Assembly: GCF_002310835.1 (NCBI RefSeq)
Contig: NZ_CP011041.1
Coordinates: 1,260,001-1,292,000, forward strand
DNA from: Pseudoalteromonas tetraodonis
GTDB taxonomy: Bacteria; Pseudomonadota; Gammaproteobacteria; Enterobacterales; Alteromonadaceae
Direction: 5' to 3'
Length of the DNA stretch: 32,000 nt
The notes under the pieces are model-generated. The model was not told the DNA's origin, did no database searches, and saw only the letters and a list, made by a program, of their open reading frames with translations. Each line of letters begins with the position of its first letter. Positions within the stretch are counted from its first letter, which is position 1. Below are positions 1 through 32,000 of this stretch, piece after piece. Position numbers and translations under genes: made by a program.

Positions 1-2886
1 CAAGTAACACGGGTGATTGAAACCGAATTACTGGGTATTCCGTCACAGCAAATGCTGCGCTCTACCACTAAGTATTCTATTACCGATATTACCATTGACT
101 TTGAAGAGGGCACCGACATTTATTGGGCCCGTCAGCAAGTTAATGAGCGTTTATTAAATATTTTGCCCACCTTGCCCAGTAATATTAGTGGCGGCATGGC
201 GCCAATGAGCACGCCTTTGAGCGAGGTGTTCATGTTTACCATAGAAAGTACTCACTTATCGCTGATTGAAAAAAGAGAGCTTTTAGATTGGCAAATTCGT
301 CCATTACTGCGCACTGTAACCGGCGTTGCTGATGTAAATAGCCTTGGCGGCTTTTCAAAAACCTATGAAATACTTCCCAATACTTTATTGATGCAACAGC
401 ATCAAGTCAGCTTTGATGAAATGAAGTTAGCAATCACGCAAACGAATCAAAACGGTGGCATAGGGCGCTTAGAAAAAGGCAACGACACCTTAATTTTGCG
501 CACTGAGGGCAAATACACCGATATAACCGCCATTGAAAATACCGTGATTAAGTCCACTCAAAATAAGGTTATTCGGTTAAGTGATATTGCCACGGTACAC
601 GTTGGCAGTTTAACCCGTTATGGCGCAGTCACTAAAAACAGTGAAGAGGCGGTACAAGGGCTTATAATTGCGCTTAAAAATAGTAATACAGCGCAAGTTG
701 TTGCAGATGTAAAAGATAAACTTCGCACCATTGAAGCGTCATTACCGCAAGGCACAAAAATTAATGTGTTTTACGACCGTTCTAACTTAATAAATACCGC
801 AATTAGCACCATTACCAGCGCATTAGGCCAAGCGATTATTTTAGTGATAGTGCTACTTGCCTTGTTTTTAGGTGATATTCGCTCTTCATTGGTGGTGTCT
901 TTGTCTTTACCTATGTCGGCATTGCTGACGTTTATAATGATGAAGCAGTTTGATTTATCGGCTAATTTAATGAGTTTAGGCGGCTTAGTGATTGCCATTG
1001 GTATGCTGGTGGACTCATCGGTAGTTATTGTTGAAAACATAGTGAATCGGTTGGCTAATAATCAGCACCTCCCTCGGCTGCATGTTATTTATCGCGCCTG
1101 TAAAGAAGTCGCGGCGCCAGTGTTCTCAGGCACAATTATTATTATTATCGTGTTTTCACCGCTATTAATGTTAACAGGGTTAGAGGGCAAGTTATTTACC
1201 CCAGTGGCGCTCACTATCGTGTTTGCCATGCTAAGTGCGCTGTTGTTGTCGTTAACGGTTATTCCAATTTTAGCCTCATTGTTATTAAAAAATGAACCCG
1301 TAACCCAGCCTAAAATGGTCACGCTATTACAAGGTTTTTATACTAAAACACTTGCCCAAGCAATTAAAAAGCCGGTGGCTATTAGTGTTATATCGGTAGC
1401 TGTTTTAGTGCTCAGTGGGGTGTTATTTCAGGGGCTTGGTAAAAGCTTTATGCCCGTTTTAGATGAAGGCGACATTATTGTGCAACTGGAAAAATCGCCG
1501 AGTATTTCCTTGCAAGCCTCGCTGGATATCGATAAACAAATTGAAGCCACACTGCTAAAAAACACCCCAGAAATCGTACAAATTGTTGCCCGTACCGGCT
1601 CCGATGAACTCGGGCTTGATCCTATGGGGTTAAACGAAACCGATGTGTTTATGGAATTAGCGCCAAAAGATACGTGGCGTTTTGACTCCAAAGCGCGGCT
1701 AATCGAGGATATTCGACAAACACTTACGCAATTTCCAGGGGTAAATATTGGCTTTACTCAGCCAATACAAATGCGGGTATCAGAAATGCTCACCGGTGGC
1801 ACCGGTGATATTTCGATTAAAGTATTCGGTAATGACATTGCGACACTTGCCTCATTAGCTGAAAAAATCACGGCACTTGCCACTAATATTGACGGCGCAA
1901 GTGATGTGCAAATGGCGCTTATTGAAGGGGGTAAATACGTAAATATTAAACTTATTCCTGAGGTTGCCAGTCAGTTTGGTTTAACCACCGAAGGATTAAG
2001 CGATTATTTAAAGTCGCAATTAGAAGGCCTACAGGTATCGGCACTGCAAGAAGGAAACCGCGTGATCCCTATTGTGTTTAATGCACAAAAAGGCGAAAGC
2101 GCAGCACACTTTGAGTTATCGTCAATGAGCGCATTAAAACAAAAGTTAATTTTAATGCCCGACAACAGCCTACTACCACTTGAAGAGGTGGCTAATATTA
2201 GCTTTAAAACGGGGCCATTGTTAATAGAGCGAGAAAAAGCAAAGCGCTTTGCTTCTGTAAGCGTTAATGTGGATAACCGCGATGTGGTTAGTTATGTAAA
2301 TGAACTGGAAGCTAAAATTAATAGCAGCATAAAGTTACCCAGTGGTTTTACCTTGTCGTTTGGTGGCGAATTTGAAAGCCAGCAACGTGCAACACAAAAC
2401 TTGCTGGTGCTTATTCCTGTGGCATTAATACTGATTTTCATTATTTTATTTACCACGTTTAAATCCTTATCTAAATCAACGCTGATAATTGCTAATATTC
2501 CGTTTGCATTAATGGGGGGAGTGATTGCCCTATTTATTAGTAATGAATACCTCTCGGTGCCTGCATCGGTTGGTTTTGTTGCTTTACTTGGCGTAGCGGT
2601 ACTCAATGGTATTGTGATGATCAGCTACTTTGAGCAAATAAAAATGTTTTCTGCCAATGTAACGCAGCGCATTTTAGATGGCGCAAGCAGACGCCTTCGC
2701 CCAGTGTTAATGACAGCCACAACCGCCATGTTTGGTTTACTGCCACTGGTATTTGCCACCGGCCCCGGCGCTGAGATTCAAAAGCCATTGGCGATTGTGG
2801 TTATTGGCGGGTTAATTACCTCAACAATTACAACACTTTATTTATTACCTATCTTTTATGGTTGGTTGGAGAAAAAACATGGCTGA
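1..2886 (+). CDS. RND heavy-metal efflux pump inner-membrane subunit (CzcA/CusA family), 5' end cut by the window edge
   Basis: The frame is open from base 1 (QVTRVIETEL...), so the listed GTG at 13 is internal. More than 957 aa with RND 12-TM architecture. HME-RND-like stretches include DIYWARQQVNERL and the C-terminal GAEIQKPLAIVVIGGLITSTITTLYLLP. Confidence 0.9.
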   Translation, partial: QVTRVIETELLGIPSQQMLRSTTKYSITDITIDFEEGTDIYWARQQVNERLLNILPTLPSNISGGMAPMSTPLSEVFMFTIESTHLSLIEKRELLDWQIRPLLRTVTGVADVNSLGGFSKTYEILPNTLLMQQHQVSFDEMKLAITQTNQNGGIGRLEKGNDTLILRTEGKYTDITAIENTVIKSTQNKVIRLSDIATVHVGSLTRYGAVTKNSEEAVQGLIIALKNSNTAQVVADVKDKLRTIEASLPQGTKINVFYDRSNLINTAISTITSALGQAIILVIVLLALFLGDIRSSLVVSLSLPMSALLTFIMMKQFDLSANLMSLGGLVIAIGMLVDSSVVIVENIVNRLANNQHLPRLHVIYRACKEVAAPVFSGTIIIIIVFSPLLMLTGLEGKLFTPVALTIVFAMLSALLLSLTVIPILASLLLKNEPVTQPKMVTLLQGFYTKTLAQAIKKPVAISVISVAVLVLSGVLFQGLGKSFMPVLDEGDIIVQLEKSPSISLQASLDIDKQIEATLLKNTPEIVQIVARTGSDELGLDPMGLNETDVFMELAPKDTWRFDSKARLIEDIRQTLTQFPGVNIGFTQPIQMRVSEMLTGGTGDISIKVFGNDIATLASLAEKITALATNIDGASDVQMALIEGGKYVNIKLIPEVASQFGLTTEGLSDYLKSQLEGLQVSALQEGNRVIPIVFNAQKGESAAHFELSSMSALKQKLILMPDNSLLPLEEVANISFKTGPLLIEREKAKRFASVSVNVDNRDVVSYVNELEAKINSSIKLPSGFTLSFGGEFESQQRATQNLLVLIPVALILIFIILFTTFKSLSKSTLIIANIPFALMGGVIALFISNEYLSVPASVGFVALLGVAVLNGIVMISYFEQIKMFSANVTQRILDGASRRLRPVLMTATTAMFGLLPLVFATGPGAEIQKPLAIVVIGGLITSTITTLYLLPIFYGWLEKKHG

Positions 2887-3184
2887 ACAGTTACTTTTTA
2901 CCCTAAATGTACCCACAAACATAAAAGATGACGTGGTTGATATATTAATTGGCATAGACTGCATTACCGGCTTTAACTTAAAAAACATTGAAGGCTACAG
3001 TAAAGAGCACAGTGAATTTGACATTGCCGAGCAAGTAGAAGGGCATCGCAGCTTTTATCAGTTTGAGGTGCATATATTATTACCTGAACTTGCCATAGTA
3101 AAAACGGCGTTAAGCCCTGTTTGTAAGTACACGCCGTTAAAATATTGGGTTACGCCTATAGTTGAAAGCGGGCATATTGTTTAG
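2879..3184 (+). CDS. Small conserved protein translationally coupled to the RND pump (possibly DUF3240-like)
   Basis: The ATG at 2879 overlaps the pump stop (ATGGCTGA). About 101 aa, soluble, no TM segments. The family name is from memory of czcA-adjacent small ORFs and is not verified. Confidence 0.6.
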   Translation: MAEQLLFTLNVPTNIKDDVVDILIGIDCITGFNLKNIEGYSKEHSEFDIAEQVEGHRSFYQFEVHILLPELAIVKTALSPVCKYTPLKYWVTPIVESGHIV

Positions 3185-3304
3185 CTTTTTGTATTAGGTT
3201 TATTTTATAAGCTACTTCAATTGGATTGATATTTGAGCTTATTTAATTGATCTTAACAACTTATCAATGTTTAATGAGGCGATATGTCTTAACTGATTTT
3301 TATT

Positions 3305-5578
3305 ATGCACTTTCTCAATAAGTACTTCTTACTTAACGATCATCATACTGCCCATGATGAAGTCGCACACTGGCGGGTGAGTGCACTACGGATAATTTTA
3401 ACGCTCGTTACTTTGCTCTGTTTTTTGGTCGTTTGTTATACATACACCCGCGCAATTGAATTTAACCTAATTTATATTGCAGTTATTACTATTAGTTTTT
3501 TCACTATTGCTTTTAGTCTTTTATTAGCAAGTAAGCGATTTTACACATTTAGTGCAAATGCACTTCTATTAACTATCGTTGCCGGTAGTTTATCAATGAA
3601 TTTATTTTTAACTGACTTAGAGCTTGCCAAGGTGGGTTCTATGTTTATGTATTCATGTCCCATCATTGCTCTTATGCTACTCGGTTACAGAACGGCTTTG
3701 GCCTACGGTATTTTAAACATCATACCTTTTTACATGATTATTAATAATGTTGATTTATCCGGCTATTCAGGAATAGCAAGCCAATTACCAGAAGCTGACT
3801 TATATATTACAGGCCTAATATTTTTATTTTTTAATATTTGTATCCCACTTGCCACTGCGCGAACAATTGTTGCTGCCAAACGTTTAAACAAAACCATGTT
3901 AAATGCTAATAGCTTCCTTAAAGATAAAAACGAGCTTTATCGCACCTTATTTACTGAATCTAATAAAGCTAAAATTATTGTCGACGAAAATTTAGTAATT
4001 ACAGATTTAAATCAACATGCTATTGAAATGTTTGGATTAAAAAACAGCTTGAAAGAAAAGGCTGTCAGAATTGATGGGTTATTCCCTGCACTTAATAGCA
4101 AAGAGTTAAATATAAAAAATCAAATCATAGAATATAAGAGTCGCTACTATAAGAGTAATTATCAGCAAATAGCAATGAGTACAAATTATCGAGTGTATGA
4201 CTTTTATGATTGCACGCAAGAGCAGTTAATTAAACAAAACTTGTCTATGATGGAGCAAGAGAACAAACGTCTAAGGTTTAGAGACTCGCAAACGAAATTG
4301 CCTAATCGAGAGTGGTTTGAAATGCAATGCGATAGGTTAACGTCTAAATACCAAAAAGGGTTTTATATTGTCGTTACACAAAGCGCAAATAGTGAATATT
4401 TAAATTTAAAACTTAACAAAGCTGACTCGCAATCATTGCTAATTACTGCTTATAAGCGCTTAAAAGCAATGTCAGAGGGGCCTTTGCTTTGTGCGTCTAT
4501 AGAAGGTGGCAAACTTGGCTTTATTATTGGTTCAAGCTCAAGTGAACAGCAAAACAAGTTATTAATACAAATTAAAAGCACCTTAGATCAAGCTTATGAT
4601 GTGTTTGGTACTAATTACCAACAATCATTTTTATTTGGTTTTGCTAAGTGTCCTGAGCATGGTGAAAATAGTGCGATTGTTCTTAGTAATGCGTGTGAGG
4701 CGCTCAAACTCGCAGACTATAACTCGCCATTTAATGGTTACAATCAAAAACAATCACAGGCCTTTATGGAAAAGTATGAAATTTCCATGTTACTTGATGA
4801 AGCTTTGCAACAAAATGATCTGTCAGTACATTATCAACCTAAAGTGAATGCAAAAGGTGAATGTATAGGGCTTGAAGCATTAGCTCGTTGGCATAGCTCT
4901 GTACTTGGCAGTGTATCGCCCGCTGTATTTATTCCTATTGCAGAAGAGTATAGAATGATTAGCCGATTAACGGACTTAATTATTCAAAAAGTCTGCGCTC
5001 AAATTGCCCAATGGAGTAAAGTTGGTTTGCCACTTTTACCCGTAGCAATAAACATATCTTTACTCGATTTTAGCCAAGCTGATTTTATGTCAAAGTTGGT
5101 AAAATATTTGGCGGATTTTAATGTAAAACCGAATCAAATAGAATTAGAGCTTACTGAAACGTCACTTGAGGCTAACCAAGTTCACTCTCTAAAACTTATG
5201 CAAACTCTGCAAGATTGGGGGTTCACTATTACAGTGGATGATTTTGGTGTTGGATACTCGAATATTGCACGACTTGCTGATTATCCCATTGATAAACTTA
5301 AATTGGATCGCTCTTTAATAAGTAAGGTTACAAGCTCTACACGCCAAAAAAGCTTAGTTAAAGCCGTGCATGTGATGTGTGATGAACTTAATATTAAGTG
5401 TGTAGCCGAGGGAGTAGAAACCGAAGAACAGGTCCTAATAATGTCCGAAATGGGATGTAAAGAGTTTCAAGGCTATTACTTTTCTAAACCTATGAGTGCT
5501 CAGGTTTATGCTGAATATATAAATCAAAATGGTCTGCTTTTTACGACAAAAAACTTAGCTACGGCGAAAAGTAGCTGA
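3305..5578 (+). CDS. Membrane sensor with PAS, degenerate GGDEF and EAL domains (putative c-di-GMP phosphodiesterase)
   Basis: N-terminal multi-TM region followed by a PAS-like block (LYRTLFTESNKAKIIVDENLVITDLN). The GGDEF position reads EGGKLGF, which is degenerate. Intact EAL motifs are present: EALARW, ELELTE, DDFGVGYSN, KLDRSL, AEGVETEEQ, QGYYFSKP. Confidence 0.9.
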   Translation: MHFLNKYFLLNDHHTAHDEVAHWRVSALRIILTLVTLLCFLVVCYTYTRAIEFNLIYIAVITISFFTIAFSLLLASKRFYTFSANALLLTIVAGSLSMNLFLTDLELAKVGSMFMYSCPIIALMLLGYRTALAYGILNIIPFYMIINNVDLSGYSGIASQLPEADLYITGLIFLFFNICIPLATARTIVAAKRLNKTMLNANSFLKDKNELYRTLFTESNKAKIIVDENLVITDLNQHAIEMFGLKNSLKEKAVRIDGLFPALNSKELNIKNQIIEYKSRYYKSNYQQIAMSTNYRVYDFYDCTQEQLIKQNLSMMEQENKRLRFRDSQTKLPNREWFEMQCDRLTSKYQKGFYIVVTQSANSEYLNLKLNKADSQSLLITAYKRLKAMSEGPLLCASIEGGKLGFIIGSSSSEQQNKLLIQIKSTLDQAYDVFGTNYQQSFLFGFAKCPEHGENSAIVLSNACEALKLADYNSPFNGYNQKQSQAFMEKYEISMLLDEALQQNDLSVHYQPKVNAKGECIGLEALARWHSSVLGSVSPAVFIPIAEEYRMISRLTDLIIQKVCAQIAQWSKVGLPLLPVAINISLLDFSQADFMSKLVKYLADFNVKPNQIELELTETSLEANQVHSLKLMQTLQDWGFTITVDDFGVGYSNIARLADYPIDKLKLDRSLISKVTSSTRQKSLVKAVHVMCDELNIKCVAEGVETEEQVLIMSEMGCKEFQGYYFSKPMSAQVYAEYINQNGLLFTTKNLATAKSS

Positions 5579-5652
5579 ATTTAACAACTAGGTTCTAGTG
5601 ACCTTGTTGGATTGATATTTGTTTAAACTAGGGTAAAAAACTCTTTGGTGTT

Positions 5653-5685
5653 AAATGCTGCTGAAATATCTCAGCAGCATTTTAG
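5653..5685. terminator. Bidirectional hairpin between the convergent EAL gene and iadA
   Basis: Stem aaatgctgctga / tcagcagcattt of about 11-12 bp with loop aatatc, flanked by short A/T runs. Confidence 0.65.
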
Positions 5686-5695
5686 CTGTACTAGC

Positions 5696-6862
5696 TTATT
5701 CAAACACTCCTTTTATAACTGCATGGGTGTTTTGCACCATTAATGTGCCGTTAGCCCATACATACTCAGGGGTTAGGGTCTCTTTATCGAGAAGGACAAC
5801 ATCCGCGTCGCTCGCTGCTTTAAGACGGCCTTTATCAACTCCTAAAATATCGGCAGGATTACTGGTTATGCTCATTAAAGCGTGCTCAATAGGGACGTTA
5901 TATTCTTTGACTGCTTGCTGAAACGAGGTTAATAAAGATGCCTCTTTGCCCACCTCAAGCCCTAATAAATTAAAGTCTTTATCAAAAATAGGTAAACTGG
6001 CATGGCCATCTGAGCTCATAGTGAGTTGATTTGGTGCTACGCCTTGTTCTAAGCAGTAGGCAAGGGCATGGGCTGCTGCATATTCACCATGGGCTAAATC
6101 ATAGTCGGTTGTGCTGGTGGTAAAGTCGATAGTACCGCCCTGATCACAAAAGTGAATACCGGCATCAAGAAGTGCTTTATTGCGGTTCATATGCGTAGGA
6201 TAAAACTGTTTAAGCTTAATATCACTTTGCTCAGCCACCTGATGTAAAATAGTTAAATGGCTATCAACAGGGCCAACATGAATACTCACAGTGCCTTTTT
6301 TACCACTGAGCATACCGGCTACTTTGGCCTCTGCTGCCAATTCTGCTAATTGCTGTACCGTAGGTTGGCTACTACGATGATCAGAAATCGCCACTTCGCC
6401 AACACCTATAAACTCCTCTATATACATGATGTCGTCAGTAATTGAGTGGGTGAGTGTTTTCGCGGGTAAATGATACGAACCGGTATGGCAAAATACATTC
6501 AGCCCTTGCTCTTTTAGGCCTTTTGCTTTGGCAACCAAGTTGGTCAGTGTACGTGAGCTTGAATCGGTACCCAGTGCGGCCACCACCGTGGTGGTGCCCG
6601 ATAAGGTTGCATCTGTTAGGTTCATTTCAGGGGTGCGGCTGGCAAATCCAGCCTCGCCACCGCCACCGGTAATATGCACTAAAGAATCAACAAACCCCGG
6701 CGCAACCAGCTTATTTTTACCGGCAATCCGTTTGACGAGTACACTGCTGTCGAGGGTTATATTTTCGTCAATAGCAATGATTTTACCACCGCCAATTAAA
6801 ACATCTTGTGTGCCTAGGAAGGTAGGTGCATAAACGGTTGCACCTTGAATTAAAGTTAACAT
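5696..6862 (-). CDS. iadA: Isoaspartyl (beta-aspartyl) dipeptidase
   Basis: 388 aa, collinear with E. coli IadA as I recall it: PGF.D...H..GGGGEAG, AISDHRSS, PTHMNRN, GGTIDFT, SSDG, C-terminal KGVFE. Amidohydrolase fold. Confidence 0.9.
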   Translation of the reverse strand: MLTLIQGATVYAPTFLGTQDVLIGGGKIIAIDENITLDSSVLVKRIAGKNKLVAPGFVDSLVHITGGGGEAGFASRTPEMNLTDATLSGTTTVVAALGTDSSSRTLTNLVAKAKGLKEQGLNVFCHTGSYHLPAKTLTHSITDDIMYIEEFIGVGEVAISDHRSSQPTVQQLAELAAEAKVAGMLSGKKGTVSIHVGPVDSHLTILHQVAEQSDIKLKQFYPTHMNRNKALLDAGIHFCDQGGTIDFTTSTTDYDLAHGEYAAAHALAYCLEQGVAPNQLTMSSDGHASLPIFDKDFNLLGLEVGKEASLLTSFQQAVKEYNVPIEHALMSITSNPADILGVDKGRLKAASDADVVLLDKETLTPEYVWANGTLMVQNTHAVIKGVFE

Positions 6863-6874
6863 AACAAATTCTTT

Positions 6875-8278
6875 TTATTGATAATTAATAAAGTAAGCAA
6901 GAAATATAAAGCCGCTTGCTAATACAAAAAGTGCTAGGGCAAAGCGCCAAATAAACGCAGCCCATTCTCCCCAATCTAATTTCACTACCCCTAAACAACC
7001 AATTAAACTAGCTGAGGTGGGAATTAAAATGTTGGTTAATCCATCGCCTAATTGAAAGGCCAATACCACAATTTGCCTTGATACATTGAGCAAATCGCCA
7101 AGTGGAGACATCAGTGGCATAGTGATGGCAGCTTGCCCTGAACCCGATGAAACAAAAAAGTTAAATACACTTTGAAACACCAGCATTCCCCAAGCTGCAA
7201 TGTAATCTGGCACACTGGCTATGCTGTTTGCACAGTAATAAAGCAGGGTGTTGAGGGTTGAGGGAGTGGTTAAATCACTACCCCCTAATAGTAATACAAT
7301 GCCTTTAGCCAATGCGACCAATAACGCCGCTGGCAATAATTCTTGTGCACCGTGTTTAAACGCATCCGCGCACTCATTCGCGGTTAGCTTTTTAAACACG
7401 ATGGCAATTATTGCACTGATAAGGCCAATGCAAAAAAACTGTGCAGCAAGCTCAGGAATATAATATTGGCGCGCCATCACCCCCCATACAACCCAAGCTA
7501 TGCCCAATACAAACACTAATAATGTGAGTGCATCGGCTAGGCTAAGTTTAATCGTTGGCTGATCACCCGTTTTTTGGGGTTGTGTTTTTATCCGTTTTGC
7601 ATAGCGTATAGTAAACACAAGGCCTACAAGGGTAAAACAAGCCCATGCTAACATACGAAAGCCCGCACCTGAAAACACTGGGATTTCAGCTATCGATTGC
7701 GCTATAGCAATGCTAAAAGGGTTCATCCATGAGGTGGCAAAGCCTATTTGCGTGGCCACATAAGTTGTAAGTACAGTGACTTTAGCGTCGTAGCCAAGTT
7801 GTTGCATAATAGGGAGCAGCACAATACAAAAGGCAATAGCCTCTTCGCCCATACCAAATACCGCGCCGCCTAACGAAAATAGTAAAAACAGTAAGGGAAT
7901 AAACAGCCATTCAACCCGCTGGGTCTTATTAATAAGTGCCATAATACCGTTATTAATCGCACCGGTTTTCATAATAATGCCAAAGGCACCGCCAGTGATT
8001 AAAATAAACGCCATTACGCCAATCGCTGCACCATATTTATCACCCGACACGAGGCCTTCAAACAATACATTAGCTAAACCAATCTCGCCACCTTGTGCAA
8101 AAACAGGTGGTGATTGTTGGTCGTTAACGGCTTGATATTGTGAAAGCTGCACAGTATGGCTGTCAGGCTCTGCATTAAATACCCCAGGGGTAATAAATAC
8201 CGTGGCCATATAGGCAATCACAGCCACACAAAGCAAAATGATGCTTGCATCGGGCATAGAAAATTGTTTTTGTTTCAT
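6875..8278 (-). CDS. YfcC-family / DcuC-like multi-TM permease, likely co-transcribed with iadA
   Basis: 467 aa, very hydrophobic with more than 10 predicted TM segments. The N-terminus (..MPDASIILLCVAVIAYMATVFI) resembles YfcC-type transporters. Only a 12-nt gap separates it from the iadA start. Confidence 0.7.
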   Translation of the reverse strand: MKQKQFSMPDASIILLCVAVIAYMATVFITPGVFNAEPDSHTVQLSQYQAVNDQQSPPVFAQGGEIGLANVLFEGLVSGDKYGAAIGVMAFILITGGAFGIIMKTGAINNGIMALINKTQRVEWLFIPLLFLLFSLGGAVFGMGEEAIAFCIVLLPIMQQLGYDAKVTVLTTYVATQIGFATSWMNPFSIAIAQSIAEIPVFSGAGFRMLAWACFTLVGLVFTIRYAKRIKTQPQKTGDQPTIKLSLADALTLLVFVLGIAWVVWGVMARQYYIPELAAQFFCIGLISAIIAIVFKKLTANECADAFKHGAQELLPAALLVALAKGIVLLLGGSDLTTPSTLNTLLYYCANSIASVPDYIAAWGMLVFQSVFNFFVSSGSGQAAITMPLMSPLGDLLNVSRQIVVLAFQLGDGLTNILIPTSASLIGCLGVVKLDWGEWAAFIWRFALALFVLASGFIFLAYFINYQ

Positions 8279-8388
8279 AATTTCACTTTAATAAAAGGTC
8301 ATTGTGTTGATGCGTAAATAAACGCTTAAACGTACTTTAGCACTTAATAGGCAGTGTCACTGTAGCCATGACCTGTAATAAAAGGAAT

Positions 8389-8412
8389 GCCGCAAAGCGT
8401 TTGCTTTGCGGC
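8389..8412 (-). terminator. Hairpin downstream of the TonB-dependent receptor gene
   Basis: Perfect 10-bp stem gccgcaaagc / gctttgcggc with loop gttt, 8 nt after the receptor stop. The U-run on the minus strand is partial (attcctttt). Confidence 0.6.
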
Positions 8413-8419
8413 TAAGCGG

Positions 8420-11380
8420 TTAAAAACGGTAGCTAATACTTAATTTGTAATTAGCACCTAGGGCATTATGGTTGATTGAATCAAAGCCACGGCTTGAACC
8501 ATAAAGTGTGGGTGGCTCTTTATCAAAAATATTATTGATGCGCGCGCGCAAAGTCAGCGATTTATTAACATAGTAACCCGCTGATAAATCCCAAACGAGC
8601 CAGTCATCAACCTGATGCTCACCTTTTGAGTCTAATACGCCAAGTGAATCTAGCTCATCAATTTCACGGCTACGCAGGCCTTCTATATCATCCTCGTAGC
8701 TGCTGGTGTAGTTTGCACCTAAGTTAAGGTAGTAACTTTGCGCTTCCCAATCTATTGACATACGCGCAATATTTTCAGGATAACGATATGTACCCACTAG
8801 CTTTTCAATTGAGTCTGAGCCCGGTTTGTTGCGTTCAAATTCAAGGTAGTGAGTACCGTCAAAAGCGAAGGTTAAGTCGCCGCCAGATAACGCAAAGCGA
8901 TGGTCAAATTTAATATCAATACCCGCTAACGTTTGTGTACCAGTGTTTTCAAGCGGAATGACATGGTCGCGGAATAAGGGTAAGTAGTCTTCACCAGGAC
9001 GGGGATTAAAGTTATCTGGGTTTTTATCGCCAGCTTTGTTATCTTCATCAACATAGTTAGCTAAAATCTCAGTTAAATTAGCGCCGTCTTGCTCTATGTT
9101 TAAACCACTGTTGTCGGTGACATCACATAATGCTTCATCGTACGATATGCCTTGCTCGCCCGGTGGTACAATGCCACAGTGACGAAGTGATGCATCGGTT
9201 ATGGCGCGATCTAACACAGCGGTCATGTTGGTATCGATTACTTCTTCATGATCAAACTGCCAATAATCAATGGTTAAATTAGTATTAGCCGAGGGACTCC
9301 ATGCAAAACCAACACTAATAGCCTCAGATTCTTCTGCATTTAGATTTGGGTTACCTAACTCTAACGAATTAACACTCACTTGGGTGCCATCACCCATACA
9401 GTATAAATCGGCTACAGCTTGGTTTGCACCACAGTCAAAAGTAGATTGTGTGGTTCTTAATTTAACGCCAGCCTGTGTTAATGATGGTGCTCTAAACGAG
9501 GTTGACCATGAACCACGAACAACTAACGAATCAGTTGGGCGATAGCTCAAACCTATTTTAGGATTAAAGGTGCCACCAAAATCATCGTAATGATCGTATC
9601 GACCTGCTGCTTGCAGCTCTATTTGCTCTGTGAGTGAAATACTTAATTCAGCAAACGCTGCATATTGAGTGCGATCGGCTTCTGATAAACTAGAGCCAAA
9701 GCCAAATACATCAACAAGATAGTCTTTATCTGCTTGAGCTTGTGAATCAAGCGAAGGAATGTCGCTTAGCTCTTCACGGCGTGCTTCTACCCCAAATGAG
9801 GCATAGGCAGGCAGGTCGTTAAAGGTAAATAGCTCACCATTAAAATTAGCATCCCAGCCGTAAACTGTACTTTCTCCGCTGCGTGTTGGGCGAGCTTGCG
9901 CTGTTGCCAAAACGGCATCATTAGCGGCGTCGCCTTGAAGGAAAGGGTTGTAAAAAGGCAGCAGTTCTCCCGATGCACAGTTTAAGTCAGTACCGTCATA
10001 ACTTGCCAGCGTACCGTCTGAACATAGCTCGCCGGTGATAGCGCCATGGAACTGGTAACGATTATAAACTCCTGCAATCGCTTCTTGCTCTGAACGTGAG
10101 CGAGAAAAGGTTACCCCAGATTCCCAACCCCAATCACCAATTTCACCACTTAGACTGCTTACCAAGCGAAAGTTTTTCGTTTCTACTTCCACCGTTCTTG
10201 GGGCATTAAAGCGCGCATCAAATGCAAAACCATACACTTCTCGACCACTTTGGGTATCAAATGGGTCAATGTAGAGTTGATCTAATAAATCATTACTACC
10301 ATCGGCATTATCGTAAATAAATAAGGCGTCTTCTAAAACATACGGGCCGTCGTCGTCATTAATTTGGTTAATAGGTGAGGGCGATGAGTACGCTTTTGCC
10401 TTGGTCTGACTGTAAAAAAAGTCAGTATGCCATTGCATACCACCAAGCTCACTATTAAACATAAAGCCGGTTGAAATGCTTTCAAATGGCGTTTCTAGGT
10501 AATCATCTTGATTAGGGTAGTAAGCACAAATTTGTTCATCTAATTCAGTAGTAACTAATTCGGTTTTGCAGTTTGGTGATGGAAGTTCGTTACCATCTCG
10601 GCTGCTGAAATAATAAATATTAGGTGAGTTCTCCAGCTTAGGTAAATAGGAGTAACCATTCACTAAAGAGGGAGAGGCCGTGTAATTACGATCGGTCGCT
10701 TTAAAAGCGTTACGGTCATATATATCAGCAAATACCGTTAAATTACTTTCGCCTATTTTTGTACCATAAACTAAGTTTAATTGTTTTTTACTTTCGTCAT
10801 GCTGATCAAAGCTATCGGCAAACGAAGTATTGATTTCAGCGCCTTCAAAATCATCTTTTAAAATATAGTTAATAACACCTGCCACAGCATCGGCACCATA
10901 AACGGCTGATGCGCCTGTGGCTAAAATATCAATGCGCTCAATGGCGGCTAGTGGAATAGAGTTTACATCTACAAAGTTTTCAGTACCTGCAGCAAATGAA
11001 CTAGGTGCAACTCTTCGCCCATTTATTAATGTCAGCGTTGCTGATGGCCCCATGCCTCTTAAGCTCGCAGCTGATTGACCCGCTGGTGTTGAGGTAGACG
11101 TACCGCCACTTTCAGAGGTTGAAAATGTGCCGCTTCCGCCCTTAAAAACAGATAAATCTTTGAGTAATTCATGAATGGTATTAGCGCCAGAGCGTTTGAT
11201 TGCATCTTGGTCTAGTACGGTTAATGGGATAGTTCCTTCAAGATCAACGCCTTTTAAGCGAGATCCTGTTACTTCTACTCGTTCAATGTTGGTGTCGGTG
11301 TTGGTTTCTTGTGCATGTGCAAAAGTGATCGGGTTCAGTAATGCGCTTACTGTGGCCGCAATTGTTAGTTGACGAAACAT
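8420..11380 (-). CDS. TonB-dependent outer-membrane receptor (large, 986 aa)
   Basis: Signal peptide ending AHA/QE, plug region (ERVEVTGSRLKG...IPLTVLDQDAIKRSGANTIHELLKDL), long beta-barrel, and a C-terminal aromatic residue (..SISYRF). Confidence 0.92.
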   Translation of the reverse strand: MFRQLTIAATVSALLNPITFAHAQETNTDTNIERVEVTGSRLKGVDLEGTIPLTVLDQDAIKRSGANTIHELLKDLSVFKGGSGTFSTSESGGTSTSTPAGQSAASLRGMGPSATLTLINGRRVAPSSFAAGTENFVDVNSIPLAAIERIDILATGASAVYGADAVAGVINYILKDDFEGAEINTSFADSFDQHDESKKQLNLVYGTKIGESNLTVFADIYDRNAFKATDRNYTASPSLVNGYSYLPKLENSPNIYYFSSRDGNELPSPNCKTELVTTELDEQICAYYPNQDDYLETPFESISTGFMFNSELGGMQWHTDFFYSQTKAKAYSSPSPINQINDDDGPYVLEDALFIYDNADGSNDLLDQLYIDPFDTQSGREVYGFAFDARFNAPRTVEVETKNFRLVSSLSGEIGDWGWESGVTFSRSRSEQEAIAGVYNRYQFHGAITGELCSDGTLASYDGTDLNCASGELLPFYNPFLQGDAANDAVLATAQARPTRSGESTVYGWDANFNGELFTFNDLPAYASFGVEARREELSDIPSLDSQAQADKDYLVDVFGFGSSLSEADRTQYAAFAELSISLTEQIELQAAGRYDHYDDFGGTFNPKIGLSYRPTDSLVVRGSWSTSFRAPSLTQAGVKLRTTQSTFDCGANQAVADLYCMGDGTQVSVNSLELGNPNLNAEESEAISVGFAWSPSANTNLTIDYWQFDHEEVIDTNMTAVLDRAITDASLRHCGIVPPGEQGISYDEALCDVTDNSGLNIEQDGANLTEILANYVDEDNKAGDKNPDNFNPRPGEDYLPLFRDHVIPLENTGTQTLAGIDIKFDHRFALSGGDLTFAFDGTHYLEFERNKPGSDSIEKLVGTYRYPENIARMSIDWEAQSYYLNLGANYTSSYEDDIEGLRSREIDELDSLGVLDSKGEHQVDDWLVWDLSAGYYVNKSLTLRARINNIFDKEPPTLYGSSRGFDSINHNALGANYKLSISYRF

Positions 11381-11729
11381 CTTAAATACCTTTTGTCTTT
11401 TAAGCGCACAAAAACATACAAACAGATCTGTGGCTTTTAATTGTTATATTTTTAGACAGGGCAGTGGTGAAATGACACGCTAAGCCCCTCACTGTGAAAA
11501 AGTGAGGTGGTGGGCTACTCGTCAAACCACTCCGAAAGATAGTGTGGTGAGTAGAAATATGTTGTAAGCAAACGTGCTTTTTTAAACATAATTCTCATTC
11601 CAAAAGGTTTTTGACAAAGCCAGCAAAGGGGTGCTAGCTTACTCGCGTTTTAAAGTTCCTTTTTTTTATAGCAAGTGAGAGACGCTCTCGCAAGTTATTT
11701 CTTATAATTTTTTACATGAGTATAACATA

Positions 11730-13430
11730 ATGGAACGAATATATTTACCAAACAAACGGTTAGCTAAATCGCGCATAATAACGGCTCTTTTTTCGTTTTT
11801 TATTGCTTTTTCGCTGCAGTTAAGCGCAAAAGAATCTGAACAAACGTTAGTATTAGTCGGCGGTGCACTCACAACGTGTGCTAGTTTAAGCCCTAAAAAT
11901 TGTGAAAAAAACACACAAATTCCGGGTAAAATACATAATGTATTTACGCTCTCCCACGCTAAAATTAGTCAAATAAAGCAACAATGGCCAAGTAAAAATA
12001 CGCAAGCTAAAAACAAAACTATTAAAAATTTAGCAACAATGCAGGCTAAATCATCACCCACATTGTCAAAAAAAGAGCTGTTATGGTTATGGCGCGATAT
12101 TGATAGTAAACAGCTCAATAGTTTAACGGATCAAGAATACAATTTTGTAATAGATATGCTTGAAGTAGCGCAGCTGCAGGGCGACAATACGCGACTAAAA
12201 GAGCAGGTCAATACCGCGCTTAATAGCGAATCCGCCGCGACAGATATTTTGCAATTTATATCGGGCAGTTTAAAAGTAAAAAGTACTAACCCGAGCATAC
12301 TAGCCATTACCGCCTCAAGCAGAGACCCTTATGAATCTGCTGATTTTTACGAAGGATTACTTCGTTTTCCCAATATAAATTCACAATGGCTTGCATTAAC
12401 TCCTGCGCTTGCTAAAGCAATAACTACCAATAAATGTGATGATTTAAACACGCTTAGGCACTCTGAAATGGGGCTATATCAACGTGAACATATTTACCCT
12501 GATCGCACTCAAGCAGAATATTTGCTGTGTAAAAACGGCACAGGCGCTTTAGTGCAGCTAATCAAAAATAGTACCGGTGTTATGTTTAATGGCGGCGATC
12601 AAAGCTTAACGCGCAAGGTATTGTTTGATGAAAATAATCAGCCATATCCATGGACAAAAGCGTTACAGTCTCGCCCTGTTGTTGTAGGTACAAGTGCAGG
12701 CACCGCAGTGCAAAGTGGCGGGCAAGCGCACGGTGGTAATGTGGTTATGATCACTAATGGCACAAGTTTATCGGCATTGAAAGAAGGCGCGCAAGCCATT
12801 GATGCGCCCAGTGAGCGCTCAAACAGCGATAGTTTAACTTACAACCGCTTTGGGGGTTTAGGCACATTTAGTTACGGTGTACTCGATACACACTTTAGCG
12901 AGCGAAACCGTACATTAAGACTAGGCACTTTGCTCGACAGCTTTGGTGCAAATCAAGCTCAACCCGCATTTGGTTTTGGTGTAGACGAAACCACCGCCTT
13001 AGTGGTTATTAAATCTGAATCAGGGAATTTAATGACCGTAATTGGTAAAAATGGTGTGGTGATGGTTAAATCAACAGGGCAGGCTCAGGCTGAAACTAAA
13101 ACCTACAGTTACTCGTACTGGCCTGCTGGCAGTGTGATTGATATTAAAAATAATGATTTTACCTTAAGTCAGCGCAGTATTAGCCAAGCATTGCCAGCAA
13201 TTAAAATACCGCCTTTGCCGGTTCAGCGTTTCGGCAATATTTTAACGGATGCCAAATTGCGCTCTTTAACGCAAGCCATGTGCTTGAGCCAAGAACAAAC
13301 AGCTGTTGGTCAGCAAGATGCGTTTATTATTAGTCTATCAACTAAGCCTGAGTCGGCTTATCACCGTATTAGTGCTGAGCAGTATGGCTGTGCGGTGAGT
13401 AATTTAGAAATTTCAGTGAGTACCTTTTAA
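11730..13430 (+). CDS. Secreted peptidase S51, cyanophycinase-like, with a large inserted domain
   Basis: Signal peptide (..FSLQLSA/KE). S51/cyanophycinase motifs are LVLVGGA near the N-terminus, GGDQ (MFNGGDQSL), the nucleophile motif GTSAG (VVVGTSAGTAVQSG) and DTHFSERNRTLRLGTLL (compare the D.HF..R.R..RL block of CphB). 566 aa is about twice the CphB length as I recall it (about 270 aa). Confidence 0.75.
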   Translation: MERIYLPNKRLAKSRIITALFSFFIAFSLQLSAKESEQTLVLVGGALTTCASLSPKNCEKNTQIPGKIHNVFTLSHAKISQIKQQWPSKNTQAKNKTIKNLATMQAKSSPTLSKKELLWLWRDIDSKQLNSLTDQEYNFVIDMLEVAQLQGDNTRLKEQVNTALNSESAATDILQFISGSLKVKSTNPSILAITASSRDPYESADFYEGLLRFPNINSQWLALTPALAKAITTNKCDDLNTLRHSEMGLYQREHIYPDRTQAEYLLCKNGTGALVQLIKNSTGVMFNGGDQSLTRKVLFDENNQPYPWTKALQSRPVVVGTSAGTAVQSGGQAHGGNVVMITNGTSLSALKEGAQAIDAPSERSNSDSLTYNRFGGLGTFSYGVLDTHFSERNRTLRLGTLLDSFGANQAQPAFGFGVDETTALVVIKSESGNLMTVIGKNGVVMVKSTGQAQAETKTYSYSYWPAGSVIDIKNNDFTLSQRSISQALPAIKIPPLPVQRFGNILTDAKLRSLTQAMCLSQEQTAVGQQDAFIISLSTKPESAYHRISAEQYGCAVSNLEISVSTF

Positions 13431-13520
13431 TTTAATTAAACACGCTGCTTAGTTGATTTTAGATTAAGCGGCCATACTATACTTAAAGCGTGTTATTAAA
13501 TCACAACAAAAGGAAGGTTC

Positions 13521-14072
13521 ATGAGTAAAGTAGCGGTTATTTATTTTTCTGGATATGGCCATACCAAAAAAGTGGCGGAATTTGTGGCTGATGGAGCAAA
13601 CGCTCAGCTTATTGCAATCGATGAAAATGGTGATATTAAAGACACCGATTGGGATGCATTAAACAATGCAGACGCCATTATTTTTGGTGCACCTACCTAT
13701 ATGGGCTCATACCCTTGGCAGTTTAAAAAGTTTGTCGATGCCACCTCTAAAGTGTGGTTTACCATGGGTTGGAAAGATAAAGTGTTTGGCGGTTTTACTA
13801 ATAGCGGCAGCCTAAATGGCGACAAACAAGTCACCCTAATTAGTATGCAAACGTTAGCTTCACAGCATGGTGGACTTTGGGTAAGCCTAGGGTTACCACC
13901 CGCCAATAAATTGGAATCAACCCGTCAAGACATCAATAACTTAGGCGGTTCGGTTGGCGTATTAGTACAATCACCTACTGATGCTGACGAAACGGCTATT
14001 CCATCAGGCGATTTAGAAACGGCTCGTTTATACGGTGAGCGCGTTGCTGAAATAGCAAAACGATTAAAGTAA
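13521..14072 (+). CDS. Flavodoxin-like NAD(P)H:quinone oxidoreductase (WrbA-like)
   Basis: 183 aa with a good SD (aaggaagg). N-terminal FMN-binding pattern VAVIYFSGYGHTKKVAE and GAPTYMG. Confidence 0.8.
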   Translation: MSKVAVIYFSGYGHTKKVAEFVADGANAQLIAIDENGDIKDTDWDALNNADAIIFGAPTYMGSYPWQFKKFVDATSKVWFTMGWKDKVFGGFTNSGSLNGDKQVTLISMQTLASQHGGLWVSLGLPPANKLESTRQDINNLGGSVGVLVQSPTDADETAIPSGDLETARLYGERVAEIAKRLK

Positions 14073-14103
14073 AAATGACCTAAATTAAGTTTATTTAATC
14101 CGT

Positions 14104-14132
14104 AAAGCCACACTTAATTAGTGTGGCTTTTT
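14104..14132. terminator. Bidirectional rho-independent terminator
   Basis: Stem aaagccacac / gtgtggcttt followed by a T-run on the plus strand, abutting the stop of the minus-strand ORF. Confidence 0.75.
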
Positions 14133-14724
14133 AGTTTGATAGCCCCAGTTCTTGCTTATGCTCAAGTTGATATAAGCTTGAATATTCACGTTTATGCACT
14201 TCAAATAAATACGCTCTCAGTTGCTCTTTACCATGGTGAATATGCTTTATTTTAGCTGCTATGCCACACTCACTGTGCCTAACGGGTTCTATGTCTAATG
14301 ATATAGCCGCTTCATTGGGTAAAATAAATTGCATATTTTGTAACTCATCAAGTTCACTGTTTATTGATGTGGGTTTTAAAAATATTCCTGTGCTTGAGAT
14401 AGATTCAATGCAAAAACCTTGGCTTTGAATATTTAATTCACTTAATCGCCAGCTACGTTGAGTGCCTTTAGTATCAATCACTTCTGGGGCTGCTAACACA
14501 GTACTGAAATGGCCTAATTCATCAGTTTTAAATTGAAGTGGAAACCACAGTTGGTAATGAGCTACTTCTGCTAATAGGGTTAATTTAGCCTGACCAAGTA
14601 AATGCGCAATACCATCTGGTATTGATGTTTGTACTGTTAGTTTTGTTTCATTAATTAATGCTGTACTTTGACTAGGTTCAAACAACCCAGATAAAAAGTT
14701 AATTTCTTCGTCAGACAAATCCAT
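14131..14724 (-). CDS. Hypothetical protein, possibly a non-canonical PilZ-domain protein
   Basis: 197 aa with a strong SD (aaggaaaa, 7 nt upstream). QRSWRL, followed about 20 residues later by SISSTGIFL, resembles degenerate forms of the PilZ motifs RxxxR and D/NxSxxG. Confidence 0.55.
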   Translation of the reverse strand: MDLSDEEINFLSGLFEPSQSTALINETKLTVQTSIPDGIAHLLGQAKLTLLAEVAHYQLWFPLQFKTDELGHFSTVLAAPEVIDTKGTQRSWRLSELNIQSQGFCIESISSTGIFLKPTSINSELDELQNMQFILPNEAAISLDIEPVRHSECGIAAKIKHIHHGKEQLRAYLFEVHKREYSSLYQLEHKQELGLSN

Positions 14725-15112
14725 GTATTTTCCTTAATACGTAAATCGTAGATTCTATTCCTTACAAGGTTACTGCCCAATGAATGACCAGTTTATTATT
14801 TTGTAAGATTTGGCCTGTACGGCTTTATTTTTATACAATTTATAATCTCAGCTTTCCTGGCTGGATTTATAAGCAATTGATTTAAATTAATTATATTTTC
14901 TTTTAAGCTTGTTTAGTTAAATCACTGAATAAATCTTTTGGTATTCTAACCCCAATAACAGCAATAAGTTAAGTAATAAAGTGTACAAAATTAAAGCGCT
15001 CTGCAACGTTTTTATACCAACTATGCGTAAATGAGACTTAGGTCTAGCTTACGAAGCATAAGGAAATACTTAGAATAGCGCCCAAATAATAATGGGGTTT
15101 AAGGGGTTCCAA

Positions 15113-16606
15113 ATGCAATTAGAACGAATTCGTCGTAGTGACTTACACAACAAAGTGATGTCTGCAGAGCAGGCCAGTTTATTTATTAAAGACGGCATGA
15201 CCGTGGGCATGAGTGGCTTTACTCGTGCTGGTGAAGCGAAAGCTGTACCACGTGCACTTGCCGAGCGTGTACGTGAAAACCCAATGAAAATTAACCTAAT
15301 GACGGGCGCGTCATTAGGTAACGACTTAGATAAGCTACTTACTGAATCAGGTGCGTTAGCGCGTCGTATGCCATTTCAGGTAGACAGCACATTACGTAAA
15401 GCAATTAACAACGGTGAGGTCATGTTTATTGACCAGCATTTATCAGAAACTGTTGAACAGTTACGTAATCATCAGTTAACTATGCCAGATGTAGCGGTCA
15501 TTGAAGCCGTAGCTATTACAGAAGAAGGCCACATAGTACCTACAACGTCAGTGGGGAACTCAGCAAGCTTTGCTATTTTTGCTAAAGAAGTAATTGTAGA
15601 AATTAACATGTTACATCAGCCAGAGCTTGAAGGGCTGCACGACATATACATTCCATCGTACCGTCCAACGCGCACTCCAGTGCCGCTAGTGAAAGTAGAT
15701 GACCGTATCGGTAGTGCTGCTATTCCAATCGATCCGGCTAAAATTGTGGGTATTGTATTTACTAATCAAAGTGACTCATTTTCAACAGTAACCGACCCAG
15801 ATGCCGATACCGCCTCTATTGCACGCCATTTAGTTAACTTTTTTAAAGAAGAAGTAGCACAACAGCGCATGCCTGCAAACTTAGGCCCATTACAAGCGGG
15901 TATTGGTAACATAGCCAATGCAGTCATGATGGGTTTATTAGACTCAGATTTTAAAGACCTCACTATGTACTCAGAGGTACTACAAGATTCTACCTTTGAC
16001 TTAATTGATGCGGGTAAACTTAATTTTGCCTCTGGGTGTTCAATTATTTTATCAGAGCGTTGTAACGCACAAGTATTTAATAACCTTGAAAAGTACCGCG
16101 ATAAGCTAGTACTTCGCCCACAAGAAATGTCGAATCACCCTGAAATTGTGCGTCGTTTAGGTATTATTGCAATTAACACGGCACTTGAGTTTGATATATA
16201 TGGCAACGTTAACTCAACTCATGTGTGTGGTACTAAAATGATGAACGGTATTGGTGGTTCAGGCGACTTTGCACGTAATGCGCATGTATCGGTGTTTGTA
16301 ACTAAATCAATTGCTAAAGGCGGCGCTATTTCAAGCGTGGTACCTATGGTAAGCCACGTCGATCATACCGAGCACGATGTTGATATTTTAGTGACCGAGC
16401 AAGGCCTTGCTGATTTACGTGGATTAGCGCCACGCGAACGGGCTGTTGAAGTAATTAAACACTGTGTACACCCAGATTATCGCAACGCTATGCTTGATTA
16501 CTACGAGCGTGCTTGTGTACGTGGCGGCCATACGCCCCACCTTTTAGAAGAAGCGTTTAGCTGGCATACCCGCCTTGAACAACAAGGCACAATGAAGCAA
16601 AGCTAA
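15113..16606 (+). CDS. Acetyl-CoA hydrolase/transferase family enzyme (succinate/acetate CoA-transferase type)
   Basis: About 497 aa. The N-terminus (MQLERIRRSDLHNKVMSAEQASLFIKDGMTVGMSGFT) and the GIGGSGDF block are typical of the family. I prefer the ATG at 15113 (SD aagggg, 6 nt upstream) over the listed 15092. Confidence 0.85.
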   Translation: MQLERIRRSDLHNKVMSAEQASLFIKDGMTVGMSGFTRAGEAKAVPRALAERVRENPMKINLMTGASLGNDLDKLLTESGALARRMPFQVDSTLRKAINNGEVMFIDQHLSETVEQLRNHQLTMPDVAVIEAVAITEEGHIVPTTSVGNSASFAIFAKEVIVEINMLHQPELEGLHDIYIPSYRPTRTPVPLVKVDDRIGSAAIPIDPAKIVGIVFTNQSDSFSTVTDPDADTASIARHLVNFFKEEVAQQRMPANLGPLQAGIGNIANAVMMGLLDSDFKDLTMYSEVLQDSTFDLIDAGKLNFASGCSIILSERCNAQVFNNLEKYRDKLVLRPQEMSNHPEIVRRLGIIAINTALEFDIYGNVNSTHVCGTKMMNGIGGSGDFARNAHVSVFVTKSIAKGGAISSVVPMVSHVDHTEHDVDILVTEQGLADLRGLAPRERAVEVIKHCVHPDYRNAMLDYYERACVRGGHTPHLLEEAFSWHTRLEQQGTMKQS

Positions 16607-16611
16607 TACTT

Positions 16612-16637
16612 AAAACCCCGCATTTGCGGGGTTTTTA
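16612..16637 (+). terminator. Rho-independent terminator
   Basis: aaaaccccgc-attt-gcggggttttt directly after the CoA-transferase stop. Confidence 0.85.
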
Positions 16638-16775
16638 CAAATACTTTTAATTTTGCTTTACAGAATGTTGTTATGACTTTGCCTATAAGGTGGTTTAAGT
16701 TTTTACTATGTGCTGTAAAATAACCGCATATTATTGACAGACTCGCTATGGCGAGCAACACATAGAGCAACCACA

Positions 16776-17024
16776 ATGGAAAACAAACTAACTGCAATCT
16801 ACACCCTCGCTGAACTTGAAAGCTTTTTACTGCAAGTTGAAAACGGCGGCTTAGGTTTAACCGGCGTAGCAGGCGTGGGCATGGCAACTAACAATGCTGA
16901 CGGCAGCCGTTTTGTTGCGGTGTTTGATGACAAGCAACAACTTTTATTAGCACGCGAAATTACCGAAGAGATTTTTCAAAGCGGCCAAGACATGGTGCGC
17001 AACGGCGTAGGGCGTAAGCATTAA
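16776..17024 (+). CDS. Small hypothetical protein (83 aa)
   Basis: The ORF has ordinary amino-acid composition and its own strong terminator. I prefer the ATG at 16776 over the upstream TTG. No family recognised. Confidence 0.5.
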   Translation: MENKLTAIYTLAELESFLLQVENGGLGLTGVAGVGMATNNADGSRFVAVFDDKQQLLLAREITEEIFQSGQDMVRNGVGRKH

Positions 17025-17041
17025 TTCCTTGCTACTAATCT

Positions 17042-17067
17042 AAAAAGCGCCAAATGGCGCTTTTTTT
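17042..17067 (+). terminator. Rho-independent terminator
   Basis: aaaaagcgcc-aaat-ggcgc followed by T7. Confidence 0.85.
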
Positions 17068-17205
17068 GTGGTTTATTTTAAACAGTTGTTAAATATAAAA
17101 TAAATTTATACTAACGGTGCTCTTTGTAATGGTTTTACTATATAGAAACAAATAATCGATAAGGTGAGATTATGATGATTCAACCGTTATTAGGTGTTAG
17201 TTAGT

Positions 17206-17748
17206 ATGGACTTTATTGCTACCGCATTTTTCTTTTTAGTTCTTCTAATCGCTTTATCTATTGTTTGGAGCACGCTAAAAACGGGAATTTCACCGATGAT
17301 GAGCTCAAGCAAAGCGCGACAAGCTATGCTTAATGCAATAAGCATGGATGAAAAAGGCGCATTAATTGATTTAGGTTCAGGTTGGGGAACGCTCGTTATA
17401 GCGGTTGCCAAAAAGCATCCTAATAAACAGGTTATTGGCTATGAGTTATCGTGGTTTCCCTGGTTAATTTCAATGCTTTTTAAATATAGTTTAGGTTTAG
17501 ATAACCTTACCCTCTATCGTAAAGACTTTAAAAATGCCGATTTTAGTACAGTGTCTACTCTGGTGTGTTACTTGTTTCCAGGTGGTATGGTAGCGCTTGA
17601 AGAAAAGTTAAAACATGACGTAGTTAATAATAAAATCACTATTGTGAGTAACACCTTCGCTTTGCCATCATACAAACCAACTAACGTTATCAAGCTTAAA
17701 GATTTTTACCAAACACCGATTTATGTGTATCACTGGCAACCCAAATAG
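17206..17748 (+). CDS. Membrane-anchored class I SAM-dependent methyltransferase
   Basis: N-terminal TM helix (FIATAFFFLVLLIALSIVW) and SAM motif I LIDLGSGWGTLVIAV. I prefer the ATG at 17206 (aggtg 9 nt upstream) over the GTG at 17194. Confidence 0.8.
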   Translation: MDFIATAFFFLVLLIALSIVWSTLKTGISPMMSSSKARQAMLNAISMDEKGALIDLGSGWGTLVIAVAKKHPNKQVIGYELSWFPWLISMLFKYSLGLDNLTLYRKDFKNADFSTVSTLVCYLFPGGMVALEEKLKHDVVNNKITIVSNTFALPSYKPTNVIKLKDFYQTPIYVYHWQPK

Positions 17749-17765
17749 ATGAGTATTATTTAGGG

Positions 17766-19493
17766 TCAGTGCTTAGTTGATGTCATATTTTTTATCCATA
17801 AGTTCATCTTCTCTGCAGACATTGGTTTGGCAATATAATAACCTTGCCCATGATAGCAACCCATGCCTATAAGTACTTTTTCGAGCTCTTGTGACTCTAT
17901 CCCCTCTGCAACTAGGTTATACCCAAATGCTTTACTTAGCGCCACGATACACGTAACGATGGACTTGTCTTCATGGTCTGATAGGAGCTTTTTAACAAAG
18001 CTTTGATCTATTTTTAATGTATCTAAAGGTAATTTTTTTAAGTAACTCAACGAAGCATAACCTGTACCAAAGTCGTCTAGCGCAATACTTACCCCTAAAT
18101 CGCGGCAGCCATTGAGAACGTCGACTGCTTGGTCAACGTTTCCAATTGTAGTGCTCTCTAAAATTTCCAATTCGAGGGTTTTTGGTTTTATATTATTAGT
18201 GCTGATGAGTAACTCTCTGAGGTTTTCAACAAAGCCCTCACTAAGTAAATGAGCTGGAGAGATGTTTACACTCATAGAAAGATGATTTCTTGTCCAAATT
18301 TTATGCTGTTTTAAGGCCTCAGCAAGTACCCATTCACCAATTAAAATACCAATGTGTGGATGCTCTAATGCCTCTGAAAAGTGACCAGGATAAAGTAAAC
18401 CCAAAGTAGGGTGATTCCAGCGTATTAAGGCTTCAACGCCAATCAACTGGTGATCCATCAAATTTACCTTTGGTTGATAATGTAAAATAAACTCTTTGCG
18501 AGCAATGCCTTTTTCAGCAGCCAATAATAAATCATGTTTTGCATGCCTTAGGCTTTCTTCTTCTGGATCAAAAAACAGAATTCGGTTTGTTCCTGATCTT
18601 TTTGCTTGGTACATTGTTTGATCGGCTCTGCGTAAAATGTCATCACAAGTTAAGCCATCATCACTGGGAAGTGCAACGCCGATGCTGACTGAAATTTGAA
18701 CGGAGCACGAAAACTCTGCTAATTTTATTGGGTCGTTTACCTCAATCAGCACCTCTTGTAACAGAGTCTCATATTCTTGTATCGTGTGCGCAGCCCCTCT
18801 TAATAAAAAGATAAACTCATCTCCGCCAATACGCGCGAGTGTATCTTCTTTGCGTAATGTGCTTTTTAGTCTTTGGGCAATAGTTTTCAAAACGAAGTCA
18901 CCGGTTTCGTGACCGTATTTGTCATTAATGGGTTTAAAATTATCTAAATCTAAATAGGCAACGGCGAGCTTTTGCTCAGATGTAATGGCCTGTTGGAGTT
19001 GATCAATTAAAATAGGGCGGCTTGCTAAGCCTGTTAGGCTATCGTAGTGTGCCATGTCATGAAGTTTTTTTTCTAAGTTTGCGCGTTGAATTGAGCTAGA
19101 TATAGAGTGTATCAACTGATCGCTTTTTAATTGATTTTTAAGTAAATAATCGCTTGCTCCTAGCCGCATAGCTTCTGCTGCTATTTTTTCATCTCCTAAG
19201 CCCGTGATCATAATCACAGCACAGTGGTTATTTTCAGTCTTTCTAATATTATTTAGCAGGGTAAGCCCCGATCCGATACCTAATCGGTAATCAACTATGA
19301 CACAATCAAACTCACCATGTTCAAGGTAAGACATCGAACTTTCAATAGAGGATGCCTCTGAAATTTTCGCCTGTATATTTGAGCGAGATATCATACGACG
19401 TATTTGTTCTCTATCAACCGCATCGTCATCAACAATGAGTAGGTTAATACTGTCGCAGGTTTCAAAATTATCTATTGAAGTTATCATATCCAT
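17766..19493 (-). CDS. Response regulator with REC-GGDEF-EAL architecture
   Basis: REC domain (LLIVDDDAVDREQI...DCVIVDYRLG). Intact GGDEF (ARIGGDEFIFLL). EAL motifs EALIRW, ELEILES, DDFGTGYASL, KIDQSF, AEGIES, QGYYIAKP. Confidence 0.92.
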   Translation of the reverse strand: MDMITSIDNFETCDSINLLIVDDDAVDREQIRRMISRSNIQAKISEASSIESSMSYLEHGEFDCVIVDYRLGIGSGLTLLNNIRKTENNHCAVIMITGLGDEKIAAEAMRLGASDYLLKNQLKSDQLIHSISSSIQRANLEKKLHDMAHYDSLTGLASRPILIDQLQQAITSEQKLAVAYLDLDNFKPINDKYGHETGDFVLKTIAQRLKSTLRKEDTLARIGGDEFIFLLRGAAHTIQEYETLLQEVLIEVNDPIKLAEFSCSVQISVSIGVALPSDDGLTCDDILRRADQTMYQAKRSGTNRILFFDPEEESLRHAKHDLLLAAEKGIARKEFILHYQPKVNLMDHQLIGVEALIRWNHPTLGLLYPGHFSEALEHPHIGILIGEWVLAEALKQHKIWTRNHLSMSVNISPAHLLSEGFVENLRELLISTNNIKPKTLELEILESTTIGNVDQAVDVLNGCRDLGVSIALDDFGTGYASLSYLKKLPLDTLKIDQSFVKKLLSDHEDKSIVTCIVALSKAFGYNLVAEGIESQELEKVLIGMGCYHGQGYYIAKPMSAEKMNLWIKNMTSTKH

Positions 19494-19510
19494 ATCTCTT
19501 GCAAAATGGC

Positions 19511-19933
19511 TTATTCAAGCTCAACGGCATGTATATAAGCATCCATAAGTGTCGCTAATTTGGCAAACTGCGGGCCAATTGCATGTTTAACCATGTAACC
19601 TGCTACGTTGTTATGGTACGCGCGAGTACGATCGTTATCCTCATTGGAGGTCGTGAGTATAAATACAACGGTATCGTTTAATTTTTTATCTTTACGAATA
19701 TGCTCTAAAAATTCAAACCCATTCATCACTGGCATATTCAGGTCTAACAATACTAAGTAGGGCTCTGATATTACTTTTTGTTGTGCTTTTTCTCGTAACG
19801 CATCTAACGCAAGTTTTCCATTTTGTTTCCAAATTATTTTAATTTTAGGATCCACTTTTTTTAGGCTTCTTGTTACGGCTTCCGCGGCAACATCATCGTC
19901 TTCAACAAGCAGTATAGATAGATTTTTGATCAT
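19511..19933 (-). CDS. Single-domain response regulator (REC only, Rcp1-like)
   Basis: MIKNLSILLVEDDDVAAE...LVLLDLNMPVMNGFEFL...ILTTSNEDNDRTRAY..AGYMVK. The ATG at 19933 overlaps the kinase stop (ATGA) and has an SD (aaggaaagag). Confidence 0.88.
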   Translation of the reverse strand: MIKNLSILLVEDDDVAAEAVTRSLKKVDPKIKIIWKQNGKLALDALREKAQQKVISEPYLVLLDLNMPVMNGFEFLEHIRKDKKLNDTVVFILTTSNEDNDRTRAYHNNVAGYMVKHAIGPQFAKLATLMDAYIHAVELE

Positions 19934-21411
19934 AAATTCTCTTTCCTTGCAAAGCGCGGCCACCAAACATGAAATGTAGACCCTTTTTGCGGTTCATTTG
20001 AGCTAACGGAAATGCGCCCACCATGAGCTTGTGCCAGACGCCGACTAATAGACAGCCCAATACCTGAGCCTGACTTATCGTCAGAGGTTGTTTGAAATAA
20101 ACTAAAAATACGTTCGTAAGCTTCTGGTGGTATACCGGGGCCATCATCAGTCACAGTGATATGGCAAAGCGTATTTTCTGCTACACAACGAATCTCTATA
20201 GTTCCCTCTTTACTGTCGTGATGTTTAATGGCGTTACTTAATAAATTGCGGACAACGGTTTCAAGTGGCGTCCATGCAGTGACGATAGTATCTAATTGAA
20301 CGTCTTTATGAAGCTTCATTCCAGCAGGTAAATCTAATAGTTCGGTAACGTTAGAGATTAATTTATGCATATCGATTACTTGAGTATCTAGGGTAGCTTT
20401 GCCAGCTCTTGCATAGGCCAATAAATTATCAATTAACGTCTCCATTTTATGAATACGATCATCAATACGCGTTAAGTTGTACTCTACTTCAGGCGTGGTA
20501 GTGCCTAAATCTTCTTTTATCCATTCAATTAAGTTTGAAATGCCACGCAATGGAGAGCGTAAATCATGAGAGGCCACATAGGTAAACTCTTTCAGGCTAG
20601 TGTTATTTTCTCTTAGCTCAGTTTCCATTTGTTTTCGTTCTGTTATATCTAACAACGAGACAAACACCATGTCTTCATCATTGGTGTTTATAAAAGGACT
20701 CAAGCCTACTTCAACCGGGAATTCTTTACCGTCTTTGTGTAACGCGGTTAAATCTCTACCTACTCCCATACTTCTTACACTGGGTTCACGGTGAAATGAA
20801 TGACGAAGTGCTGAGTGATGCCCTTGGTAGCGCTGCGGTAATAACATTTCCATTTTTTTATCGAGTAGCTCTATTTCACTGTAACCAAAAGATTTACATA
20901 ACGATTGATTAACCGCTTGAATAATGCCCGCTTGGTCAACTATTAACACACCATGTGGTGCAGCTTGAATAGATCGTTGAAACATATTATTAGCGCGCAG
21001 CCTTTGCGATATATCAACCAGTGTGGCTAAAACTAATTCTTGTTGTCCTTGTATTGGGTTTAAACCTATTTCAATTGGGATTTGCTTACCACTTTTTTGA
21101 CTCGCAAATAACTCACGGCCTTCACCCATTAAGCGTTTTCGAGGGTTAGCAAAAAACTGACTCATCAAGTGGGTATGATTGGCTTTAAATTGAGCTGGAA
21201 GTAAATTATCTATGTTCATCCCTATGAGTTCTGAATCCTCATAGCCCAGTATTTCAGACAGTTGATTATTGGCAAAAAGGATCTGAGCATCAGTATTAAC
21301 TACCATTGCCCCCATGGGTAAACAATTAACTAGTTGAGTTAAAAATGCTTCATCCATATTTACAGTTAAACTTGGTGAGTTAGATTTTTTATTTACTTTT
21401 TTAAGGTCCAT
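19930..21411 (-). CDS. Cytoplasmic sensor histidine kinase (PAS-PAS-HisKA-HATPase)
   Basis: Two PAS-like blocks, H-box VASHDLRSPLRGI, N-box LLSNAIKH, and G-boxes DDGPGIP / GSGIGLSISR. The start is uncertain; MDLKK at 21411 is preferred over the ORF-maximal 21477. Confidence 0.88.
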   Translation of the reverse strand: MDLKKVNKKSNSPSLTVNMDEAFLTQLVNCLPMGAMVVNTDAQILFANNQLSEILGYEDSELIGMNIDNLLPAQFKANHTHLMSQFFANPRKRLMGEGRELFASQKSGKQIPIEIGLNPIQGQQELVLATLVDISQRLRANNMFQRSIQAAPHGVLIVDQAGIIQAVNQSLCKSFGYSEIELLDKKMEMLLPQRYQGHHSALRHSFHREPSVRSMGVGRDLTALHKDGKEFPVEVGLSPFINTNDEDMVFVSLLDITERKQMETELRENNTSLKEFTYVASHDLRSPLRGISNLIEWIKEDLGTTTPEVEYNLTRIDDRIHKMETLIDNLLAYARAGKATLDTQVIDMHKLISNVTELLDLPAGMKLHKDVQLDTIVTAWTPLETVVRNLLSNAIKHHDSKEGTIEIRCVAENTLCHITVTDDGPGIPPEAYERIFSLFQTTSDDKSGSGIGLSISRRLAQAHGGRISVSSNEPQKGSTFHVWWPRFARKENL

Positions 21412-21545
21412 CAAGCATCCCGCAAGTAAATTTAGTTCCCATAATATAGTAATAGTCGAACAAGTAATGAACAGCAAATCTAGCGAAAGATCATGTTATA
21501 TAAATGCCCATTTTAATAGTTTCTTCTTATATTTTAGCGAGTCAT

Positions 21546-21872
21546 TATGGTTAAAAAAGGCACATTGATTTAGGATCGGGTTGGGGTATGTTGGTTTTAG
21601 TGCGTATTAAATATAGTTTGGGTTTAAATAACCTTACTCTTTATCGCAAAGACTTCAAAAATGCTTATCACAGTACTGCGTCTACTCAGGTGTGTTACTT
21701 GTTTCCTGTTGGTATGCTAGCGTTTGAAGATAGACTCAAATATGATGTAGCTAACAAAATGACCATGGTGAGTAATACCTTCGCTTTGCCATTACATAAA
21801 CCAACTAAAGTGATCAAACTTAAATATTTCTACCAAACGCCTATTTATGTGTGGCACTCGCTACCAAAGTAA
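21546..21872 (+). pseudogene. Decayed, N-terminally truncated paralog of the 17206..17748 methyltransferase
   Basis: Hand alignment: HIDLGSGWGMLVLV, then an in-frame deletion of about 25 codons, then KYSLGLNNLTLYRKDFKNA...FYQTPIYVWHSLPK, against IDLGSGWGTLVIAV..KYSLGLDNLTLYRKDFKNA...FYQTPIYVYHWQPK. An in-frame TAA lies at 21552-21554, and the TM helix and first ~55 codons are absent. Confidence 0.8.
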
Positions 21873-21883
21873 ACTTTGCCTGA

Positions 21884-22225
21884 AGTCTTAACACAAACGG
21901 CAGCAGCTTTGTCGCGATTTTTAATTGCGATACTTATTGGTGCAATAAGCTAATACTGCTTGAAGCTGATAAACTTTATCTCAATGCTCATAATAAAACT
22001 ATAGAATTAACAAAAGAGCTTGAGAAAAATAGAAATGCATACCGAAAGCTTGTATTCGATAATGAATCACTTAATGGAAAGATGGATTTAATTAAATCTG
22101 AAACATGTAAGCTTAATAACGTATTTAAGCTTAATACACTAAGCAATATAACTACACCAACAAAGAATGAATTGATACTAGCAATACAAAGCTTAAGAAA
22201 TATTGACAAAATATTGAAAGAGTAG
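21884..22225 (+). pseudogene. Start-less coiled-coil ORF fragment (possible gene remnant)
   Basis: The frame is open for 113 sense codons after a TGA, but the first ATG is at 22082. The sequence is Lys/Asn/Leu/Glu-rich and heptad-like (..ELTKELEKNRNAYRKLVFDNESLNGKMDLIKSE..). No family recognised. Confidence 0.25.
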
Positions 22226-22289
22226 TTTATTTGAATAGTTTGTAACCCGCACCCTGCGGGGAGGGCTATGCGTGTAAGAAAGCTCCAAA

Positions 22290-22499
22290 ATGAAACTTCT
22301 TCTCAAACGCTTTCTAACTCCCGCCGGTATCTATGGAACATTCGGTGAGCTGTATGTATAACATACGTTATTTTGTTACACCGTTGAGCTTGAGTTGAAG
22401 AAAACCATAGGGGTAAATCTTGACTTCAGACATTACGGCTATTTAGCATCTACTCATAGCTGCATATCAATGACCTCAAACCAATACATCAATAATTAA
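22290..22499 (+). pseudogene. Small ORF interrupted by an in-frame TAA (possible phage-associated DUF5675-like remnant)
   Basis: MKLLLKRFLTPAGIYGTFGELYV*HTLFCYTVELELKK... The pattern (short N-terminal K/R stretch, T.GEL, C.T.EL) recalls a small phage/bacterial family. This assignment is from memory only. Confidence 0.2.
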
Positions 22500-22702
22500 A
22501 GCAGTTACGTGCTTCTTTATTATTTGAAAAGTATTTAACTGTGGGGTCACATAATCTCAATATCTTTGAAATCATAAAAAGCAGGAAAACAGTCAATAAA
22601 TTGGTTGGTGCGATAAATGTGCGATATTTTTTATTATTAAATTAGCTAGTACGAAAGTAAAATGGTTTTTATTGGATGAAACTGAATTCTGAAGAGTTTT
22701 AA

Positions 22703-22779
22703 ATGGTCGGTATGGAGAGATTCGAACTCTCGACCCCTGCCACCCCATGACAGTGCGCTACCAAGCTGCGCCACATACC
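22703..22779 (-). tRNA. tRNA-Pro (anticodon GGG)
   Basis: Reverse complement: CGGTATG TG GCGC AGCTTGGTA GCGC A CTGTC ATGGGGT GGCAG GGGTC GAGAG TTCGAAT CTCTC CATACCG A CCA. The cloverleaf is perfect at 77 nt with an encoded CCA, and is close to E. coli proL as I recall it. Confidence 0.95.
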
Positions 22780-22896
22780 GACTTCGACTGCAATAGTACG
22801 TGTATTTTTAAAAAAATCAATAAGCATTTGTTTGTTTGGATGTTTATTGCGCAAGCGTTTAATATTAAGCGCTTGCGCCAGAAGTTTTACACGGCT

Positions 22897-23520
22897 TTAC
22901 TCTTTATTTAACCACTGGTTGATCGTGTTATACATTTCATCTCGTAGTATTGGTTGCGCAGTTTTGTTAGGGTGTAAGTTATCGTTTTGCATTAGCTCGC
23001 TTTTGCCTGCTACTTTAAGTACAAAAAACGGCATTAAATACGAGCCTGTGGCTTTGCTAACACTGGCAAAGCTATCGGTGAACATTTTACTGTAACGTGG
23101 GCCATAGTTAGGTGGAATATAAATTTCCATTAGCGCGGTTTGTGCATCTATTGCTTGGCTTTTTTCAATTAGAGCGGTCAAGTTGTCTTGCATTTTAGTA
23201 ATTGGGAAACCGCGTAGACCGTCATTAGCGCCAAGCTCTATGAGCACATGAGTTGGTTGATATTGCTCAAGCAATGCATCAAGTCTGCGCAGGGCGCCAC
23301 CAGTGGTTTCACCGCTAATACTGGCATTAACTAAATTGAGATTACGTTGCTCGGCATCGTATTTATCTTGTAACAATTGCACCCAGCCTTGTTCTTGTTT
23401 TAAGCCATAGGCTGCGCTTAAACTGTCACCAAGTATTAAAATCGTGTTGTTAGCTGCCACAGTAAGCGGGTTAATAACTAAAAATAAAATAAATACAAAA
23501 CGTAGGATTGAATGAGTCAT
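22897..23520 (-). CDS. tesA: SGNH/GDSL acyl-CoA thioesterase I / lysophospholipase L1
   Basis: Signal peptide, block I ILGDSLSAAYG, block III GANDG, block V DNLHPN. It is divergent from ybbA-ybbP as in E. coli. Confidence 0.9.
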   Translation of the reverse strand: MTHSILRFVFILFLVINPLTVAANNTILILGDSLSAAYGLKQEQGWVQLLQDKYDAEQRNLNLVNASISGETTGGALRRLDALLEQYQPTHVLIELGANDGLRGFPITKMQDNLTALIEKSQAIDAQTALMEIYIPPNYGPRYSKMFTDSFASVSKATGSYLMPFFVLKVAGKSELMQNDNLHPNKTAQPILRDEMYNTINQWLNKE

Positions 23521-24234
23521 ATGTCAGCGCTTTCTCAATTAAATATAATTCAAGTAAATGGTTTGTCTAAAGTTGTATCTACCCTTGAAGGTGAGTTGTC
23601 CATCCTCAGCGACATCAGCTTTAATGTCAAGCACGGTGAGTCTGTTGCTGTTGTTGGCACGTCGGGCTCAGGTAAATCCACTTTATTAAGTTTATTAGCA
23701 GGGCTTGATACGGCAAGCAGCGGTGAAGTAATGTTAGATGGGGAGCCGCTGCACGAATTAGACGAAGAAGCGCGGGCCGCACTCAGAGCTGCAAAAGTTG
23801 GCTTTGTGTTTCAGTCTTTTATGTTGGTACAAAGTTTAACTGCACTTGAAAACGTGATGCTACCGGCAGAGCTTGCAGGTAAAGAAGACGCCAAAGAACA
23901 AGCGCTCGCTTTGCTTGAAAAAGTAGGCTTAAGCCATCGGGTTGATCATTACCCGTCGCAGTTATCTGGTGGTGAGCAACAACGTGTTGCGATTGCCCGT
24001 GCATTTGTGGGTTCACCAAAAATATTGTTTGCCGATGAGCCATCAGCTAACTTAGATAGCAAAAATGGCCATATGATTGAGTCGTTATTATTTGATTTAA
24101 ATAAGCAAAACGGTACAACCCTCATTTTAGTCACTCACGATGAAGCCTTAGCACAAAAATGTGAACGCATTATTCAAATAGAGGCGGGGGAGCTGGTACA
24201 AAATTCAACAGAGGAAATGGCAAATGTGGGCTAA
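23512..24234 (+). CDS. ybbA: ABC transporter ATP-binding protein (YbbA/LolD-like)
   Basis: Walker A GTSGSGKST, signature LSGGEQQRVAIARA, Walker B ILFADEPS. The start is either 23512 (AGGA 4 nt upstream) or 23521. Confidence 0.9.
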   Translation: MSHMSALSQLNIIQVNGLSKVVSTLEGELSILSDISFNVKHGESVAVVGTSGSGKSTLLSLLAGLDTASSGEVMLDGEPLHELDEEARAALRAAKVGFVFQSFMLVQSLTALENVMLPAELAGKEDAKEQALALLEKVGLSHRVDHYPSQLSGGEQQRVAIARAFVGSPKILFADEPSANLDSKNGHMIESLLFDLNKQNGTTLILVTHDEALAQKCERIIQIEAGELVQNSTEEMANVG

Positions 24235-26725
24235 ATTAGCGCTTAAATTATTTTCTCGTGAGTTTCGCCGCGGTGAACTAACCGTAATAAGTGCTGCCAT
24301 TGCTTTAGCGGTATTAACCGTGCTTACTTTATCTATGGTAACTGAGCGAATTGCACAAAGTATTGCACAAAAAAGCAGTGCATTTATAGCAGCAGATCGT
24401 GTTCTTGCCAGCAATCACGCCATAGATACCGCCTTTATAACCAAAGCAGAACAACAAAACTTACAAACTGCACAAATGGTGTACTTTGACACTATGCTGT
24501 TTGCAAACGATCAAATGCAGTTTAGCTCGGTAAAGGCTGCATCAAACAGTTACCCGCTTAAAGGCCAATTGAAAGTTAAGTCGGGTTTGAATGCTCAAAC
24601 TGAGGTTGCCCCCGGTGCGCCAAGCCCTGGTAACGTATGGTTAAGTGAGTCAGTTTTTTATAGCTTAAACATAAACGTAGGCGACCAAGTTGAATTAGGT
24701 GCCGCGTTATTTAACGTTGAAAAGGTGATTGTAGAAGAACCCGACGCGCCATTTAATGTGTTCTCTAGTAGCCGTAGGGTGCTCATAAACATAGATGATG
24801 TGGCAAAAACCGAAGTAATACAGCCAGGCAGTCGTGTATTTTACCGCCAGTTATATGCAGGTGATGAAAACGACATCAATAGTTTTTACGATTGGTTAAA
24901 GCCGCAACTCAAAGAAAACCAAAACTGGTATGGTGTAAAAGACCGCCAGTCTCCTATTTCAAATAGCTTAAACAGAGCCGAAAGCTTTTTATTGTTAGCA
25001 GGTTTGCTGGGCATTATATTAGCCGCGGTTGCTATTGCAGTATCGGCTAAGCGCTATTGTGAGCGCCAATATGACCCAGTCGCAATGATGAAAACCTTAG
25101 GTGGCAGCCGCGATATGATCCGCAAAATTTACCTTATGCACTTATTAATGGTGTGTACCATGGCGGTAGTCGTTGGCCTTGCTATTGGTTACGGTTTACA
25201 AGAAGTTGCAACTGGTTACCTTGCAAAAAGCATGGGAACCGAACTGCCCATGGCAGGGTTTAAACCGTGGTTAGTGGCTATTAGCACCGGGGTTATTTGT
25301 GCGGTTATGTTTTCTATTAAGCCATTGTTAGATTTATTTGATATTCCACCACTTAGAGTGCTTCGCCGTAATTTAGGCGACCGCCTTGCGGTAAGTAAAA
25401 TCCATTTAGGGCTTAGCGCCTTAACGGTATTTTTATTAATGTGGTTATTTAGTAACAATATTAAAATTACCCTTATTTTATTTGCCTCAACGCTTGCGCT
25501 TATTTTAGTGTTGTTTTTAATTTCTAAATTAATATTTGGCGGGGGCCGAAAGCTTGGCTTAAAGCCAGGTAACAGCTGGTCGTTGGCTATTGCGTCTATT
25601 CAAAAGCGCGCCAACGTTAATGCGGTGCAGCTAATTAGTTTTTCGCTAGCGATTAAATTACTGTTGTTTTTAATTTTGCTAAAAAACGACATTATTTCGG
25701 ATTGGCAGTCTCAGTTACCAAGCGATGCACCTAATGCCTTTTTGGTTAATATTACGCAAAATGAGCTGGACCCGGTAAATGAATACTTAGCGCAAAAAGG
25801 CATTCAAGTGTCGGAGTTTTACCCAACGATTCGTGGCCGCGTGAATGCAGTAAATGGCGAAGCAGTAGCACGTGAAGTGTCATTGCAAGACAACGAGAAA
25901 AAAGACGAAGAAGCCCGCTCAGGCATTGGCCGCGAGCTTAACTTAACTTGGCTTAACGAAGTCCCCTCACAAAATGACATTATAGATGGCCAGTGGTTTG
26001 GCGATGACGCAGTAGCTGAGGCCTCACTTGAAGAGTCGATGATGAAGCGCCTTGATGTGAAAATGGGCGATACCCTCACGTTTTTAATTGGTGCGCAGTC
26101 GTTCGACGCTAAAATTACCAGTGTACGTAAAGTTAATTGGGCCACGCTTAAACCTAACTTTTTCATTATTTTAAGCCCTGATGTGTTGAGCAGCTTTCCG
26201 GCCACGTATATTTCATCAGTACGTATTGAGCCTGAGCAAAAGCGCGACTTTAGCCAGCTATTGCGAGCATACCCTACTATTACAGCGATTGATGTAGACA
26301 ACTTTGTTAAACAAATTCAATCGACTATTGAGCAAGTGTCGTTAGCTATTGGCTTTGTACTGGCTATTGTGGTGTTGTGTGGCGCGTTGGTACTTATATC
26401 GCAGGTGCAAGCAAGCTTAGGTGAGCGCATGCAAGAAATTGTAATATTGCGTACGTTAGGCGCTAAAAGCCGATTAATAAAGAATGCCACCTTGTATGAG
26501 TTTTTATTACTGGGCGGTTTAGCCGGACTGGTGGCTGCATTTTTCAGTGATATAGCACTGTTAATAGTACAGCAGCAAATGTTTGATTTGGCAGGTAAGC
26601 TGCATCCTAATATTTGGGTTATTGGCCCCGTTGCTGGTGGCGTGTTTGTAGCAGGGTTAGGCTATTTTATGATTGCCCGTACGCTTAAACAAAATACTCA
26701 AAGCTTAGTGCGCGCTTTAGCGTAA
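24224..26725 (+). CDS. ybbP: FtsX-like ABC transporter permease (YbbP)
   Basis: 833 aa with two FtsX-type TM bundles separated by a large periplasmic region. Its start overlaps the ybbA stop by 11 nt. Confidence 0.88.
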   Translation: MWAKLALKLFSREFRRGELTVISAAIALAVLTVLTLSMVTERIAQSIAQKSSAFIAADRVLASNHAIDTAFITKAEQQNLQTAQMVYFDTMLFANDQMQFSSVKAASNSYPLKGQLKVKSGLNAQTEVAPGAPSPGNVWLSESVFYSLNINVGDQVELGAALFNVEKVIVEEPDAPFNVFSSSRRVLINIDDVAKTEVIQPGSRVFYRQLYAGDENDINSFYDWLKPQLKENQNWYGVKDRQSPISNSLNRAESFLLLAGLLGIILAAVAIAVSAKRYCERQYDPVAMMKTLGGSRDMIRKIYLMHLLMVCTMAVVVGLAIGYGLQEVATGYLAKSMGTELPMAGFKPWLVAISTGVICAVMFSIKPLLDLFDIPPLRVLRRNLGDRLAVSKIHLGLSALTVFLLMWLFSNNIKITLILFASTLALILVLFLISKLIFGGGRKLGLKPGNSWSLAIASIQKRANVNAVQLISFSLAIKLLLFLILLKNDIISDWQSQLPSDAPNAFLVNITQNELDPVNEYLAQKGIQVSEFYPTIRGRVNAVNGEAVAREVSLQDNEKKDEEARSGIGRELNLTWLNEVPSQNDIIDGQWFGDDAVAEASLEESMMKRLDVKMGDTLTFLIGAQSFDAKITSVRKVNWATLKPNFFIILSPDVLSSFPATYISSVRIEPEQKRDFSQLLRAYPTITAIDVDNFVKQIQSTIEQVSLAIGFVLAIVVLCGALVLISQVQASLGERMQEIVILRTLGAKSRLIKNATLYEFLLLGGLAGLVAAFFSDIALLIVQQQMFDLAGKLHPNIWVIGPVAGGVFVAGLGYFMIARTLKQNTQSLVRALA

Positions 26726-26747
26726 ACTTTGCGGCCAAATAGCGTTT

Positions 26748-26777
26748 AAATGCCTACTTTTTAAGTAGGCATTTTTG
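26748..26777 (+). terminator. Rho-independent terminator after ybbP
   Basis: aaatgcctactt / aagtaggcattt hairpin followed by a T-run. Confidence 0.8.
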
Positions 26778-26788
26778 TTTTTGCTTTG

Positions 26789-26808
26789 TACTGGTAATTT
26801 ATACAGTG
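26789..26808. promoter_or_regulatory. LexA (SOS) box upstream of ruvC
   Basis: TACTGGTAATTTATACAGTG equals CTGG-N8-ACAG, one mismatch from the gammaproteobacterial CTGT-N8-ACAG core. It lies 50 bp upstream of the ruvC start. Confidence 0.7.
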
Positions 26809-26857
26809 CTCTGGCATTATTAGCACTATTAATAAATAACAATAATGAGAGTGCTGT

Positions 26858-27382
26858 TTGGCCATAATTTTAGGGATCGATCCGGGCTCGCGTTTAACGG
26901 GTTACGGTGTGGTTGCGCATCAAGGTGCCAAGTTTACATACTTAGGCAGTGGCTGTATTAAATTAGCCGATCATGACTTTCCCACCCGACTTAAAATGAT
27001 TTACCAGGGCATTACGCAACTTATAGAGCAATTTTCGCCTGAAACATTTGCTATAGAAAAAGTATTTATGGCGCATAACCCTGATTCTGCTTTAAAGCTA
27101 GGTCAAGCCCGTGGTGCTGCGATTGTCGGTGCCTCTATGGCCGACTTACCGGTTTTTGAATACTCAGCACGGCAAATAAAGCAAGCCGTTGTGGGTAACG
27201 GTGGGGCAGATAAATCGCAAGTTCAACATATGGTTAAAAACATACTTAAACTGCCAGGTACGCCGCAAGCCGATGCGGCGGATGCGCTTGCAATTGCAAT
27301 TTGCCATGCCCACTCTGAACAAAATTTAATAAAACTAGCGGGTAGCGCAAGCAAAACCGTTAGAGGACGTCTAAGGAAATAA
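26858..27382 (+). CDS. ruvC: Holliday junction resolvase RuvC
   Basis: [18 protein letters not shown]... is nearly identical to the N-terminus of E. coli RuvC. It uses a TTG start. Confidence 0.95.
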
Positions 27383-27384
27383 CA

Positions 27385-28002
27385 ATGATAGGTCGCTTAA
27401 ACGGCGTGTTAGTTGAAAAACAGCCCCCAGAAATACTATTAGAAGTGAGCGGCGTTGGCTACGAAGTACAAATGCCAATGACCTGTTTTTACGATTTGCC
27501 TAAAGTAGGCGACAACGCCATTGTGTACACTCATTTTGTAGTACGCGAAGACGCACAGTTATTGTTTGGCTTTAATAATAAAACCGAACGTGCGTTATTT
27601 AGAGAGCTGTTAAAAGCCAATGGAGTAGGGCCTAAATTAGGCTTAGCCATTTTGTCGGGCATGTCGGCGCAGCAGTTTGTAAGTTGTGTAAATAATGAAG
27701 ATGCCACTGCCTTGGTTAAATTGCCAGGGGTGGGCAAAAAGACCGCAGAGCGCTTAGTGCTCGAAATGAAAGACAGATTAAAAAATTGGGGTAATGACTT
27801 ATTTACCCCATTTAGCGATAGCGCCGTAATAGAGCCTGCGAGCGATGCAACTATAGCCAATAATGCGGCCGATGATGCGGTTTCGGCGTTAGTGGCGCTC
27901 GGTTATAAATTGCCACAAGCGCAAAAAGCAGTAAAATCAGTAAGCAAACCCGATATGTCGACTGAGGTTCTAATTAAAGAATCTTTGAAATCAATGCTGT
28001 GA
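27385..28002 (+). CDS. ruvA: Holliday junction branch migration complex subunit RuvA
   Basis: [12 protein letters not shown].., HhH region [12 protein letters not shown] / [12 protein letters not shown]. Its start is 2 nt after the ruvC stop. Confidence 0.95.
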
Positions 28003-28009
28003 GTAAATT

Positions 28010-29017
28010 ATGATCGAAGCTGATCGCTTAATAGATGCTGCTGAAAAAACCAACGAAGACACCATAGACCGTGCTATTAGGCCTAAGTTATTGGCCGACT
28101 ATCGTGGTCAGCCGCATGTTAAGCAACAAATGGAAATATTTATTGAAGCTGCGCGCAGTCGTAGCGAAGCGTTGGATCACTTATTGATATTTGGCCCACC
28201 AGGCTTAGGTAAAACCACGCTTGCTAATATTGTGGCGAACGAATTAAACGTAAATATTAAAACCACGTCTGGACCTGTGCTTGAAAAAGCGGGCGATTTA
28301 GCCGCATTGCTCACTAACCTTGAAGAGGGTGATGTACTGTTTATTGATGAAATTCACCGTTTGAGCCCGCAAGTTGAAGAAATACTCTACCCGGCAATGG
28401 AAGATTACCAGCTCGATATTATGATAGGTGAAGGCCCTGCAGCGCGTTCTATTAAGCTTGATTTACCCGCATTTACACTCATTGGTGCAACTACCCGTGC
28501 GGGATCATTAACTTCTCCACTGCGTGACCGTTTTGGTATTGTTCAGCGCTTAGAGTTTTACTCTGTGGAAGACTTATCGCATATTGTGGGGCGCTCAGCG
28601 CATTATCTTAGTTTAGAAATGTGTGACGATGGCGCGGCCGAAATAGCCAAACGTTCGCGCGGTACGCCACGTATTGCAAATCGTTTATTGCGCCGAGTGC
28701 GCGATTACACCCAAGTAAAGTCAGACGGTACGGTTAATGCTGAGGTGGCCCAACAAGCCCTCGACATGATTGACGTTGATAAAAGCGGTTTTGATTACAT
28801 GGATCGTAAATATTTACTCGCCATCATCGAAAAGTTTATGGGTGGCCCTGTTGGCCTTGACAACTTAGCCGCGGCAATAGGCGAAGAGAAAGAAACCATA
28901 GAAGATGTGATTGAACCCTTTTTAATTCAACAAGGATTTATTCAGCGTACGCCGCGAGGGCGAATTGTCTCTGATAATGCGTACCACCATTTTGGCTTGT
29001 TACCTAAAAAAGATTAA
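28010..29017 (+). CDS. ruvB: Holliday junction branch migration ATPase RuvB
   Basis: Walker [10 protein letters not shown], Walker [10 protein letters not shown], sensor region TTRAG..PLRDRFG. Confidence 0.95.
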
Positions 29018-29043
29018 ATAACCAGAATAACTAGACTCTTTCT

Positions 29044-29077
29044 AAAGCCACTGTCATTTTAACGACAGTGGCTTTTT
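29044..29077 (+). terminator. Rho-independent terminator after ruvB
   Basis: aaagccactgtc ... gacagtggc followed by T5. Confidence 0.85.
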
Positions 29078-29212
29078 AGTATGAGCAAAAGCTAAATTTA
29101 GACGTATTTTACTTTGCCAATAATTCACTGAGCGTTAAGACATATCAGGCTATTGTGCGCCTGCTGTAACGTTACTGAGGCCGAGTGTAGCTGATTTGAC
29201 AAATTGCGGGCA

Positions 29213-29239
29213 AAAAAAAGCCCGCAAATAATGCGGGCA
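29213..29239 (-). terminator. Rho-independent terminator on the minus strand with no annotated gene upstream
   Basis: The minus strand reads gcccgca-ttatt-tgcgggc followed by T8. Confidence 0.65.
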
Positions 29240-29388
29240 AACAACAAGTTTAAGGAAGTAATCTAGGGAACTACGTTTTACTTATTGAGGTCATACCCCA
29301 AGAAGTAAAAAAGTAATACGAAATAAATCATATTACGAAGAACTGGATTCAATGAAATAGCTTTCATTTAATGCGCTAGCTCGGTATG
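29213..29388 (-). ncRNA. Candidate ~175-nt transcript: sRNA and/or mRNA for a 29-codon hydrophobic peptide (29279..29368)
   Basis: It is bounded by a near-consensus sigma70 promoter (below) and the T8 terminator. The internal ORF is MKAISLNPVLRNMIYFVLLFYFLGYDLNK, with no clear SD. Confidence 0.35.
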
Positions 29389-29394
29389 GGAGAA

Positions 29395-29423
29395 TAATAC
29401 CGAAGCGGCAGAATTTGTTCAAA
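29395..29423 (-). promoter_or_regulatory. Candidate sigma70 promoter (TTGAAC-17-TATTAT) on the minus strand
   Basis: The -35 is at 29423..29418, the spacer is 17 nt, and the -10 is at 29400..29395. The predicted TSS is near 29388. Confidence 0.4.
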
Positions 29424-29891
29424 CTAGAAAATTTATATTTTCAGATTAAAAAAACTAATAGCAGGGGTTTTCTGTTTTTACTTAATGTTGCATGTTAATT
29501 AACCATTAATTCTATAAGTTAATGAAATGCTTTGTTTATGTATATTAACATATAAACGTTCGGTATTAGTTTTACTATTACGTTAAGGTAAGTGTGTAGT
29601 GTTTATGAGTGCTTATGCATTAATTTTGAATAAACAGCGTATTTTTGTGACTCTTTAGTGAAATTAAGCGGGCTTACAGATAGCTTTATTGTTATTTATT
29701 TATACAGTAAAACAAGAGTTAAGTAGTAAAACTATTTTTTTAACGTTTTTTGTTGGCTATTCACAGCAATATCGTTGTCAGCAGTAAATACACTAGATAC
29801 ACTAGCTGAACTTTAATGGTGGCTAATGTGTTACAAAGTTACCTTACTCAAATAAATCAATTTGATGTTTTTAATTATTTAGGAGTTTAAC

Positions 29892-30596
29892 GTGGGATCA
29901 GGGCTTAATTTTTTAGATCTAATTCTAGAAGCCAGTTTGCTTGTGCAATTAGTAATGCTAGCGTTGGTTGCTATGTCGGTTATGTCGTGGGCTATTATTT
30001 TTCAACGTAAAAAAGCCATCTCTGACGCCTTAGCAAATGCCAAAAAATTTGAGCAACGTTTTTGGTCTGGTGTTGACTTAAGTAAGCTATATAACGAAAT
30101 TTCATCACGCGGTGGTCAATCAACGGGTATTGAAGCGTTATTCACCTCAGGTTTTAAAGAGTTTGCACGCCACAAAAAAAATACCTTTCAAAGTGCAGGC
30201 ATTGTTATGGAAGGCACGCACCGTTCAATGCGGGTTGCGCTTTCTCGTGAAATAGAAAAACTAGAATCAAGCTTATCGTTTTTAGCAACCGTTGGGTCAA
30301 TTAGCCCTTACATAGGTTTGTTTGGTACAGTATGGGGTATTATGAATGCCTTTATTGCCTTAGGTGAAGTAAAACAAGCAACCTTACAAATGGTTGCACC
30401 AGGTATAGCAGAAGCTTTGATTGCAACAGCGATGGGTTTATTTGCGGCTATTCCTGCCGTTATTGCCTATAACCGATTTGCTAATAAAGTTGAAAAGTTA
30501 GAATCTCATTACATTAACTTTATGGAAGAATTTGCCAATATTTTACACCGTCAAGCAGCTACCCAAATAGAGGCTCAAGCGAATGTACCAGCGTAA
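29892..30596 (+). CDS. tolQ: Tol-Pal system protein TolQ
   Basis: GTG start with AGGAG 6 nt upstream. Strong collinearity with E. coli TolQ ([55 protein letters not shown]). Confidence 0.95.
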
Positions 30597-31014
30597 AAAG
30601 CGTCGCCCAGTCGCAGAAATTAATGTAGTACCATACATTGATGTAATGTTGGTGTTGCTTATTATATTTATGGCCACTGCGCCATTGATAACCCATGGCG
30701 TAAAAGTAGACCTACCAAAAATGGAAGAGTCAGACTTGGTTGATACCAAAGATACGCCGCCCATTATTGCCTCTATTGATTCGCAAGGTAAGTATTATGT
30801 AAGCATAGGTACTGATCCGGAAGAGCCAATGGAAGCATTAGATGTAGCCGCTGTAATTAAACTACAACTAATGAAAAACCCTGATACTCCAGTAATGATT
30901 AAAGGCTCAGGCAAAGTGTCGTATCAAGAAGTGTTACTGCTTATGGATTTTTTGAAGAATGCAGGTGTACCATCGGTAGGCTTAATGACCGAATCCTTTG
31001 AGGGGACCAAGTAG
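30583..31014 (+). CDS. tolR: Tol-Pal system protein TolR (ExbD family)
   Basis: [21 protein letters not shown] motif. 14-nt overlap with tolQ. Confidence 0.93.
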
Positions 31015-31018
31015 TCAT

Positions 31019-31924
31019 ATGAATACGTCGTTAATCAAATCAGTAATACTGCATTTAGCATTAGGGGGATTTTTGTATGCATCAGCAAACATTCATCCAC
31101 CTAAACCTAAAGTAATGGAAGTGACGCTTAATGCCGCCATTCCTGAGCCAGAAAATGCGGTGTCTGCTGTGACCGTGGATCAACAGCAGGTTGAGCAAAA
31201 AATTGCTGAGTTACGCAAAAAAGAAGAAGATAAAAGGCGCGCTGAAGATAAACGCATTCGTGATTTAGAACGCCGCGCAGCAGACGCACGTAAGCAAAGT
31301 GAATCTGAAGCAAGACGCATTAAAAAGCTAGAGCAGCAGCGCAAAGCTAAAGAGAAAGAAAGAGCTGAAGCCGAAGCTCAAGCTAAAAAAGCCCGCGAAA
31401 TAGAACAACGTGAGCGAGCAAAGGCCAAACAAGCGCAAAAGCAAAAGCAAGAGGCTGAAGATGCTGCTAAAGCGGCTGCCGACAAACGCAAAGCCGAAGA
31501 AGCCGCGCTTAAAAAAGCGGAAGAAGAGCGTAAAAAACGTGCTGAAGAAGCCGAGCGTAAACGTCAGCAAGCATTGCAAGAACAAATACTGCAAGAGCAA
31601 CTTGCCAAAGAGCAGGCTGCTCGTAATAAAATACGTCAACAGCAAGTAGTGAGTGAAGTTGATAAATACCGTGCATTAATTATGGCGCGTATTCAGCAAA
31701 ACTTATTAATTGATGAAAAAATGAAAAACCAGCAATGCCGCATTAATCTCCGTCTTGGGTTTAATGGCTTGGTTACGCAGGTTAAGTCGTTAGGCGGTGA
31801 TAAGTTAGTGTGTGAAGCTGCTTTAAGAGCGGTTCGCATGGCTGACACATTACCGGTATCGAAAGATAAAGACGTATTCGAACAATTAAAGAATATTAAT
31901 ATAACCATCGCGCCAGAGTTTTAA
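31019..31924 (+). CDS. tolA: Tol-Pal system protein TolA
   Basis: N-terminal TM anchor, a long Lys/Glu/Ala-rich helical domain II, and a C-terminal globular domain. I prefer the ATG at 31019 (gagggg upstream) over the TTG at 30998. Confidence 0.88.
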   Translation: MNTSLIKSVILHLALGGFLYASANIHPPKPKVMEVTLNAAIPEPENAVSAVTVDQQQVEQKIAELRKKEEDKRRAEDKRIRDLERRAADARKQSESEARRIKKLEQQRKAKEKERAEAEAQAKKAREIEQRERAKAKQAQKQKQEAEDAAKAAADKRKAEEAALKKAEEERKKRAEEAERKRQQALQEQILQEQLAKEQAARNKIRQQQVVSEVDKYRALIMARIQQNLLIDEKMKNQQCRINLRLGFNGLVTQVKSLGGDKLVCEAALRAVRMADTLPVSKDKDVFEQLKNINITIAPEF

Positions 31925-31932
31925 GGGATGAC

Positions 31933-32000
31933 ATGTTTAACAAAATTAAAATAGCCTGTTTAGTTTTAATATTAGGGTTTCAGGGCGTTGCACACGCGGC
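31933..32000 (+). CDS. tolB: TolB, N-terminal signal peptide only (cut by the window end)
   Basis: MFNKIKIACLVLILGFQGVAHA.. follows an SD (aaggga), in the position expected after tolA. Confidence 0.75.
   Translation, partial: MFNKIKIACLVLILGFQGVAHA

Follow-up and report, generated by a model that had tools for sequence, protein, structure and literature searches.

A four-gene locus and its possible substrate

The question raised by this locus is whether its adjacent genes form a single route for the use of cyanophycin and, if so, how that route would be switched on. Cyanophycin is multi-L-arginyl-poly-L-aspartate, a nitrogen-storage polymer which in its native state is insoluble and reaches tens of kDa. 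In the window, that is, the whole stretch of 32,000 nucleotides analysed from Pseudoalteromonas tetraodonis, the gene of a long-form S51 peptidase of 566 residues, predicted to be secreted (11730-13430, plus strand), is divergent from three minus-strand genes. These code for a TonB-dependent outer-membrane receptor (TBDR) of 986 residues (8420-11380), an inner-membrane permease of the YfcC family within the DcuC superfamily (6875-8278), and the isoaspartyl (beta-aspartyl) dipeptidase IadA (5696-6862), the last gene of the uptake operon, whose start lies 12 nt beyond the yfcC stop. Between the TBDR stop codon and yfcC, a terminator-like hairpin (8389-8412, minus strand) combines a 10-bp stem, seven pairs of which are GC, with a T-rich tail, and may serve as a terminator. 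A preliminary description of the locus had placed the four reading frames at these same coordinates and on these strands. The explanation that we favour, and hold to be probable though far from assured, is that these genes and a small open reading frame (ORF) located between the two divergent units form a five-part cassette scavenging exogenous cyanophycin or beta-Asp-Arg/Lys dipeptides, under the control of a leader peptide in cis.

The same arrangement, with iadA, yfcC and the TBDR gene on one strand and the S51 gene diverging from them, was found in Pseudoalteromonas, Arsukibacterium, Saliniradius, Rheinheimera, Pseudomarimonas and metagenome contigs, the flanks being unrelated. Co-occurrence of the four genes, which had been put forward as a check, is thus observed in identical order in distant Gammaproteobacteria. 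Across genera, identity amounts to 55-61% for the TBDR and 50-59% for YfcC, and, for the S51 protein, to only 30-32% in the comparison with the TBDR and to 25-32% over Arsukibacterium, Rheinheimera, Saliniradius and Pseudomarimonas. The TBDR gene or yfcC is missing in some lineages; in those without the TBDR, which is therefore dispensable there, S51, yfcC and iadA are retained and the small ORF directly precedes yfcC. This conserved gene order, together with the grouping of the S51 protein, supports the interpretation of the cassette that had been proposed.

The S51 protein resembles cyanophycinases

Both the signal peptide and the S51 motifs previously reported are present in the 566-residue protein, the motifs being GGDQ (residues 288-291), GTSAG (320-324) and DTHFSERNRTLRL (386-398). 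The Sec-type signal peptide, read from the sequence, covers residues 1-33 (11730-11828, plus strand) with cleavage predicted after residue 33, between LSA and K, and an N-terminal hydrophobic leader is found in 33 of 33 aligned family members. The profile searches that had been suggested gave a mixed answer: TIGR02069 did match the protein, over residues 183-450 alone and with 72.7 bits against a cut-off of 126.6, and the match of the Pfam Peptidase_S51 model to it was not significant (E=0.012). At the level of the family, TIGR02069 matches all 54 members (best E 2e-32, all below the curated cut-off), whereas the PepE model matches two of them. Besides, a profile built from 33 members reaches the cyanophycinases of the PDB with E about 1e-22 to 6.6e-22, compared to 5e-5 for PepE, and an AlphaFold model of the S51 protein (pLDDT 90.2) has 7uqw and 3en0 as its top Foldseek matches (E about 4e-11, TM 0.70), compared to 1e-5 and TM 0.56 for PepE. 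By profile, by Foldseek and by the TIGR02069 and PepE counts, cyanophycinases are therefore preferred over dipeptidase E. One close solved structural match, 7uqv, was deposited under the title 'pseudo-CphB', which hints that a protein may share the CphB fold and yet lack this activity.

The catalytic triad S322, H388 and E420, carried by the GXSXG, DxHF and (D/S)E motifs, is invariant or at least 90% conserved in the family alignments, and the equivalents of the cyanophycin pocket are Q291, D386, T387, R392, R394 and R397. Among all these residues, Q291, S322, D386, H388, R392, R394, R397 and E420 vary little or not at all across the family. In CphB, the pocket is formed by Gln101, Asp172, Gln173, Arg178, Arg180 and Arg183, and CphE has a Thr in the place of Gln173 (PMC3235067); the D-T-H signature of the S51 protein is that of this characterised extracellular enzyme. 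CphE of Pseudomonas anguilliseptica BI and CphEal of P. alcaligenes DIP1 share with the S51 protein the Sec signal peptide, the GXSXG Ser-His-Glu triad and the Gln/Asp/three-Arg pocket including this Thr (PMC3235067), and CphE, like the S51 protein, is longer than CphB at the C-terminus. No sequence search linked either of the two secreted S51 forms to CphE. Activity is proven for CphE and putative for the S51 protein. In addition, CphE counts about 419 residues and, judged by residue spacing only (Gln136 in CphE, Gln291 in the S51 protein), appears to be devoid of the insertion described below.

The intracellular CphB (PDB 3en0, 7uqw) is the best structural and profile match and shares the catalytic and pocket residues, but is only about 18% identical to the S51 protein. 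The latter has in addition the signal peptide, an insertion at residues 47-189, extra loops (225-270 and 330-370) and a beta domain at the C-terminus. It also has three conserved cysteine pairs, its six cysteines being all invariant in the family. The insertion, which had been estimated at about 130 residues after the N-terminal GG motif, is real and comprises about 140 residues (11868-12296, plus strand), the TIGR02069 match starting only at residue 183. Mainly helical and lodged between the first two core strands, it is modelled by AlphaFold as five helices (76-84, 91-107, 114-131, 134-144 and 168-184) between the strands 38-44 and 189-193, and it is conserved across a large family of long S51 forms with an export signal. 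Taken together, triad, pocket and modelled fold make the protein most likely cyanophycinase-like, its score staying under the equivalog cut-off.

A proposed route across two membranes

The other three proteins fall into their families. IadA scores 433 bits with TIGR01975 (cut-off 331), and its best solved relatives are isoaspartyl dipeptidases (PDB 7cdh, 8dqn and 1onw; E 1e-82 to 1e-89). The permease scores 609.5 bits with NF008611 (cut-off 500) over residues 8-467, and matches Pfam DcuC with E 1e-117. The TBDR has both the PF07715 (Plug) and PF00593 (barrel) domains and a signal peptide, its N-terminus reading MFRQLTIAATVSALLNPITFAHA and then a TonB-box-like IERVEVTGS, all of which place it in the TBDR family; no substrate-specific NCBIfam model reaches its cut-off with it. 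The 'PUL-like' label previously given to the locus holds in its logic, but not in the Bacteroidetes Sus-like sense, which calls for a SusC-like receptor beside a SusD-like lipoprotein: no SusD-like gene is found among the ORFs of the cassette, all of which are assigned to other families.

In the favoured explanation, the long-form S51 protein would be exported through Sec and would free beta-aspartyl dipeptides from the polymer by means of its CphE-like Ser322-His388-Glu420 triad and Arg392/394/397 pocket. The products would then cross the outer membrane via the dedicated TBDR and the inner membrane via the YfcC-family permease, and IadA would finally cleave them to Asp and Arg or Lys. We infer the secretion step and the cargo of the TBDR, because what is seen is a Sec signal peptide, which predicts export to the periplasm. 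Furthermore, a 289-Da dipeptide should pass porins, and the need for a TBDR is therefore a point against this explanation.

The same substrate could be used with another topology, in which a periplasmic S51 protein would generate the dipeptides from soluble oligomers imported by the TBDR, in the manner of 'selfish' uptake. With a Sec signal peptide as the only export signal visible and no sign of passage through the outer membrane, and with a TBDR that, from what is established on these receptors, would be better suited to oligomers than to a 289-Da dipeptide, this topology has its merits, but the polymer is insoluble, and no second, surface-located endo-enzyme is encoded in the cassette. Cyanophycinase has, moreover, been described as an exo-enzyme (PMC10206079), in agreement with this topology, while CphE, with a signal peptide of the same kind, was found in culture supernatants (PMC3235067). 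The lineages devoid of the TBDR nevertheless retain S51, yfcC and iadA. On the whole, we consider this topology rather unlikely.

A conserved small ORF ahead of the uptake operon

The new part of this locus is an undescribed small ORF, MFKKARLLTTYFYSPHYLSEWFDE (11515-11589, minus strand), which counts 24 codons followed by a TAG stop and gives a peptide whose C-terminus is YLSEWFDE. It is separated from the TBDR start by a leader of 134 nt (11381-11514, minus strand), C-rich, G-poor and containing a hairpin, and this clade alone has a further ATG in frame at 11598. The small ORF lies within the interval covered by the preliminary description, where it was missed. Nhmmer returns it as a single match in the window (E=1.4e-19). 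The peptide has neither a signal peptide nor a membrane segment, the small ORF matches none of the Pfam, NCBIfam and Rfam models, and no clear Shine-Dalgarno sequence or promoter was found for it.

The peptide is under selection at the amino-acid level, its conservation being observed in more than 100 loci. With a search pattern that left out the TGA stop codon, 108 of 116 non-redundant matches have a stop codon and an ATG 23-24 codons upstream, in loci that are phylogenetically related, so that counts overstate independence. The Ser at position -6 is kept in 108/109, with use of both codon families (TCN and AGC), Leu is conserved through six codons, and ATG and stop stand at a fixed distance. 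In the part unconstrained by the pattern, entropy by codon position is 0.97/0.80/1.38, the third position varying most. Across four classes of length and N-terminal sequence, the last nine residues with the stop, [FYH]YLSEW[FW][DN]E-stop, are the sole invariant part; in the 24-codon class, conservation spans the whole peptide (K3, A5, L8, Y11, Y13). The YLS[DE] segment may resemble the fungal arginine attenuator peptide. TAG is the usual stop, and in AT-rich loci it accounts for 79%, compared to a background of 18%.

The small ORF is associated exclusively with these operons. In 112 of 115 cases, the next gene on the same strand encodes a TBDR, YfcC, a binding protein accompanied by iadA, or another secreted S51 protein, a PPC-S51 enzyme; the binding protein is of the Lys/Arg/Orn type (TIGR01096 above cut-off). 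Conversely, a single locus has S51 without the transport genes, and there the small ORF is missing.

Proposed control by a candidate leader peptide

Being short, co-oriented with the first gene of the operon, immediately upstream of it and most strongly conserved beside its stop, the small ORF has the traits of a leader peptide. In the computed fold, a hairpin at about 11524-11473 pairs the stop-codon region, and 107/110 loci have such a hairpin overlapping their stop codon. Over the 100 nt that follow the stop, C outnumbers G in 96-97% of loci, the skew of flanking sequence being about 0, and U-rich tails are present after the hairpin in only about half of them. A classical starvation attenuator of the trpL/hisL type, with tandem codons for the regulating amino acid and alternative terminator and antiterminator hairpins, fits poorly: the small ORF has no runs of a regulatory codon, and when a ribosome footprint is masked, the downstream ribosome-binding site is paired as before and is not released.

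By analogy, we read the small ORF as a probable leader peptide of the TnaC/SpeFL kind, which may respond to beta-Asp-Arg or arginine and would probably turn on the cassette. The leader peptides TnaC, for L-Trp, SpeFL, for L-ornithine, and the arginine attenuator peptide of fungi are likewise short ORFs directly upstream of a permease operon, and stall at the stop codon next to which their conservation is strongest; in tna the stop is immediately followed by a rut site, and SpeFL inhibits RF1 (PMC8429421, PMC7969011). TnaC also has 24 residues. No sequence similarity to them is verified, and stalling, effector and Rho involvement remain putative for the small ORF. In the mechanism that we prefer, the 24-codon leader ORF would govern the TBDR-yfcC-iadA operon in cis: the nascent peptide and its effector, for which arginine or the dipeptide taken up would be the most plausible candidates, would hold the ribosome at the TAG, and the stalled ribosome would cover what lies directly downstream, a hairpin and a leader rich in C and rut-like, and thereby prevent premature, probably Rho-dependent, termination. 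As cited in PMC12992588 and PMC10987492, a uORF coding for CruR controls the downstream TBDR BfrG in Bordetella pertussis; CruR differs by its C-terminal RAPP motif and its response to copper, and uORFs of its class ahead of TBDRs are mostly predicted with a signal sequence, unlike the small ORF with its YLSEWFDE end.

The small ORF could also be translated without ligand-sensing arrest, as a starvation attenuator, as a constitutive uORF ensuring coupling or Rho-shielding, or as a free small protein. Arrest itself is drawn from analogy, neither a Shine-Dalgarno sequence nor a promoter can be assigned, and the 24-codon class is conserved beyond its C-terminus, all of which would agree with such a role. 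Nevertheless, regulatory codon runs are absent, and starvation control fits poorly because the operon is catabolic; the peptide also has neither signal peptide nor membrane segment. The invariance of the nine C-terminal residues and the stop is the termination-arrest pattern of TnaC and SpeFL (PMC8429421), and the TAG bias with the rut-like leader fits arrest at the stop codon, which makes translation without arrest improbable in our eyes.

Cyanophycin or another substrate

A further reading would have the cassette salvage generic isoaspartyl peptides from aged proteins, or another polymer with an aspartate backbone, the S51 protein having a different substrate. Pseudoalteromonas sp. SM9913, matched by the window, is a strain from deep-sea sediment, where cyanobacterial cyanophycin may be scarce. 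The S51 score under the cyanophycinase cut-off and the 'pseudo-CphB' title given to a similar structure point the same way, as does the promiscuity of IadA towards beta-Asp-X (PMC10206079, PMC5517026). Against it, all reported critical cyanophycin-binding residues are kept, the three arginines included, and PepE-type models barely match. In addition, both the occurrence of the small ORF before Lys/Arg/Orn-type binding proteins and the modelling of YfcC as a basic-amino-acid carrier suggest that the partner residue is basic, as it is in beta-Asp-Arg/Lys, and generic salvage is thus judged unlikely. Finally, the intergenic block could be non-coding, as a riboswitch, a small RNA or an operator bound by a protein, with a coincidental reading frame, and the stem-like flanking arms with compensatory changes and the T-run on the opposite strand could evoke such an element. 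However, RNAalifold predicts hardly any consensus structure for the two strands, Rfam gives no match, the T-run merely mirrors Lys-Lys-Ala codons on the complementary strand, and Ser kept through the TCN/AGC switch, Leu through six codons and the fixed ATG-stop distance make it hardly credible.

Relation to known systems

The idea of a cyanophycin locus is not new, such loci having been described from genomes as predictions, and the claim that a TBDR and a YfcC-family permease dedicated to this substrate had not been characterised went too far: a TBDR beside a cyanophycinase was proposed in 2012 as a cyanophycin importer, from adjacency, in Citromicrobium sp. JLT1363 (Tang et al. 2012, PMC3400609). 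That case is a prediction for a single locus of an alphaproteobacterium, with no permease, IadA or leader described (PMC3400609). As cited in PMC10206079, 'cyanophycin utilization loci' consist of a cyanophycinase, iadA and a transporter, as clustered in the Bacteroidetes L21-Spi-D4 locus (Ben Hania et al. 2017). The present cassette differs from the latter in being gammaproteobacterial and in having the long-form S51 protein, the TBDR, YfcC and the leader peptide. The same paper also counts clusters of cyanophycinase and IadA/IaaA without cphA1, taken as scavenging external cyanophycin. Neither Pseudoalteromonas nor Rheinheimera appears in the census supplements of PMC10206079 examined; relying on BLAST with three queries, this census would probably miss the divergent long-form S51 family. 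Finally, AotJQMP-AotO (CphZ) of Pseudomonas aeruginosa, shown to permit growth on beta-Asp-Arg, similarly associates an arginine-type importer with a cytoplasmic dipeptide hydrolase (PMC9974463), and the small ORF is likewise found ahead of binding proteins of the Lys/Arg/Orn type that have iadA after them. The Pseudomonas system relies, in contrast, on an ABC transporter in the place of YfcC and on the M14-type CphZ in that of IadA, is regulated by ArgR, and no leader peptide was reported there (PMC9974463).

On the favoured explanation, this widely conserved cassette would most likely enable marine bacteria to use cyanophycin, a nitrogen store, as food.

Gene content of the locus

The four ORFs of the cassette were recovered at exactly the coordinates given in the preliminary description, and the four-gene locus that it had reported is confirmed. 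On the - strand, iadA (5696-6862) scores 433 bits against TIGR01975 (cut-off 331) and finds solved IadA structures with E ~1e-89, while yfcC (6875-8278) reaches 609 bits with NF008611 (cut-off 500) and matches Pfam DcuC. On the same strand, the gene of the TonB-dependent receptor (TBDR; 8420-11380) encodes 986 aa that combine plug and barrel domains with a signal peptide and a TonB-box-like segment, and no substrate-specific model matched it. The S51 protein, a cyanophycinase-like peptidase of 566 aa, is encoded divergently, on the + strand (11730-13430, ORF call), and shows 100% identity to its NCBI entry; the window is that of Pseudoalteromonas sp. SM9913 or of a nearly identical strain. A strong terminator-like hairpin (8389-8412, -) lies 8 nt 3' of the TBDR stop and ahead of yfcC, which suggests that yfcC and iadA are expressed either by read-through past this hairpin or from a promoter of their own.

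The genes on either side of the cassette, which encode an RND pump, a GGDEF/EAL protein, a WrbA-like flavodoxin and a CoA transferase, are parts of other systems, and their synteny is kept in close relatives only. A 197-aa ORF (14131-14724, -) matches neither Pfam nor NCBIfam and is kept in the closest relatives only; beside it stands a bidirectional terminator-like hairpin (14104-14130). The G+C content falls to 0.32-0.35 at 3001-5000, where the dip spans the GGDEF/EAL gene, at 14001-15000 and at 29001-30000, compared to ~0.42 in the rest of the window. A tRNA gene (22707-22780, -) is the sole Rfam match of the window at the gathering threshold.

The S51 protein as a cyanophycinase-like enzyme

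In curated models, the proposed relationship to cyanophycinases stood in so far as TIGR02069 was matched (72.7 bits), but not at the level of its cut-off (126.6 bits) nor in Pfam S51 (E=0.012), so that by these models the protein is only 'cyanophycinase-like'. It belongs to a large and coherent family comprising 155 clusters (50% identity) at E<1e-30, nearly all members of which are 550-620 aa long with an N-terminal signal peptide. A profile built from 33 members finds solved cyanophycinases at E ~1e-22 and dipeptidase E (PepE) at only 5e-5. In the same line, the confident AlphaFold model (pLDDT 90.2, pTM 0.88) retrieves the cyanophycinases 7uqw and 3en0 first in Foldseek (TM 0.70), with PepE lower in the ranking. 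The grouping with cyanophycinases anticipated from the sequence thus holds, and identities of the dipeptidase E and McC-resistance types were rejected in view of profile, fold, signal peptide and context.

The triad S322, H388 and E420 is kept across the family, as are the pocket residues Q291, D386, R392, R394 and R397. The family-conserved T387 stands where the intracellular CphB has Gln173, a site at which the characterized extracellular CphEal likewise carries a threonine, Thr223 (PMC3235067). The insertion that had been noticed relative to CphB was also found, as a mainly helical stretch of ~140 residues (47-189) that separates the first core strand from the second in both the TIGR02069 alignment and the AlphaFold model, and a C-terminal beta domain is present as well. 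All of the exactly six cysteines are family-invariant (6/6), which is taken to fit an exported, disulfide-bonded enzyme. One of the best Foldseek matches, 7uqv, is titled 'Pseudobacteroides cellulosolvens pseudo-CphB', which hints that CphB-like proteins devoid of cyanophycinase activity exist, and the fold by itself may therefore not prove this activity.

Conservation of the cassette

The scan of genome contigs relied on one protein query rather than on an alignment and returned only four Pseudoalteromonas loci; wider synteny was obtained from contigs encoding S51 homologues and from a metagenome scan. The order iadA, yfcC and TBDR on one strand, divergent from the S51 gene, is found in two close Pseudoalteromonas relatives and in P. 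mariniglutinosa, where the flanks differ and the S51 identity is 57%. It is also found at only 25-32% S51 identity in Arsukibacterium ikkense, Saliniradius amylolyticus, Rheinheimera maricola, Pseudomarimonas salicorniae (Lysobacterales) and several uncultured contigs, yfcC being missing from one contig. The co-occurrence that the preliminary description had asked about thus extends to distant Gammaproteobacteria. Across cassettes, the transport and hydrolysis proteins share 55-61% identity, compared to 30-32% for the secreted S51 enzyme.

In Pseudoalteromonas sp. MMG007 (L004, 8352-13713), a solitary S51 homologue (54% identity) lies between a Zn-phospholipase C gene upstream and genes for a phage-type integrase and an AbiEii-like ATPase downstream, and receptor, yfcC, iadA and small ORF are all missing. 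In Pseudoalteromonas sp. RW-H-Ap-1 (L002, 6725-9648), the TBDR aligned as two overlapping tblastn pieces, which suggests a frameshift or pseudogene, or else an assembly error.

A leader ORF between the divergent genes

The divergent intergenic region contains a conserved block in every TBDR-bearing locus, including one GC-rich locus, and a metagenome scan with its core pattern retrieved at least 119 loci. An interpretation in terms of structured RNA, in which compensatory changes mark a stem and a hairpin and T-run follow on the + strand, was abandoned, as RNAalifold gave almost no consensus structure on either strand and Rfam returned no match.

On the TBDR strand, a small ORF of 24 codons (11515-11589, -; MFKKARLLTTYFYSPHYLSEWFDE-TAG) has its 3' end in this block; it has more than 100 homologues and had been missed by the four-gene account of the preliminary description. 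For 108 of 116 non-redundant hits, the stop is TAG or TAA and an ATG stands upstream at a distance of exactly 24 or 23 codons; the remaining 8 are chance matches within long ORFs. Codon -6, which the pattern leaves unconstrained, is Ser in 108/109 and is written TCN in AT-rich and AGC in GC-rich DNA; Leu is encoded by six codons, position -9 is aromatic or His in all, and the entropy by codon position over the equally unconstrained codons 2-15 is 0.97/0.80/1.38. Taken together, the ATG-to-stop spacing, the Ser and Leu codon switching, position -9 and the codon-position entropy are evidence, at the level of sequence, that the small ORF is translated.

The C-terminus [FYH]YLSEW[FW][DN]E-stop is invariant and common to four N-terminal classes, namely M[LYF]K[KN]A…, M.KPR.HIRH..RT…, MMRKARGFF… and a 33-residue form. 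No model of Pfam, NCBIfam or Rfam matched the small ORF, and no description of the leader peptide was found in the literature searched, which covered journals other than subscription ones.

Genes that follow the leader ORF

For 115 instances of the small ORF, enough downstream DNA was available to identify the next gene, and in 112 of them it lies on the same strand and is of one of five kinds: a TBDR (75), yfcC (15), a Lys/Arg/Orn-type ABC binding protein, usually with iadA behind it (12), a secreted S51 enzyme that differs from that of the cassette and has a PPC domain (9), or iadA itself (1). When this PPC-domain enzyme was used as a query for a link to characterized extracellular cyanophycinases (CphE), only unnamed or generically named proteins were among the matches. 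Some GC-rich metagenome contigs carry two small ORFs ~1.75 kb apart (L047, 4325 and 6076; L063, 3052 and 4810; L082, 73 and 1837), in the order small ORF, PPC-domain S51, small ORF, TBDR and yfcC.

In six loci (L012, L049, L081, L120, L123 and also L084), the small ORF precedes the ABC substrate-binding protein (TIGR01096, 278 bits; cut-off 256), with iadA next in most, and no TBDR, YfcC or S51 gene lies near it. Accordingly, the small ORF marks a regulon united by one apparent task, the import and cleavage of beta-aspartyl dipeptides in which the other residue is basic, and this lends independent support to the cyanophycin reading of the cassette. A precedent for the ABC route exists in P. 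aeruginosa, which imports beta-Asp-Arg via its arginine ABC system (PMC9974463).

How the leader may act

Nine invariant residues beside the stop of otherwise different peptides are the pattern of termination-arrest leader peptides. The small ORF, whose strongest conservation likewise lies beside the stop, resembles in this respect TnaC (24 aa, L-Trp as effector, a rut site beside the stop) and SpeFL (L-ornithine, RF1) (PMC8429421), as well as the fungal arginine attenuator peptide, which stalls at its own stop codon in response to arginine (PMC7969011). Upstream ORFs ahead of TBDRs are already known, but these carry a RAPP motif, whereas the present one carries [FYH]YLSEW[FW][DN]E-stop.

We propose, tentatively and at somewhat less than even confidence, that YLSEW[FW][DN]E-stop represents a new class of bacterial arrest peptide. 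The nascent peptide, together with the exit tunnel, would sense arginine or beta-Asp-Arg and block RF1-mediated release at UAG, and the stalled ribosome would shield a rut site, thereby switching on the cyanophycin operon. As to the effector, beta-Asp-Arg/Lys or arginine is our guess, taken from the analogous TnaC and SpeFL, in which the operon substrate is the effector.

Three features fit an arrest at the stop. The stop is TAG in 79% of the AT-rich loci among L001-L130, whereas long ORFs in these loci have a TAG/(TAG+TAA) background of 18%; the count covers stops that begin with TA, as the search pattern demanded, and hence not TGA. A stable hairpin overlaps the stop codon. Over the 100 nt 3' of it, 96-97% of the loci are C-rich and G-poor, a skew that the neighbouring sequence does not show and that may be read as the composition typical of Rho-utilisation sites. 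Neither a clear Shine-Dalgarno sequence nor a clear promoter was seen for the small ORF.

Two other modes of control were considered. A canonical intrinsic terminator 3' of the small ORF was rejected, a U-rich tail being present in only ~40 of 85 strong hairpins. Translational attenuation by unmasking of the ribosome-binding site of the next gene was not supported: with a ribosome footprint masked at the stop, the probability that this site is unpaired did not change (0.48 vs 0.47, 69 loci).

Relation to previous work and significance

Secreted cyanophycinases (CphE) are already in the literature (PMC3235067), as is a 'secreted putative cyanophycinase' of P. tunicata. Clusters of cyanophycinase, IadA and transporter genes were described from genomes as a 'cyanophycin utilization locus' (cited in PMC10206079), and a TBDR adjoining a cyanophycinase was likewise described from a genome (PMC3400609). 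All of these precedents except CphE are genome-based predictions. What is new is the family of long-form S51 proteins that carry the insertion, the fixed TBDR-YfcC-IadA module of Gammaproteobacteria and, above all, the leader peptide. Within the limits of computation, the cyanophycin-scavenging interpretation is supported, the location of the enzyme, the cargo of the receptor and the substrate being the elements that we infer.

Cyanophycin is a nitrogen-rich storage polymer freed on lysis of cyanobacteria and other producers, and its capture by marine heterotrophs is, to our knowledge, documented mostly by a few Pseudomonas and Bacteroidetes cases. The cassette would define a widespread gammaproteobacterial route to this polymer. 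Its TBDR is a candidate for a dedicated outer-membrane receptor, and for the YfcC permeases, a family that is poorly understood, it suggests a candidate role in physiology; the divergent cyanophycinase family is probably under-counted by BLAST-based censuses.

The leader peptide outweighs the rest of the cassette in importance. We know of very few metabolite-sensing nascent peptides in bacteria, and this one, being short, present in more than 100 loci and endowed with an invariant nine-residue motif, is a candidate new member of this group that lends itself to direct testing, which raises the interest of the locus considerably. The ORF also offers a practical genomic marker of beta-Asp-Arg operons. 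If the proposal is true, the leader would control a whole regulon (receptor, permease or ABC importer, dipeptidase and secreted cyanophycinase) in Alteromonadales, Lysobacterales and other Proteobacteria, and would be the functional equivalent, in bacteria, of the arginine attenuator peptide of fungi.

Follow-up and report, generated by a model that had tools for sequence, protein, structure and literature searches.

A c-di-GMP signalling operon between an intact and a decayed methyltransferase copy in Pseudoalteromonas tetraodonis: a candidate recombination scar

How did a three-gene c-di-GMP signalling operon come to lie between an intact methyltransferase (MTase) gene and a decayed copy of the 3' part of that gene? 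The question arises in a 32,000-nucleotide stretch of Pseudoalteromonas tetraodonis (GCF_002310835.1, NZ_CP011041.1:1260001-1292000), hereafter the window. A sequence-only reading had proposed that an incoming element integrated into the gene and supplied a replacement 3' end or, alternatively, that a cassette was inserted into an old tandem duplication. We compared the locus with ~25 related loci (the window is ~99.8% identical to Pseudoalteromonas sp. SM9913); it is most likely an ordinary scar rather than the footprint of a mobile element. Feature coordinates (Table 1) include gene starts that were reset by comparison with homologues (MTase ATG, 17206; REC, 19933; kinase ATG, 21411).

Table 1. 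Features of the MTase to tesA region, in window positions
Feature	Coordinates	Strand	Details
Intact MTase gene (small class I SAM-dependent)	17206..17748	+	180 aa; Pfam MTS, E 1.8e-05
Repeat arm A, MTase codon 46 to stop codon	17344..17748	+	Local alignment and repeat search
Convergent spacer, MTase stop to GGDEF-EAL stop	17749..17765	.	17 bp
REC-GGDEF-EAL response regulator	17766..19493	-	575 aa; Pfam EAL 1.6e-68, GGDEF 1.5e-42, Response_reg 2.2e-21
Single-domain REC protein	19511..19933	-	140 aa
PAS-PAS-HisKA-HATPase_c histidine kinase	19930..21411	-	493 aa; Pfam
Region upstream of kinase; shared cassette right end ...GAGTCATTATGG at 21550	21412..21550	-	Limit of similarity to relatives
Repeat arm B, decayed MTase copy, codon 46 to stop codon	21547..21872	+	72 nt and 4 nt missing; early TAG
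Native flank 3' of MTase gene, with terminator-like hairpins	21873..21948	+	Aligns to relatives' single-MTase flank
Strain-variable filler	21949..22450	.	Not in M30B23; different DNA here in other strains
Native spacer beside tRNA gene	22451..22703	.	Aligns to L004 10641-10777, also L001, L002, L009, L144
tRNA-Pro(GGG)	22704..22780	-	ARAGORN and Rfam
GDSL esterase (TesA-like), conserved right-hand anchor of variable region	22897..23520	-	Synteny in L002, L003, L004, L010

The repeated methyltransferase segment and the operon it encloses

The direct repeat, first recognized by hand alignment, is not an artefact, as both local alignment and a repeat search recover it. The arms (405 nt and 326 nt) lie in direct orientation and are ~82% identical over a core of 277 nt. 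Local alignment gives two blocks (17468-17623 against 21595-21750, 127/156 identical, 81%; 17627-17747 against 21751-21871, 99/121 identical, 82%) divided by one 3-nt indel, and the repeat search returned the same two pairs together with 17344-17367 against 21547-21570 and 17365-17401 against 21564-21600. On the 3' side, similarity stops at the two stop codons, in agreement with the sequence-only reading. A less decayed copy of the MTase gene in locus L148 aligns to 17343-17747 over 414 nt (82.6%). Homologues of the intact MTase (n = 928) are 92-95% identical within Pseudoalteromonas and 62-76% identical in Colwellia, Psychromonas, Parashewanella, Neptunomonas, and one Oleiphilaceae genome; matches to NCBIfam were all below threshold.

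The decayed copy begins at MTase codon 46 and therefore lacks the N-terminus. An in-frame stretch of 72 nt (24 codons), equivalent to 17392-17463, has been lost, and translation from 21547 meets a TAG after 8 codons; the truncation, a deletion of ~25 codons, and an early stop had all been noticed beforehand, and to these is added an overlooked 4-nt deletion that shifts the frame. A 94-codon frame is still open (21588-21872), for which Pfam returned no match to the 94-aa product. The decayed copy of P. undina carries one stop codon and one frameshift. Between two decayed copies dN/dS is 0.49, versus 0.10-0.18 between functional copies, indicating that constraint on the decayed copies is relaxed.

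Between the two arms there is only the minus-strand operon encoding the kinase, REC, and REC-GGDEF-EAL proteins, for which the original domain calls proved right: HisKA, HATPase_c, REC, GGDEF, and EAL all score above Pfam cut-offs. The ATGA overlap of kinase stop and REC start is likewise borne out, as is the narrow gap between the converging MTase and GGDEF-EAL genes, in which no terminator-like hairpin was found. The REC-GGDEF-EAL translation contains the GGDEF, EAL, and DDFGTG motifs, with an RxxD site 5 residues before GGDEF. Judged by these domains and catalytic motifs, the operon is predicted to be a two-component c-di-GMP signalling module, with no NCBIfam equivalog at cut-off. The PAS domains of the kinase would sense a cytoplasmic signal, leading to phosphorylation of the REC-GGDEF-EAL protein and a shift in c-di-GMP synthesis or breakdown, and the single-domain REC protein could act as a competing phosphate acceptor. 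An identical single-domain REC protein is indexed in 313 blocks of the assembly collection; the closest homologues of the kinase fall in one Pseudoalteromonas cluster (97%), Pseudoalteromonas sp. S558 (78%), and Marinomonas (60-68%).

Marinomonas sp. A3A and Pseudoalteromonas sp. S558 both carry these three genes in unchanged order, without the MTase gene and among unrelated neighbours; the three form a conserved, self-contained signalling unit. The operon is foreign to the recipient locus: it is missing there in M30B23 and H105, is found elsewhere in S558 and Marinomonas, and is 92.5% identical to its counterpart in P. ostreae (L010), where the flanking tesA-ybbP region is 75% identical. The operon has been transferred horizontally between Pseudoalteromonas lineages and is mobile in that evolutionary sense. 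Profiling of composition, proposed earlier as a check, was uninformative: G+C (0.386) and GC3 (0.31-0.34) are inside the range of neighbouring genes and so provide no independent sign of foreign origin.

The displaced 3' end and the variable region beside tRNA-Pro

Comparison with sister strains, also proposed at the outset, revealed an empty site in M30B23 (L004), with one MTase gene (end at 10537), 240 bp, and then tRNA-Pro (10778-10854) followed by tesA; this arrangement may be the ancestral state or the product of a later loss by recombination across the repeats. The match of the decayed copy to M30B23 (21592-21916 to 10260-10588) runs across the M30B23 MTase stop codon, and that of the intact copy ends at 17750. 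With finer alignment, the flank match reaches 21948 (21873-21948 to L004 10543-10627, and likewise to the P. undina and P. ostreae flanks), and the remaining spacer is found at 22451-22703. Terminator-like hairpins (21898-21914 and 21910-21932) follow the decayed copy and not the intact copy. Because this native flank and its hairpins follow the decayed copy alone, that copy is best interpreted as the displaced original 3' end of the MTase gene.

In the SM9913, undina, and issachenkonii group, a complete MTase gene and the operon are followed by one conserved junction to codons 46-180 and the native flank with hairpins. The left junction of the decayed copy, CAT[T/C]ATGG, is common to 18 loci, two of them metagenome contigs (L001, L009, L014-L020, L022, L024, L031, L087, L144, L145-L147, and L148, with L145-L147 counted by position matches), which argues for one ancient event and subsequent lineage-specific decay. 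The extent of the copy differs among them: it is full length from codon 46 in L148, and is cut at window positions 21736 (L009), 21637 (L014), and 21704 (L144). These comparisons bear on the proposal that the whole MTase gene was duplicated in tandem long ago and that the operon was later inserted between the copies, removing the 5' end of the second. Although the direct orientation of the copies and their high divergence, compatible with old age, would suit such a history, two full-length copies occur in none of the ~25 loci, there is just one copy in M30B23, H105, and more distant genera, the decayed copies all start at the same nucleotide, and the native flank, expected on both duplicates, is missing from the intact copy. 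Together with the possible native spacer remnant of ~16 nt left of the cassette (see below), this makes an old tandem duplication the least probable of the accounts weighed here.

The DNA between the native flank and the spacer next to tRNA-Pro includes a G+C-rich inverted repeat (near 22240-22262) and, on the + strand, a 91-codon frame that lacks a start and ends at 22225. In P. undina LITK01 the 3' 45-49 nt of tRNA-Pro are followed by a called integrase gene, and in MER144 by a short contig-end ORF read as a putative integrase N-terminus; an integrase next to a directly repeated tRNA 3' end was identified only in relatives L001 and L014. The tRNA-Pro 3' end is an island integration site in relatives that is unoccupied in the window, in which this end occurs once (no second occurrence at ≤3 mismatches). 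The ORFs scanned across the 32-kb window include no match to an integrase family, which upholds the earlier claim that no integrase is present, and the other genes of the window have counterparts in related loci that are not integrases; the combination of tRNA-end repeat and adjacent integrase that marks a tRNA-integrated island was not found in the window.

A site-specific integrative element that targeted the MTase gene, carried a replacement 3' end, and has since lost its recombinase would fit the geometry of the locus (gene restored, old 3' end displaced with its native flank, empty site in a sister genome), and integrase-bearing islands of relatives use the same neighbourhood. However, those integrases are strain-specific and adjoin the 3' end of tRNA-Pro, beyond the decayed copy; the window contains neither a recombinase nor a clear att-like repeat besides the gene duplication; the content is a chromosomal signalling operon alone, one that Marinomonas has in ordinary surroundings; and the same operon lies in the spacer, not in the gene, in P. 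ostreae. The only repeat at both ends is the ~82% identical gene segment itself, and no independent att core is definable. Hence the part of the original interpretation that concerned a displaced 3' end stands, given the native flank, hairpins, and M30B23 empty site, whereas its mobile-element part does not, given the missing recombinase and tRNA-end repeat, junction overlaps of only 4-5 nt (ATGG, AAATA), and the unrelated contexts of the operon in Marinomonas and S558. We regard an integrative element as quite improbable.

Junctions and a proposed history of the locus

At the right end of the cassette, similarity to M58 (L002) and P. ostreae stops at 21550, beyond which there are three different sequences. 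The MTase gene reads ...AAGCATGG followed at the boundary by ATGAAAAAGG, and the cassette ends in ...TCATTATGG; ATGG is common to MTase codons 45-46 and the cassette right end, a 4-nt overlap, weak evidence at that length, that depends on the point at which M58 and P. ostreae diverge and that draws mainly on one independent comparison (P. ostreae). M58 shows a 14/16 match to the start of the decayed copy 22 nt past the junction (equalled or beaten by 16/2000 shuffles) and probably descends from the decayed-copy arrangement, which leaves P. ostreae as the sole independent witness for the right end. On the left, the MTase gene ends in CCCAAATA(G/A) and the P. ostreae spacer before the cassette reads ACGTAAATAC and then, at the boundary, AGGAGTAGTG, with an overlap of AAATA. 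Positions 17741-17756 (AAATAGATGAGTATTA) resemble the P. ostreae sequence just left of the cassette (AAATACAGGAGTAGTG), for which the M58 and P. ostreae versions are 19/23 identical as read by eye; ~16 nt left of the cassette may be derived from native spacer.

We favour, with somewhat better than even confidence, a reading of the locus as a scar left by recombination in the variable spacer that separates the conserved MTase gene from tRNA-Pro, in which the operon was captured by one homologous crossover and one microhomology join. The order of events given here is a reconstruction. At first the operon would have resided downstream of the MTase gene within the spacer, its location in P. ostreae, and a deletion between two AAATA pentamers would have left it 17 bp from the MTase stop. 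DNA carrying the MTase gene plus operon would then have recombined with a plain chromosome (MTase, spacer, tRNA-Pro) through a homologous crossover either in or next to the MTase gene or on the side of the tRNA and tesA, with an illegitimate join at the ATGG shared by the operon right end and MTase codons 45-46 at the other end. The resident copy, promoterless and N-terminally truncated, would have decayed afterwards. Campbell-type insertion of a circle with the MTase 3' part plus operon would generate an identical product. No sampled genome contains the intermediate (intact MTase, spacer flank, operon), and the spacer-side arrangement of P. ostreae includes only MTase codons 146-180, in a block that was itself imported.

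All relatives keep the MTase gene and the genes before it in collinear order, at 94-99% identity, and the region is mosaic. The window and M30B23 are 98-99% identical immediately 5' of the MTase gene and 85% identical over the final 126 nt of that gene, and this drop relative to the empty-site genome is compatible with a crossover in the MTase 3' end. Over 17611-17680, M30B23 is 90% identical to the P. undina decayed copy and 81-83% identical to intact copies. A neighbour-joining tree of a 281-nt MTase segment had bootstrap values of ≤57% and does not settle the branching order. The extra NNK codon of the intact copy does not always go with the operon, beside which the P. undina type strain and L148 each have an intact copy of 179 aa. 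L148 matches the window at 98% identity as far as window position 21600, a point within the decayed copy, and at 80% past it, with different DNA further on, which suggests a later exchange through that copy.

The same two microhomologies would also serve a duplication in place, by which unequal exchange at the two ATGG tetramers of a chromosome with MTase gene, spacer, and operon duplicated codons 46-180, spacer, and operon, and later deletions removed the first spacer and the second operon. It accounts for the possible spacer remnant left of the operon, and the divergence of the two MTase copies (dS ~0.6) is not far above the deepest split among carrier genomes (dS ~0.4). Against this, three events are needed, including clean loss of the second operon copy, of which there is no trace at 21873-22703; moreover, the identity gradient relative to M30B23 and the closer match of that genome to the decayed copy in 17611-17680 are better explained by two alleles of different ancestry. 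Duplication in place is accordingly an unlikely origin.

Under capture by crossover and microhomology join, the present structure has consequences: the intact MTase and GGDEF-EAL genes are now convergent without a terminator, and direct repeats of ~280-400 bp with ~82% identity flank the operon. The repeats and the tRNA side act as homology arms in later exchange of the DNA downstream, and possibly in operon loss.

Comparison with known systems

The operon has no NCBIfam equivalog at cut-off, in which it differs from two-component systems that combine a REC-GGDEF-EAL output with an additional single-domain REC protein, but it shares their domain set and tight organization with stop/start overlap, in a gene order that is kept in Marinomonas. 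Phage 21 and e14 insert into the 3' end of icd in Escherichia coli and supply a substitute 3' end; elements of this type carry an integrase gene and a defined att core. The present locus resembles them in its intact gene, the displaced and decaying old 3' end, and the occurrence of empty and occupied sites among strains, but it is without an integrase or a definable att core, and the cargo is a three-gene chromosomal operon. As at tRNA-linked island hotspots, variable DNA lies just past the tRNA-Pro 3' end, relatives have integrase islands, and content varies between close strains; unlike such hotspots, the tRNA site in the window is unoccupied, there is no tRNA-end repeat, and the operon has no island att borders.

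Homology-facilitated illegitimate recombination, as summarized in PMC6382021, combines a single homologous anchor with an illegitimate join at 3-10 bp; its definition comes from transformation experiments in the laboratory (2002; Meier and Wackernagel, 2003, via PMC6382021). In the P. tetraodonis window such a process is read from a scar, and Campbell-type insertion of a circle would be indistinguishable from it. The scar would nevertheless be the outcome expected of this mechanism, with one anchor and a microhomology join near that anchor, for which a recombinase gene or att site is unnecessary.

Layout of the window and the methyltransferase repeat

An intact and a decayed copy of a small methyltransferase (MTase) gene lie on either side of an operon of three c-di-GMP signalling genes, in a stretch that is 99.8% identical to chromosome I of Pseudoalteromonas sp. 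SM9913. Local alignment of 17468-17747 with 21595-21871 gave identities of 127/156 and 99/121 with one 3-nt indel, and a repeat search extended the similarity back to 17344 and 21547 via two shorter matches, bearing out the direct repeat claimed in an earlier, sequence-only reading. That reading also described homology ending at both stop codons, MTase and GGDEF-EAL genes that converge on a hairpin-free gap of 17 bp, and a kinase stop overlapping the REC start as ATGA, all of which were found. The decayed copy begins at MTase codon 46, has lost 72 nt (24 codons) plus another 4 nt, and reaches a stop after 8 codons when translated from its first base. Those related assemblies that were examined annotate a 94-aa ORF within it (21588-21872) as a gene; it is a gene remnant, a point of use to annotators.

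Features around the MTase repeat (window positions)
Feature	Position	Strand	Size or remark
Small SAM-dependent MTase gene	ATG 17206 to TAG 17748	+	180 aa
REC-GGDEF-EAL gene	17766-19493	-	
Single-domain REC gene	19511-19933	-	
PAS-PAS histidine kinase gene	19930-21411	-	
Second, partial MTase sequence	21547-21872	+	
Non-coding DNA	between partial MTase and tRNA-Pro(GGG)		about 830 bp
tRNA-Pro(GGG)	22704-22780	-	
GDSL esterase gene, then ybbA/ybbP-like, ruvCAB and tolQRA-like genes	beyond tRNA-Pro		

A domain scan identified the operon proteins as a two-PAS kinase and two receivers, one carrying GGDEF and EAL domains; the GGDEF, RxxD, EAL and DDFGTG motifs are intact in translation. No curated equivalog was applicable to these proteins, and c-di-GMP signalling is the function predicted from their domains. 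The window contains another c-di-GMP gene (3305-5578; MASE11-PAS-GGDEF-EAL, 757 aa) with G+C of 0.352, clearly below its neighbours, and GC3 of 0.30; its GGDEF domain is probably degenerate, because the match is weak (E 4.5e-05). Two other stretches were noted. A 197-aa ORF (14131-14724) has no Pfam match and a very low GC3 (0.24), and is kept in relatives (58% identical in strain H105). Within 21950-22262, the + strand has a start-less frame of 91 codons, with many for Lys, Glu, Leu and Asn, which ends at 22225 and is probably what is left of the 3' part of a lost gene; a G+C-rich inverted repeat (ACCCGCACCCTGCGGGGAGGG) comes next, and a 73-aa ORF on the opposite strand (21988-22209) is likely spurious.

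The resident copy and the age of the arrangement

Comparison with sister strains, proposed in the sequence-only reading, identified an unoccupied site in Pseudoalteromonas sp. M30B23, which has one 179-aa MTase gene followed by 240 bp, tRNA-Pro and the esterase gene. The upstream genes and MTase of the window are 94% identical to those of M30B23 as far as the stop codon of the intact copy, whereas the DNA 3' of the M30B23 stop codon matches 21873-21948, after the decayed copy, and the remaining M30B23 spacer matches 22451-22703. On the MTase strand, terminator-like hairpins in the vicinity of the two copies are confined to 21898-21932, directly after the decayed copy. Therefore, the decayed copy is the resident MTase 3' end in its native setting, and the operon abuts the 3' end of the intact copy; the sequence-only reading was right that the original 3' end had been displaced. 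Identity between the window and M30B23 drops from 98-99% just upstream of the MTase gene to 85% over the final 126 nt of that gene, and across 17611-17680 M30B23 is 90% identical to the decayed copy of P. undina compared with 81-83% to intact copies; both are consistent with the decayed copy being resident. M30B23 either was without the operon from the outset or lost it when the repeats recombined.

The left junction, CAT(T/C)ATGG then (T/G)T(A/G)AAAAAGG, is common to 18 loci, its sequence read in all except L145-L147, for which it was taken from position matches. These loci comprise eight SM9913-like strains or metagenome bins, two short metagenome contigs, four P. undina-like loci and four others (P. 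issachenkonii, sp. RW-H-Ap-1, sp. MER144 and a strain labelled P. tetraodonis). A scan of metagenomes with the junction motif gave at least 119 matches, almost all due to chance; the locus was present only in L031 and L087, both contigs identical to the window arrangement. Decay differs among the carriers: the decayed copy of related locus L148 is complete for codons 46-180, the 72-nt deletion is present in the window and P. undina, the latter having an additional stop codon and a frameshift, and other decayed copies end early at window positions 21704 (L144), 21736 (RW-H-Ap-1) and 21637 (MER144). The dN/dS ratio is 0.49 between two decayed copies versus 0.10-0.18 between functional copies. 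dS is ~0.6 between intact and decayed copies versus ~0.4 at the deepest split among carriers, and the arrangement is therefore old; overall, the evidence points to an old, single origin. The copies could also be an old pair of tandem paralogues, which we regard as hardly probable. A phylogeny of the two copies (281-nt segment) had no supported nodes (bootstrap ≤57%), and the region is mosaic.

In the P. undina type strain and L148, a short patch of the intact copy is in the decayed-copy state, with the extra codon lost; compared with window 17612-17632, the patch in L146, L145 and L148 (8400-8430) has the decayed-copy or M30B23 state and the protein has 179 rather than 180 aa, a pattern suggestive of gene conversion, either between repeats or between alleles. 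The 'intact' copy of RW-H-Ap-1 contains an in-frame TAG (L009, about 10420-10440; ...EDKL*HD...), so that both of its MTase copies may be dead, or the TAG may be a sequencing error. The MTase is called shorter in two SM9913-like assemblies (L016 9186-9668, 160 aa; L018 9186-9638, 150 aa), which could reflect another start call or an N-terminal lesion.

A portable operon and variable downstream DNA

Once a tight cluster within Pseudoalteromonas (97%) is set aside, the kinases closest to that of the window are those of sp. S558 (78%) and then Marinomonas (60-68%). S558 and Marinomonas sp. A3A have the same three genes in the same order, with unrelated chromosomal neighbours and no MTase nearby; matches between the window cassette and these operons were restricted to coding sequence. 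The P. ostreae operon is 92.5% identical to that of the window compared with 75% for the adjacent esterase-ybbP block, which we read as a clear sign of recent horizontal exchange of the operon. It lies ~190 bp downstream of a fragment of MTase codons 146-180 with native flank. A search for a decayed-copy remnant right of the P. ostreae cassette gave a match reached by 247 to 1358 of 2000 shuffles, which is not significant. The DNA right of this operon (L010 14153-15727) starts with a 99-aa ORF, a putative remnant of an IS66-family tnpA, and has an IS66-like end near 14510-14530. Other strain-specific genes come after it: one for a predicted 210-aa P-loop protein (GPNGSGKT) and, overlapping it, one for an 81-aa partner; the two may be a toxin-antitoxin pair.

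The operon of strain M58 and of a further strain is followed by a MerR-methyltransferase fusion gene. In M58, 14 of 16 nt located 22 nt past the junction agree with the beginning of the decayed copy (a match reached by 16 of 2000 shuffles), and the M58 locus is probably derived from the decayed-copy arrangement. The 393-aa MerR-domain and SAM-methyltransferase fusion (L002 14494-15675; also L021 and L023) is in place of decayed copy and filler, and is without relation to the small MTase.

The sequence-only reading had favoured an integrating element and noted that no integrase is present. A family scan of ORFs across the 32-kb window gave no integrase match, and the tRNA-Pro 3' end has no second copy in the window (its 24-mer was located in the tRNA gene and nowhere else). 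Only short, chance-level terminal inverted or direct repeats were found at the cassette ends in a repeat search. The operon is a portable unit and most likely not a mobile element; a decayed site-specific element is very unlikely. A plasmid origin was rejected, since blastn of the cassette against 72,556 plasmid records returned only short EAL-domain matches (70-78% identity). The GC and codon profile proposed in the sequence-only reading, run as base composition and GC3, gave no sign of foreign origin; the operon is unremarkable and both measures are uninformative.

Nearly all lineages examined differ in the DNA from the decayed copy to tRNA-Pro. L148 and the window are 98% identical as far as position 21600, a point within the decayed copy, and 80% identical past it; L148 has a different decayed-copy allele there, followed by a reverse-transcriptase gene. 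After the event, the decayed copy appears to have served as a homology arm. The L148 block (13304-15222; the strain is 98% identical to the window) encodes a reverse transcriptase (RVT_1, 452 aa) and a second protein of 186 aa, and looks like a retron or other defence system. Strain-specific islands occur at the 3' 45-49 nt of tRNA-Pro in P. undina LITK01 (L001 16312-17824, with a called integrase gene), MER144 (L014, reverse strand, 5723-5771, a short contig-end ORF that is a putative integrase N-terminus) and L022 (1-3900, phage-like genes including Peptidase_S24, no integrase within the stretch examined); this site is unoccupied in the window.

Tentatively, the decayed fragment may be a standing homology arm: paired with the intact MTase, it would provide a route to operon loss that regenerates an intact gene, and paired with tRNA-Pro/tesA, a route to swapping whole downstream blocks between strains. 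The empty site of M30B23, with its mosaic gene, could be a product of such loss, and the L148 block and the M58 fusion gene could be examples of such swaps. If true, the locus would record, in nature and across a population, capture by one homologous and one illegitimate join, which has so far been documented mainly in the laboratory.

Proposed formation of the scar

The shared cassette sequence ends on the right in ...TCATTATGG, and the MTase gene has ...GCATGGATG at codons 45-46; ATGG is present in both and could come from either partner. The native MTase gene ends in CC(A/C)AA(A/G)TAA. The left join is CCCAAATAG-ATGAGTATTA-TTTAGGGTCA in the window arrangement and ACGTAAATAC-AGGAGTAGTG-TTTAGGGTCA in P. 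ostreae, a comparison that gives AAATA as common to both. Judged by eye, the 16 nt left of the cassette loosely resemble the M30B23 spacer (ACGTTAAGAACTAGAAGTGG).

We lean, by a little, towards capture of the operon together with MTase sequence. The operon would first have been located in the spacer, and the native flank would then have been lost by deletion between AAATA pentamers. The resulting MTase-plus-operon DNA would have recombined with a plain chromosome (MTase, spacer, tRNA-Pro) by one homologous crossover and one ATGG join, with resident codons 46-180 left behind on the downstream side; an identical product would arise if a circle bearing the operon and the 3' part of the MTase gene inserted in Campbell fashion. 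None of the sampled genomes has the intermediate, with an intact MTase gene, that this history calls for, and the junction microhomologies (ATGG and AAATA) are short; both are weaknesses of the reading, as are the mosaic region and the unsupported tree. Duplication in place, followed by deletions, is a rather unlikely alternative.

With its junction sequences in hand, the locus offers horizontal-transfer researchers a worked natural example of how a full signalling operon can enter a bacterial chromosome without mobile-element machinery, and of how a leftover MTase fragment shapes subsequent gain and loss at the site. It reveals no new kind of system, and is most likely a recombination scar of a known kind with no mobile element involved. 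A single homologous anchor together with joins at 3-10 bp is what defines homology-facilitated illegitimate recombination (PMC6382021).

Follow-up and report, generated by a model that had tools for sequence, protein, structure and literature searches.

The window analyzed here (the whole stretch of 32,000 nucleotides from the genus Pseudoalteromonas) carries ruvCAB, a gap and tolQRA in this order, and the gap raises the question of what is specified by a promoter and a terminator lying in it on the minus strand, opposite to ruvB. The initial annotation had found nothing in the flanking annotation that would explain this unit, which proved wrong, since its promoter copies that of gcvB, which depends on GcvA. 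In this work we argue, with a probability of about 0.6, that the unit encodes a glycine/GcvA-controlled, Hfq-type base-pairing small RNA (sRNA), the Alteromonadales counterpart of GcvB. The argument is built on sequence conservation, the identity and geometry of the promoter, and structural covariation.

The promoter that had been proposed is present on the minus strand, displaced by one base, and is preceded by elements of a GcvA-type operator:

29394..29399, minus strand: -10 hexamer TATTAT, with a 17-nt spacer to the -35
29417..29422, minus strand: -35 hexamer TTGAAC, its TTG conserved in the family; its distance to the 20-mer is 19 nt, equal to that found in E. coli gcvB
29423..29437, minus strand: IR2-like degenerate repeat TATAAATTTTCTAGT, centred at -43, abutting the -35 and 22 bp from IR1
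29442..29461, minus strand: 20-mer CTATTAGTTTTTTTAATCTG, identical at 20/20 positions to the operator for GcvA in the gcvB promoter of E. coli K-12
29445..29459, minus strand: IR1, ATTAG-N5-TTAAT (T-N11-A LysR box), centred at -65 from the predicted +1 (29387)
29564..29580, unstranded: distal ATTAG-N5-CTATT box TATTAGTTTTACTATTA, 120 bp upstream of IR1, conserved in 6/6 Pseudoalteromonas loci

The hexamers match the consensus at 9 of 12 positions, and with five promoter-like sites in the 1.1-kb gap against 4.1 expected such a promoter alone is not above chance; terminator-like sites number three against 0.5 expected. It is the conservation of the unit in 32 loci that places it beyond chance, which the consensus scan alone does not establish. 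The operator was found once in the window, where 0.01 matches to CTATTAGTTTTTTTAATCTG are expected. The IR1 half-sites ATTA and TAAT are invariant in all 32 family promoters, the block AATTTTTCTnGTTTG within the IR2-like region is conserved in the family, and 33/33 sequences, that of E. coli included, have a TAnnnT hexamer at a matching offset (63-66 nt, counted from 5 nt before IR1). The published GcvA sites at gcvB are ATTAG-n5-CTAAT repeats, IR1 being located at -65 and the second at -43 (PMC5002191), and the positions predicted from the sequence for IR1 and the IR2-like repeat agree with this layout. When the 32 family promoters were combined into a profile, it recovered that of E. coli gcvB among 430 kb of decoys with E = 0.036. 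The distal box may be another site for GcvA. The upstream palindrome was also considered as a site for LexA, Fur, FNR/CRP, ArcA or sigma-E; these readings had been made by eye and were dropped after the exact match to the E. coli gcvB promoter was found.

Homologous units occur in 32 ruvB loci from many genera of Alteromonadales (Pseudoalteromonas, Alteromonas, Idiomarina, Pseudidiomarina, Glaciecola, Aliiglaciecola, Paraglaciecola, Bowmanella, Rheinheimera, Thalassotalea, Thalassomonas, Psychrosphaera and Marisediminitalea) and from Aeromonas. The orientation is the same in all of them, the neighbours are ruvB on one side and (ybgC-)tolQ or cydAB on the other, and the promoter geometry, the 5' end, the 3' module and the terminator are kept across genera. 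The plasmid collection searched gave no match. The sRNA table of the P. fuliginea CsrA RIP-seq study has no entry at the expected coordinates of the unit and is uninformative on its expression.

The transcript predicted from this promoter comprises the following elements, with one further repeat downstream of it:

29212..29387, minus strand: predicted sRNA transcript of ~176 nt, starting with A at 29387 and ending in the U8 run
29372..29387, minus strand: conserved 5' end AUACCGAGCUAGCGCA (family consensus UUCUGAGCUAGCGCA; E. coli GcvB ACUUCCUGAGCCGGAA)
29278..29367 including the stop, minus strand: 29-codon ORF MKAISLNPVLRNMIYFVLLFYFLGYDLNK, lacking a Shine-Dalgarno sequence (SD) and judged fortuitous
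29277..29309, minus strand: stem-loop SL3 (UUUACUU.CUUGGGGU-AUG-ACCUCAA.AAGUAAA)
29260..29274, minus strand: single-stranded motif GUAGUUCCCUAGAUU (family consensus ACAUGUUCCCUGGAUUU), almost invariant across genera and resembling the final part of R2 in GcvB
29239..29259, minus strand: putative seed made of ACUUCCUU (anti-SD-like), AAA and CUUGUUGUUU (G/U-rich), conserved
29212..29238, minus strand: Rho-independent terminator with a 7-bp stem GCCCGCA/UGCGGGC, loop UUAUU and U8 (stem-loop 29238..29220, T8 29219..29212)
29204..29211, minus strand: third copy of gcccgcaa just after the U-run, judged non-functional as a pairing arm

The start at 29387 was placed from the position of the -10 and from the centre of IR1 minus 65. 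The transcript would fold with a minimum free energy (MFE) of -50.3 kcal/mol (z = -6.1 against shuffles). Its 5' end, UYCUGAGC, resembles that of GcvB, and the hairpins that follow, like the overall length, vary strongly between genera, the shortest RNA being of ~90 nt. A 7-bp hairpin had been expected to open the transcript, but the repeat tcggtat/ataccga (29403..29381) exists in the DNA only: its 5' arm overlaps the -10 and thus lies upstream of the predicted start, and the repeat is not conserved in the next species (locus L002).

In the 3' part a conserved single-stranded module (GUUCCCUGGAUU, ACUUCCUU and CUUGUUGUUU) directly precedes the U8 terminator. The putative seed is largely unpaired in the MFE fold, with the CU-rich part open and the G/U part in a weak helix of 4 bp. 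The terminator was found as it had been described, shifted by one base; in 28 sequences 99.4% of the cells are paired and five of six pairs have changed on both sides, which was matched by none of 500 shuffles. The third terminator arm that had been noticed past the U-run does exist, but the alternative pairing suggested for it is not conserved, only GCC being kept after the U-run in the relatives. SL3 keeps its position with differing outer-stem sequences in five Pseudoalteromonas species. These compensatory changes in the terminator, the varied stems of SL3 and the conserved 3' motifs describe a conserved non-coding unit and bear out the sRNA candidate put forward in the initial annotation.

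The same annotation had offered a second possibility, that of a type-I-toxin-like peptide of 29 residues; on this reading, which may be widened to a small membrane protein, the RNA would serve as its mRNA. No ORF of 60 or more codons lies between promoter and terminator, as had been claimed, and the 29-codon ORF with a hydrophobic core does exist; moreover, the homologous Aeromonas unit carries a small ORF that is probably translated, so small ORFs can occur in the family. The window peptide is unrelated to the Aeromonas one in sequence and in position, and apart from the window only locus L001 (98% RuvB identity) has its ORF intact. Indels and substitutions have destroyed it in four other species, P. 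fuliginea, P. apostichopi, P. luteoviolacea and P. denitrificans, and it is missing from loci L002, L003, L005 and L006. The 3' half of the ORF sits in a stem evolving through compensatory base changes. The peptide has no SD and gave no meaningful family match in Pfam/NCBIfam. Neither the repeats nor the antisense partner typical of type I systems were found: the sole plus-strand promoter-like site nearby (29097..29124) lies outside the unit and is shared with the near-identical L001 alone, the unit is not overlapped by any conserved terminator of the plus strand, and the conservation there tracks minus-strand features. Since the ORF is confined to the window and one near-identical genome, the peptide reading was rejected as highly improbable; lack of ORF conservation, a criterion named in the initial annotation itself, already refutes it.

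One may also ask whether a stable RNA is made at all. The boxes are located between the unit and tolQ, where the second box (29564..29580) and, further upstream of the boxes of the unit, a conserved tolQ promoter block are found, and in several genera the unit terminator lies at most 60 nt from the ruvB stop. Accordingly, the boxes could regulate the divergent (ybgC-)tolQRA genes, the hairpin with its U-run could be a bidirectional or backup terminator of ruvB, and the conserved blocks could be DNA sites. This arrangement seems unlikely to us. IR1 stands 433-850 bp from tolQ, too far for class I/II activation of the tolQ promoter. The -35 and -10 are held at a fixed distance from IR1 on the minus strand in all 33 sequences. 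The U-run is present on the minus strand only, and ruvB of the window has a hairpin with T5 of its own at 29047..29077. Over 100 nt separate the boxes from the conserved motifs, which belong to the transcribed part, and SL3 covaries as an RNA would.

The relation of this RNA to GcvB itself was approached with several models. The Rfam GcvB model (RF00022) gave a full-length match over 29389..29211 with 20.5 bits against a gathering threshold of 42, at E = 0.009 in the 206-nt stretch and E = 0.049 in the 1.1-kb gap; in the family locus L026 it scored 9.8 bits, and in 14 further family loci the E-value scans gave no GcvB match at E<=1. When the window and 16 family loci were scanned at the gathering threshold, only tRNA was reported. 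Sub-threshold matches to terminator-dominated models (rseX, suhB/mmgR, RyhB, SorX and others) were treated as terminator/U-run noise. A comparison of the family body profile with E. coli gcvB by nhmmer found the terminator only, a flush-right R2 profile had no match in the E. coli GcvB comparison, and pairwise local alignments to E. coli GcvB yielded z values from -1.5 to 4.2 against shuffles, mostly below 2.5. Our model R1, which scores the window at 69.9 bits, aligns the motif GUAGUUCCCUAGAUU to ACAUUUACCCUG in the final part of R2 of E. coli GcvB (19.1 bits, E = 0.42 in 498 kb). The R2 block of E. coli, UUCACUUCCUGUACAUUUACCCUG, may be compared with the R2-like GUCACUUCUCCUGUUAUUGUUCCCUGG of L078 and GUCACAUCUCCUGUUGACAUGUUCCCUGG of L026; the window retains GUAGUUCCCUAGAUU and ACUUCCUU, and a closer version of R2 is found in Idiomarina, Pseudidiomarina, Bowmanella and Alteromonas. 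The canonical seed of GcvB is AUGUUGUGUU (PMC5900567). The element CUUGUUGUUU (10 nt, 29248..29239) shares the UGUUGU core of GcvB R1; it is short and stands before the terminator rather than centrally. Homology of the RNA bodies, as judged from sequence, is only suggestive, because the nhmmer search, the R2 profile and most pairwise alignments were not significant.

The gcvB gene has been described as 'always' divergent from gcvA (PMC9409037). In the family gcvA is not adjacent to the unit: tblastn with E. coli GcvA as the query detected no such gene, be it in the window or, for each of the 32 loci, in the surrounding ~4 kb. P. fuliginea BSW20308, a close relative, has its annotated gcvA (D172_RS11905) ~1050 genes away from tolQ (D172_RS06645) (PMC11882849, supplement). 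Among the matches listed, a search for the Pseudoalteromonas gcvA locus with E. coli GcvA returned enterobacterial clusters only, and a search of 50% representatives with cluster look-up led to unrelated lineages.

The genomic position has therefore to be set against the possibility that the units are not gcvB but make up an sRNA family of their own, driven by GcvA boxes: a second riboregulator within the GcvA regulon, coexisting with a canonical gcvA-linked gcvB. Its promoter architecture would be borrowed or shared and its targets might differ, and the constant position could point to a link with cydAB or with the envelope/Tol-Pal system. Several observations favour such a family: similarity of the RNA body to GcvB is not significant, the order of its blocks is unlike that in GcvB, and the unit always adjoins ruvB and cydAB or ybgC-tolQ, never gcvA. 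The Vibrionaceae are known to have canonical gcvB, and one of them, Photobacterium jeanii, has a related promoter downstream of ruvB, a possible sign that the ruvB-linked family stands apart from gcvB. The Aeromonas version, of 287 nt, carries a 25-codon ORF unlike anything in GcvB. On the other side, the unit is absent from five other Vibrionaceae ruvB loci (L038, L056, L060, L073 and L077), which fits a distribution complementary to that of canonical gcvB; the R2-like block and the similarity of the 5' end fit common descent; and a 20/20 operator with identical geometry is more easily explained by orthology. We regard a distinct family as possible but rather less probable than a GcvB counterpart.

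A more specific version of separate origin can be proposed tentatively, namely that the units beside ruvB are a branch of the GcvA regulon that has not been described before, descended from an ancient GcvA-activated transcription unit downstream of ruvB. On this reading the unit of Aeromonas, and apparently that of P. jeanii, would still encode a peptide of ~25 residues, MKKFVAKTIRYYKLSFVQLYQxNRL, and so be a dual-function RNA, whereas in Alteromonadales it would have lost the ORF, become a purely base-pairing sRNA and taken over GcvB-like seeds.

Returning to the GcvB counterpart as the preferred reading, we propose a mechanism in which transcription, control by GcvA and glycine, dependence on Hfq and the targets are all predicted. 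Leftward transcription from 29387 to 29212 would start at a sigma-70 promoter that needs a LysR-type activator of the GcvA kind. By the E. coli model, GcvA dimers would bind the -65 repeat and the weaker -43 repeat beside the -35 and would recruit RNA polymerase when glycine and amino acids are abundant. The RNA would fold into species-variable 5' hairpins and expose its 3' module before the U8 terminator; an exposed single-stranded 3' module before a U-run terminator is the usual layout of Hfq-binding sRNAs. The G/U- and CU-rich stretches could then find partners in C/A-rich sequences and in the Shine-Dalgarno regions (AAACAACAAG and AAGGAAGU) of target mRNAs and so repress translation, the likeliest targets being genes for transport or biosynthesis of amino acids and peptides. 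In evolutionary terms, the counterpart of GcvB would have left the vicinity of gcvA for the gap between ruvB and (ybgC-)tolQ and undergone remodelling of its body.

Within the window, the only target match found is in the translation initiation region of ORF 13521 (-19 kcal/mol), a plausible site but an anecdotal one, without statistical power because the search covered 22 genes.

If the unit is a counterpart of GcvB, the GcvA-sRNA circuit reaches the Alteromonadales, abundant marine degraders of protein and peptides in which the control of amino-acid transport is ecologically central. The linkage to gcvA would then not be obligatory, and current Rfam models would miss a whole order, so that annotation leaves an "empty" gap of 870 bp. 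The family would also offer a natural experiment in sRNA evolution, in which the operator is frozen (20/20 against E. coli), the body has shrunk (to ~90 nt) and been rearranged, and short seeds are kept. The alignment and the model from the present analysis could serve as the starting point for a new Rfam family or for the extension of one.

Among known systems the closest is GcvB of Enterobacterales, Pasteurellales and Vibrionales, whose promoter is controlled by GcvA/GcvR. It shares with the family the identical 20-nt operator, the -65/-43 repeats and the -35/-10/+1 spacing, the UYCUGAGC 5' end, a Rho-independent terminator with a long U-run, and the size class (~90-290 nt in the family and 206 nt in GcvB). 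The R2-like motif (…CUCCUGU…ACAUnUUCCCUG) of several genera and the G/U-rich stretch with its UGUUGU core may be further common elements. It differs in that the family gene lies between ruvB and (ybgC-)tolQ or cydAB instead of adjoining gcvA, and its body falls under every Rfam/HMM threshold. The G/U element of the family, ~10 nt long, stands 3' of the R2-like block before the terminator, whereas that of GcvB is central and 5' of R2, and the R2-like and R1-like blocks follow each other in the reverse of the order seen in E. coli GcvB; R3 is absent, and length and 5' hairpins vary strongly between genera. Type I toxins (Ibs/Sib, TisB/IstR, Ldr/Rdl, Hok/Sok) likewise have a short hydrophobic ORF on a small, structured RNA that is made from a separate promoter and ends at a separate terminator; in contrast to them, the ORF here is unconserved and without SD, antisense or adjacent antitoxin RNA and repeats are missing, and the conservation falls in the non-coding parts. 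In SgrS/SgrR, OxyS/OxyR and RyhB/PrrF under Fur, as in this family, the regulator site, a short seed and the terminator are kept while the rest diverges fast. The regulators and seeds of those sRNAs are others, SgrS and OxyS stay linked to the regulator gene, unlike the ruvB-linked unit, and SgrS with SgrT provides a precedent for the dual function suspected for the Aeromonas unit.

The candidate unit occupies the minus strand of the 870-bp gap between the 3' end of ruvB and tolQ, the latter being followed by tolR and tolA. RuvB encoded in the window shares 98% identity with its counterpart in a Pseudoalteromonas MAG and 96% with that of P. fuliginea, which places the window in Pseudoalteromonas. 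The features of the locus are:

26858..27382, plus strand: ruvC
27385..28002, plus strand: ruvA
28010..29017, plus strand: ruvB
29892..30596: tolQ
29422..29417, minus strand: -35 motif TTGAAC, separated by a 17-nt spacer from the -10 motif
29399..29394, minus strand: -10 motif TATTAT, followed after 6 nt by A 29387 as +1
29238..29212, minus strand: terminator, a 7-bp GC-rich hairpin (29238..29220) with U8 (29219..29212)
29367..29278, minus strand: 29-codon ORF

The promoter and terminator proposed in the initial annotation are present, with its coordinates one base high, and, as it stated, the unit has no ORF reaching 60 aa. The repeat tcggtat/ataccga (29403..29381), which it placed at the start of the transcript, overlaps the -10 box and hence cannot form the 5' end of a transcript initiated there. 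Judged by consensus alone, the promoter does not exceed chance (5 sites versus 4.1 expected); terminator-like sites do (3 versus 0.5). Since ruvB has its own terminator 30 nt past the stop codon (hairpin gccactgtc/gacagtggc and T5, 29047..29077, plus strand; read directly from the sequence and absent from the consensus-scan list), transcription of ruvB in the window can end without that of the predicted sRNA. A probable tolQ promoter, TTGTCA-17-TACACT (29775..29803), lies in a plus-strand block (29761..29806) conserved across Pseudoalteromonas. The only Rfam or ARAGORN match in the whole window is tRNA-Pro (GGG) at 22704..22780 (minus strand).

Eighty ruvB loci, one genome per species, were searched by BLASTN, nhmmer and motifs, and the unit was found in 32 sequences, always on the strand opposite to ruvB. 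These comprise six Pseudoalteromonas species and representatives of Alteromonas, Marisediminitalea, Glaciecola, Aliiglaciecola, Paraglaciecola, Bowmanella, Idiomarina, Pseudidiomarina, Rheinheimera and relatives, Thalassotalea, Thalassomonas, Psychrosphaera and Aeromonas. The promoter box of the Alteromonadales units is divergent from (ybgC-)tolQ and located 370-850 bp upstream of it, and insertions of DNA behind ruvB do not part the unit from tolQ; in Aeromonas it lies between ruvB and cydAB. The window tolQ is not preceded by a ybgC ORF, and the distance from the box to tolQ is 433 bp versus 540-850 bp in other Alteromonadales. The conserved parts are the upstream palindrome, the -35 block, the -10 at a constant distance (63-66 nt in 33/33 sequences, E. 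coli among them), the first ~15 nt of the RNA and the 3' module with the terminator. No conservation is seen in the central part of the RNA, and the length of the whole ranges from 91 nt (Glaciecola) through ~180 nt (Pseudoalteromonas) to 287 nt (Aeromonas).

The E. coli K-12 gcvB promoter reads CTATTAGTTTTTTTAATCTG, 19 nt, TTGAGC, 17 nt, TATAGT, 6 nt and A(+1), and the minus strand of the window reads CTATTAGTTTTTTTAATCTG (29461..29442), 19 nt, TTGAAC, 17 nt, TATTAT, 6 nt and A (29387). The identical 20-mer occurs once in the window, with 0.01 occurrences expected by chance. According to a phylogenetic-footprinting analysis of LysR regulators (PMC5002191), the gcvA-gcvB region has two GcvA sites, ATTAG-n5-CTAAT inverted repeats with centres at -65 and -43 relative to the gcvB start; here the first repeat (29445..29459) is centred at 29452, that is -65 from 29387, and a degenerate repeat TATAAATTTTCTAGT (29423..29437) at -43. 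The family palindrome C-ATTAG-TTTTT-CTAAT-G is a T-N11-A LysR box with ATTA and TAAT invariant in 32/32 loci. A profile of the 32 family promoters, E. coli left out, gave the E. coli gcvB promoter as its second-best match in 430 kb of unrelated loci (E = 0.036). By sequence, the promoter of the unit is of the gcvB kind, with predicted GcvA sites. A second box, ATTAG-N5-CTATT (TATTAGTTTTACTATTA, 29564..29580), lies 120 bp upstream of the main one; Psychrosphaera and all six Pseudoalteromonas loci have conserved it, and it may be a remote GcvA site such as those far upstream of E. coli gcvTHP. In no locus did the search find gcvA at less than about 4 kb from the unit; in P. fuliginea BSW20308 roughly a thousand genes separate the annotated gcvA (D172_RS11905) from tolQ (D172_RS06645) (supplement of PMC11882849).

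Two products had been suggested for the unit, an sRNA or a type-I-toxin-like hydrophobic peptide. The 29-codon ORF has no SD and no protein-family match; besides the window, a single locus (L001) has it intact, with one synonymous and one Leu-to-Pro difference between the two. Indels and substitutions have removed it from the four other Pseudoalteromonas species, so the peptide does not pass the conservation check proposed with it, and the RNA reading does. The predicted 176-nt RNA (-50.3 kcal/mol, z = -6.1) would fold strongly, with three hairpins in its 5' part, then a small one, a segment with little pairing and finally the terminator. Over 28 sequences, 99.4% of the cells of the six terminator pairs are paired, and five of the six have changed on both sides (GC to AU, CG to UA), which none of 500 shuffles reached; slid controls collapsed. 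The internal hairpin SL3 (29309..29277) keeps its place in five Pseudoalteromonas species with differing outer stems (UUUACUU/AAGUAAA, UUUUACA/UGUAAAA, GUUUACU/AGUAGAC, GAUGAG/CUCAUC). The 3' module hardly changes from genus to genus (ACAUGUUCCCUGGAUUU, (A)CUUCCUUC, AAC(A)CUUGUUGYUU, then the terminator); its covariance model, R1, scores the window at 69.9 bits and revealed no extra copies in other loci. Terminator pairs, SL3 and 3' module are evidence, at the level of sequence comparison, for selection on an RNA. In Thalassotalea and Thalassomonas (L055, L062, L075) an extra hairpin, CAACUU…AAGUUG, before the terminator replaces the G/U-rich block, so that the putative seed would be sequestered or different there. 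Bases just 3' of the U-run are also conserved across genera (UUUUUUUU-GCC(U); window 29209..29211 and most family loci), with ACCU at the matching position of the E. coli locus (just after 1602 of L081); they should sit at or beyond the RNA 3' end.

The two Aeromonas loci (A. tecta and A. australiensis) carry a minus-strand 25-codon ORF, MKKFVAKTIRYYKLSFVQLYQ(M/L)NRL (L040, 5185..5259; L041, 5195..5269), with no Pfam or NCBIfam match. The two species differ in it by six substitutions, five in third codon positions and one changing Met to Leu, and it diverges by 7.7% versus 12.9% for the rest of the 287-nt RNA; it has the look of a small protein translated from within a GcvA-box transcript, and the Aeromonas unit may be a dual-function RNA. 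Absence of the unit from 5/6 Vibrionaceae ruvB loci fits a complementary distribution with canonical gcvB. Photobacterium jeanii (L076) has a degenerate family-type promoter downstream of ruvB and divergent from cydAB (5389..5462, minus strand; box ATTATCTAAACTTAT; profile E = 0.0016), lacking in the other Vibrionaceae loci of the set, a finding that would fit a separate family. An SD and a 24-aa ORF, MARIFEKIIALYQPSFVELYKRAY (5215..5289, minus strand), lie 3' of it, with SFV(E/Q)LY common to this and the Aeromonas peptide; given both ORFs, the family may include dual-function members.

We infer the expression, regulator, chaperone and targets of the unit from what is established at the sequence level alone. 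GcvA would activate transcription from 29387, with glycine relieving GcvR as in the E. coli model, and the U-tail and terminator of the RNA would serve as its Hfq-binding site. Base-pairing of the open 3' segments, CU-rich and G/U-rich, with SD regions of the AAGGAAG type and with C/A-rich elements (AAACAACAAG) would repress translation, the likely targets being genes of amino-acid and peptide uptake or biosynthesis. Among 22 window genes the best RNAduplex value (-19 kcal/mol) was that of the TIR of a flavodoxin/WrbA-like ORF at 13521 (CACAACAAAAGGAAGG), an anecdotal candidate target from a sample too small for statistics. The initiation region CACAACAAAAGGAAGGUUCAUG of this ORF (13521..14072; 5' region 13440..13550) is complementary to both sRNA seed blocks.

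Likeness of the RNA body to GcvB is at the limit of detection. Rfam RF00022 scores 20.5 bits in the window against a threshold of 42, the match spanning exactly 29389..29211 (E = 0.009 for that stretch), and 9.8 bits in Bowmanella; in 16 family loci none reached the gathering score and in 14 none had E<=1. Pairwise statistics against E. coli GcvB are weak, and nhmmer with the family body matched the terminator alone. The 5' ends are alike (E. coli ACUUCCUGAGCCGG, family UUCUGAGCUAGCG), and a block very similar to GcvB R2 occurs in several genera (E. coli UUCACUUCCUGUACAUUUACCCUG, Pseudidiomarina GUCACUUCUCCUGUUAUUGUUCCCUGG, Bowmanella GUCACAUCUCCUGUUGACAUGUUCCCUGG). Model R1 aligns family ACAUGUUCCCUGG to E. 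coli ACAUUUACCCUG (19.1 bits, E = 0.42 in 498 kb), its sole match in the E. coli locus and the sole one below E = 1 among loci without the unit. Family CUUGUUGUUUG resembles the 3' end of GcvB R1 (UUGUUGUGUUUG) and shares the UGUUGU core with the validated seed AUGUUGUGUU (PMC5900567), but in the family the R2-like block comes first and the R1-like one 3' of it, an order opposite to that in E. coli. In the literature gcvB is 'always' divergent from gcvA (PMC9409037) and its homologues have been found via gcvA linkage; the open-access literature searched held no link of GcvB to Pseudoalteromonas or Alteromonadales. We therefore count as new a predicted GcvA-box sRNA that lies apart from gcvA, has a reshaped body and is missed by Rfam. 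By two marks of GcvB membership, Rfam score and gcvA linkage, the unit falls outside; on its sequence we file it as a putative RNA working like GcvB and sharing the GcvB promoter.
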